Source: a virus
Lineage: Duplodnaviria; Heunggongvirae; Uroviricota; Caudoviricetes
Virus record (IMG/VR): IMGVR_UViG_2541047932_000008
Length of the DNA stretch: 14,110 bases
Reading direction: 5' to 3' (one strand)
Shown here: piece after piece, positions 1 through 14,110 of the stretch
How positions within the stretch are numbered: position 1 is the stretch's first letter
Layout: every line of letters begins with the position of its first letter
Program-made: the position numbers and the translations under genes
Notes under the pieces: model-generated
Told to the model about the DNA's origin: nothing
Database searches by the model: none
The model's input: only the letters and a program-made list of their open reading frames with translations

Positions 1-1116
1 ACGATCCGGAATAATGCTCCTGCGCGCCCATGAACTGAAATGTGTCGGGCGGTTTGATGATACCTGGTTTCCATTCGTTCTCGATGCCGCACCGTAATAT
101 CCTGATGCCGGAATATCCGGATCTTCTGCCGGCGCGTTAGTGGCGGTATTGACGCCGTTACCGTCTGTCATGAAGGGTACAAAATAAACGCCATCACTCT
201 CCCTGTTTTTGTACGCCCCGTAAATGGTGTTGTACTGCGTGCCGTAGGTGTTTTTCCAGTAATACGTCGTGTCACCACAAATCCACGGCACATTTACAGC
301 ACTGCCACCATGACACTGCGCGTTAAACACAGTGAGGTCAGCACGAAACTGCTTCAGCATGGCTGTAAACAGCGCAGGTTGCTGTGCATAGGTGGCGGCG
401 CTCATGTCAAACTCTCCCTGCATCCAGCACACCGCCAGCAACACATTTTTCGGGTTCTTCTGTAATGCAGCTTTAGTGCGCGCAATCAGGTCCTGATATA
501 ACGGTTTACCCACACCCCAGCGTGCCGAATCCTGGCTGGCCCCCGTGTCCGCACTGAATGTCCCCTCCGCGCCCTGGGTGAATGCCGAACCACCACGACA
601 GCATGGTACCAGCAGGATCCCCGCGTTATTCGGGATATACGGGAGCAGTTTTTTGGCAATATGTAAGCCCTGGCCGACACAGCCGTACTGCCCTTTGCTC
701 AGGTCTGCCTTCGGATGATTCAGCGTACTCATATCCTGCACATCATGCAGACAGTGGTCAGCCGGGATGATGTCGTTATACGTACAACTCTCTCCACCCG
801 GAGTTACCGTGCTGCGGCGCGCCAGCTGTTTAATGCGCGGATCCGGAGCATCGTAAGAATCCGGTAACGGAAGCCCTTCACCGTAGGCCATGCCGTTGGA
901 CTGTCCGGCAAGCACAACCACGTAGAACCAGTCCGGCTCAGATGAAGGGCCGACCTGTGGATCTCCTTCAATAGCCACCGCCTGCATCAGTGTGTACGGC
1001 GTAATGGCAACCGGTCCGCCATATGGCTGCCAGCCCTCTTTCAGTTTGTGTGTCAGCTTTTCCGCAAGGTCTGACGGCGACGCCGCCCTGACCACATCGT
1101 AGTGTTTAAATACCAT
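1..1116 (-). CDS. nanS: Prophage sialate O-acetylesterase NanS-p-like, N-terminal 372 codons; C-terminal part lies beyond the window edge
   Basis: ATG at 1116-1114 (minus) opens a frame that stays open to position 1. Translation begins MVFKHYDVVRAASPSDLAEKL (DUF1737-like N-terminus) and contains FYVVVLAGQSNGMAYGEGLP, the GQSN block of SASA/SGNH esterases. Not in the ORF track because it has no stop inside the window. Confidence 0.8.
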   Translation of the reverse strand, partial: MVFKHYDVVRAASPSDLAEKLTHKLKEGWQPYGGPVAITPYTLMQAVAIEGDPQVGPSSEPDWFYVVVLAGQSNGMAYGEGLPLPDSYDAPDPRIKQLARRSTVTPGGESCTYNDIIPADHCLHDVQDMSTLNHPKADLSKGQYGCVGQGLHIAKKLLPYIPNNAGILLVPCCRGGSAFTQGAEGTFSADTGASQDSARWGVGKPLYQDLIARTKAALQKNPKNVLLAVCWMQGEFDMSAATYAQQPALFTAMLKQFRADLTVFNAQCHGGSAVNVPWICGDTTYYWKNTYGTQYNTIYGAYKNRESDGVYFVPFMTDGNGVNTATNAPAEDPDIPASGYYGAASRTNGNQVSSNRPTHFSSWARRSIIPDR

Positions 1117-2204
1117 GACCTTTTCCACCATATAAAGGAACAATAAATTCTTTTCTGATAGAGATTTAAATAAAAATACATTATTTTACAAAAAATAATA
1201 TCCATTACAAAAACATCCGATTTTTTTATATTCCCGCTCATCCTGCTAATTTGTATTACAAAAAATAAAACAACTTGAACCAAAGTGATACAAAATTAGA
1301 AAAGAAAACCCCAGGAAGACAAAGAAAACGATCTTTATCAATGAGTTACACTGATTTATTGACTATGATTTTTAGCAAAACAATCGAAAGCAATGTGTAC
1401 CGAGAAGGTTAAAAGATGGAATGGATAGTTATTGACACAGTGATATGCCCATCAAGCGGAATAACGTTTTCAACTGTATGGTGTAAAATAAAGTTGATAA
1501 TCTGGTATCAGTCAGATGTGTTCCTGCCACCCGGAAGTATTCTCACACCTGTTAACTCAGGTGTGATTATGGATAATAAGCTGCTTCCATTAACCATTTA
1601 CAACGTGACACCATTTAACAGAAAATTCTGGTTCCTTATCAGAAATCAAAAAGAGTGCCCCGGGAATTCAGTTAAAACAAAAATAAAATGCCATAATAGT
1701 ATGTGTGTACTGATGATATGCCCGTATGGATTATATAAGTAACAACATATGAATACATAACAGATAAACTATTGACCTTGAGGCTCATCCATATAAAGAA
1801 GAGCTCTCCGAAGAGGTGTGTATTTGCATGCACATTCCTTTTTCGCTCTATGTCATGACCTCCGGCGACTCTATCCCGGCACCAGCAAACCCGCATCATT
1901 CTCGTTTCCGGTGTCTCTAAAACCACAGCACACCTGCCCCCCGCTGAGGGAGGGAAGCACTGTATCCGTACACTCAGCAACAGAAATACCACCCGCTCAC
2001 TGCGCTACATATCAGCAACAATTTTATACCCGAACATTATCATTCAACAGCATGGTTCACAACAACATCATAACCCAGGAAACGAGAATCAGATCAAAAA
2101 AACAGAAATTTTACATGAAAAATACTGTTTATTAATATTGATAGCGTCGTACCACAAAATACGATGAATTATCCCTGAACTTAACATTAATGCCAGTATG
2201 TATT

Positions 2205-2224
2205 GCCCGCTGGTATCAGCGGGC
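2205..2224. other. GC-rich stem-loop (8-bp stem GCCCGCTG/CAGCGGGC, loop GTAT) about 110 bp beyond the methyltransferase stop
   Basis: Perfect inverted repeat at 2205-2212 and 2217-2224. Followed on the plus strand by GCTTTAAG (short T-run) and on the minus strand by AATACATAC, so terminator function is uncertain on either strand. Confidence 0.3.
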
Positions 2225-2335
2225 GCTTTAAGAGATCGTATTCATGACTACCTGGGAAAAAGCTATTTTACTATTGTCAGTTTTTATTGCAGCCTTATCT
2301 GTCTACTTGCTTCACAGCCTGAACTGACCATATCT

Positions 2336-3412
2336 TTATCCATCCTTCCCGTCATCAATTGAGCATGTAAGGATGTGACTAATCTCCTTAACGGTCTGCG
2401 CAAAACGTTCTGCCTCCAGTTCAACACCAGTTGCACGACGCCCGAGCGCCATAGCTGCTTTTATGGTTGAGCCAGAACCCATGAAAAAATCCGCCACCAG
2501 GTCACCCGGACGACTGCTCGCGCAGATTATCTGCCGCAGCATTTCTGCCGGTTTTTCGCACGGATGTTTCCCTGGATAGTACTGCACCGGTTTATGCGTC
2601 CACACATCGGTGTACGGCACCTGCACCGTCACACCGAAATACCGCCGCAAATTTTTATATTCACTCAGCAGTTCCATATACTGCCGGTTCAGCTCACTGT
2701 ATGTGCTGACCAGTTGGTAATGGGACTTTTCCAGTTCTCCCCGCTGATGTTTCTCTTCTGCCACCCGGGCAAACAGCGACTGTAATTTCAGATAATCGCT
2801 TTCGTTCGGTAGCTGCCACTGACTGGCACTGAACCAGTGCGACACCATGTTTTTCTTTCCTGTGGCATCTGCAATCTGTTTTGCCGTTATCCCAAGAGCA
2901 GCACGCGCATCACGAAAGTAAGAAATCAGCGGGGCCATCACATGCTGTTTCAGTGCCCTGCCCTTCGCCTCATCGCCATCATCTTTCGGACGATACGGCC
3001 CCTGATAATGTTCCGCGAACAGAATGCGTTCTGTGGCCGGAAAATACGCCCGCAGGCTTTCCTTGTTGCACCCGTTCCAGCGTCCGGACGGCTTCGCCCA
3101 GATAATATGGTTCAGCACACTGAAGCGTTCACGCATCATGATTTCGATATCAGATGCCAGGCGATGACCACAGAACAGGTAAAGACTTCCGGCAGGTTTC
3201 AGCACCCGCCAGAACTGCGCCAGACACTGGTCCAGCCACTTCAGGTAATCATCGTCGCCCTTCCACTGGTTATCCCAGCCCTCAGGCTTCACTTTAAAGT
3301 ACGGCGGGTCCGTGACTATCAGGTCAACAGAATTTTCGGGTAACGACCGGATAAATTCCAGGCAATCAGCGTTGATTAACTTACAACTGGATATTTTTAC
3401 AGTATTAAGCAT
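2336..3412 (-). CDS. Orphan DNA N6-adenine methyltransferase, beta-class (motif IV before motif I)
   Basis: 358-aa ORF. DLIVTDPPY (catalytic DPPY motif) near the N-terminus and DLVADFFMGSGSTIKAAMALGRRATGVE (FxGxG AdoMet-binding motif) near the C-terminus. No adjacent restriction endonuclease ORF. Confidence 0.88.
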   Translation of the reverse strand: MLNTVKISSCKLINADCLEFIRSLPENSVDLIVTDPPYFKVKPEGWDNQWKGDDDYLKWLDQCLAQFWRVLKPAGSLYLFCGHRLASDIEIMMRERFSVLNHIIWAKPSGRWNGCNKESLRAYFPATERILFAEHYQGPYRPKDDGDEAKGRALKQHVMAPLISYFRDARAALGITAKQIADATGKKNMVSHWFSASQWQLPNESDYLKLQSLFARVAEEKHQRGELEKSHYQLVSTYSELNRQYMELLSEYKNLRRYFGVTVQVPYTDVWTHKPVQYYPGKHPCEKPAEMLRQIICASSRPGDLVADFFMGSGSTIKAAMALGRRATGVELEAERFAQTVKEISHILTCSIDDGKDG

Positions 3413-3547
3413 GGATCATTAAGCCTGTCTCTGATAGGCTCATTCTGCTTTTGCGCAAAGCAGTGGGCCTGAGGTTTGCTTGTGAACCCAACGCATGAGC
3501 AGATGGCTGGTGGGTGCCCCTAACACCCACCAGCCGCCCATTTACCA

Positions 3548-3576
3548 CAAATAAAAAAGCCTTCACTGCGGAAGGC
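3548..3576 (-). terminator. Rho-independent terminator after the small ORF
   Basis: Minus strand reads GCCTTC-CGCAGT-GAAGGC (plus 3559-3576) followed by TTTTTTATTT. The TGA stop of the small ORF lies in the loop. Confidence 0.7.
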
Positions 3577-3760
3577 GTCTGTAACAACCGAACTGATAGT
3601 CTGCCAGACCCGCCATAACCAGCTGAGTCAGTATTAACTGGCAGCGTTCGCGTGAAAGGTAAGTATTCTGCGCTATCTCCCCGACTGTCGCCGGTTCGGT
3701 AACGCTTAATTCATTAAACACCACTCTGGCGGTTTCTGTCATATCCTGCTGTTTTAGCAT
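3563..3760 (-). CDS. Small hypothetical protein (65 aa) with helix-turn-helix-like segment
   Basis: ATG at 3760 preceded by AAGGGAAAAAGA. Product MLKQQDMTETARVVFNELSVTEPATVGEIAQNTYLSRERCQLILTQLVMAGLADYQFGCYRRLPQ. The ORF track's 106-aa version starts upstream with no ribosome-binding site. Confidence 0.5.
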   Translation of the reverse strand: MLKQQDMTETARVVFNELSVTEPATVGEIAQNTYLSRERCQLILTQLVMAGLADYQFGCYRRLPQ

Positions 3761-3883
3761 GTCTTTTTCCCTTTTCCGGTTAACGTGACACACCAATAAC
3801 TCTTGTCGAAAAAGCCAGCAAGCTGAAAGAACGGTATTAATAACCACCAGCGAATTTATTGCGCTACTGTATATTGCGGACAC

Positions 3884-3906
3884 AAAAAAACCACCTTCCG
3901 GTGGCT
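3884..3906 (-). terminator. tR'-like intrinsic terminator about 200 nt downstream of the Q-like gene
   Basis: Minus strand reads AGCCACC-GGAA-GGTGGTT followed by a T7 run (plus 3884-3890 is A7). Unidirectional. Confidence 0.55.
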
Positions 3907-4030
3907 TCCTTGTGCGAAAAAAACTTGCGTTTCGCCTCGCGATACAGCTTTGCGAAGCTTATACGGATTGAAGCAGTTTATTGATCAGTTTGCAACATTT
4001 TTCTCTGTAACAAAAGCCATGCGCATGGGG

Positions 4031-4066
4031 GCATATAACATAAATTCAGATACCCCCAACCATTGA
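4031..4066 (-). promoter_or_regulatory. Candidate late promoter (pR'-like) with possible Q-utilisation region
   Basis: Minus strand reads TTGATCAATGGTTGGGGGTATCTGAATTTATGTTATATGC, containing an extended -10-like TGtTATATg with TTGGGG/TTGATC as possible -35. Lies 35-70 nt downstream of the Q stop and upstream of the tR'-like terminator. Sequence reading only. Confidence 0.3.
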
Positions 4067-4099
4067 TCAATTCGGCGTCTGCACGTAACCAACGACCAA

Positions 4100-4537
4100 T
4101 CAGGATGATCTGCATTTAACCTTTCGGCCATTTTCAGTTTGCTCATTCCCCCGTCCTTCGTACCTTTGCCGGAGAACATTGATTAGCCCGGGATATTCCC
4201 CAAGCACCTCACTGATAACGCGATCAATAATCAACGCCTCTGTGTCTGTACAATGTGACAACCAGCTCTTCTGCTTTCCTCTTGTCATATCCCGAAAAAA
4301 TGCCTCAAGTTCCGGTTTTTCCAGCCCGGATTTCTTCATTCTGCGTAAAACCTCATTAACTGCTGTTTTCGTCAGCTTTTTCGAAACCAGTAACCGGTTA
4401 AACATATTTCCGGATTTACCCCCACCGATATACGACCACCGCCCCCACATCCGTAATTTCCCCTGGATCCAGACTGCTTCCAGCGTGTTCAGGCGTAAAT
4501 GTTCGCCGCTTTTGCCTGTAATTTCCGGATATATCAT
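4100..4537 (-). CDS. Putative late antiterminator Q-like protein (about 145 aa)
   Basis: ATG at 4537 (the ORF track's 4549 start is GTG). Sits immediately after rusA and before the promoter/terminator module and cargo genes, the canonical Q position. The family assignment rests on position and size only. Confidence 0.55.
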   Translation of the reverse strand: MIYPEITGKSGEHLRLNTLEAVWIQGKLRMWGRWSYIGGGKSGNMFNRLLVSKKLTKTAVNEVLRRMKKSGLEKPELEAFFRDMTRGKQKSWLSHCTDTEALIIDRVISEVLGEYPGLINVLRQRYEGRGNEQTENGRKVKCRSS

Positions 4538-4545
4538 ATTTACGC

Positions 4546-4905
4546 TCACTCACTCTCAATTTTGTAAATCTTCACACCCAGCCGTCCACCAGATACTGGC
4601 TGACCACGTACAATATTGATTTCATCAAACTGCTCGTCATCAATGAGCACTCCCGCATGCGTCAGCGCATCCAGCGGTGCTTTCAGAATGTTGTCCAGGT
4701 CGCGACGACGCTTATCCGGTGGCTCTGCAATCACCTTTATCGCCAGCCTTCCGGACAGGCTTAATTTCAGCCGCTGCTGGCGAACAATAAGCGCCACAGC
4801 CCGGCGATAACGCTCACCGGCTTTTGATACAAAATATGTGCTGCCACGACGTCGCCAGTAGGTGTTCACCGTCGGCGGGTAAGGCAAAACAAACTCTATG
4901 AGCAT
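4546..4905 (-). CDS. rusA: Holliday junction resolvase RusA
   Basis: 119 aa with the RusA catalytic block PPDKRRRDLDNILKAPLDALTHAGVLIDDEQ. RBS AAGAGGTGA before ATG 4905. Stop is 8 nt upstream of the Q-like start. Confidence 0.9.
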   Translation of the reverse strand: MLIEFVLPYPPTVNTYWRRRGSTYFVSKAGERYRRAVALIVRQQRLKLSLSGRLAIKVIAEPPDKRRRDLDNILKAPLDALTHAGVLIDDEQFDEINIVRGQPVSGGRLGVKIYKIESE

Positions 4906-4917
4906 CAGTCACCTCTT

Positions 4918-5967
4918 TTACCCGAGCACGCCAGTCGCAAAGGCGTGATCAAGAAAACGAAAAATTAAATCAACCTGGGAACCATGCTTTTCTTCGAACG
5001 CCAGCGGATCCGCATGAAGCTCGTTGTGATGCTCCCGACACAGCGGTAGCGTGAAAATATCGTGGGATTTTGTTCCCATTCCACCCTGACCATGACCAAT
5101 CAGATGATGAGGATCGTCCGCTGGCTTACCACAACACGCACACGGCTGTGTCTTTACCCAGCGTGTGTATTTCTCATTTACCCAGCGGCGACGTTTAGGT
5201 CGTTTCATGAAGGATTCCGGAGACTCCGGATCAACGGCAATGCTGACCACCGTCTTTTCCTGTGGTGGGTTCTGTTGCTGGTGGGTGTGAGGCGGTAGCG
5301 CAATATTTTTTGTGCGCTGCTTCAGTATGCTGGTGGCGGTCTGTTCTCCCGGTATGATGTCGCTTTCACGGTATACGGAGCGGATTTTTTCCGCCGGTAA
5401 TCCCAGAGAACGACGCGCTACTGCCTCAGGTAGTGCATCCACCACCTGATTGCAGGCCGCCCACCAGGATAATTCGGCCAGCGATAACTCCCTCTCCTGC
5501 GTGCCGCTTATTGCGTGACGGATGACGTCAATCATCCAGGCAACCAGATTCTGCTGAGCAAGTTGATCGAGTGATTCTGATGTCTGGTCGCGCAGCTGGT
5601 TGTCACAGTGCCAGCACAACACCATCGCGCCGGTACCGTAACGGTGAATGACTGTTTCGCTGTGATGATAATCGCCGTGTGGCCACTGGCAGGATTTCAC
5701 GTGACGTAATAACCAGTCAGACAGTGCGCCAGCGCCGCCAGCAGCACGAATCACACGCTCATCGCTGAAAAATGGCAGTAATGATTTATCCTCCGCCAGC
5801 GGCTGGCGAACGGCAGGGACGACTCCGGACGGCAGACCGCGCATGCTTTTCGGTTCAGACTCCACCAGCACCCTGTCGCCATGAAATACCCGCATGGATT
5901 CACGGCTTGGCTTAACGATAACCACCCCGAGTTCCGGTACCAGAACAGGTCGAAGTAATACCCGCAC
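4918..5967 (-). CDS. YdfU-like / DUF968-type prophage protein with two Cys/His clusters
   Basis: 349 aa, GTG start at 5967 preceded by TGGAGGTAAC. Contains CQWPHGDYHH...CWHCDNQ and C-terminal CACCGKPADDPHHLIGHG...CREHHNELH (HNH/zinc-binding-like). Position between small nin-like genes and rusA-Q mirrors ydfU in the Qin prophage. Confidence 0.75.
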   Translation of the reverse strand: MRVLLRPVLVPELGVVIVKPSRESMRVFHGDRVLVESEPKSMRGLPSGVVPAVRQPLAEDKSLLPFFSDERVIRAAGGAGALSDWLLRHVKSCQWPHGDYHHSETVIHRYGTGAMVLCWHCDNQLRDQTSESLDQLAQQNLVAWMIDVIRHAISGTQERELSLAELSWWAACNQVVDALPEAVARRSLGLPAEKIRSVYRESDIIPGEQTATSILKQRTKNIALPPHTHQQQNPPQEKTVVSIAVDPESPESFMKRPKRRRWVNEKYTRWVKTQPCACCGKPADDPHHLIGHGQGGMGTKSHDIFTLPLCREHHNELHADPLAFEEKHGSQVDLIFRFLDHAFATGVLG

Positions 5968-5968
5968 G

Positions 5969-6247
5969 TTACCTCCAGATGCGCTGGCAATAACTGACTG
6001 GTGTACGTGGCTGATGATTTGATACAGGTAATGTCACCGAAACAAACCACGTCCTGCCGTCAGGGTTGAGTTGCTTTATTATTGTGTATCCGCGACGACC
6101 GTATAACTCTTCAAGTTCCCCGAGTTCATGCGTCGTACAGTCCGGATAGTAGAAAGGGTGTTTTTCAGATACGGAAAATCGCCGTCCGTGCCTGCTGGCA
6201 GGGTCGACTGAATTATTGGGATTATGACGTTTGGTATAATGCACCAC
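5969..6247 (-). CDS. Hypothetical protein (92 aa, GTG start)
   Basis: ORF-track frame. GTG at 6247 preceded by ACGAGGG. Its TAA stop sits inside the RBS of the next gene. No recognisable motif. Confidence 0.4.
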   Translation of the reverse strand: MVHYTKRHNPNNSVDPASRHGRRFSVSEKHPFYYPDCTTHELGELEELYGRRGYTIIKQLNPDGRTWFVSVTLPVSNHQPRTPVSYCQRIWR

Positions 6248-6307
6248 TACAACCCTCGTAATGGTGCGACAGGAGCCAGTTGTTCAGGCTGGCTTCACCA
6301 GTATAAT

Positions 6308-6475
6308 TTAGTCTTCTTTAATACAGAAGTGGCTGACAGAATCCATGTGAGATTCTTTAGTGATCAGAATGGCGTCGGGTGGTAACGGCATTACAATAAA
6401 CTCTCCATTTGCAAGGGTTATCACCTCATAACTACCCGGTACAGAAAGCGCAGCAATTAATTCCTTATCATTCAT
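6308..6475 (-). CDS. Hypothetical small protein (55 aa), absent from the ORF track
   Basis: Translated by hand: ATG at 6475 gives MNDKELIAALSVPGSYEVITLANGEFIVMPLPPDAILITKESHMDSVSHFCIKED with TAA at 6310-6308. AGGG lies 8 nt upstream of the ATG. Confidence 0.4.
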   Translation of the reverse strand: MNDKELIAALSVPGSYEVITLANGEFIVMPLPPDAILITKESHMDSVSHFCIKED

Positions 6476-6592
6476 AACAAAACCCTATGAACTTTTAACA
6501 TTTCCCCTTAAGGGGTCCATCCCTCTTCTCCCTGCGCGCTACTTAAGTATTTTTGATTCTATTCCGGCACCTTCAAAAAGCTCAAACGTCTT

Positions 6593-6627
6593 GAAAATAA
6601 ACAACAAAAAACCCGCCGAAGCGGGTT
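6593..6627 (-). terminator. Rho-independent terminator ending the hok transcript
   Basis: Minus strand reads AACCCGC-TTCG-GCGGGTT followed by TTTTTTGTTGTTTATTTT. Unidirectional: the plus strand has an A-run before the stem. Confidence 0.7.
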
Positions 6628-6695
6628 AAGTGCGGGTGCGTTGAGGATGCCTGACACATCAGAGGTGGCGAGGGATTTCTCCCCCGCCAGGTCTC

Positions 6696-6851
6696 TTACT
6701 CCTCAGGTTCGTAAGCTGTGAAGACAGCGACCTCCGTCTGGCCGGTTCGGATTCGTACCTCGCAGAGGTCTTTCCTCGTTACCAGTGCCGTCACAATGAC
6801 GGTTAAACAGATGACGATCAGGGCGATTAGCATCGCCTTTTGCTGCTTCAT
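6696..6851 (-). CDS. hokD: Hok/Gef-family type I toxin (HokD/RelF-like, 51 aa)
   Basis: MKQQKAMLIALIVICLTVIVTALVTRKDLCEVRIRTGQTEVAVFTAYEPEE, which matches HokD as I recall it. SD AAGGAG 7 nt before ATG 6851. The ORF track's 70-aa version (from 6908) is an in-frame upstream extension. Confidence 0.85.
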   Translation of the reverse strand: MKQQKAMLIALIVICLTVIVTALVTRKDLCEVRIRTGQTEVAVFTAYEPEE

Positions 6852-7026
6852 AGCCTGCTTCTCCTTGCCTTTCGGCACGTAAGAGGCTAACCTACGTGTG
6901 TAGAGCATAGATATGGCCTCAGATTAATGTTAAGCGTCTTGCCGGACGCGTAATGTTAACTGGGGCTTTTCTCTATCTGCCGTTGGTGTTCATGCCCGAG
7001 GCAGATAGCCTCAAGCACCCGCAGCA

Positions 7027-7054
7027 ATTCTACTTAACTCTCCTTTTCCCGCAA
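7027..7054 (-). promoter_or_regulatory. Candidate promoter of the hok mRNA
   Basis: Minus strand: TTGCGG (7054-7049), 16-nt spacer, TAGAAT (7032-7027). The predicted start near 7020 gives a leader of about 170 nt, as in hok mRNAs. Confidence 0.4.
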
Positions 7055-7141
7055 ACCGTTTTTATCTCCAGCGACAAATCGAATACACAACCAGCACCAC
7101 CGCCATTACTGTTCCTGCATTTGCGAATGCTTCAGGCCAGG

Positions 7142-7537
7142 TCATTGATTCACCTTCTGCTCAATATTTTTAAGGTCATTTTCCGCATACAGTATTGCAG
7201 TTCTTGCTGCCCGCAACCGTGCTTTGGTGTTCTTTTCTTCACGCTCGAGGCTGGCAACAGATTCTCGGAGCTGATCGCGTCTGTTATGAAGCTGTCTAAT
7301 CTCTCTCACCACAGCCTCACCATCGTTCGCACACCGCAGAACATACTGAAAAGGGTCCACAACACATCCGCACTGCAAGCACAGGATAACGCGATCCTGT
7401 TCATGAACCTCAATGGCCCGATGCTTACAGCTCTGTTGTGTGTAGTTTTTTCTGCCAGTTACTGTAATGTTCAGCAGCTTCTCTTCATCGCGCTTTGGCT
7501 GCACCCGTGTGATGATATTATCGCCTTCATTTTCCAT
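7142..7537 (-). CDS. Hypothetical protein (131 aa) with Cys cluster and coiled-coil C-terminus
   Basis: Start chosen at ATG 7537: AGGAGGTGA lies 5 nt upstream and the ATG shares one base with the TGA of the upstream gene (TGATG). The ORF track's 7612 start lacks an RBS. Contains CKH...CLQCGC. Confidence 0.7.
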   Translation of the reverse strand: MENEGDNIITRVQPKRDEEKLLNITVTGRKNYTQQSCKHRAIEVHEQDRVILCLQCGCVVDPFQYVLRCANDGEAVVREIRQLHNRRDQLRESVASLEREEKNTKARLRAARTAILYAENDLKNIEQKVNQ

Positions 7538-8127
7538 CAGTTCACCTCCTGCGGCGGTTCTGGTAGCGGCATCCAGTGTGACGGTTTCCACGACGCACCA
7601 GGAATTATCCACCCATCATTAGCGTCAGGATGCCCCGGGATGTAAGTCGCCCACTTCATTCGCCAGTCACCTTTCCTGTCAAACTCCACGGCAACAAGAA
7701 CGGCTGTTTTGGTATCCGGCATTCGCTCACTACAGCTTATCCAACCATCCGGAGTTACCGGAGAGTTGCCAGACAGCGCATTCTGCAACCGTTCCAGCTT
7801 AACGTATTCCTGAACCCTGTTTCCGTCGCACGCCTGAAGCCATTGCTCAGCCTTTTGCGCATCTGTGTGAAAGGCACAAGTGCGACCGTCATCAAATTGC
7901 ATTTCGTAGAGGTTAGCAATCTGTTCAAACTGCGTGTGTGGAAACTTGTGAGTTTGGCTTACAGGTTCGGCTTCCAGCGATGCCAGTGCAATTTTAAATG
8001 CGGTAAGTATGTTGTTAACCTCACCTATTTCGAATGCTATTTCACTACATACAAACGATTTATCGTCTATTATCGACTCAATTCCGGGAATCGTGTTCTG
8101 TAGCCATTCTTTGGTTAATTCAGCCAT
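7537..8127 (-). CDS. DUF551 domain protein
   Basis: 196 aa. C-terminal DGWISCSERMPD...SHWMPLPEPPQ is the DUF551 hallmark seen in lambdoid nin regions. Confidence 0.8.
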   Translation of the reverse strand: MAELTKEWLQNTIPGIESIIDDKSFVCSEIAFEIGEVNNILTAFKIALASLEAEPVSQTHKFPHTQFEQIANLYEMQFDDGRTCAFHTDAQKAEQWLQACDGNRVQEYVKLERLQNALSGNSPVTPDGWISCSERMPDTKTAVLVAVEFDRKGDWRMKWATYIPGHPDANDGWIIPGASWKPSHWMPLPEPPQEVN

Positions 8128-8253
8128 TCTTCACTACCGCCCTTTCTGGCGGCCTCCTGATGTTCTGAGGGTGCAGGGATCTCTCCGGTTAAGGATTTAA
8201 TAAAAATCATTTCTGATTTAAATTTTCAGTGTTTAGTTGTTGGTTTATAGCCT

Positions 8254-8565
8254 TTATGCTTCGGCCTTATTTCTCAGCCATACACAAACAGGACCATCTT
8301 CGGTGTCATGTATCGAACCGATAAACCATCCCTCACCTTCTGGTCGCTCAGGTTCCCATGCTGAAATATCAGGGCCATCTGCGTCCAGATTAAAATCATC
8401 TTCATCCATACTACGGATACCCCACTGAAGATTATTTTTCTCCATCCAGGCGTTAAACTCTTCCGTTGAAATATATTCCCGACCATCACAGAATTTTTCA
8501 TATTCAGGATGCGTCCAGCAGCCATATTCATTACGTTCCACTGGCATTTCTTTAATTGCGCTCAT
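8254..8565 (-). CDS. Hypothetical acidic protein (103 aa)
   Basis: ORF-track frame. Start ATG overlaps the stop of the upstream 63-aa gene (ATGA). No motif recognised. Confidence 0.7.
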   Translation of the reverse strand: MSAIKEMPVERNEYGCWTHPEYEKFCDGREYISTEEFNAWMEKNNLQWGIRSMDEDDFNLDADGPDISAWEPERPEGEGWFIGSIHDTEDGPVCVWLRNKAEA

Positions 8566-8753
8566 TTACCACCTCCCTTATTTAATTTTCTACGACACTT
8601 TTTACAATCATCTGGACTTTCGAATGTATCCGGCTCACGCTCATTGCCAAAATACATCCACCCACCGCAAGTACTTGTTATTTCACCTTCAGCAAAATAA
8701 TGATGCTTTTTCGCCATAAGTGGCCTTGCCCAGCCCGGATTCGTTTTACTCAC
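8562..8753 (-). CDS. Hypothetical small Cys-containing protein (63 aa)
   Basis: ATGA overlap with both neighbours. Contains STCGGW...DDCKKCRRK, a possible zinc-ribbon. Confidence 0.6.
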   Translation of the reverse strand: MSKTNPGWARPLMAKKHHYFAEGEITSTCGGWMYFGNEREPDTFESPDDCKKCRRKLNKGGGK

Positions 8754-9394
8754 TTGTTGCCTCCTTTGCGAAGCTCTGCGACTAACTCGTCACATATGTG
8801 CGTCAAAGAGCAAAGTTTGATTGATGGGTGTTCGCGCATCATCTCAACCCCCTGCGCCCGCACTTCAGCCAGGAAAGCATCGGTGGCTGGCGTTTCCCGT
8901 GAAAGGTAAGACCAAACAATGTCGTCTGTTTCACTGGGTTCTTCATGAGAGCAATTTGGGCAGACAGCAATACAACCAGCATGATCTTCTATGAGCATCT
9001 TCAGCCACGAGTTCTCCTCCGCCAGCGTCACGCGACTGGCCTCCAGTTCTGCTACGCGCTGTTTTGCAGCATCCAGTTCAATCGACAATTTTTCCAACTG
9101 CTCTTTATGCTTTTTATATTCCTGATATGCGTGCCAAGACTGACCTTTGCGCACACTATCAGTAATATCAGTAATCTGTTCTGGTGTTAGCGTGGTCAGT
9201 GGCTGTGCTGGAAAAATCATCACTTTCCCGGCATCCCAATCAAAACCCGCCCGAACTGACTGAACCTCAACTGATGGTGTTGAACCGATGCGACCAGGAG
9301 AATGAACAACGATCGTTACATCCATATCGCGATGATGGCTGTGGTTGTTGGACAAAATGCGATTCACCAACTCAGAAAATTTGGAAAATTTCAT
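8750..9394 (-). CDS. Coiled-coil protein, tentatively Ead/Ea22-like
   Basis: 214 aa. RBS AAAGGAGAA 6 nt before ATG 9394. Central heptad-like segment KEQLEKLSIELDAAKQRVAELEASRVTLAEENSWLKML and a CPNCSHEE motif. Family name is tentative. Confidence 0.65.
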   Translation of the reverse strand: MKFSKFSELVNRILSNNHSHHRDMDVTIVVHSPGRIGSTPSVEVQSVRAGFDWDAGKVMIFPAQPLTTLTPEQITDITDSVRKGQSWHAYQEYKKHKEQLEKLSIELDAAKQRVAELEASRVTLAEENSWLKMLIEDHAGCIAVCPNCSHEEPSETDDIVWSYLSRETPATDAFLAEVRAQGVEMMREHPSIKLCSLTHICDELVAELRKGGNK

Positions 9395-9681
9395 GCTGAT
9401 TCTCCTTTCTCTGCTCTCTCCTGTCGGAACATCACTATCATCAGGTCACCTTTTGTCGCTATCCTGGCTGTTGTGCCAGGCTCAATGCGGCTAAGTTCAA
9501 ATGCGTCATAGAACGCCTCTAACGCTTTCTGGCGTCTCTCCTGTTTGCGCCGTTTTTTCCACTGTTTTAGAAAAATGGAACCAAGCCATCACCATGCACG
9601 GGACATGATGTAAAGCCAACCGAGAAGTGCCAGACCGGTATTTAGGGCCGTATCGATCGTTATCGTGGTGTCGATATTCAC
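9391..9681 (-). pseudogene. Small membrane-protein gene interrupted by an in-frame TGA (codon 31 of 96)
   Basis: One frame runs from GTG 9681-9679 (AGGAGG 7 nt upstream, overlapping the TAG of the upstream gene) to a TGA at 9393-9391 that overlaps the ATG of the next gene. It is broken only by TGA at 9591-9589 (...MSRAW*WLGSIFLKQWKKRRKQ...). Confidence 0.35.
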
Positions 9682-10073
9682 TACGCCACCTCCTGAAGTT
9701 TCCCCTGATAAAACGCCAGCACGCGCTGCATAACTTCACTATTCCGGCACTCGCAACAGATTATGTTCAGGCGTCTGTCGTAGCGGCGTATTTCTCCGTC
9801 TGGTAACTTTCGAATCAATGTCTGGTCAGTTGTTTTCTCCGGTGTCTTACGCCATACGCGATACACCTGTTCTGATGTAAAAACACCGTATTTACCGGGC
9901 ATGTATAAATCGCCACAAGCCAGTACATCCACAAGGCAACGTCTGACTGAATGCCAGCCTGCTCCCGTCGCTCTCTCCAGTTGTGATATCGTCATGCGTT
10001 CATTTTTGCGTACCAGCCCGATAATTCGGGCCTTCAGTTCTTCACGCTGTTCGTGTGTAAAAGGTTTCGCCAT
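9681..10073 (-). CDS. Hypothetical protein (130 aa), possible winged-helix DNA-binding protein
   Basis: ATG 10073 with GGAGG 6 nt upstream. Begins MAKPFTHEQREELKARIIGLVRKNERMTISQLERATG. Not assigned to a family. Confidence 0.7.
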   Translation of the reverse strand: MAKPFTHEQREELKARIIGLVRKNERMTISQLERATGAGWHSVRRCLVDVLACGDLYMPGKYGVFTSEQVYRVWRKTPEKTTDQTLIRKLPDGEIRRYDRRLNIICCECRNSEVMQRVLAFYQGKLQEVA

Positions 10074-10088
10074 AAGCGCCTCCGGCTA

Positions 10089-10814
10089 TCACTTTTCCGA
10101 CACAATACGACCGGATGAATCGACAATCTGCCGAACAATATCCCAGTGCTTGTTCAACTCCCGCAGCGCGGCGCAGACTCGCTCCCACTTCTGAACCTGA
10201 CCTTTTGCTCGGCGCAGCTCGCGGTTAGCCACATGCAGCGATGGTAAAATCAGACCATCCGGATGCTTTCTGGTGAACGACGGCTGTGACTGCACTGTGA
10301 CCGCCACACTTTCCGTTTTTATTTCTTCCTGTGTTTCCGCTTCCCCGACTGGTAACGCAACACCTGCTGGCTGAGGAAAGGCTTTACCATCCGTTTCCGC
10401 TATGGATGCGGCTTTCGGCTCTGCCGGTAAATCAGCGCCCGGTATGCAGTACCGAAATTTACCGCCCTGATTCACGCGAATCAGACGCCCTTTGCTGATT
10501 GCCATGGCCAGTGATGAATTCGCCCGGCGGGAGGTAATCCCGAACATCAGTGCCAGCTCATCCGCCGTTTGTGGGCCATGATGTTCAATCGCCTCAGTCA
10601 GCATTTGCGCTGTCACTTTCGGTACCGGTGACACTGGTTCACTTTCACCAGCCTGAATCAGCCACCACATCGAACCCTTGTTATCCGCTTCACCACGGCG
10701 CTTCAGTTTCCACAGTTCGTTGACAGCATCTTCGCGGCTGATTCCAAGGCGCGATGCCACTACCTGTGAAGAGGCTTTTTTCAGTGCTTTCAGTGCGTCA
10801 AATACAGTTTCCAT
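10089..10814 (-). CDS. Hypothetical protein (241 aa)
   Basis: Start placed at ATG 10814 ([11 protein letters not shown]...) with TGGAGGAC upstream. The ORF track's 10832 start is TTG. Confidence 0.7.
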
Positions 10815-10835
10815 TAAAACGTCCTCCAACAAAAA

Positions 10836-11582
10836 TTACTTCACAACCCTCTGATTGCTGACATTTGGACGCCAGCTATCCCAGTTAAACGTCACCCACC
10901 GACCACCGTTCATGGTCATGCGGTCCATAATCCTCTCACCAAGAAGCGTGCTCATTGCGGCATGATTCAGGTTTGTTAACATCCCGACACTGCACAGTGA
11001 TGCTGTCCGGCGATCAATTATCTGGTGCAATACCACCTGCTCGTTTTTCGTCTCCCGCTGAACGCCTATTTCATCCAGGACCAGCAAATCAACACTGCAA
11101 AGCTCCTGTAAAAATTTTTCCCCGGATTTGCCGTTGTCGTAGCTGTCATGCAACACGCTCATGACATCAGACACGGTGACGATAATCACGCTGCGCCCCT
11201 TCGCCATCAGCCGGTTACCCATCGCCGCTGCAAGGTGATTTTTCCCGGTGCCGGTTTTACCGCTGAACACAAAATTCGTGCACCCGGTCATCAGTTCGTC
11301 AGCTATGGATTTGGCCTGGCTCAGCGCGTATTTTTGCCCGTCGTTCTGCACCTGATAATTCGCAAACGAGCATTTGCTGTGCAGAGGCTGGATGCCCGAA
11401 CGATTCAGGATTTTTTCCACCCGCAACTGGTGATTCTGGCGGTTAATCTCCTCGCTGCGTTTTCGTCCTTCAGCAAGTTGCCATTCCCGCCACTCCTCCA
11501 CCGTCCGGTACGGTGGAACCGACGCCTGTGGTGCAAGTCTGCGAATACGTTCAAGAACCCCGGCTGCCGCAATGTTTTTCAT
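10836..11582 (-). CDS. DnaC-like replicative helicase loader (AAA+ ATPase)
   Basis: 248 aa. Walker A FSGKTGTGKNHLAAA and Walker B DLLVLDEIG; C-terminal VTFNWDSWR resembles E. coli DnaC. Confidence 0.9.
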   Translation of the reverse strand: MKNIAAAGVLERIRRLAPQASVPPYRTVEEWREWQLAEGRKRSEEINRQNHQLRVEKILNRSGIQPLHSKCSFANYQVQNDGQKYALSQAKSIADELMTGCTNFVFSGKTGTGKNHLAAAMGNRLMAKGRSVIIVTVSDVMSVLHDSYDNGKSGEKFLQELCSVDLLVLDEIGVQRETKNEQVVLHQIIDRRTASLCSVGMLTNLNHAAMSTLLGERIMDRMTMNGGRWVTFNWDSWRPNVSNQRVVK

Positions 11583-11588
11583 GCCACA

Positions 11589-12659
11589 TCACCCCCTGAA
11601 TCCCGGCGGAATTTCGGTATCCGGTTCAGAAATATGATTCACACAACGCTGGTTGTTCGTGCCGCTTACCGGGAGCAACCAGGAGTTTTCAAAATTCCGG
11701 TCCGGCCCAAAAAACGTCGTCGCTCGCTGAACAAATTCCGTTCCCGCTTTCCCGGTCGCCGCCAGGTATCTCGCGTAACGCCTCACACCATCCAGCATGG
11801 TCTCTGGTGGCACCCCCTCGCGCAATCTGGCCTTCCAGGCACTGAAAGCGGATTTCTTCGGGTTTGCCCCGGCACGCAACGGGTATTCCCGCCAGACCTG
11901 TTCGAACACATCCGGATAATCCACTCGTCCCACAGACTGCCCGGTGCTTTCCGGGACTACCCGATCGGCTTCCCGCTGAATGGCGGAATCGGCTTCAGGC
12001 TGCTGCAGTTGGTGTGATTGCTCCGGCCTTGCGGTCATCACCTGCTGCACAGCGCCCGAATCGGCTTTCAGCGCATACGCTGAATCGGCTTCCGGTGTCG
12101 TGCCTGCTGGCTGACCAGGATTGACGGTCTGAACATCCCCTGCCTGGTTCGTGGCGTTTTTTACGCCATGGACCATAGTGTTTTGATCTTCTTGATCTGT
12201 ATCTTTATCTGTATCTTTATCTGTCGTGACTCGTCGTGACATGTGCGTGACATTTCGTGACGCGCCGTGACAATCGCCATTTTGTTCCCGCTTTCTTTCC
12301 CTCTCTCGCTGCGCCCTCTTGCGCTCTGCAGGAGATTTTGCGGTTTGCGAAATATTGCCGTTGTCCTCTTTCAGCACCTGGCGTTTTTCCCATCCAGTGA
12401 TTAAATCACCATCAAGTACCCGCCCCTGCATCGTCTGCAAAATTGAATCAATTACCTCTTCTGTCACGTCGAGCGCACTTGCCAAATCTTCTGTCGTGAC
12501 ATCAATGTGACCTCGCGTGACATTTCGTGACGCGCTCACCAGGAGGTGGATATACACTGCCATCACTGTTGCAATTGGCTGCCCTGACACCCTGGCAATT
12601 GTTCGCCACTTAGGGTCATTTGGCATGTCATGCCATAATCTGAGCCAGGCGTTAGCCAT
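11589..12659 (-). CDS. Replication initiator / replisome-organiser protein (O-like; DnaT-like C-terminal region)
   Basis: Start placed at ATG 12659 (MANAWLRLWHDMPNDPKW...) with AAGAGGTGA upstream; the ORF track's 12665 start is GTG. Sits directly upstream of the DnaC-like gene and contains two iteron clusters in its coding sequence. Confidence 0.8.
   Translation of the reverse strand: MANAWLRLWHDMPNDPKWRTIARVSGQPIATVMAVYIHLLVSASRNVTRGHIDVTTEDLASALDVTEEVIDSILQTMQGRVLDGDLITGWEKRQVLKEDNGNISQTAKSPAERKRAQRERERKREQNGDCHGASRNVTHMSRRVTTDKDTDKDTDQEDQNTMVHGVKNATNQAGDVQTVNPGQPAGTTPEADSAYALKADSGAVQQVMTARPEQSHQLQQPEADSAIQREADRVVPESTGQSVGRVDYPDVFEQVWREYPLRAGANPKKSAFSAWKARLREGVPPETMLDGVRRYARYLAATGKAGTEFVQRATTFFGPDRNFENSWLLPVSGTNNQRCVNHISEPDTEIPPGFRG
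12221..12271. repeat. Iteron cluster 1: five direct CGTGAC repeats at 10-11 bp spacing, next to an AT-rich tandem repeat (candidate origin)
   Basis: CGTGAC at 12225, 12235, 12246, 12256 and 12266. Flanked at 12192-12220 by (TCTGTATCTTTA) x2.4. Shares the 21-mer GCGTGACATTTCGTGACGCGC with cluster 2. Confidence 0.5.
12491..12531. repeat. Iteron cluster 2: four CGTGAC/TGTGAC repeats at 10-11 bp spacing
   Basis: Repeats at 12495, 12506, 12516 and 12526. Includes the same 21-mer as cluster 1. An inverted GTCACG copy lies at 12463-12468. Confidence 0.5.
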
Positions 12660-12730
12660 ACTCACCTCTTCTGATACCGAATCATTTTACTCACGAGTTG
12701 CCGGAAGCGATTCGATATGGCTATTGTCAG

Positions 12731-13156
12731 TCAATGTACTGCCACAGCATTTCCTGCCGGGCCACCACGGTTCATCTGATTGAAACCGGCGATTGCCACT
12801 GCGACAAAATCATCAGCGTCTCTCACCAGTCGCTCCCGCGTCTCCACCAGCTCCCGAAAATAAGCTGAACTGTGGCTGCGCATTCTGGCCACCAGCAAAG
12901 GTGGCATTGCCTTTTCGATCGCTGGTAACAACGCCTGAATTTTTTCAACTGCATCAGGGGTGTCTTTCTCTACCCAGCGGAAAATTTTCTGTGTATTGCG
13001 AGCCAGGGCTTCCGGATGGCTGTCGTCATACAGTTCAGGAAACGTCATACCCAACTCAAAATAAGCCTGGGTTATTCCAGCTGCTGGAACTTTTTCGCCA
13101 TCAGGACGCGCCCAGGCATTCATCGCCATGCGGATGTGTTCATGCTTGATTTTCAT
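12731..13156 (-). CDS. YdaT-like protein (CII-position gene of Rac-type immunity regions)
   Basis: 141 aa, MKIKHEHIRMAMNAWARPDG.... GGAG lies 8 nt before ATG 13156. The start overlaps the 3' end of the Cro-like gene by 17 nt. Confidence 0.7.
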   Translation of the reverse strand: MKIKHEHIRMAMNAWARPDGEKVPAAGITQAYFELGMTFPELYDDSHPEALARNTQKIFRWVEKDTPDAVEKIQALLPAIEKAMPPLLVARMRSHSSAYFRELVETRERLVRDADDFVAVAIAGFNQMNRGGPAGNAVAVH

Positions 13157-13415
13157 GAATCAACTCCGGTGTATTTGGTGTGTTAGCCTTATCTCCAGCA
13201 GGCAACCCGTCAGTTGGATTCGGGTATAAATCTGGTCGCAATTCATGAGGAGTAACCCCAGTTGCAATATAAATTTGACGAACCCGTTCTCCCGTCGGCA
13301 CTCGACCATTGTATTCATTTGCCCATTTGTGTATTTGAGATGGCCAAGCCCCTATTGCACGCCCTAGCGGACGAATACCACCAGCAATCTTTATTGCTTT
13401 GTCCAATGCTGTCAT
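13140..13415 (-). CDS. Cro-like / YdaS-like small HTH regulator
   Basis: 91 aa, MTALDKAIKIAGGIRPLGRAIGAWPSQIHKWANE.... GGAGG lies 5 nt before ATG 13415. Divergent from the repressor gene. Confidence 0.75.
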   Translation of the reverse strand: MTALDKAIKIAGGIRPLGRAIGAWPSQIHKWANEYNGRVPTGERVRQIYIATGVTPHELRPDLYPNPTDGLPAGDKANTPNTPELIHENQA

Positions 13416-13443
13416 ACAACCTCCAGTTCAACTAACCACAACG

Positions 13444-13472
13444 ATTGTTCACTTAAAACGAACACAAGTCAA
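13444..13472 (-). promoter_or_regulatory. PR-like early promoter with embedded operator (GTTC-N9-GAAC)
   Basis: Minus strand: TTGACT-tgtGTTCgttttaagtG-AACAAT. The operator dyad (plus 13447-13463) fills the spacer and overlaps the -10. Confidence 0.45.
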
Positions 13473-13484
13473 CACCTCGAGGAA

Positions 13485-13512
13485 TTGTTAGTGTTCACTG
13501 AACGGTTATAAT
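13485..13512 (+). promoter_or_regulatory. Repressor-gene promoter (PRM-like), predicted leaderless transcript
   Basis: TTGTTA (13485-13490), 16-nt spacer containing the palindrome GTTCACTGAAC (13493-13503), then consensus TATAAT (13507-13512). The ATG at 13519 lies 7 nt after the -10 and has no SD. Confidence 0.5.
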
Positions 13513-13518
13513 TGCCAA

Positions 13519-13908
13519 ATGGACATGAGAAAAAAGCAATACGACACCCCGCTAGCAGAAAGGTTAGATACGATCTCTCAACAGCATCATTTAAGTGGTT
13601 CAGATTTAGCGCGTATCGCTGGTGTAGGTCGTTCATCAGTCAACGCATGGAAAAAAAGAGGAACAATCAGTAAAGATTCCGCAGCCAAAATTGCAGAAGC
13701 CACAAACGTTTCCCTTTCTTGGCTACTGACAGGGAAAGAAGAGACAAATAGAGAGGCGCTTGATGATGACGAGAAGGCCCTGCTTGATGTTTACAGAAAC
13801 CTGCCACCTGTAGAACGTAGAAATATGCTGGCAGCTTTTCAAATGCGACTCCAAAAACTGACCGAATTTTACTCAGAATACGTCGACCCAATAACACGAC
13901 AAAAATAA
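13519..13908 (+). CDS. Prophage repressor, XRE-family HTH, no peptidase domain
   Basis: 129 aa. HTH segment LSGSDLARIAGVGRSSVNAWKKRGTISKDSAAKIAEATNVSLSWLLTG. No Ser/Lys peptidase motifs, and too short for a LexA-like C-terminal domain. Confidence 0.85.
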   Translation: MDMRKKQYDTPLAERLDTISQQHHLSGSDLARIAGVGRSSVNAWKKRGTISKDSAAKIAEATNVSLSWLLTGKEETNREALDDDEKALLDVYRNLPPVERRNMLAAFQMRLQKLTEFYSEYVDPITRQK

Positions 13909-13929
13909 TTCTTTATTTTACAGAATCAT

Positions 13930-13958
13930 ACCGCCGCAAGGCGGTTTTTTTTTTTTTT
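13930..13958 (+). terminator. Rho-independent terminator after the repressor gene
   Basis: ACCGCC-GCAA-GGCGGT followed by 14 consecutive T. Confidence 0.8.
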
Positions 13959-13972
13959 GCGTATTCATCATG

Positions 13973-14001
13973 TTGACTTTCGTTCACCTAGAGAGAACAA
14001 T
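13973..14001 (+). promoter_or_regulatory. PL-like promoter with embedded operator, mirror of the PR-like module
   Basis: TTGACT-ttcGTTCacctagagaG-AACAAT: the same 29-bp layout (TTGACT, 3 nt, GTTC-N9-GAAC overlapping AACAAT) as the minus-strand promoter at 13444-13472. Confidence 0.4.
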
Positions 14002-14110
14002 GTATTCCATCAAAGCACAACGGTGCGACAGGTCTTAGTTCCGCTACCCCGGCGTTAAGGGGAAACAGAGGATTTCTCAGTGGGCGAAGTCAAACATCAG
14101 AATGGAAGGC

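Follow-up and report, generated by a model that had tools for sequence, protein, structure and literature searches.

How could a lysogen carry a prophage gene for an enzyme expected to methylate any adenine, when would that enzyme be made, and which part of the locus is new? The window, that is the whole 14,110-nucleotide stretch of prophage DNA analyzed here, contains the following elements, all on the minus strand:

2336–3412, minus: beta-class N6-adenine DNA methyltransferase, 358 aa, orthologue of M.EcoGII/M.EcoGI (Pfam, identity to M.EcoGII)
3413–3546, minus: conserved structured leader RNA of the methyltransferase, about 135 nt (covariance model, covariation, fold)
3536–3540/3464–3468 (P1), 3505–3535 (P2), 3475–3503 (P3), 3445–3463 (P4) and 3420–3442 (P5), minus: helices of the leader
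3550–3576, minus: hairpin P0, or second terminator, GCCUUC-CGCAGU-GAAGGC followed by U6 (terminator scan, fold)
3563–3760, minus: 65-aa stand-alone winged-helix protein, phrog_331 (1.4e-37), with an AAGGGA Shine-Dalgarno sequence ahead
3880–3915, minus: tR'-like intrinsic terminator, the first of the two: long hairpin, GCCACC/GGUGG core, U7 tail
3916–3984, minus: spacer from the Q-like gene to the first terminator, expected by position to hold a pR'-like late promoter and Q-utilisation site
3985–4537, minus: Q-like antiterminator gene (DUF1133/Phage_antitermQ), split by a +1 frameshift in the G5 run at 4148–4152

The methyltransferase and its expected specificity

The 358-aa ORF matches PF01555 (N6_N4_Mtase) at 1.1e-42, with 146.9 bits against a gathering cut-off of 26.7. 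Its DPPY (residues 35–38) and FMGSGS (residues 310–315) motifs are invariant across the family alignment and follow the beta-class order, with motif IV (DPPY) N-terminal, the recognition region central and motif I (FxGxG) C-terminal. The neighbors of the gene are the Q-like gene, the small winged-helix ORF, iraM and a SASA esterase. No restriction endonuclease was found within the 14-kb window or beside the module in related loci with inspected gene tables, and PADLOC detected nothing besides the methyltransferase itself (MTase_II, 3.4e-160). These data agree with the initial annotation, which had described an orphan beta-class N6-adenine methyltransferase with no partner endonuclease.

The enzyme shares 92% of its residues with M.EcoGII as published (PMC11551740, Supplementary Table S1), a sequence that was machine-read from a PDF and carries a few errors. 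Identity to the M.EcoGII-type protein of a related locus (L109) is 94% over 349 residues, without a gap, and four of the substitutions fall in the recognition region (residues about 160–237, a four-helix domain). The L109 protein is itself 98% identical to published M.EcoGII, and its gene is accompanied by the same small ORF, 149 nt away, and the same leader as in the window. The window enzyme thus resembles M.EcoGII/M.EcoGI from a prophage of E. coli O104:H4 C227-11 (PMC5778455) over its whole length, in its motif order and in its prophage setting. It differs by about 20 substitutions, by its length of 358 instead of 349 aa and by a divergent C-terminal tail (the last 10–20 residues), and the Q-like gene of its own module is frameshifted. 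A sequence search of the PDB returned no M.EcoGII structure; the best match, a 249-aa methyltransferase (3e-25), aligned over the catalytic halves only. M.EcoGII has already been characterized and is sold as a reagent.

Because the enzyme is 94% identical to a protein that is itself nearly identical to published M.EcoGII, it is expected to methylate any adenine in any sequence context, and the earlier statement that its target specificity is unknown was too cautious. M.EcoGII is non-specific, active alone in vitro, unexpressed in the lysogen and deleterious under constitutive expression (PMC5778455), and the reconstructed ancestors of its clade retain non-specific activity (PMC11551740). A 99% homologue of M.EcoGI in ST131 was predicted from RT-PCR to be inactive (PMC4659465), while in O111 lysogens homologues with 92–93% amino-acid similarity were predicted to be 'nonspecific', with no detectable motif (PMC6602927).

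One could suppose that the enzyme is instead a sequence-specific orphan methyltransferase, active in the lysogen and reprogramming host expression (lysogenic conversion), since some orphan phage methyltransferases do have regulatory effects and its C-terminus is unlike that of M.EcoGII. However, the 94% identity to an M.EcoGII-type enzyme includes the recognition region, the homologues gave no methylation signal in lysogens (PMC4659465, PMC6602927), and the gene is preceded by two terminators and by no Shine-Dalgarno sequence. These observations make lysogenic conversion highly improbable. The related suggestion of host epigenetic modification is unlikely because, by analogy with M.EcoGII, the enzyme would stay silent in the lysogen and do damage once expressed (PMC5778455).

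The module within the late operon

Two ORFs, at 4100–4549 and 3985–4179, match positions 1–133 and 129–175 of the DUF1133 profile, and alignment with F8704-2 and 2015C-3107 revealed one extra G in the Q-like gene of the window. Between this gene and the first terminator, a stretch spanning about 3916–3962 is near-identical in a relative in which the C-terminus of Q has diverged. A sigma-70 consensus scan of the minus strand from 3400 to 4000 called neither a late promoter nor an internal methyltransferase promoter. Hence, of the Q-like gene and promoter that had been placed upstream, the gene is identified, albeit in frameshifted form, whereas the promoter is deduced from its position.

Both terminators reported ahead of the methyltransferase were recovered. 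The region 3872–3962(-), which includes the first hairpin and its U7 tail, folds with -36.6 kcal/mol (z = -4.64), and none of 200 shuffled sequences was as stable. The second hairpin, at 3559–3576 and followed by U6, overlaps the stop codon of the small ORF, the TGA lying where the P0 loop joins the 3' arm. Related loci have a hairpin at the same place ahead of the leader, with a T-run in 98 of 141 loci and without it in the other 43.

Gene order and terminator fit a late operon of the lambda/Stx-phage type (pR'-tR', 6S RNA/StxS, Q antitermination; PMC7547250), in which the Q gene is also followed by a short terminated leader transcript and the cargo (stx, lysis genes) is read only after Q modification, as we propose here. 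The two systems differ in that the Q family is DUF1133 here, and in that tR' is separated from the first large late gene, that of the methyltransferase, by a second terminator, a protein gene and a structured leader. Induction-specific expression is probable, as close homologues are silent in lysogens (PMC5778455, PMC4659465, PMC6602927). The proposed dependence on the prophage's own Q, by contrast, does not hold for the window as sequenced, because the Q-like gene is frameshifted and could not drive the module.

The module is ordinary, the window carrying another copy of a very common prophage unit. It is covered to at least 80% in 1914 of 5426 complete E. coli genomes, with up to seven copies per genome. 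The order Q-module-lysis is kept in phages and prophages of E. coli, Klebsiella, Salmonella and Serratia, the Q families ahead of the module being PF06323, PF06576 or PF06530; for the loci from Buttiauxella and Vibrio, only one flanking gene of the two (Q or lysis) was identified. Stx2a and Stx2c phages carry the module too, placed after Q and ahead of the tRNA-stx genes, and in Stx2a_WGPS2 the pair formed by the small ORF and the methyltransferase sits between Q and ileZ-argN-argO-stx2AB. A tRNA scan of the window found none, and the tRNA block of the Stx phages is missing. The variable moron slot is downstream of the methyltransferase and holds iraM in the window. To speak of an stx-equivalent locus, as had been done, is therefore imprecise: the module coexists with stx and holds a fixed place at the head of the late operon, followed by the variable slot. 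This clarifies the architecture of the Q-stx region in Stx2a/Stx2c phages, where stx, iraM, hicAB and other morons insert behind the module.

The frameshift raises the possibility that the module is inert cargo in this prophage, the late operon never being expressed from its own regulator. The change from G4 to G5 splits the DUF1133 gene, the 5-G version occurs in no complete E. coli genome (0 of the 596 complete genomes carrying the Q stretch; best match 98.5%), and the prophage of the nearest relative has pseudogenes elsewhere too. Against this, a single extra base in a homopolymer may stem from faulty sequencing or assembly, and methyltransferase, small ORF and leader are all undamaged. In addition, several lambdoid prophages frequently reside in one E. 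coli strain, as the copy number per genome indicates, and a Q protein from one of these could work in trans if the late promoter matched. On balance, inert cargo is a possibility to be kept in mind, at less than even probability.

The small winged-helix ORF

RefSeq relatives carry the 65-aa ORF as an annotated CDS, called 'TrmB family transcriptional regulator' by NCBI, and its dN/dS of 0.05–0.5 (with dS saturated) indicates purifying selection. Its TrmB match is below threshold (18 bits against 25.6). AlphaFold2 predicted a winged helix of H1-S1-H2-H3-wing topology (pLDDT 83.9), in line with the helix-turn-helix character first attributed to the ORF. Foldseek returned generic winged helices only (TM 0.7–0.79, E at least 2e-3), the best structural matches being, with weak E-values, dimerisation winged helices of O-methyltransferases. 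The family is narrow, with 334 close homologues in Enterobacteriaceae; a profile search of 1.84 billion representative proteins yielded 86 cluster representatives, nearly all stand-alone and of 30–110 aa, and no informative fusions.

The small ORF lies directly upstream of the methyltransferase, at a fixed distance of 137–154 nt, in 143 of 167 loci. This arrangement and the stop codon embedded in P0 would fit a dedicated regulator of the methyltransferase, working either on transcription, in the manner of a controller, or on translation by binding the leader RNA, as some winged helices bind RNA (e.g. the SelB-SECIS match, TM 0.79). Restriction-modification controller (C) proteins are likewise small helix-turn-helix-type proteins encoded just upstream of a gene of the restriction-modification type. 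However, C proteins have an Xre-type HTH, bind C-boxes and time the endonuclease, whereas the product of the small ORF is an acidic winged helix (pI 5.1) that lacks an Xre-type HTH, a PADLOC match and an endonuclease partner. In winged-helix DNA-binding regulators (MarR/TrmB/IclR-like) the recognition helix is basic and polar; helix 3 of the small protein, the 'recognition' helix, is hydrophobic. The best structural matches, to dimerisation domains, also speak against a regulator. Moreover, 22 of 60 non-redundant relatives lack the ORF yet all have the methyltransferase, in most cases with the leader, and M.EcoGII is active alone in vitro (PMC5778455). A dedicated regulator is thus unlikely, and the role of controller once considered for the ORF finds no favor in these data. 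The small ORF is real, narrowly distributed, optional and unlike a restriction-modification controller protein.

The leader RNA and the control of the enzyme

The leader consists of a domain closed by P1 that contains two hairpins, followed by two further hairpins. Its 3' end, UGAUCC (3413–3418), abuts the AUG, and there is no canonical Shine-Dalgarno sequence. The covariance model matches the window at 3407–3550(-) with 121 bits (E about 4e-31). In an alignment that was not fitted to the structure, 85.5% of the cells are paired, as compared with 27–42% in slid controls, and 20 pairs change on both sides, as compared with 8.6 ± 1.7 after shuffling (none of 500 shuffles reached 20). The model-fitted alignment gave 86.6% and 23 such pairs, respectively; covariation is weak in P4 and P5. 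Identity of the leader to its relatives is 57–83%, above the 27–53% at four-fold degenerate sites of the methyltransferase, and its fold has a z of -4.06.

A pattern scan of viral contigs found the leader associated exclusively with the M.EcoGII-type methyltransferase: 97 of about 98 genuine occurrences have the methyltransferase start at a set distance downstream, 74–76 nt from the matched block (49 nt in two loci). The leader travels with the enzyme across Enterobacterales and into a Vibrio phage. In Xenorhabdus and Photorhabdus relatives only a shortened leader occurs, which the covariance model misses, and two loci have no leader; the full leader is therefore not indispensable. With conservation above the neutral level, compensatory changes, a fixed position and strand specificity, the spacer is a conserved structured RNA.

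We also considered that the conserved spacer acts as DNA, for instance as an operator, as an internal promoter or as a Chi site giving protection from RecBCD. In enteric copies the 5' arm of P2 does not vary, and Chi, GCTGGTGG, lies within it; Chi is strongly enriched in the window (9 sites, 0.53 expected), and a GATC lies just ahead of the ATG. Yet in Serratia, Yersinia, Providencia, Lonsdalea and Vibrio the Chi arm is swapped for unrelated sequence while the helix is kept through two-sided changes, so that Chi was rejected as the main constraint on the arm. In addition, P1 and P3 covary as well, the G-U wobbles are compatible with the sense transcript only, and no promoter was called. A DNA element is accordingly quite improbable, and the reading as RNA was retained.

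A scan of 1000–4700 against Rfam (E up to 1) gave no match on the leader strand; the sole match was P26, on the opposite strand, with 24 bits against a gathering score of 36. A catalogue of structured phage RNAs (PMC10690425) lists four candidates typically located directly upstream of 'DNA N-6-adenine-methyltransferase' genes in IMG/VR, none of them in Rfam 15; going by this description, one of them may correspond to the leader. A mini-ORF within the leader was ruled out by indels and early stops in relatives, and analogies with nut-like boxA/boxB, the RfaH ops element and HK022 put, examined by eye, showed the wrong order or a poor match. Extra pairings were sought by an all-against-all column scan, among them a putative pseudoknot in which GGUCA of the P3 loop would pair with the UGAUC that precedes the AUG, but clade structure dominated the result and left it uninformative.

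The elements fit together into the first late unit that is standard in many lambdoid prophages of Enterobacterales, probably with an M.EcoGII-type enzyme that is off in the lysogen, on after induction, and protects the progeny. The minus-strand order would be the Q-like gene, the late promoter with its tR'-type terminator, the optional winged-helix ORF, the hairpin/terminator, the leader and the methyltransferase. In the lysogen, transcription from the late promoter would halt at the terminators, leaving the methyltransferase off, and its message, with a start codon behind a folded leader and no ordinary ribosome-binding site, would meet a second block. After induction, Q-modified RNA polymerase would read through, and the enzyme would be made together with the lysis and morphogenesis proteins. 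Replicating phage DNA would then be heavily N6-adenine-methylated before packaging, and the progeny genomes thereby shielded from many adenine-methylation-sensitive restriction systems in the next host. Given the frameshift in its own Q-like gene, the module of the window as sequenced would need a compatible Q from another resident prophage to be switched on.

In phage Mu, Com activates translation of the DNA-modification gene mom. The com-mom pair resembles the present module in that a host-harming DNA modification is expressed only late, from a message behind RNA secondary structure. One relative, Vibrio phage ST2-1pr, encodes a zinc ribbon of the Mu Com type (PF10122, 26.2 bits, cut-off 22.9) in the interval that separates leader and methyltransferase, in keeping with control after transcription in this methyltransferase family. 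Nevertheless, Com is absent from the enteric modules, Mom does not belong to the SAM-dependent methyltransferases, and the transcriptional control proposed here is Q antitermination instead of Mu C and Dam/OxyR.

The leader is possibly the one new feature of the module. We suggest, tentatively and with less confidence than for the late unit as a whole, that it represents an undescribed class of cis-regulatory RNA, with UGAUCC as its atypical ribosome-binding site, and that in lambdoid phages across Enterobacterales and Vibrio it serves as a translational gate for an adenine methyltransferase that is non-specific and toxic. Possible signals for the gate are a phage or host factor, the enzyme itself, and small molecules such as SAM or SAH.

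As conserved as the protein, covarying, and present with the methyltransferase in nearly all relatives examined, the leader is the part of the module most worth testing. If it is a gate, this translational lock on a toxic late gene would explain how lysogens tolerate a methyltransferase that acts on every adenine, and the leader could serve as a compact, tight off-switch for toxic genes.

Gene order and the Q-like gene

The prophage is lambdoid, belongs to E. coli and shows 99.8% identity to the prophage of the O39:NM strain F8704-2; its minus strand carries all replication, nin and late genes of the window. The gene order and the hairpins read in the window show that the initial annotation, which had described an orphan methyltransferase and a small HTH protein behind a Q-like gene, was correct in its coordinates and description, the strand being omitted. 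This observation is confirmed, while its interpretation is partly supported.

Features of the late region, listed 5' to 3' along the minus strand, with the antisense gene last
4918-5967 (-), DUF968 gene, the first in this order
4546-4905 (-), RusA gene
3985-4537 (-), Q-like gene (DUF1133/Phage_antitermQ)
3880-3915 (-), strong hairpin with a U7 tail, between the Q-like gene and the 65-aa ORF
3563-3760 (-), small ORF of 65 aa, 3' of the U7-tailed hairpin
3559-3576 (-), second hairpin (P0) with a U6 tail, overlapping the end of the small ORF
between the second hairpin and the methyltransferase (-), spacer of 150 nt
2336-3412 (-), methyltransferase of 358 aa, after the spacer
1416-1742 (+), homologue of iraM, named anti-adapter protein IraM in RefSeq and antisense to the late operon

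The iraM homologue, for which Pfam has no model, has the methyltransferase on one side and the esterase and lysis genes on the other. Beyond it, the window contains the 5' part of a SASA-family esterase (nanS-p type), the rest of which lies past the window edge; in the relative, the esterase is followed by a holin-lysozyme cassette. The nin region also encodes a toxin of the Hok/Gef family (hokD type, PF01848) at 6696-6908 (-).

Compared with two relatives, the Q-like gene has one extra G in the run 4148-4152 (minus strand), so that the DUF1133 reading frame is broken into two ORFs. The five-G form was found in none of the 596 complete E. coli genomes carrying this Q-gene stretch; the extra base is either a sequencing error in the homopolymer or an inactivating mutation private to this prophage. 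If the frameshift is real, the prophage's own Q could not drive the proposed Q-dependent expression of the methyltransferase.

The module and the stx locus

The 1425-bp stretch formed by the small ORF, the spacer and the methyltransferase (the module) is covered over at least 80% of its length in 1914 of 5426 complete E. coli genomes, at up to seven places in one genome. The same trio occurs in sequenced E. coli phages and in prophages of Klebsiella, Salmonella and Buttiauxella, where it stands behind three different Q families with a spacing that is likewise about 150 nt. The enzyme is also carried by Stx2c phages, and in the Stx2-converting phage Stx2a_WGPS2 (L003, 5653-7351) the order is Q, small ORF, methyltransferase, ileZ-argN-argO, stx2AB and esterase. 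Because Stx2a and Stx2c phages carry the module and stx together, the module does not replace stx in its slot, and its designation as an stx-equivalent locus does not hold. In the late operon, the module forms the constant first unit, with the variable 'moron' slot downstream of it. This slot contains iraM in the window, hicAB in Klebsiella, a toxin-antitoxin-like pair in PPyecE_EH1910, and tRNAs with stx in the Stx2a and Stx2c phages.

Deletion remnants were also seen, such as a methyltransferase 3' end beside tRNAs and a truncated small ORF beside a TerB fragment. In one E. coli prophage (L296, 2675-3261), the tRNAs are adjoined by only a methyltransferase 3' remnant. Together with the gene order of WGPS2, this remnant suggests that the Q-tRNA-stx arrangements devoid of the enzyme may be deletion derivatives.

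The methyltransferase and the small winged-helix ORF

The methyltransferase matches PF01555 with 146.9 bits and has the motif order of the beta class (DPPY at residues 35-38, FMGSGS at residues 310-315). It is 92% identical to the published M.EcoGII, the reference being Supplementary Table S1 of PMC11551740 as machine-read from the PDF, with a few obvious reading errors. A 349-aa protein from an IMG/VR contig (L109) is 98% identical to the same text, with mismatches almost only at suspect positions, and the window enzyme aligns to it without gaps at 94% identity (327/349 residues). Adenine methylation by M.EcoGII and by M.EcoGI, its paralogue at 95% identity, is independent of sequence context; neither enzyme is expressed in the C227-11 lysogen, and constitutive expression of M.EcoGII is deleterious (PMC5778455). 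Homologues of O111 STEC (92-93% amino-acid similarity) are listed as 'nonspecific', with no detectable motif (PMC6602927); an ST131 homologue (99%) was predicted from RT-PCR to be inactive (PMC4659465), and the reconstructed ancestors of the clade are still non-specific (PMC11551740). The M.EcoGII-type identity (92-94%) and the agreeing literature thus allow the earlier statement that the target specificity is unknown to be replaced by a prediction from sequence, non-specific adenine methylation by this allele. The enzyme belongs to a known, very common family, of which it is a new copy.

The 65-aa ORF is a real gene. It is annotated in RefSeq, is assigned to phrog_331 with 334 close homologues, and has dN/dS values of 0.05-0.5, with saturated synonymous sites. 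Its AlphaFold2 model predicts a canonical winged helix (pLDDT 83.9), whose structural matches are generic (E-values of 2e-3 or weaker) and include the dimerisation winged helices of SAM-dependent O-methyltransferases, the DNA-binding domains of IclR and MarR, and the SelB winged helix bound to SECIS RNA. The family is narrow (86 representatives among 1.84 billion proteins) and essentially always stand-alone. The protein is acidic (pI 5.1) with a largely hydrophobic third helix, unlike what is expected of a classical DNA-recognition helix. A GGT(A/G)TGTCA(C/T) block at 3770-3800 (-), upstream of the Shine-Dalgarno sequence of the small ORF, is invariant in E. coli, Klebsiella, Salmonella and Buttiauxella.

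Of 167 loci, 143 have the small ORF immediately 5' of the methyltransferase. Among 60 non-redundant representatives, 22 do not have it; they all keep the enzyme, and most keep the leader; some retain the 3' end of the ORF alone, as hairpin P0. The idea that the small ORF acts as a controller does not hold: its product is no Xre-type controller protein, neither the window nor the module's surroundings in the related loci inspected contain an endonuclease that it could time, and the ORF is dispensed with in these 22 representatives. A dedicated regulatory role appears improbable to us. Both in the window (3550-3576 (-)) and in related loci, the small ORF ends with its stop codon inside the loop or the 3' arm of P0, so that a terminating ribosome would melt the hairpin. 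P0 persists in relatives devoid of the small ORF, and its T-run is absent in about 30% of copies.

A structured leader RNA and its possible role in translation

The most interesting result of the analysis is the leader located between the two genes. In a cross-genus alignment, the non-coding spacer is conserved better than the coding DNA on either side. Identity of the leader between the window and its relatives (57-83%) parallels the amino-acid identity of the methyltransferase (62-83%); the four-fold degenerate sites of the enzyme gene are saturated (27-53% identity). The survey covered 80 viral contigs and 80 diverse genomic loci, the latter from many Enterobacterales genera and with a methyltransferase 62-92% identical. 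In 146 of 175 loci, a nucleotide profile located the leader as a stretch of about 138 nt that reaches the methyltransferase ATG at its 3' end, and two loci were entirely devoid of it. Xenorhabdus and Photorhabdus loci (L062-L093) have a shortened form, 76-100 nt before the methyltransferase, in which AAAUGG and the first hairpin alone are retained and are followed by another sequence, which is conserved locally; these shortened leaders were not detected with the covariance model. Scanning IMG/VR with the 14 most conserved specified bases gave 120 loci, 97 of which have a methyltransferase start 74-76 nt downstream (49 nt in two); the others are five loci with no room, 17 leaderless chance matches and one contig with two leaders. 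Rfam 15 contains no match to the leader. In PMC10690425, an automated catalogue of phage structured RNAs, four candidates are reported in front of 'DNA N-6-adenine-methyltransferase' genes, and the leader may already be among them.

RNAalifold folded 40 non-redundant leaders into hairpins P2 and P3 enclosed by P1. The five-helix model was scored on a MAFFT alignment, which had not been fitted to the structure. Pairing holds in 85.5% of cells, versus 27-42% when partners are slid by 1-3 columns, and both sides change in 20 pairs, versus 8.6 ± 1.7 in shuffles (0/500 as high) and 7-13 in the slid controls. Covariation affects 10 of the 12 pairs of P2, whose stem sequences are entirely different in the Vibrio, Yersinia, Providencia and Serratia copies. 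A single P3 pair occurs as C-G, U-A, A-U and U-G, P1 is nearly invariant with one double change (G-C to A-U), and P4 and P5 covary more weakly. The G-U wobbles are compatible only with the sense (late-transcript) strand. In each locus, the covariance model gave exactly one strong match, located on the sense strand directly next to the methyltransferase start (121 bits at 3407-3550 in the window), and the model-fitted alignment shows 86.6% pairing with 23 covarying pairs. The leader is thus a strongly constrained, covarying RNA, found together with M.EcoGII-type methyltransferases throughout Enterobacterales and in a Vibrio phage.

The window also contains nine Chi sites (GCTGGTGG) in 14 kb, where shuffles predict 0.53. 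Each of the two arms of P2 is formed by one of these sites; the sense-strand site is invariant among enteric relatives and lost from the Serratia, Yersinia and Vibrio copies.

Chi sites in the window
3506-3513, 5277-5284, 5329-5336 (+)
3527-3534, 3844-3851, 5862-5869, 12844-12851, 12889-12896, 13378-13385 (-)

No relative has a GGAG-type Shine-Dalgarno sequence at the methyltransferase start. A conserved UGAUC(C/U) is found directly against the AUG, and the 3' end of P5 stops 1-2 nt short of it. The 3' end of 16S rRNA is GGAUCACCUCCUUA, with GGAUCA just 5' of the anti-Shine-Dalgarno. Since the hexamer is complementary to this GGAUCA, and in the register that initiation requires, it may serve as a weak and atypical ribosome-binding site. 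The invariant GGUCA of the P3 loop could pair with the hexamer and is a candidate partner. In Vibrio phage ST2-1pr (L006), the leader is followed by an unannotated 36-aa ORF (3828-3938) encoding a Com-type zinc ribbon (PF10122, above the cut-off), then by the methyltransferase. This order echoes com-mom of phage Mu, in which Com translationally activates mom, a late and toxic modification gene, and by analogy it favors the general idea that these enzymes may be controlled post-transcriptionally. In the working model that we infer, a layered lock would act on the methyltransferase through a tR'-type terminator, a second hairpin or terminator, and the folded leader with its poor ribosome-binding site, and the enzyme would be made only after induction, from high, terminator-resistant late transcription.

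Follow-up and report, generated by a model that had tools for sequence, protein, structure and literature searches.

A lambdoid Escherichia coli prophage carries an intact hok/mok/sok type I toxin-antitoxin module (hokD/hokW subtype) in its nin region

The region between positions 6,593 and 7,054 of the window (the whole 14,110-nt stretch of Caudoviricetes DNA analyzed here, IMG/VR record IMGVR_UViG_2541047932_000008) almost certainly encodes a canonical type I toxin-antitoxin module, hok/mok/sok of the hokD/hokW subtype, and forms part of the nin region of a lambdoid E. coli prophage. A sequence-only reading of the same DNA had recognized a type I toxin locus of the hok type whose mRNA architecture is complete, which our analysis fully supports, but had found no convincing plus-strand antisense promoter or terminator and hence no identifiable Sok RNA, which is wrong: a promoter at 6865-6893 and a hairpin at 6915-6967 followed by UUUU are both present. 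They are base-for-base identical to those of the validated sokW gene of Sakai prophage 5 (Sp5), and the companion suggestion that regulation of the toxin is open at this locus is unsupported.

The hok toxin gene (6696..6851, minus strand) starts at an ATG at 6851, preceded by the Shine-Dalgarno (SD) sequence AAGGAG (6866-6861), and encodes a 51-aa product that is 100% identical to K-12 HokD (RelF) by tblastn and matches the Pfam HOK_GEF profile (PF01848) with 82.9 bits against a cut-off of 22, all of profile positions 1-42 of 42 being covered; the earlier designation as a 51-aa Hok/HokD-type toxin thus stands. The same protein is named WP_000813254.1 "toxin HokD" by RefSeq in a 99.8%-identical record, and HokD is listed among the toxic control peptides in a recent survey. 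In frame with hok lies the 70-aa mok reading frame (6696..6908, minus strand; ATG at 6908-6906), previously noted as a 19-codon in-frame upstream extension, whose SD (GAGG, 6920-6917) and start codon both fall inside the region complementary to Sok (6900-6970); its layout is that of the annotated, homologous mokC and mokW. The toxin coding sequence also carries, at Hok codon Tyr47 (UAC) within CUUACGAA (window ~6706-6713, minus strand), a UACGAA that is invariant in 27/27 aligned loci. UACGAA is the TadA A-to-I editing motif, reported for hokB with Tyr-to-Cys recoding, and such editing is extended to hokC/D/E in the introduction of bioRxiv 10.1101/2025.08.07.668861. As the local fold around the invariant UACG contains no tRNA-like hairpin, we do not claim a TadA substrate structure here.

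Transcription of the toxin message is assigned to a promoter at 7027..7054 (minus strand), with a -35 box TTGCGG (7054-7049), a 16-nt spacer and a -10 box TAGAAT (7032-7027), exactly as read earlier from the sequence. The element is identical to the Sp5 hokW promoter, and a TAnAAT-like -10 box stands 6-7 nt upstream of a conserved GGG(U/C)GC start in all 31 homologous loci inspected, with the sequence farther upstream varying freely. The predicted +1, G7020, lies seven bases past the -10 box and coincides with the beginning of the Rfam RF01794 match; the resulting full-length mok-hok mRNA (6604..7020, minus strand, 417 nt) ends at the terminator, has a minimum free energy (MFE) of -175.4 kcal/mol (z -6.9) and aligns end to end with 26 homologs. 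Its leader, which runs from G7020 up to the hok ATG at 6851, measures 169 nt, close to the roughly 170 nt first estimated, and contains a 5' hairpin (6973..7008, minus strand) whose 9-bp stem is formed by CUAUCUGCC (7008-7000) and GGCAGAUAG (6981-6973), again in line with the initial description. A second, long leader hairpin (6916..6966, minus strand) mirrors the Sok hairpin on the sense strand and constitutes the Sok target region; in the MFE fold its GCCCCAG, a ucb-like anti-SD sequence, sequesters the mok SD. Within the 3' UTR, a GC-rich stem-loop, GGCGGGGGAGAAAUCCCUCGCC (6667..6688, minus strand), appears in both the full-length and the 3'-truncated folds and is conserved in the alignment; by analogy with R1, it may serve as the protective 3' hairpin of the processed mRNA. 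The transcript ends in the expected intrinsic terminator (6600..6627, minus strand), AACCCGC-UUCG-GCGGGUU plus a U-run, with its stem at 6627-6610 followed by the T-run in the DNA and with a sequence identical to that in K-12 hokD.

The long-range fold-back characteristic of such messages is likewise present. In the MFE structure of the 417-nt transcript, nucleotides 1-12, GGGUGCUUGAGG, pair with CCUCAA-C-GCACCC (6646-6634) just upstream of the terminator. In the nomenclature of PMC9841398 the two partners are the tac element at the mRNA 5' end (7009..7020, minus strand) and the fbi element, CCUCAACGCACCC (6634..6646, minus strand). Counted from G7020, their duplex has 6+6 bp and a single bulged C; extension to T7023 makes it 9+6 bp, so that the 6+8 bp of 5'/3' complementarity reported by the sequence-only reading was approximately right. 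Taken in the window alone, the duplex is only modestly above chance, with 2/200 shuffled 3' UTRs equaling it (z -2.7). For conservation, 53 loci encoding HokD relatives were fetched from Escherichia, Shigella, Kluyvera, Pseudocitrobacter, Citrobacter, Pantoea, Photorhabdus and Erwinia, and a conservation set of 27 loci was formed from the 26 with an intact leader plus the window, representing six or more genera. The complementarity recurs at the same position in 27/27 of these homologous loci, the best partner of the 5' end lying 45-56 nt past the stop codon in every one, and the duplex carries compensatory changes (U-A to C-G and G-C to A-U): in Kluyvera ...GAGA is matched by UCUC..., and in Photorhabdus GGGCGC... 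faces ...GCGCCC in a perfect 12-bp helix. Because Photorhabdus is without the bulged C, half of the tac/fbi helix shows apparent mispairs that are in fact a one-column register shift. On a MAFFT whole-mRNA alignment, pairs were counted jointly over three helices, that of tac/fbi and those of the 5' and the long leader hairpins: 91.6% are paired as compared with 36-45% when the partners are slid by 1-3 columns, and 13 pairs have changed on both sides; none of 500 shuffles matches the observed values on 4/5 measures, the count of further pair types being the same as in the shuffles. Across the 27 loci the 5' hairpin has 95.5% of its cells paired, with 3 pairs changed on both sides; for the long leader hairpin the figures are 90.4% and 6. 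Together, these data demonstrate that the tac/fbi pairing is real.

The Sok antisense gene lies on the plus strand within the region just described. Its promoter (6865..6893) consists of a -35 box TTGCCT (6865-6870), a 17-nt spacer and a -10 box TAACCT (6888-6893), is the sole such match in the window and is 30/30 identical both to oligonucleotide YO-597 and to the Sp5 sequence, while matching the sigma-70 consensus at 7/12 positions. The predicted 71-nt Sok RNA (6900..6970, plus strand; start at G6900), whose coordinates were moved without indels from the annotated sokW misc_RNA (AP000422 60019..60089), is composed of a 15-nt single-stranded 5' tail (6900-6914) that covers the mok AUG, a long, imperfect 53-nt hairpin (6915-6967) that covers the mok SD, and a UUUU U-tract (6967-6970). 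The Sok strand folds at -28.6 kcal/mol (z -5.4), better than the opposite strand (-17.8, z -2.9), as expected if G-U pairs have been selected on the Sok strand. Conservation follows the same elements in the 27-locus set: the -35 box reads TTG(A)CCT in 27/27 loci and the -10 box TAAYCT in 19/27, the spacer ends in GUAAGAGGC in 26/27, the base of the hairpin shows compensatory changes (A-U/G-C, G-C/A-U), GGGGCUUU is invariant in the hairpin consensus, and the anti-AUG "GCAU" of the tail is kept in 26/27.

A toxin locus devoid of Sok, controlled by mRNA folding alone or by an unknown factor, is accordingly highly improbable. What speaks for it is that RefSeq annotates only the hokD CDS at the locus in a near-identical record and that a simple consensus scan of 6450-7200 returned just the hok terminator and two irrelevant promoter-like sites, with no sigma-70-like promoter or simple terminator on the plus strand between 6850 and 6980. 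The scan, however, missed the hok as well as the Sok promoter because each hexamer has only 3-4 of 6 matches, and it missed the Sok terminator because of the long imperfect stem; since characterized Sok promoters are themselves non-consensus, such scans miss them generally, and for this locus the result is uninformative. Against a Sok-less toxin stand the Sok promoter layout, which is kept in the 27 loci and in an R1-type IncF plasmid locus, the markedly better fold of the plus strand, the strong Rfam match described below and the earlier detection of an antisense RNA from the identical promoter and hairpin in Sp5 (PMC8621323). The identity of promoter, start and hairpin-terminator to validated sokW, base for base, led us to reject it. 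A literature search for "sokD" gave unrelated matches only.

A covariance-model search, which the sequence-only reading had proposed as a check, places the locus firmly in the family: RF01794 "sok" is the only Rfam match in the window (7020-6846, minus strand; 111.7 bits, E 3e-25), spanning the full model (1-157) at nearly twice the gathering score of 59. It is important to note how this match is to be read. At K-12 sokC, K-12 sokB, VT2-Sakai sokW and the IncF plasmid locus, RF01794 likewise matches the hok-sense strand, each time bracketing a Sok annotated on the opposite strand, which indicates that the model represents the hok leader and that Sok is its reverse complement. The "sok antitoxin" entry runs to the hok AUG over 150-175 nt, as opposed to 57-71 nt for the Sok RNA itself; being built on the hok-sense strand, it thus misreports both the strand and the extent of the antitoxin gene.

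The experimentally studied hokW-mokW-sokW locus of Sp5 in VT2-Sakai (AP000422 59815..60089; PMC8621323) is a near-identical relative. Sequence identity between the two is complete over one stretch that starts at the hok promoter, takes in tac, the 5' hairpin and the Sok hairpin/terminator and reaches the mok SD, and over a second one comprising the Sok promoter with the SD and start of hok; they have in common a 71-nt Sok, an in-frame 70-aa mok, the fbi sequence and a small upstream ORF. Seven of the oligonucleotides used by Takada et al. match the window at 100%: YO-349, YO-350, YO-351 (50/50), YO-406, YO-432 in the upstream ORF, YO-541, and YO-597, which spans the Sok -35 to -10. Differences are found in the Sok 5' tail and mok start, where 6/30 probe positions deviate and probe YO-592 matches at 24/30, a change that leaves Sok-target complementarity intact because both RNAs are made from the same DNA; in the Hok C terminus (...FTAYEPEE in the window, ...FVDYESEK in HokW); in the 3' UTR, with substitutions in its hairpin and a different sequence downstream of fbi, at the terminator; and in phage position, the window locus lying in the nin region of the early-right operon, whereas hokW is absent from the VT2-Sakai nin region and left arm and found near attR. 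Takada et al. (2021, PMC8621323) showed that HokW halts growth and that sokW neutralizes it from its own promoter; that mutation of the sokW -10 box ("pro-less", oligonucleotide YO-421) abolishes protection and yields toxicity, which sokW in trans remedies; that hokW and sokW RNAs are both detected on northern blots; that sokW disappears upon mitomycin C treatment in a RecA-dependent manner; and that deletion of hokW-sokW delays lysis and halves phage yield. Near attR, inside the right end of Sp5 (AP000422 ~62.8 kb; positions 32762-32850, minus strand, of our record L007), we also observe an sRNA-Xcc1 match (RF02221, 69.1 bits), which is unrelated to the hok locus.

Comparison with K-12 is equally informative. 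The hokD (relF) gene of cryptic prophage Qin encodes a 100% identical toxin, is 95.8% identical over CDS, 3' UTR, fbi and terminator, and has the same type of downstream neighborhood (rem/ydfU/rusA in related phages), but shares nothing with the window upstream of 6865: in K-12, relBE stands where the window has the hok promoter and, in the leader, tac, the hairpins and the start of mok, along with Sok and the larger part of its promoter. The window thus holds the intact form, and the relBE-hokD locus of Qin is a truncated, rearranged derivative. The genes directly upstream of hok here are phage ORFs (DUF551, a 156-aa ORF and a 27-aa ORF), bearing out the earlier remark that relBE is missing, unlike in Qin; a K-12-type relBEF arrangement, with relB-relE adjoining hokD in place of leader and Sok, is not found, and full leader and Sok are present; the absence of relBE marks the intact form. 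The chromosomal hokC/mokC/sokC (gef) locus of K-12 displays the same architecture, with an in-frame mok, a toxin of 82% identity, an identical tac and an annotated sokC at the homologous position and strand; it differs in its DNA (~75% identity), in a shorter hairpin within a 59-nt sokC, in not being prophage-borne and in its disruption downstream by IS186. With hok/mok/sok (parB) of plasmid R1 and its IncF relatives the window shares tac/fbi, the anti-SD hairpin, the GCCUCUUA box and the Rfam family, and the R1-type IncF plasmids carry their Sok promoter (TTGCCT-17-TATCCT) in the same place. In the plasmid type, however, mok is out of frame with hok, the 5' hairpin of the leader has an extra insertion, and the module sits on a plasmid, where it acts in post-segregational killing; the published 44% identity to R1 Hok is a figure for HokW, not for the HokD of the window (PMC8621323).

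Positions 1-13161 of the window match, at 99.8% identity and in the opposite orientation, a prophage of E. coli O39:NM F8704-2, and the identity ends abruptly at 13161, the ydaT/ydaS junction, which is a typical lambdoid mosaic boundary. In the immunity region the window carries a YdaS-type Cro (13140-13415, minus strand) and a CI-type HTH repressor (13519-13908, plus strand), and the O39 prophage carries Cro/CI and a LexA-family repressor at the same place. From the divergent cI-like gene onward, the minus-strand order runs through ydaS, ydaT, the replisome organizer and helicase-loader genes, DUF1627, DUF977, DUF551 and the 156-aa ORF to hok/sok, followed by DUF968, RusA, a Q-like DUF1133 gene and a DNA methyltransferase; the site is the nin region of a lambdoid phage, within the early-right operon, and hok occupies the same nin slot in mEp460, PPompW/Stx2_14040 and vB_EcoS-689R5. 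The small ORF next to hok is unannotated, with 27 codons (7062-7145, minus strand) specifying a hydrophobic peptide, MTWPEAFANAGTVMAVVLVVYSICRWR, that has no Pfam match. Its ATG overlaps the stop codon of the 156-aa ORF (ATGA), it ends 8 nt before the hok -35 box, and its conservation stands at 100% for the O39 prophage, 96% for L027 and 77% for L009/L014, the AP000422 copy being apparently frameshifted; possibly, it is a small membrane protein coupled to the upstream gene.

A 521-nt version of the locus is present in 4728/5426 complete E. coli genomes, at a median of 2 and a maximum of 11 copies, and in 102 phage records, where it goes by the labels hokD, MokW, gef and host killer; hok is enriched in prophages, according to a 2025-26 survey. 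Near-identical E. coli-type hokD also occurs in very short contigs assigned to the unrelated genera Acinetobacter (A. idrijaensis, L022, 275 nt) and Xanthomonas (X. pisi, L027, 431 nt), and a further match at 96.7% DNA identity in Actinobacillus phage vB_Apl-pPE4 (H26). These three most likely reflect contamination or mis-assignment and not true host range.

The sequence elements, their conservation and covariation and their identity to validated loci are direct observations. As regards 3' processing, the refolding that makes the mRNA translatable, its cleavage by RNase III, the instability of Sok and what triggers the system, we draw on R1, whose canonical mechanism is described in PMC9841398, and on the Sp5 work, and propose the following by analogy. 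A weak constitutive promoter would yield a stable hok mRNA of ~415 nt which, with tac locked to fbi and the mok ribosome-binding site buried, would be neither translated nor bound by Sok. Slow exonucleolytic trimming from the 3' end would remove fbi and let the leader refold, making mok translatable and hok with it through translational coupling. Meanwhile, the convergent promoter within the mok/hok leader would supply the unstable 71-nt Sok, whose tail and hairpin would pair with the mok SD and start codon to block translation of mok and hence of hok, in a duplex expected to be an RNase III substrate. Should Sok synthesis stop, through loss of the element or through prophage induction as for hokW-sokW, the stored hok mRNA would be translated and the 51-aa peptide would harm the inner membrane. 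When fbi is removed in silico, tac is freed and re-pairs locally (nt 1-29) with the segment immediately downstream, not in the textbook tac/ucb form; the modeled pairing resembles the metastable hairpin. Since the truncated MFE structure is not the "open" tac/ucb form, we make no claim on the activating refold.

What such a module does for its carrier is less certain. In the accounts given by a citing paper, the chromosomal hokA, hokB and hokC loci showed no post-segregational killing and no activation by rifampicin (Pedersen & Gerdes 1999), and these reports leave the physiological output uncertain. They also speak for an intact yet physiologically silent locus, a selfish or decaying prophage passenger that is never activated, as proposed for hokA/hokB/hokC; so do the many disrupted copies in E. 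coli, exemplified by K-12 hokD, truncated at 6865, and the IS186-flanked K-12 hokC, and the frameshifted hok genes of L048 and L052. Yet all regulatory elements of the window are intact and under evident purifying or compensatory constraint, and the near-identical Sp5 locus is active and alters lysis timing and phage yield, which makes a silent passenger quite unlikely. Alternatively, the same module may act mainly in abortive-infection defense or in prophage retention by post-segregational killing, and not as an aid to lysis after induction. We consider this possible, though the less probable course: R1 hok/sok on a high-copy plasmid lowered T4 plating, as related by citing papers, whereas a section heading of the survey states that hok is not enriched near defense systems, and the sole direct experiment on a near-identical prophage locus points to a lysis and phage-release role after induction (PMC8621323).

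In all five phage contexts inspected (the window, L061, L062, L063 and L007) hok is co-oriented with an antiterminated phage early operon, that of pR in the window, mEp460, PPompW and 689R5 and that of pL, after circularization, in Sp5; the stretch separating the hok promoter from the upstream ORFs has no predicted terminator (window 7020-7200, minus strand). Speculatively, this co-orientation suggests silencing of the Sok promoter by read-through upon induction: antiterminated transcription would meet the convergent Sok promoter head-on, and the resulting transcriptional interference would silence Sok, which would then decay. A separate variation marks the Sok 5' tail, which corresponds to the first mok codons on the other strand (6900-6916, plus strand) and varies more than any other part of the leader. 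In the tail, pairwise identity averages 0.67, as against 0.95 in the Sok hairpin and 0.90 in the Sok promoter, with the 3' UTR also variable at 0.74, and GCAU opposite the mok AUG is the only conserved part of the tail. Paralogs within one genome, compared for L009/L017 and L012/L014/L018 (Escherichia/Shigella) and for Photorhabdus L037-L051, hence in two unrelated genera, are 96-100% identical in hairpin and promoter and 61-82% in the tail, which could be diversification against cross-talk between copies or mere relaxed constraint. We tentatively put forward, as an unlikely proposal, that the prophage module may be an induction sensor rather than a plasmid-style addiction system and, separately, that the Sok tails of paralogs may keep the copies orthogonal.

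The locus is of an ordinary kind, already known and already characterized: its type was described decades ago, its subtype has been studied experimentally and it sits in most E. coli genomes, so that it amounts to little as a discovery, and the claim that had made it interesting, the absence of Sok, is the one that was wrong. Its value lies elsewhere. The case illustrates that Sok genes are easily overlooked by eye, by consensus promoter and terminator scans and by RefSeq annotation, and that an Rfam "sok" match on the hok-sense strand can mislead as to where the antitoxin is located. The window furthermore preserves the ancestral, intact state from which the rearranged relBE-hokD locus of K-12 derives. 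If true, read-through from the early operon would account for the unexplained RecA- and induction-dependent disappearance of sokW, and the variable Sok tail would let as many as 11 copies coexist in one genome as mutually orthogonal systems.

Follow-up and report, generated by a model that had tools for sequence, protein, structure and literature searches.

Where does a Rac/lambda-like prophage begin the copying of its own genome, and which DNA elements does its initiator recognize? To our knowledge, the origins and replication control of the E. coli prophages that are not of the lambda type are essentially uncharacterised. A search of the literature on Stx-phage Eru replication regions, replisome organizers, GTCACG iterons, the DnaT tail and DnaD-like initiators returned no description of the origin considered here. 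The locus belongs to a virus of the Caudoviricetes (IMG/VR record IMGVR_UViG_2541047932_000008), of which a stretch of 14,110 nucleotides, hereafter the window, was analysed. An initial annotation, made from the letters of this stretch, had pointed to two clusters of short direct repeats inside an initiator gene as a candidate origin.

It is probable, in our assessment, that the replication origin of this prophage lies within the coding sequence of its own initiator. An origin placed inside a gene is already known from lambda. What is probably new in comparison is a second, upstream set of the same repeats, conserved in about two-thirds of the related genes sampled.

The initiator and its genetic neighbourhood

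The initiator gene, annotated as a phage replisome organizer, is embedded in a module in which the genes of a CI-like repressor, a Cro-like protein, a CII-like protein, the initiator and a DnaC-like helicase loader follow one another (Table 1). The Cro-like (YdaS) and CII-like (YdaT) genes give matches to phrog_35 and phrog_163, and early transcription of the rightward type would pass through the proposed origin. The product of the downstream gene is a loader of the DnaC/IstB type, which reaches 509.5 bits against NF009043 (PRK12377; cut-off 389) and 69.6 bits against PF01695 (IstB_IS21; cut-off 24.1; E 3.7e-19). The Rac prophage of E. coli K-12 has the same order, racR-ydaS-ydaT-ydaU-ydaV(-ydaW), and the same flanking families (YdaS, YdaT, the DnaC-like YdaV, DUF1627 and DUF977). 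However, the N-terminal domain of YdaU is DUF1376, unlike that of the present initiator. The replication module was found in 3,084 of the 5,426 complete E. coli genomes searched, EHEC/STEC lineages among them. A scan of viral contigs yielded near-identical E. coli copies only and added no diversity, and a plasmid search recovered chromosomal or prophage copies together with two circular Pseudomonas phage genomes, and no dedicated plasmid replicon.

Table 1. Features of the replication region, in coordinates of the window
Feature	Position	Strand	Remarks
Promoter-like site	13472-13444	-	Upstream of the Cro-like and CII-like genes
Cro-like gene, YdaS family	13140-13415	-	Pfam YdaS_toxin; same transcription unit, upstream of initiator
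CII-like gene, YdaT family	12731-13156	-	Pfam YdaT_toxin; same transcription unit, upstream of initiator
Initiator ("phage replisome organizer") gene	11589..12659	-	356 aa
Iteron array A (auxiliary, upstream)	12495..12531	-	GTCACG x3 and one degenerate GTCACA, spacing 10-11 bp
Lone inverted hexamer copy between the arrays	12463..12468	+	Inside D-V-T codons
Codons of basic helix, aa 110-126 (PAERKRAQRERERKREQ)	12282..12332	-	Candidate iteron-recognition helix
Iteron array B (candidate core origin array)	12225..12271	-	Five GTCACG units, spacing 10-11 bp
Putative DNA unwinding element, (TCTTTATCTGTA)x3	12181..12224		AT-rich, 27% GC
Imperfect palindrome	12145..12175		13-bp arms, A5/T5 loop; just past the AT-rich tract
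C-terminal 24 residues (...VNHISEPDTEIPPGFRG)	11592..11663	-	Match to C-terminus of E. coli primosomal protein DnaT
DnaC-like helicase loader gene	10836..11582	-	Directly downstream of the initiator gene

The initiator can be partitioned into an N-terminal winged-helix domain (aa 1-~100), a basic helix (110-126), a disordered linker (128-244) and a C-terminal helical domain (250-316), which is followed by a tail resembling that of DnaT. It had been described as O-like, a designation that holds by analogy only. In the search for the lambda O family no Pfam family was matched at E <= 0.01 and Phage_rep_O was absent even at E <= 10. Homology to lambda O was rejected on this ground. Structurally, the N-terminal domain is matched best by the N-terminal winged helix of DnaD (DnaD/DnaB(Bsu), DDBH1), a replication-initiation fold. 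Membership of Phage_rep_org_N, the family of the SPP1 G38P type, was rejected as well, since all 77 homologue N-terminal domains score below the cut-off. The N-terminal domain alone reaches 16.5 bits against PF09681 (cut-off 23.3), just three of the 77 attain E < 0.01, and the initiator scores 15.4 bits against TIGR01714 (cut-off 49.8). The PF09681 alignment extends across the full model, from residues 5-123 to positions 1-119 of 121, so that a distant kinship is possible; the similarity to Phage_rep_org_N is thus weak and full-length. A profile search of PDB sequences with the initiator gave no matches.

The winged-helix N-terminal domain of DnaD is an oligomerisation module and not a reader of DNA, so it is uncertain which part of the initiator reads the hexamer. 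The basic helix, predicted by AlphaFold2 with moderate pLDDT, may be the iteron reader. The identity of two of its residues, K114 and Q117, changes along with the iteron class, as judged from mutual information across 77 N-terminal domains, a measure confounded by phylogeny. At the other end of the protein, residues 333-356 align to positions 156-179 of 179 in the DnaT model NF002770 (E 1.4e-3; 18.3 bits against a cut-off of 201), a likeness that amounts to a common C-terminal motif rather than to family membership. The motif, S.PD..IP.GF(R/K)G, is retained in homologues whose C-terminal domains differ.

Iteron arrays overprinted on the initiator frame

The initial annotation had described two clusters of CGTGAC at 10-11 bp spacing inside the initiator frame, had noted that they share an identical 21-mer and that an AT-rich tandem repeat adjoins one of them, and had read the peptide SRNVT from the repeats; all of this was borne out, and SRNVT occurs twice in the product. 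On the + strand, CGTGAC (GTCACG on the gene strand) starts at 12225, 12235, 12246, 12256 and 12266 in array B, with spacings of 10, 11, 10 and 10, and at 12495, 12516 and 12526 in array A, where a degenerate TGTGAC occupies 12506. Both are arrays in the sense of at least three direct repeats at regular, roughly helical spacing, B with five and A with four, one of them degenerate. The distance between them is ~230 bp (229 bp). The cluster that had been numbered second, by its place in the window, lies upstream (5') when the gene is read in its own orientation.

The repeats are more numerous than expected. The window contains 15 copies of CGTGAC where 6.7 +/- 2.4 are expected, a count of at least 15 being reached in none of 200 shuffles. 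The dimer pattern CGTGACNNNNCGTGAC (at most one mismatch) has five matches against 0.07 expected, all of them within the two arrays, and the exact 21-mer GCGTGACATTTCGTGACGCGC, with 0 expected, is found in both, at 12245-12265 and 12515-12535. The offset between its two copies is 270 bp, or 90 codons, in frame. Array B codes for aa 130-146, the start of the initiator linker, and array A for aa 43-55, the end of helix 3 plus the loop that precedes helix 4 in the winged-helix domain. A third, distant array comparable to SPP1 oriR was found neither in the 14-kb window nor in the 46-kb genome of phage Tritos, throughout which arrays A and B are the only GTCACG clusters.

An AT-rich tract adjoins array B only; array A is a second cluster of the same repeats away from the putative unwinding site, as in a bipartite origin. 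The tract includes the tandem repeat TCTTTATCTGTA (2.9 copies at 12190-12224), codes for the peptide TDKDTDKDTDQEDQ and is 76% pyrimidine on the + strand, which renders the gene strand purine-rich. It is also the least stable 41-mer of the gene, with a dG of -44.7 against a window mean of -56.5 (sd 4.3). This composition is conserved: AT content in the 40 nt that follow array B in homologues is 63% (42% for the gene) and purine content 74% (56% for the gene), and an AT-rich, purine-skewed tract follows array B at 58 of 59 homologue loci. The neighbouring palindrome is kept in Shigella phage 75/02 Stx and in PhiR5_2, where the N-terminal domain of the initiator is unrelated and GTCACG arrays are absent, and it displays one compensatory change, from GCGT/ACGC to GCGA/TCGC. 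DnaA boxes and oriC-type 13-mers were searched for and showed no enrichment.

Both arrays are under selection at the level of DNA. Among 1000 synonymous shuffles that kept protein and codon usage constant, none reached the eight observed copies of GTCACG (mean 1.5, maximum 6). Of six homologues put to the same test, four likewise have an observed count that no shuffle attains; in the other two, L156 and L123, the best shuffle equals that count or comes within one copy. The relative synonymous codon entropy across 23 taxa is 0.22 in array A, compared to 0.80 in the rest of the N-terminal domain (p = 1e-7). The hexamer is translated in all three frames, as S-R, V-T and G-H, and hence the 10-11 bp periodicity belongs to the DNA and not to the codons. 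Between motif classes the encoded peptide changes completely while the DNA periodicity persists, and the SRNVT peptide is a by-product of the DNA repeats. The unit of insertion and deletion is two iterons (21 bp, 7 codons, two helical turns), which keeps both the reading frame and the helical phase. Taken with five clade-linked hexamer classes, the shuffles and the frozen synonymous sites describe repeats that are selected as DNA and co-vary with the initiator.

Distribution and covariation of the arrays among homologues

The comparison drew on ~80 distant homologues sampled from many bacteria. Every informative homologue, whether or not it has array A, carries array B at the corresponding position. 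The presence of two clusters had been considered unusual, but both are present in about two-thirds of the homologues sampled, 52 of the ~80 having an array A whose hexamer is that of array B; in about a third, array A is not clear. At least 12 homologues carry array B alone, with no second cluster within +/-1.5 kb, and array A is therefore not essential for origin function in the family.

Five hexamer classes, GTCACG, GTAACG, CGAACG, GCAACG and GTGACG, are distributed among the clades. Hexamer class agrees with the N-terminal-domain clade of the initiator rather than with host taxon; in Pseudomonas and in Acidovorax alike, GTCACG-type and CGAACG-type genes are both present. The partner encoded downstream varies (a DnaC-like loader, a DnaB-like helicase or none), and it is the N-terminal domain that the arrays accompany. 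Between arrays A and B, the 10-mer units agree at 7.86 of 10 positions, compared to 6.31 +/- 0.24 in permuted pairings (maximum 7.06 in 2000 permutations), a concerted evolution that could in part come from gene conversion. Among lineages, array A occupies three different, non-homologous protein positions, in one case inverted, which suggests that it was gained independently more than once. The helical phasing of A relative to B (R = 0.56 at a 10.0-bp period, computed on related, non-independent sequences) is suggestive, and no part of the argument rests on it.

A proposed two-part origin and its alternatives

We infer the binding of the initiator to the repeats, the melting of the tract, the firing of the origin and the direction in which array A acts, as follows. 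Array B and the adjoining AT tract likely constitute the core origin, which would comprise, in order, array B, the tract and the palindrome, all three located in codons of the disordered linker between the N- and C-terminal domains. Array B would serve as the binding site of the initiator, whose molecules would line one face of the DNA, with one bound at each helical turn, and help to open the tract, and the C-terminal domain with its DnaT-like tail would recruit DnaB via the phage DnaC-like loader. Array A would be a second binding array for the same initiator, within the winged-helix coding region. It most likely cooperates with array B via looping or wrapping of the DNA in between, with higher occupancy and easier opening as the expected result. 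The origin had been called either duplicated or bipartite. The DNA-level selection, the matching motifs and the tract at array B support the bipartite reading. With a putative unwinding tract beside one array alone, duplication is an unlikely account of the origin.

The likeness to lambda ori inside O that the initial annotation had drawn survives as a lambda-style origin within a gene, which the comparative data back. Lambda ori and the origin proposed here both occupy a mid-gene position in the initiator, in linker codons between DNA-binding and recruiting domains (PMC3349717, PMC7466680). Direct repeats are followed, in the direction of transcription, by a ~40-bp AT-rich tract with a purine/pyrimidine strand bias, and the early rightward-type operon places the initiator after cro/cII homologues and before a helicase-loading gene. 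As among lambda and the 6-iteron Stx phage origins, iteron number differs between relatives (PMC3349717, PMC7466680). In contrast, lambda O is not homologous to the initiator described here, whose fold may resemble that of the N-terminal domain of DnaD. The lambda iterons are 18-19-bp units with internal dyad symmetry, whereas those here are direct repeats of 10-11 bp with a 6-bp core, about one per turn. Lambda is without a second array, which here lies ~230 bp upstream in the coding region of the N-terminal domain, and its partner is P instead of a DnaC-type loader.

Lambda O, SPP1 G38P, TP901-1 ORF13 and Tuc2009 Rep all bind direct repeats inside their own genes, and in SPP1, where oriL is inside gene 38, a 356-bp fragment is enough in vitro (PMC7466680, PMC5737612, PMC6316719, PMC8965321). 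SPP1 G38P, TP901-1 ORF13 and Tuc2009 Rep2009 share with the present system the placement of these own-gene repeats beside an AT-rich unwinding element (PMC5737612, PMC6316719, PMC8965321). A helicase loader and/or helicase gene comes next in each, and in SPP1 one protein binds two separate repeat sites, as would be the case here. Their hosts are Firmicutes, whereas the hosts here are Proteobacteria, and SPP1 oriR is ~13 kb away, intergenic and equipped with its own AT-rich region, whereas array A is in the same gene and has no AT tract. Phage P4 (ori and crr) and the plasmids P1 (incC/incA) and F (incB/incC) offer another parallel, in that each replicon has two clusters of the same initiator-binding repeat, the remote one having its effect in cis, in P4 (crr) as a helper and in P1 (incA) as a control locus. 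One cluster at the unwinding site and another at a distance are thus common to these replicons and the present one. However, both clusters are here overprinted on the initiator coding sequence, at about 160-350 bp from each other and roughly in 10-bp register, and the initiator families are unrelated.

A helper is one of two roles that array A could play at an origin formed by array B and the AT tract. It could alternatively be negative or regulatory, whether through titration or handcuffing of the initiator, as a roadblock with feedback on initiator and loader expression, or by making early replication unidirectional. We regard this as rather unlikely, even though an iteron cluster set apart from the origin cluster is the classic copy-control layout of iteron plasmids, the incA iterons of P1 and the incC iterons of F titrating or handcuffing the initiator. 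Being dispensable in about a third of homologues and invertible, array A would suit a binding sink as well as a loop anchor. Fork stalling has also been proposed for SPP1 G38P at its second site, oriR (PMC6316719). On the other side, Stx phages depend on their additional iterons for efficient replication and not for restraint (PMC7466680). Moreover, a lytic temperate lambdoid phage has nothing obvious to gain by limiting its copy number, repression is already supplied by the CI-like repressor, and array B, on the same transcript, could already act as a roadblock.

The preferred reading, in which array A assists array B, presupposes that the initiator is what binds the arrays. Some regulators and centromere-binding proteins likewise use repeats with a 10-bp period, and a host factor or phage regulator could bind here for transcription control, packaging or partition. 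Such a role is very improbable given that the motif classes sort by N-terminal-domain clade of the initiator rather than by host taxon, and that the arrays always lie within the initiator gene, adjoining the AT-rich tract. They occur nowhere else in the complete phage Tritos genome and remain with the N-terminal domain as the partner genes downstream vary. Least probable of all, and largely refuted, is the explanation that the repeats are by-products of a repeated peptide (SRNVT and others) or of neutral duplication with gene conversion, array A having no function as DNA. The in-frame separation of 90 codons and the exact common 21-mer do look like the outcome of a recent duplication or conversion, and protein alignments do show repeated peptides. 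A protein-repeat explanation is nonetheless rejected by the use of three reading frames, the failure of synonymous shuffles in the window and in four of six homologues, and the synonymous-site entropy across 23 taxa. The change of peptide with motif class under a constant DNA period and the occurrence of array A at non-homologous protein positions, also inverted, speak against it too.

A broader proposal, which is tentative and more doubtful than assured when taken as a whole, concerns the large Proteobacterial family to which the initiator belongs (about 2,260 clusters at 50% identity). This family may use an undescribed two-part origin wholly inside the initiator frame, with a core array and unwinding tract aided by a repeatedly evolved upstream array. 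The latter would act as a cis enhancer through a loop or wrap of ~230 bp of coding DNA; the reader of the repeats would be the short basic helix, not the winged helix, and residues 114 and 117 would specify bases 1-3 of NNNACG. If this code were true, origin specificity could be reprogrammed by two substitutions. The family would represent a clean natural case of dual coding, a protein loop and a linker having been made to encode a putative protein-binding lattice with a 10.5-bp period, and its conserved layout predicts origins in thousands of prophages. The candidate specificity code aside, the role of the accessory iteron array can be tested through synonymous recoding alone. Possible uses include compatible mini-replicons and an origin-based interference with prophage induction, akin to phage-encoded resistance in lactococci. 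The lone inverted copy of the hexamer that lies between the two arrays is present in phage Tritos too, and may be a chance occurrence.

Two repeat arrays inside the initiator gene

The best-supported reading of this region is a lambda-style origin placed inside the initiator gene, an arrangement that is the textbook case in lambda (PMC3349717, PMC7466680) and established for the replisome organizers of SPP1, TP901-1, and Tuc2009 (PMC5737612, PMC6316719, PMC8965321). As proposed in the initial annotation, CGTGAC hexamers on the + strand, read directly from the region, form two clusters. The window holds 15 copies against 6.7 ± 2.4 expected, a count reached by none of 200 shuffles, and the two-unit pattern CGTGACNNNNCGTGAC (≤1 mismatch) occurs five times, always within the two clusters, with an expectation of 0.07. 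The 21-mer said to be common to both clusters is exact in each, and the AT-rich tandem repeat described as abutting one of them was recovered by Tandem Repeats Finder. Since the initiator ORF lies on the minus strand, the motif in gene orientation is GTCACG.

Features of the initiator gene and of the remainder of the window
Feature	Window position	Placement	Details
Initiator gene	11589-12659 (-)		356 aa
Array A ("cluster 2" of the initial annotation)	12495-12531	gene nt 129-165; upstream array in gene orientation	CGTGAC (+) at 12495, 12516, 12526; degenerate TGTGAC at 12506
Inverted hexamer	12463		single copy
Array B ("cluster 1")	12225-12271	gene nt 389-435; downstream array, then AT-rich tract	CGTGAC (+) at 12225, 12235, 12246, 12256, 12266
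Shared 21-mer	12245-12265; 12515-12535	both clusters	GCGTGACATTTCGTGACGCGC
Tandem repeat	12190-12224	adjoining array B	TCTTTATCTGTA x2.9
Palindrome	12145-12175	past AT tract	13-bp arms; TGGTCCATGGCGT-AAAAA-ACGCCACGAACCA
K114/Q117 codons	12309-12320 (-)	basic helix
C-terminal 24 residues	11592-11663 (-)	aa 333-356	VNHISEPDTEIPPGFRG
DnaC-like loader gene		downstream of initiator gene	PRK12377, 509 bits
DUF1627 and DUF977 genes		downstream, beyond loader
CII-like and Cro-like genes		upstream of initiator gene	YdaT and YdaS families
CI-like repressor gene		upstream of initiator gene, divergent
Promoter-like sites	13444-13519	between Cro-like and CI-like genes	divergent
AT-rich island	1100-2150	near prophage late end	iraM-like gene, 1416-1742 (+)

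Selection on the arrays acts at the level of DNA and not on the peptide. The repeats do encode the SRNVT peptide read from them in the initial annotation; because the hexamer is translated in all three frames (S-R, V-T, and G-H), this peptide is best regarded as a by-product. With protein sequence and codon usage fixed, none of 1,000 synonymous shuffles of the window reached the observed eight copies (mean 1.5, maximum 6), and shuffles likewise fell short in four of six homologues tested, the exceptions being loci L156, where the highest shuffle ties with the observed count, and L123, where it is one below. For 23 GTCACG-class genes drawn from different genera, codons 43-55 have a relative synonymous codon entropy of 0.22, versus 0.80 elsewhere in the N-terminal domain (Mann-Whitney p = 1e-7), and V47 is GTC, T48 ACG, G50 GGT, and H51 CAC in 22/22 genes. 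Close relatives differ within the arrays by 7-residue indels; seven codons span 21 bp, or two units and two turns of the helix, which explains the alternating 10/11-bp spacing.

Conservation and variation of the arrays among homologues

The N-terminal-domain family comprises 2,260 clusters at 50% identity (E ≤ 1e-3), and a tblastn search of phage genomes revealed that the N- and C-terminal halves of the initiator recombine independently. Pseudomonas phage phita81A, with an N-terminal domain 69.5% identical, carries GTCACG at gene nt 129, 139, 149, and 160 and again at 388, 398, 408, and 418; Ralstonia phage Hennie (38% identical) has GCAACG instead, in both array places (130-182 and 401-431). 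Scanning a single genome from each species yielded 80 diverse loci; with the window and two phages added, 52 of these ~80 genes possess both arrays with a matching NNNACG hexamer, in five motif classes (GTCACG, GTAACG, CGAACG, GCAACG, and GTGACG). Motif calls agree between arrays A and B though made independently per region, and their consensus 10-mer units share 7.86 of 10 positions, compared to 6.31 ± 0.24 when gene pairing is permuted (2000 permutations, maximum 7.06). Motif class tracks initiator clade rather than host, two classes occurring within Pseudomonas and likewise within Acidovorax.

Array B was found in every informative homologue. Array A is missing from at least 12 homologues, in which no second cluster lies within ±1.5 kb, and Tritos, a complete 46-kb Escherichia phage genome with the initiator gene, has no further cluster of the motif. 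Where present, array A mostly occupies residues 43-55; it lies at residues 22-32 in Stenotrophomonas, Lysobacter (five inverted copies), and one further gene (two inverted copies), and at residues 64-75 in one metagenome-assembled genome. These three different positions suggest repeated gains of the upstream array. A-to-B distances span 157-350 bp and group near multiples of 10 (R = 0.56), only a hint of a ~10-bp register given that the sequences are related. The searchable literature, coverage of which is partial, yielded no description of the 10-bp hexamer lattice, of a second array that is overprinted family-wide on N-terminal-domain codons, of recurrent gain of such an array at separate sites, or of motif classes matching between arrays.

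Probable core origin and a proposed model for initiation

The 40 nt after array B are 63% AT versus 42% in the gene and 74% purine on the coding strand versus 56%, with 58/59 loci AT- and purine-rich; in the window, the lowest stability of any 41-mer in the initiator gene is that of 12181-12221, which lies 2.7 sd from the mean of the whole window. The palindrome is kept in Shigella phage 75/02 Stx and Escherichia phage PhiR5_2 (L004 and L169), which share only the C-terminal module, and exhibits one compensatory pair of changes (GCGT/ACGC to GCGA/TCGC); its DNA also codes for the conserved peptide LVHG(E/V)K. A natural in-frame deletion relative to window aa 134-188 in the 302-aa E. coli protein P0020 removes most of array B, the AT tract, and the palindrome. 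This allele, which recalls the in-frame deletions of lambda ori-, is probably a prophage copy with a defective origin.

Binding, unwinding, and origin firing are inferred. Initiator molecules would occupy array B, one per helical turn, beside the putative unwinding tract, early transcription would pass through the site, and the helicase would be brought in via the C-terminal part of the initiator. Array A would be bound by the same protein; it may have a control or roadblock role, although we favor its cooperation with array B via looping or wrapping. With array A-encoded columns excluded, the best protein-column predictors of motif class are residues 114 and 117 of a basic helix, three positions apart. 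They co-vary with the first three NNNACG bases across four motif classes (K114/Q117 with GTCACG, V + F/Y/H with GTAACG, S/A/G + W with CGAACG, and S + H with GCAACG), an association that may reflect phylogeny. As these residues track motif class and the adjacent arginines are almost invariant, the alignments suggest that the basic helix reads the hexamer, with residues 114/117 as a candidate recognition code.

The initiator protein, its partners, and other window features

The initiator protein matches phrog_3729 "replication initiation protein" over its full length and Phage_rep_org_N weakly, yet across the whole model; no Pfam family exceeded threshold. The label "O-like" in the initial annotation did not hold as lambda O homology, the protein having no match to lambda O. 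AlphaFold2 confidently models residues 1-~90 as an N-terminal domain of helices and a hairpin, followed by a helix (110-126), a disordered stretch (128-244), and a helical C-terminal domain (250-316). RefSeq/PGAP places the start at Met12 (12626, -), probably 11 codons too short: the upstream residues W5, R7, and W9 show conservation across 77 homologues, and the ATG at 12659 has a GAGGTG Shine-Dalgarno sequence ahead of it. The C-terminal 24 residues match the extreme C-terminus of E. coli DnaT (NF002770, E 1.4e-3), and the S.PD..IP.GF(R/K)G motif is retained in relatives whose C-terminal domains differ widely; this segment may act as a DnaT-mimicking docking peptide for the recruitment of DnaB-DnaC.

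The Rac prophage of E. coli K-12 shares the window's synteny, but its YdaU has a different N-terminal domain. Seven sequenced Escherichia phages match the window segment at 98-99.7% identity, and 3,084/5,426 complete E. coli genomes contain it, in a lambdoid prophage adjoining tRNA-Ser and mtfA. The N-terminal domain and origin move as one module with varying partners (Tritos 32105-33638, L166; L001, L003, L172): a DnaC-like loader in the window, a DnaB-like helicase in Pseudomonas and Ralstonia phages, and, in O157 prophages, a fused DnaT-like ssDNA-binding C-terminal domain (PF17948); no loader was recognized beside the module in Tritos and six other close Escherichia phages. CP137943.1 and CP124671.1 (L172), 50.9-kb circular "plasmids" from clinical Pseudomonas aeruginosa isolates, are lambdoid phage genomes with the initiator and origin module, and could represent prophages in a replicating or excised state, or phage-plasmids.

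Elsewhere, a + strand promoter-like site (TTGTTA-16-TATAAT) stops 7 nt ahead of the CI-like gene's ATG (13519), suggesting that the repressor mRNA is leaderless, as is the lambda pRM transcript. The AT-rich island around the iraM-like gene, with several 41-mers at 10-22% GC, contains the window's least stable DNA and resembles a moron gained by horizontal transfer. At ~8750-9400, a near-identical RefSeq prophage copy (L167 8851-9782) carries annotations for a fragment of an eae-like gene and for a DUF4752 pseudogene interrupted by an internal stop, suggesting decay in the nin-like region.

What the first reader, a model, noticed from the sequence alone, without database searches (positions are those of the whole stretch)
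13444..14001. Two near-identical operator-promoter modules flanking the repressor gene
The minus-strand promoter for the Cro-like operon (13444-13472) and a plus-strand promoter downstream of the repressor terminator (13973-14001) share one 29-bp layout: TTGACT, 3 nt, a GTTC-N9-GAAC dyad, then AACAAT, with the dyad filling the spacer and overlapping the -10. This is an OR/OL-like arrangement. The repressor's own promoter carries a different dyad, GTTCACTGAAC (GTTC-N3-GAAC). Two half-site spacings suggest either two binding modes of one repressor or separate sites for the repressor and the Cro-like protein.
Basis: seen in the sequence. Interest (0 to 1): 0.6.

Follow-up and report, generated by a model that had tools for sequence, protein, structure and literature searches.

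The report
Prophage immunity switch: matched PR/PL operators
The two matching 29-bp elements are real and are almost certainly the "right" and "left" promoter-operators of a lambda-like prophage on/off switch in E. coli: an uncharacterised immunity type of a well-known kind of system, not a new mechanism.

Summary
TTGACT-N3-GTTC-N9-GAAC-AAT occurs exactly twice, at 13444-13472 (-) and 13973-14001 (+); 0.01 matches are expected by chance.

The window is the early region of an E. coli lambdoid prophage. It holds a 129-aa DicA/Gifsy-like short repressor, a divergent YdaS (Cro-like) and YdaT (CII-like) operon, and a terminator. A second promoter follows, whose leader is homologous to Qin dicBp.

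In ten orthologous modules from five lineages (E. coli, Salmonella, Lelliottia, Klebsiella aerogenes and one unattributed read-archive assembly), both -35 and -10 hexamers and the GTTC/GAAC arms are invariant, while most of the N9 centre drifts. In a heteroimmune sister group the arms change together (GTTA..TAAC) in the same layout. This supports the OR/OL reading.

The "different" GTTC-N3-GAAC dyad at the repressor's promoter occurs only in the E. coli lineage. What is conserved there is one half-site, GTGTTCACT. It sits in the same register as at PR and PL, with the right arm replaced by a consensus -10. The repressor's promoter is therefore a third, half-operator copy, and its mRNA is probably leaderless.

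The closest studied systems are CP-933P PaaR2/YdaS/YdaT and Qin DicA/dicBp. No binding or transcription data exist for this immunity type. Verdict: new member of a known kind, modest interest.

The parts
13444..13472 (-). PR-like promoter-operator module: -35 TTGACT (13472-13467), 17-bp spacer, -10 AACAAT (13449-13444). It drives the YdaS(Cro-like)-YdaT-replication operon.
   Evidence: The hexamers are invariant in 10 orthologous modules. An SD GGAGG and the ATG at 13415 lie downstream.
13447..13463 (.). Right operator: 17-bp dyad GTTC-ACTTAAAAC-GAAC. It fills the PR spacer and overlaps the -10.
   Evidence: The arms are invariant and 5 of 9 centre positions vary across 5 lineages. The arms become GTTA/TAAC in the heteroimmune group.
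13485..13512 (+). PRM-like promoter of the repressor: TTGTTA, 16-bp spacer, TATAAT. The -10 ends 6 nt before the ATG at 13519 and there is no SD, so the mRNA is probably leaderless.
   Evidence: The TATAAT-N6-ATG spacing is conserved in all lineages. paaR2 and lambda cI are leaderless (PMC8630535).
13491..13499 (+). Conserved single half-site GTGTTCACT in the PRM spacer. It sits in the same register as the left arm at PR and PL; the right-arm position is TTAT of the -10.
   Evidence: Invariant in 10 of 10 modules while its flanks vary. It covaries to GTTA/ATTA-GCC in the sister group.
13493..13503 (.). Its right arm is specific to the E. coli lineage.
   Evidence: Present in all 6 E. coli variants and absent in L007, L025, L033 and L034.
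13519..13908 (+). Immunity repressor, 129 aa: an N-terminal 5-helix HTH (Phage_CI_repr/HTH_3) plus a C-terminal two-helix hairpin. It has no S24 peptidase domain.
13140..13415 (-). Cro-like regulator, 91 aa, YdaS family.
   Evidence: Its recognition helix co-segregates with operator type.
12731..13156 (-). YdaT (CII-like) gene.
   Evidence: annotated as YdaT family in relatives.
13146..13163 (.). Perfect YdaT-type inverted repeat TTGATTTTCATGAATCAA at the ydaS/ydaT junction.
   Evidence: 0 mismatches. It has the same motif and position as OM of CP-933P (PMC9986795).
13930..13955 (+). Intrinsic terminator of the repressor transcript (ACCGCCGCAAGGCGGT plus a T-run).
   Evidence: The hairpin is kept, with changed loops and stems, in relatives.
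13963..13968 (+). Degenerate half-site-like element ATTCAT, 4 nt upstream of the PL -35.
   Evidence: A TCA core is invariant in the GTTC group. The same place holds GATAGC(C/T) in the GTTAGC group. Suggestive only.
13973..14001 (+). PL-like promoter-operator module: -35 TTGACT, 17-bp spacer, -10 AACAAT. It is the counterpart of Qin dicBp.
   Evidence: In relatives the downstream genes are DUF1391/ydfA, dicB, kil and exo.
13982..13998 (.). Left operator: 17-bp dyad GTTC-ACCTAGAGA-GAAC.
14008..14075 (+). Conserved 5' leader of the PL transcript, with the hairpin CCCC-GGCGTTAA-GGGG just before the SD. It is shared with heteroimmune relatives and with the Qin dicBp leader.

Best explanation
The two modules are the lytic early promoters, PR-like and PL-like, of a lambdoid prophage immunity region. 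Each has one 17-bp operator (TGTTC-N9-GAACA) built into its spacer and -10.

Inferred mechanism. A dimer, or dimer of dimers, of the 129-aa HTH repressor binds each dyad and blocks RNA polymerase. This silences the YdaS/YdaT/replication operon to the left and the ydfA-dicB-kil-exo type operon to the right. The repressor's own promoter uses the same layout, but only the left half-site is kept and the right arm is a consensus TATAAT. That makes it a strong promoter with a weak operator: it would stay on in the lysogen and be shut off only at high repressor levels or by the Cro-like protein. Its transcript probably starts at the ATG (leaderless).

No other conserved element exists in the 103-bp intergenic region, so the Cro-like YdaS protein most likely uses the same sites, as in lambda and CP-933P. 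The repressor has no autocleavage domain, so induction is probably by an antirepressor, as for DicA/Rem and the Gifsy repressors.

Shown: the sequence, its statistics, its conservation and covariation, and the gene context. Inferred: binding, occlusion, autoregulation, the leaderless start and the induction route.
For: - The pattern matches exactly twice; 0.01 matches are expected.
- Context: the repressor matches Phage_CI_repr/HTH_3, the neighbours match YdaS and YdaT, and replication genes follow. Relatives carry DUF1391-dicB-kil-exonuclease after the second module.
- The leader after the second module is homologous to the Qin dicBp/ydfA leader. dicBp is a demonstrated DicA-repressed promoter (PMC10448788).
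- Phylogenetic footprint: in 10 modules from 5 lineages (repressors 77-100% identical), the -35, the -10 and the GTTC/GAAC arms are invariant at both sites. 7 (PL) and 5 (PR) of the 9 centre positions vary, as do the flanks.
- Covariation: heteroimmune relatives (repressors 65-74% identical) keep the layout -35/N3/arm/N9/arm/-10 but with GTTA..TAAC arms. The PRM half-site and the element upstream of the PL -35 change in step.
- Precedent: in CP-933P, PR and PL share identical -35/-10 elements and similar operators. PaaR2 and YdaS footprints overlap both promoters, and both proteins repress PL (PMC8630535).
- Architecture: the AlphaFold model (pLDDT 82) shows an HTH domain plus a C-terminal helical hairpin. 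The best full-length PDB match is SinR, a tetrameric repressor inactivated by an antirepressor (PMC3163267).
- No S24 domain is detected. Short non-cleavable repressors are induced by antirepressors (PMC3121763; PMC10448788).
Against: - There are no binding or transcription-start data for this immunity type. A search of the held papers for the operator sequences found nothing relevant.
- The promoter scan alone is not significant: 3 sites found against 1.9 expected.
- Each region has only one full dyad, unlike the three or four sites of lambda, Qin and CP-933P. Cooperative or looping behaviour is therefore unproven.
- Repressor helix 3 (SRSSVNAW) is identical in L033, which has GTTC-type operators, and in L026/L036, which have GTTAGC-type operators. 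The Cro-like helix differs between these groups. The inner operator positions therefore track Cro at least as well as the repressor, and the repressor's specificity determinants are not identified.
- No antirepressor gene or convincing LexA box was found in the window.
Confidence: 0.8

Rival explanations
1. The GTTC-N3-GAAC palindrome at the repressor's promoter is a distinct functional operator. It would be either a second binding mode of the repressor (as phage 186 CI has two site types; recalled, not checked here) or a site specific to the Cro-like protein.
For: - The 11-bp palindrome GTTCA-C-TGAAC is perfect and invariant in all six E. coli variants, which are 87-98% identical.
- Heteroimmune relatives carry a different compact palindrome, TTAGCC-N3-GGCTTA, in their PRM spacers.
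- The best sequence match in the PDB is 186 CI.
Against: - The right arm GAAC is lost in four independent orthologous lineages that keep the N9 operators and the same Cro-like helix.
- The whole PRM block is invariant in E. coli, so its conservation there says nothing specific about the palindrome.
- The compact palindromes of the other groups are offset by 3 bp relative to this one. They are partly explained by a conserved GG(C)TTATAAT promoter context.
Confidence: 0.12
2. The N9 dyads are recognised only by the Cro-like YdaS protein. The 129-aa repressor acts through other sequences.
For: The inner operator positions (CAC versus AGC) co-segregate with the Cro-like recognition helix (PSQIHKW versus PSSLNKW). 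Repressor helix 3 can be identical across the two operator types.
Against: - No other conserved element exists in the intergenic or PL regions for the repressor to use.
- In every studied relative (lambda, CP-933P, Qin) the repressor binds dyads that overlap PR and PL.
- Repressor residues outside helix 3 do differ between the groups: positions 22-25, and position 45 (K/R versus Y/F).
Confidence: 0.05
3. The resemblance is only that of two similar sigma-70 promoters or a local duplication, and the dyad has no operator function.
For: The promoter-like hits are not enriched over shuffles.
Against: - The arms lie in the spacer, which promoters do not constrain. They are nevertheless invariant across 5 lineages while neighbouring spacer positions vary.
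- The arms covary with immunity group.
- The N9 centres of the two copies differ, so this is not a recent duplication.
Confidence: 0.03

Closest known systems
CP-933P immunity switch of E. coli O157:H7 (PaaR2 / YdaS / YdaT; PR933P, PRM933P, PL933P)
   Same: - A divergent short repressor and a ydaS-ydaT operon.
- PR and PL share the same -35/-10 elements and similar operators.
- The repressor mRNA is leaderless.
- A YdaT inverted repeat TTGATT-N6-AATCAA lies at the ydaS/ydaT junction (PMC8630535, PMC9986795).
   Different: - The operator sequence differs: the GTTTAGTAA consensus there, TGTTC-N9-GAACA here.
- CP-933P has four evenly spaced 18-bp palindromes at OR and three sites at OL. This window has one full dyad plus one half-site per region.
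- In CP-933P paaR2 is followed by the paaA2-parE2 toxin-antitoxin genes. Here a terminator and PL follow directly.
- Similarity of this repressor to PaaR2 was not tested, because no PaaR2 sequence was available.
Qin prophage dicA / dicC / dicBp (E. coli K-12)
   Same: - A short non-cleavable repressor with the same two-part architecture (25% identity over 110 aa).
- A promoter after the repressor gene drives ydfA(DUF1391)...dicB, with a homologous leader.
- The operator half-site TTGTTAG resembles TTGTTCA, and it lies in the spacer of dicBp (PMC3441716).
   Different: - The Cro analogue is YdaS-type, not DicC (no similarity).
- The DicA operator Oc has N8 spacing and lies downstream of the putative dicC -10.
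- The NCBIfam DicA score is 37 bits against a cut-off of 101.
Phage lambda OR/OL (CI, Cro, PR, PRM, PL)
   Same: - The gene order repressor - terminator - PL on one side, with divergent PRM/PR on the other.
- 17-bp dyads inside promoters.
- -35 hexamers TTGACT/TTGACA (from my own knowledge of lambda).
- A leaderless repressor mRNA.
   Different: - The sites are not tripartite.
- The repressor lacks the S24 autocleavage domain.
- The full dyad is centred about 64 bp upstream of the inferred PRM start, so CI-OR2-type activation is not obviously possible.
Gifsy-1/-2/-3 repressors (GfoR, GtgR, GfhR) of Salmonella
   Same: These are short (about 136 aa) non-cleaved lambdoid repressors inactivated by antirepressors, and homologues are reported to be widespread in E. 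coli (PMC3121763).
   Different: No antirepressor was identified in this window. Direct sequence comparison with the Gifsy repressors was not done.
Bacillus subtilis SinR / SinI
   Same: - SinR is the best full-length structural match (Foldseek E 4.6e-4): an HTH domain plus a two-helix oligomerisation hook.
- SinR binds GTTCTYT motifs, best as the inverted repeat GTTCTCTAAAGAGAAC, and single motifs 10-fold more weakly (PMC3163267). Compare GTTCTCTTTAAGTGAAC here.
   Different: SinR is not a phage system. Its spacing is N8, not N9. TM-scores are only 0.42-0.51. The similar half-site may be coincidence.

Membership tests
Lambdoid immunity region (OR/OL switch) | Divergent repressor and cro-type genes separated by a short region that holds back-to-back promoters | tested here: met
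   Repressor at 13519 (+) and YdaS-type gene at 13415 (-), 103 bp apart. PR and PRM were found there.
Lambdoid immunity region (OR/OL switch) | The same operator sequence at PR and at a second early promoter (PL) beyond the repressor gene | tested here: met
   Two exact 29-bp matches, 0.01 expected. Conserved in 5 lineages and covarying in the heteroimmune group.
Lambdoid immunity region (OR/OL switch) | Three tandem operators in each control region | tested here: not met
   Each region has one full dyad plus one half-site. No third site appears with up to 2 mismatches, and the sequence between the sites is not conserved.
Lambdoid immunity region (OR/OL switch) | Repressor and Cro bind the operators and repress PR/PL | not testable with these tools
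   Needs EMSA, footprinting or reporter assays.
Lambda CI / LexA-type cleavable repressors | C-terminal S24 peptidase domain with an Ala-Gly cleavage site | tested here: not met
   Pfam finds only HTH families. The model shows a 2-helix C-terminal hairpin.
DicA subfamily (NCBIfam NF007257) | Score above the curated cut-off | tested here: not met
   37.2 bits against a cut-off of 101. BLASTP to DicA gives 25% identity, E 3e-6. It is a distant homologue only.
Qin-type dicBp operon control | Promoter after the repressor gene drives ydfA(DUF1391)...dicB, with the conserved leader | tested here: met
   The leader is homologous to Qin's. DUF1391 and dicB lie downstream in L001-L005. In this window the first gene has been replaced at a mosaic joint near 14066.
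CP-933P-type switch (PaaR2/YdaS/YdaT) | YdaS (PF15943) and YdaT (PF06254) genes in the PR operon | tested here: met
   39.0 bits (cut-off 30) and 39.6 bits (cut-off 21).
CP-933P-type switch (PaaR2/YdaS/YdaT) | YdaT operator TTGATT-N6-AATCAA at the end of ydaS | tested here: met
   Perfect match at 13146-13163 (PMC9986795).
CP-933P-type switch (PaaR2/YdaS/YdaT) | Repressor co-transcribed with the paaA2-parE2 toxin-antitoxin genes; operators with the GTTTAGTAA consensus | tested here: not met
   A terminator and PL follow the repressor directly. The operator arms are GTTC/GAAC.
Antirepressor-induced short repressors (Gifsy/DicA class) | Inactivation by a cognate antirepressor | not tested
   No antirepressor was recognised among the window ORFs scanned. 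The only LexA-box-like hit has 2 mismatches and is at chance level.

The most novel reading that the evidence does not exclude
This family may run a lambda-type bistable switch with a minimal operator set. Each lytic promoter has one full dyad. The repressor promoter and the region upstream of PL each have a single half-site in a fixed register. All four 'TTCAC' half-sites point the same way on the chromosome. A SinR-like repressor tetramer could use one dimer on a dyad and the other on a half-site, or could bridge OR and OL, which lie 535-539 bp apart. Specificity between sister immunity groups might then be set mainly by the Cro-like protein and by repressor residues outside the recognition helix.
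Probability: 0.2. Interest if true: 0.45.

Novelty: new member of a known kind. Interest (0 to 1): 0.3.

Why it matters
This immunity type is present in 82 of 5,426 complete E. coli genomes, including many O157:H7 strains, and in no sequenced phage of the collection searched. Knowing its operators predicts which prophages are homo- or heteroimmune. It also predicts which promoter controls the dicB/kil-type cell-division inhibitors and the recombination genes downstream.

The comparative table of three promoters built on one layout, in two specificity groups, gives a compact set of natural operator variants. These could be used to dissect how short DicA/Gifsy-like repressors and YdaS-type Cro proteins read DNA. 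Nothing here overturns the lambda paradigm.

Tried and rejected
- Rfam at gathering threshold found only sok, and nothing in the control regions or the leader.
- A search of the held papers for the operator sequences returned only unrelated primer matches.
- The genome-contig scan with a repressor alignment gave only 18 loci, and just one (L007) was of the same specificity. The useful relatives came from the look-up of encoding contigs instead.
- I tested GTTA-N9-GAAC (13487-13503) as a third full operator. It is a 2-mismatch hit at chance level, and its left arm is not conserved in relatives (TTGAGG, TTGTGG). Rejected in favour of a half-site.
- Klebsiella phage Kp4882-1 (L006) and Raoultella (L008) have TTAGCC-type repeats in a different arrangement. 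They could not be aligned to this layout, so they were not used.
- A second YdaT-like repeat at 13912-13929 has 2 mismatches and is not conserved in E. coli variants. Treated as chance.
- The LexA-box search gave one 2-mismatch hit at chance level.
- RNAalifold on the PL leader gave only weak support, with 2 pairs showing compensatory change.
It was rerun with alignment A2.

Full report
**1. The observation**

The pattern TTGACT-N3-GTTC-N9-GAAC-AAT matches exactly at 13444-13472 on the minus strand and at 13973-14001 on the plus strand. It matches nowhere else in the 14.1-kb window, even with two mismatches. Shuffles give 0.01 matches on average. The bare dyad GTTC-N9-GAAC is also unique to these two places.

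Both elements are called as sigma-70-like promoters: TTGACT, a 17-bp spacer, then AACAAT. A third promoter, TTGTTA-16-TATAAT at 13485-13512, faces the 129-aa ORF. A G+C-rich hairpin plus T-run at 13930-13955 separates that ORF from the second module. The description is accurate.

**2. What the locus is**

- The 129-aa protein matches Phage_CI_repr and HTH_3. It matches DicA weakly (37 bits against a cut-off of 101), and its best PDB sequence hit is phage 186 CI. It has no peptidase domain.
- The divergent 91-aa gene is YdaS family and the next gene is YdaT family.
- Next come a replication-organiser-like gene, a DnaC-like ATPase, DUF1627, DUF977, hok/sok, DUF968, a Q-like DUF1133 protein and a methylase.

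This is the early region of a lambdoid prophage of the Rac/Qin/CP-933P kind. The immunity module is found in 82 of 5,426 complete E. coli genomes at 87-98.5% identity, including many O157:H7 strains. It is found in no phage record of the collection searched.

In those genomes the second module is followed by DUF1391 (ydfA), dicB, kil and an exonuclease. That is the lambda PL-operon position. Its transcribed leader is homologous to the leader of Qin dicBp. dicBp is a known DicA-repressed promoter (PMC10448788).

**3. Comparative test of the modules**

I compared ten orthologous modules from five lineages whose repressors are 77-100% identical:

- six E. coli variants;
- Lelliottia (L007);
- Salmonella (L025);
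- K. aerogenes (L033);
- an unattributed Logan read-archive assembly (L034).

At both sites the -35, the GTTC and GAAC arms and the AAT of the -10 are invariant. 7 (PL) and 5 (PR) of the 9 centre positions vary, as do the flanks. The distance between the two dyads stays at 535-539 bp. This is the footprint expected of a protein-binding dyad embedded in a promoter.

A heteroimmune sister group has repressors 65-74% identical to this one (L026, L031, L036). It keeps the identical layout but with GTTA...TAAC arms at PR. The Cro-like proteins fall into the same two groups, with recognition helices PSQIHKW and PSSLNKW.

**4. The repressor's own promoter**

Laid out in the same way, PRM reads TTGTTA-GT-GTTC-ACTGAACGG-TTAT-AAT. 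The left arm and its distance to the last bases of the -10 are the same as at PR and PL. The right arm is replaced by TTAT, which makes a consensus TATAAT.

Across the five lineages GTGTTCACT and GGTTATAATTGC are invariant. The N3 partner GAAC is present only in E. coli; the others have GCGA, GAGA, GAGT or ACGA. The sister group has GTTA/ATTA-GCC at the same position.

PRM is therefore best read as a third copy of the module that carries a half-operator. The GTTC-N3-GAAC palindrome is a lineage-specific extra, not a conserved second kind of site.

The -10 ends six bases before the ATG in every lineage and there is no Shine-Dalgarno sequence. This predicts a leaderless mRNA, as shown for lambda cI and paaR2 (PMC8630535).

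A degenerate half-site-like element (ATTCAT here, GATAGC in the sister group) lies just upstream of the PL -35. I treat it as suggestive only.

**5. Mechanism**

The AlphaFold model (pLDDT 82) has a five-helix HTH domain (residues 11-71), a linker and a C-terminal two-helix hairpin. The best full-length structural match is SinR. SinR is a tetramer formed through such a hairpin, and SinI inactivates it by binding there. SinR binds GTTCTYT motifs best as an inverted repeat and binds single motifs ten-fold more weakly (PMC3163267).

By analogy I infer the following:

- Repressor oligomers bind the two full dyads tightly and occlude RNA polymerase at PR and PL.
- They bind the PRM half-site weakly.
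- The Cro-like protein uses the same elements, because nothing else in the intergenic region is conserved. In CP-933P the PaaR2 and YdaS footprints overlap both promoters, and both proteins repress PL.
- With no cleavage domain, induction is probably by an antirepressor, as for DicA/Rem and the Gifsy repressors. None was found in this window.

None of the binding steps has been shown for this immunity type.

One caution applies. Repressor helix 3 is identical in L033 (GTTC-type operators) and in L026/L036 (GTTAGC-type operators), whereas the Cro-like helix differs. It is therefore open which protein reads the inner operator positions. Repressor residues at positions 22-25 and 45 do differ between the groups.

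**6. Comparison with known systems**

The arrangement works like lambda OR/OL. It is closest to two studied prophage switches.

- CP-933P has the same YdaS/YdaT genes, the same YdaT operator at the ydaS/ydaT junction (a perfect TTGATTTTCATGAATCAA at 13146-13163), PR and PL with identical hexamers, and a leaderless repressor mRNA.
- Qin dicA/dicBp has a distantly homologous repressor, a homologous PL leader, and a related half-site, TTGTTAG.

It differs from both in three ways. The operator sequence is different. Each region has one full dyad plus a half-site, not three or four sites. Compared with CP-933P, there is no toxin-antitoxin pair after the repressor gene.

**7. Verdict**

The OR/OL interpretation is well supported by context, conservation and covariation. 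The idea of two half-site spacings is not supported. This is an uncharacterised immunity specificity within a known family, of modest interest.

Noticed in passing
window 13146-13163: A perfect inverted repeat TTGATTTTCATGAATCAA overlaps the end of the YdaS-like gene and the start of ydaT. It is identical in motif and position to the high-affinity YdaT operator OM of CP-933P. This suggests a PRE-type control of repressor establishment here too.
   Followed up: partly
window 14008-14075 (and L038 636-706, L025 2490-2552, L031 2486-2556): The roughly 65-nt leader of the PL transcript is conserved across heteroimmune prophages and in Qin dicBp. A small hairpin (CCCC-GGCGTTAA-GGGG, 14050-14065) lies just before the ribosome-binding site, and 2 stem pairs show compensatory changes. 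Rfam has no match and the function is unknown.
   Followed up: partly
window ~14066-14110: There is a mosaic joint right after the leader hairpin. All 82 E. coli relatives continue into a DUF1391/ydfA gene. This window continues instead into a GTG-start ORF shared with PPompW and vB_EcoS-type phages (matches begin at about 14029).
   Followed up: partly
window 13447-13463 and 13982-13998: The operator centres are asymmetric (GTTC-AC-TTAAA-GA-GAAC) and keep the same orientation on the plus strand at both sites, although the promoters are inverted (70 direct versus 44 inverted matches over 10 loci). All 'TTCAC' half-sites, including the PRM one and the one upstream of PL, point the same way.
   Followed up: partly
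L033 versus L026/L036 repressor genes (locus coordinates 2001-2390): The repressor recognition helix SRSSVNAW is identical in modules with GTTC-type and GTTAGC-type operators, while the Cro-like helix differs. The repressor's specificity determinants must lie elsewhere, or the two groups may not be heteroimmune at the repressor level.
   Followed up: no
window 6846-7020: A hok/sok type I toxin-antitoxin locus: the sok RNA matches Rfam RF01794 at 111.7 bits on the minus strand. It lies inside the early right operon region.
   Followed up: no
window 13447-13463 compared with the SinR operator: In the PR reading direction the operator in relatives reads GTTCTCTTTAAGTGAAC. Its half-site equals the B. 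subtilis SinR consensus GTTCTYT, and SinR is also the best full-length fold match of the repressor. This may be coincidence or a shared recognition mode.
   Followed up: partly

Follow-up and report, generated by a model that had tools for sequence, protein, structure and literature searches.

The locus considered here raises two connected questions, namely how a short prophage repressor without a self-cleavage domain is expressed, and by which route its repression might be relieved. It lies near one end of the window, i.e., the whole stretch of Caudoviricetes DNA that was analyzed (14,110 nt), and consists of one open reading frame:

13519..13908, + strand: repressor gene, an open frame of 129 codons plus stop (MDMRKKQYDTPLAERL...DPITRQK)

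This ORF is very probably the lysogeny-maintenance (CI-equivalent) gene of a Rac/Qin-like lambdoid E. coli prophage, and it would encode a DicA-like short repressor that is expressed as a leaderless mRNA from a PRM-like promoter. The assignment is built on observed domain content, promoter geometry, operator repeats, synteny and family-wide conservation, which are discussed below together with the competing explanations.

In the protein, a linker connects a five-helix CI/Xre-type helix-turn-helix (HTH) domain (residues ~11-71) to a helical hairpin at the C-terminus (helices 83-94 and 97-121). Its HTH is matched in Pfam by PF07022 (Phage_CI_repr; residues 28-75, E 1.7e-12, 47.9 bits, cut-off 22 bits), a family named after the 186-type CI, and, as the second match, by HTH_3. 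The Pfam HMM of Peptidase_S24 (PF00717) gave no match to the repressor even at E ≤ 0.1, and the same HMM recovered the positive controls with 52-59 bits (L016, L017 and L032, i.e., two Pantoea relatives and the alternative cassette of strain F8704-2). The Pantoea proteins have the same HTH as the repressor and possess an S24 domain as well. Because about 55 residues follow the HTH, an S24 domain does not fit in the repressor, and the interdomain linker (residues 72-82, GKEETNREALD) is devoid of an Ala-Gly or Cys-Gly cleavage site; the sole AG dipeptide of the protein (A34-G35) is found inside the HTH, in helix 27-34 and the turn that follows. The AlphaFold model (AF2) is all-alpha, with eight helices, no strand and a pLDDT of 81. 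The search for a peptidase S24 domain suggested in the original prediction thus detected no peptidase-like domain, and the claim of a 129-aa HTH repressor without LexA-like self-cleavage domain is upheld by this search, by the positive controls and by the all-helical model.

With respect to its relatives, hhalign aligned the repressor with DicA of the Qin prophage (E. coli K-12) over the full length (residues 12-123, 97% probability). The best NCBIfam match is the DicA subfamily NF007257, which spans the same residues and model positions 6-127 of 135, with 37.2 bits, a value that does not reach the curated cut-off of 101 bits; at the level of sequence, the repressor is a distant relative of the DicA subfamily, below its membership cut-off. 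The two proteins have in common the HTH and the hairpin of the type 'ELLxxF/YxxLPxxE(Q/R)...', and their synteny is the same, with a small Cro-like gene in divergent orientation and DUF1391 downstream, whereas their identity is 21%, their operators are different, and the Cro-like partner is DicC in Qin and of the YdaS type here. Accordingly, the repressor displays the DicA-like architecture, i.e., about 125-140 aa in which an Xre/CI HTH precedes a C-terminal helical hairpin of the type 'ELLxxFxxLPxxEQ', and the DicA-like location, i.e., a lambdoid immunity region with the Cro-like gene divergent and the PL-side genes downstream. The motif is alignable also in the Sp10 repressor and in PaaR2, and hairpin residues 96-114 are the most conserved part of the repressor, with a pairwise column identity of 0.85 vs 0.65 for the HTH. 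The best PDB sequence match is the CI of phage 186, while the best full-length structural match is SinR of B. subtilis, which combines an Xre HTH with a C-terminal helical hook (Foldseek E 3.9e-4), although the TM-scores are low (0.41/0.50) and the biology and host of SinR are unrelated. A protein 100% identical to the repressor (P0001) occurs in 125 contigs. Identity with two repressors of the Sakai strain was ruled out: the Sp10 repressor ECs_1941 is 22% identical over the full length, and the Sp9 repressor ECs_1765 is DicA-like and a different protein. As neither of them is the present protein, the published mitomycin data discussed later concern the class and not this gene.

The surroundings of the gene are those of a lambdoid immunity region, of which the following elements are relevant:

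12731..13156, - strand: YdaT, CII-like activator, 84% identical to the characterized YdaT of CP-933P
13140..13415, - strand: Cro-like gene of the YdaS family (91 aa), with a GGAGG Shine-Dalgarno (SD) sequence, divergent from the repressor gene; YdaS_toxin 39 bits, PHROG 35
13146..13163, no strand: YdaT (CII-like) box TTGATTTTCATGAATCAA at the cro-stop/ydaT-start junction, with zero mismatches to TTGATT-N6-AATCAA
13162..14036, no strand: exchangeable immunity cassette of ~870 bp (cro, OR, repressor, terminator, OL/PL), delimited by homology breakpoints

The gene order, with the repressor, ydaS, ydaT, O, a DnaC-like P, DUF1627 and DUF977 on one side and DUF1391 on the other, matches that of Rac and Qin, so that the original comparison with Rac-type switches proves apt. 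In L001 and L002, two of the homologous loci, DUF1391, dicB, kil, an exonuclease and an integrase are located on the PL side. RacR, the repressor of Rac, resides in the same prophage architecture (ydaS, ydaT, DnaC-like loader, DUF977, DUF1391) and, like the present protein, has no S24 domain; unlike it, RacR is 158 aa long with a different C-terminal part, and only the HTH helices align (residues 24-60). The limits of the cassette are given by the prophage F8704-2, whose homology ends at 13161, by CP-933P, ending at ~13167, and by the PPompW phages, resuming at ~14037. F8704-2 has the same backbone and carries a Cro/CI plus LexA-family (S24) cassette instead, and the cassette flanks are common to prophages of other immunity types. 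Positions 13100-14000 of the window were covered by at least 80% in 82 of 5,426 complete E. coli genomes, O157:H7 lineages included, and since the cassette is found on different backbones in these genomes, recent mobility is implied. Examples of carriers are E. coli EC12 (repressor gene at 4938592-4938981 of NZ_CP070229.1) and O157:H7 FRIK944. Rfam and tRNA scans of the immunity region found nothing.

The recognition motif of YdaT, TTGATT-N6-AATCAA, has been published (PMC9986795), and around the box the window has the same sequence as CP-933P in its PRE933P primer region. From this sequence, we infer that the box marks a PRE-like establishment promoter pointing toward the repressor gene; no clear hexamer was found beyond the box as a candidate -10 for such a promoter.

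The promoters and operators around the repressor gene were assigned as follows:

13444..13472, - strand: PR-like promoter of the Cro-like gene, TTGACT-17-AACAAT
13446..13464, no strand: putative OR1-like operator, a perfect TGTTC-N9-GAACA within the spacer and -10 of the PR-like promoter
13485..13512, + strand: PRM-like sigma-70 promoter from the promoter scan, with -35 TTGTTA at 13485-13490, a 16-nt spacer and -10 TATAAT at 13507-13512
13486..13504, no strand: weaker operator-like site, putatively autoregulatory, TGTTA-N9-GAACG (two mismatches) over the -35 and spacer of the PRM-like promoter
13973..14001, + strand: PL-like promoter, TTGACT-17-AACAAT, reading into the DUF1391/dicB/kil/exonuclease side
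13981..13999, no strand: putative PL-like operator, CGTTC-N9-GAACA, in the spacer of the PL-like promoter

The PR- and PL-like promoters form a 31-nt inverted repeat of each other (I1). At up to one mismatch, TGTTC-N9-GAACA occurs in the 14 kb solely within these two promoters, the OR1-like site being the only one with zero mismatches in the window, and the PL operator is a perfect copy in the O157 variant. A GTCAAC motif is kept at the corresponding PR position in the homologous loci, and the OR1-like half-sites are kept in L001, L002 and L004, with a variable spacer; across the repressor family, the operators are not the same. The PRM-proximal site includes the palindrome GTTCAcTGAAC (13493-13503), and its GTGTTCAC half-site, not the palindrome, is conserved in L004. 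This 11-bp palindrome was considered as the basic operator and rejected, being conserved neither at PR/PL nor in Lelliottia, and the 19-bp TGTTC-N9-GAACA fits better; no convincing candidate was found for an OR2-like middle site. The arrangement resembles that of lambda in the divergent PR/PRM, in the second operator set at PL past the repressor gene and in the CII-type establishment input, with two or three definable sites in the window vs 3+3 in lambda.

Judging from these repeats, the repressor, presumed to bind DNA and to oligomerize, would occupy the 19-bp operators in the PR-like (13446-13464) and PL-like (13981-13999) promoters, and by doing so it would silence both the Cro-like/YdaT/replication operon and the DUF1391/dicB/kil/exonuclease operon, while autoregulation may be possible through the weaker site (13486-13504), which overlaps the -35 of its own promoter.

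Then, the question is how this repression could be lifted. Lambda CI carries an S24 domain at its C-terminus and undergoes RecA-aided cleavage, whereas the window repressor is without S24, hence sequence and fold, as far as they can tell, exclude autocleavage stimulated by RecA, in agreement with what had been predicted and with what has been published for similar repressors. Indeed, the O157 prophages Sp4, Sp6, Sp9 and Sp10 have short repressors without a peptidase domain, and Sp6, Sp9 and Sp10 are not mitomycin-inducible (PMC2669165); PaaR2 likewise has no self-cleavage domain and its system does not respond to mitomycin C (PMC8630535). Since self-cleavage appears impossible, derepression would come from competition by the Cro-like protein or from a trans-acting antirepressor. 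In the first case, the Cro-like protein would compete with the repressor in a bistable, SOS-independent switch, as shown for PaaR2/YdaS, a system in which switching in stationary phase has also been seen; in the second, an antirepressor may bind the conserved hairpin.

A possible reading, though a doubtful one, is that the prophage is cryptic and has no induction route at all, the repressor being kept to silence dicB, kil and the ydaS/ydaT-like toxic genes, in the manner of RacR and DicA in K-12. Compared with a prophage of 99.8% identity, the window has a 1-nt insertion (around 4152) that splits its Q-like antiterminator, so the element may be cryptic and never induced, and in the copies of EC12 and F8704-2 the integrase carries a frameshift. 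Moreover, no LexA-controlled antirepressor gene or other inducer module was found in the 14-42 kb of prophage DNA scanned, and RacR is essential because it silences toxic early genes (PMC5700373). However, the frameshift of the Q-like gene could be a sequencing error, and the recent mobility implied by the 82 genomes speaks against an inert element. In any case, a cryptic state is compatible with, and not opposed to, the assignment of the ORF as a leaderless DicA-like repressor.

Induction by the SOS response through a LexA-controlled antirepressor that acts on the conserved hairpin, and that is encoded outside the window or by a co-resident prophage, is unlikely. Its appeal derives from other short, non-cleavable HTH repressors of about 130 aa, namely CI of 186 (with Tum) and GfoR/GtgR of the Gifsy prophages (with GfoA/GftA); the Gifsy repressors are inactivated by an antirepressor, and DicA and RacR have been named in the same group (PMC3121763). 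The fact that 186 CI is the best PDB sequence match, that the matched SinR structure is a complex with the antagonist SinI, and that the hairpin is better conserved than the HTH points in the same direction; by analogy, SinR/SinI could serve as a working model for small-protein antagonism of a hairpin-type repressor. The antirepressors that we take to be the models for such an inducer are Gifsy GfoA/GftA, 186 Tum and N15 AntC. In contrast to the 186 and Gifsy systems, which have a LexA-controlled dinI/antirepressor module, none was found around the window repressor. No perfect LexA box is present in the window, in 27 kb of the EC12 prophage (which has the same cassette) or in 42 kb of the backbone prophage, and one-mismatch sites are as frequent as chance predicts; the five in the window, all inside coding regions, were discarded as LexA boxes, 4.9 being expected. 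DinI, Ant, Bro-N, KilA-N and Rha domains were not found in the window or in its nin-like region, which is where the Gifsy prophages carry the module, and a Gifsy-style module 3' of the replication genes was rejected on these grounds. Likewise, neither Gifsy nor 186 was among the phage records retrieved by tblastn. Finally, the failure of Sp6, Sp9, Sp10 and the PaaR2 system to respond to mitomycin C (PMC2669165, PMC8630535) argues against an SOS route in this class.

As for the expression of the DicA-like repressor, two additional elements come into play:

13525..13527, + strand: second in-frame ATG (MRKKQ...), 12 nt from the -10 and without SD
13930..13958, + strand: intrinsic terminator from the terminator scan, an ACCGCC-GCAA-GGCGGT stem-loop followed by 13 T, 22 nt past the repressor stop

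With 10/12 consensus matches, the PRM-like promoter ranks first among the three promoter-like sites of 12600-14110; the number of such sites (three vs 1.9 expected) does not exceed that in shuffles, and it was left out of the evidence. The TATAAT hexamer is followed by TGCCAA and then by the ATG at 13519. The gap, earlier described as 7 nt, is 6 nt, with the A of the ATG as the 7th base past the hexamer, so the geometry behind that description holds. The distance from the -10 is canonical for a predicted transcription start at A13519, with which the start codon begins. No GGAG, GAGG or AGGA occurs in the 18 nt upstream of ATG13519 (AACGGTTATAATTGCCAA), which agrees with the claimed lack of a Shine-Dalgarno.

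The same geometry recurs throughout the family. A -10-like hexamer precedes the ATG by 6-7 nt in 12/12 nonredundant homologous loci (31-77% identity, eight genera), as compared with a background of 4% of all ATGs and 12% of ATGs in AT-rich context, a count that overstates independence because the loci are related by descent, and that includes L007, whose start codon was picked with the hexamer already known. Three further loci (L024/25, L026 and L028/29) have the hexamer at this distance as well, and in L026 an in-frame stop lies immediately 5' of the ATG, so that a longer ORF is impossible there. The common layout is TTGnnn-16/17-TA(T/C)A(A/C)T-6/7-ATG, and the 5' coding ends in the family are A-rich and weakly structured.

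Precedents exist for this type of switch. The lambda cI mRNA made from PRM is leaderless, with the -10 located six nt before the ATG. The leaderless concept for lambda cI has been cited also in the work on PaaR2 (PMC8630535), and dRNA-seq placed dicA and racR, each with a mapped leader of <10 nt, among only five leaderless mRNAs in E. coli K-12 (PMC4681348). The racR gene had been considered a leadered counterexample, its upstream AGGAG being read as an SD; this was dismissed, as the same dRNA-seq data report it as leaderless (PMC4681348). Taken together, the family-wide -10-N6/7-ATG geometry and the precedents PaaR2, dicA and racR support a leaderless mRNA for the repressor, as originally predicted.

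On this basis, the PRM-like promoter (TTGTTA-16-TATAAT) would start the mRNA at A13519 and transcription would end at the terminator at 13930-13958, which would make the repressor mRNA monocistronic and ~440 nt long. Its 5'-terminal AUG would be recognized by ribosomes, yielding a product that begins with MDMRKK. YdaT acting at the 13146-13163 box could supply a second, PRE-like repressor transcript during establishment; this one would have a leader, so that leaderless expression need not be the gene's only mode. Translation from ATG13525, with a 127-aa product (MRKKQ...) and a leader of 6 nt or longer that would not be strictly leaderless, is quite improbable: 127 aa is the PGAP annotation in O157:H7 and many other genomes (the start calls of PGAP being inconsistent and varying among genomes between 129 aa and 127 aa), the single ATG of the relatives at 60-67% identity lines up with the Met of ATG13525, and the perfect YdaT box 360 nt upstream of the repressor could drive a leadered transcript, but the -10 is 12 nt from this ATG and 6 nt from ATG13519 against a family-wide spacing of 6-7 nt, neither ATG is preceded by an SD, the extra ATGGAC between the two starts preserves the frame, and a transcript from 13519 would carry an in-frame 5'-terminal AUG, the signal for leaderless initiation (PMC8630535, discussion).

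The leaderless DicA-like repressor has an instructive parallel in PaaR2 of CP-933P/Sp12 (E. coli O157:H7), whose gene has GATAAT-6 nt-ATG upstream and was demonstrated to be leaderless by Jurenas et al. in 2021, by 5' RACE and N-terminal sequencing (PMC8630535). Both genes occupy the same position in the immunity region, divergent from ydaS-ydaT, with identical -10-6 nt-ATG geometry; both proteins, of about 125 aa, combine an HTH with a helical C-terminal region and lack a peptidase motif; in both systems, the -35/-10 elements and the operators are common to PR and PL, the YdaT proteins being 84% identical and the YdaT boxes identical. Nevertheless, the operators are TGTTC-N9-GAACA in the window and GTTTAGTAA-type repeats for PaaR2, and in the window a terminator is predicted to close off the repressor gene as a monocistronic unit, whereas the toxin-antitoxin pair paaA2-parE2 comes next after paaR2. 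BLASTP detected no similarity between the two repressors, and a profile comparison gave a weak alignment of the C-terminal hairpin alone (45% probability), hence PaaR2 was rejected as an orthologue and is to be regarded as an analogue or a very distant relative.

Leaderless expression and the missing self-cleavage domain are already documented for relatives, and the leaderless principle is established for lambda cI, PaaR2, DicA and RacR; the present repressor adds another case. A bolder and rather improbable extension is that, in the Enterobacterales clade of hairpin-type repressors, the AUG at +1 of the PRM-like promoter is obligate and selected, and that the nearly invariant hairpin docks an SOS-independent inducer. 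If so, an antirepressor or a growth-phase-linked host factor would dock on the segment LPPxERRNMLAAFQMRLQxL, the E. coli/Lelliottia branch would have kept the +1 AUG through a 6-nt in-frame N-terminal extension, and the repressor level, and with it the switching probability, would be determined by 70S ribosomes translating the leaderless mRNA.

The analysis provides a mechanism-level annotation for a repressor that databases call only 'helix-turn-helix domain-containing protein', and its comparison of loci is further evidence that short lambdoid repressors are, as a family, expressed from leaderless mRNAs. Prophages of the present immunity type are predicted to be unresponsive to DNA-damaging antibiotics via RecA cleavage, and this predicted unresponsiveness bears on the mobilization of prophage-borne virulence genes.

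The plus-strand reading frame at 13519-13908 encodes a 129-aa repressor that is matched by PF07022, the phage CI-repressor HTH family (E 1.7e-12), and by HTH_3. The original prediction that this protein has no LexA-like self-cleavage domain was confirmed by an HMM search, in which peptidase S24 gave no match even with a permissive threshold. This negative result is meaningful because the same HMM scored 52-59 bits on two Pantoea proteins with the same HTH and on the alternative repressor of an otherwise identical prophage. Since the repressor has no S24 domain, RecA-mediated self-cleavage is excluded as the induction route, judging from domain content and as had been claimed.

An AlphaFold model (16 homologues as input; pLDDT 81) is all-helical: residues 11-71 form an HTH domain of five helices, which a linker of low conservation joins to a helical hairpin (helices 83-94 and 97-121). 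Conservation within the protein peaks in segment 96-114 of the hairpin (0.85 vs 0.65 for the HTH), whose pattern LPPxERRNMLAAFQMRLQxL (window ~13804-13860) is nearly invariant among homologues with an overall identity of only 55-80%. A looser hairpin pattern, ELLxxFxxLPxxEQ, is common to the repressors PaaR2, DicA and that of the O157 Sakai prophage Sp10.

Features of the immunity region
13415-13140, minus strand: Cro-like gene of the YdaS family with a GGAGG Shine-Dalgarno (SD), divergent from the repressor gene
13146-13163: perfect match to the YdaT recognition motif, at the cro/ydaT junction
13472-13444, minus strand: PR-like promoter predicted from sequence, TTGACT-17-AACAAT
13486-13504: weaker TGTTC-N9-GAACA copy overlapping the PRM-like -35
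13507-13512, plus strand: predicted -10 TATAAT, followed by TGCCAA and ATG
13519-13908, plus strand: repressor gene, open frame of 129 codons
13930-13958: strong intrinsic terminator 3' of the repressor gene
13973-14001, plus strand: predicted PL-like promoter, with the hexamers of the PR-like one

The repressor's own, PRM-like promoter has a TTGTTA -35 located 16 nt upstream of the TATAAT hexamer, and the 18 nt preceding the ATG contain no SD-like tetramer. The description of a TATAAT 7 nt before an SD-less ATG was thus accurate, the A of the ATG being the seventh base after the hexamer, the canonical +1. Because the gene is followed by the intrinsic terminator, its transcript is monocistronic.

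The leaderless prediction was tested by comparing homologous loci, 18 found by scanning a single genome per species and six more by three protein look-ups. All 12 non-redundant hairpin-type loci, which encode short repressors with an HTH and a C-terminal hairpin but no S24 domain (31-77% identity; Lelliottia, Raoultella, Erwinia, Phlomobacter, Sodalis, Chimaeribacter, Serratia, Xenorhabdus), have a -10-like hexamer (TATAAT, TACAAT, TAAAAT, TATACT, TAAACT or TAATAT) 6 or 7 nt 5' of the ATG and lack an SD; in the same loci this spacing occurs at 4% of all ATGs and at 12% of those in AT-rich context. The shared ancestry of the loci means that binomial figures overstate their independence, and at one locus the position of the hexamer was already known when the start codon was assigned. 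The same arrangement is seen in three further types, one from Salmonella, one from Enterobacter and one metagenomic; the Enterobacter locus has an in-frame stop codon directly 5' of the ATG. The operators are quite unlike among the loci (e.g., TTAGCC-N3-GGCTTA), so the promoter/ATG spacing stays constant while its surroundings diverge. Unlike the hairpin-type relatives, both S24-bearing Pantoea relatives have a GGGAG SD before the ATG and no hexamer at this spacing; in these proteins (locus L016, 2483-3163; locus L017, 2447-3127) the HTH shared with the repressor (55-63% identical across ~50 residues) is joined to a true S24 domain. The first 18 coding nt are A-rich (39-72% A; remainder of the gene, 20-36%), and folding is weak over the first 40 nt, as expected for leaderless messages, though not specific to them. 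Taken together, the comparison supports the prediction of a leaderless transcript.

It also bears on the start codon, which PGAP annotation (129 or 127 aa) does not settle. The single ATG of relatives at 60-67% identity aligns with the second Met of the window's repressor and occupies the leaderless position, while in the E. coli, Salmonella, Klebsiella and Lelliottia branch this position is held by the first ATG (13519), the second lying 12 nt from the hexamer. Judged from the alignment, this branch has gained six in-frame nt (ATGGAC) and kept an AUG at the predicted +1, which favors the 129-aa product over that of 127 aa.

In function, PaaR2 of CP-933P is the nearest precedent, although BLASTP found no similarity between the two proteins and they align only weakly, in the hairpin. 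By 5' RACE, the paaR2 transcript begins with the A of the ATG; the protein starts with MQKKE by N-terminal sequencing, has no peptidase motif and is unreactive to mitomycin C (PMC8630535). DNA retrieved via the published primers gave GATAAT-6 nt-ATG, the geometry of the repressor gene. DicA is a distant full-length relative of the repressor family (profile comparison, 97% probability), but the repressor is far from the DicA subfamily cutoff (37 vs 101 bits). Differential RNA-seq of E. coli K-12 found only five leaderless mRNAs, three of which encode prophage regulators, dicA and racR included (PMC4681348). The repressors of Sakai Sp4, Sp6, Sp9 and Sp10 were reported to have no peptidase domain, and Sp6, Sp9 and Sp10 are not induced by mitomycin C (PMC2669165). 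The repressor genes of Sp10 (ECs_1941, L030 8353-8772; TATCAT-7) and Sp9 (ECs_1765, L031 7017-7424; TAGAAT-8) have a -10-like hexamer 7-8 nt 5' of an SD-less ATG, as does dicA at 9 nt (L022 1935-2342; TAGCAT-9), which suggests that such short prophage repressors are leaderless or nearly so as a rule.

The window belongs to a lambdoid E. coli prophage, and the proposed Rac-type comparison holds, as the gene order of the repressor region is that of Rac and Qin in K-12. Beyond the Cro-like gene, the minus strand carries a YdaT/CII-like gene, a replication initiator, a DnaC-like loader, DUF1627 and DUF977, and further on hok/sok, DUF968/HNH, RusA, the Q-like antiterminator and a DNA methyltransferase; in genomes with the same cassette, the plus-strand side carries DUF1391, dicB/kil, a RecE-like exonuclease, xis/int and the integration site. 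The PR-like and PL-like promoters, which face the Cro-like and the DUF1391-dicB-kil sides, are a 31-nt inverted repeat of one another, and each contains a 19-bp TGTTC-N9-GAACA palindrome; no other site in the 14-kb window comes within one mismatch of this pattern. In variants at 93-99% identity, as in Lelliottia, the half-sites are kept and the spacer bases vary. The window's YdaT is 84% identical to the characterized CP-933P YdaT; the published YdaT recognition motif is TTGATT-N6-AATCAA (PMC9986795). A GC-rich hairpin, CCCCGGCGTTAAGGGG, at about 14048-14063, 3' of the PL-like promoter and 5' of the DUF1391 GTG start (about 14081), could be a nut-like or attenuator element.

As to induction, the original prediction invoked an antirepressor or other mechanism, and self-cleavage is indeed excluded, but no antirepressor module of the Gifsy/186 type was found in the DNA searched. 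By analogy with PaaR2, which represses PR- and PL-like promoters with common hexamers and operators and forms a bistable switch with YdaS, an SOS-blind switch based on Cro competition is the most likely. A minority alternative is that a trans-acting antirepressor derepresses, as short Gifsy repressors, a group in which DicA and RacR were named as members, are inactivated by LexA-controlled antirepressors (Lemire et al., PMC3121763). The hairpin, more conserved than the HTH, and the best full-length fold match, SinR bound to SinI, make a protein antagonist possible, although an oligomerization surface would show the same conservation. Against it, perfect LexA boxes are absent from the window, from 27 kb of prophage DNA with the same cassette in E. 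coli strain EC12 and from 42 kb of the backbone prophage, and the nin-region ORFs yielded no DinI, Ant, KilA-N, Bro-N or Rha domain. A LexA-box-like sequence at 3387-3402, with one mismatch and inside the first codons of the methyltransferase gene, was judged to be due to chance.

Other features of the window
1416-1742, plus strand: iraM (anti-adapter protein), within the prophage
2336-3412, minus strand: phage DNA methyltransferase, 358 aa, downstream of the Q-like gene
3985-4549, minus strand: Q-like (DUF1133) antiterminator, as two overlapping ORFs (4549-4100 and 4179-3985)
6696-7020, minus strand: hok/sok type I toxin-antitoxin module (Hok-like ORF 6908-6696; sok RNA 7020-6846; Rfam RF01794, 111.7 bits)

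The prophage may also be cryptic: the EC12 and F8704-2 copies have a frameshifted integrase, and the window's Q-like gene has a 1-nt insertion, an extra G around 4152, relative to the single 183-aa gene of the 99.8%-identical F8704-2 prophage. This G is either a real frameshift or a sequencing error; if real, the prophage would be defective for late transcription. At the left end (window 1-2330), a SASA-family carbohydrate esterase gene runs off the window with only its 5' part inside, and no tRNA genes occur there, unlike in the equivalent region of Sp9 and Sp10.

Window 1-13161 is 99.8% identical to the prophage of E. coli O39:NM F8704-2, which at the corresponding place (L032 33139-34111) has a Cro/CI gene and a LexA-family (S24) gene whose 112-aa product has S24 as its sole domain, with no HTH. 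Homology to CP-933P ends at about 13167, and that to PPompW phages, which have other immunity types, restarts at about 14037, the segment 14040-14110 being 97% identical. The backbone/cassette junction (13146-13167) coincides exactly with the YdaT box and the cro stop codon. The ~870-bp cassette, found whole in 82 of 5,426 complete E. coli genomes, is by these comparisons a swappable immunity module, and F8704-2 and the window are a clean example of its exchange between cleavable and non-cleavable repressor types.

Overall, the observation made on the repressor is confirmed and its interpretation supported. A short non-cleavable repressor with PRM-like leaderless expression is already documented for the class and, by experiment, for analogous repressors. 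The present analysis adds that the -10/AUG spacing is conserved throughout the family, reasons for preferring the 129-aa start, a map of the operators and the cassette, and a search for a cis-encoded SOS module that found none.
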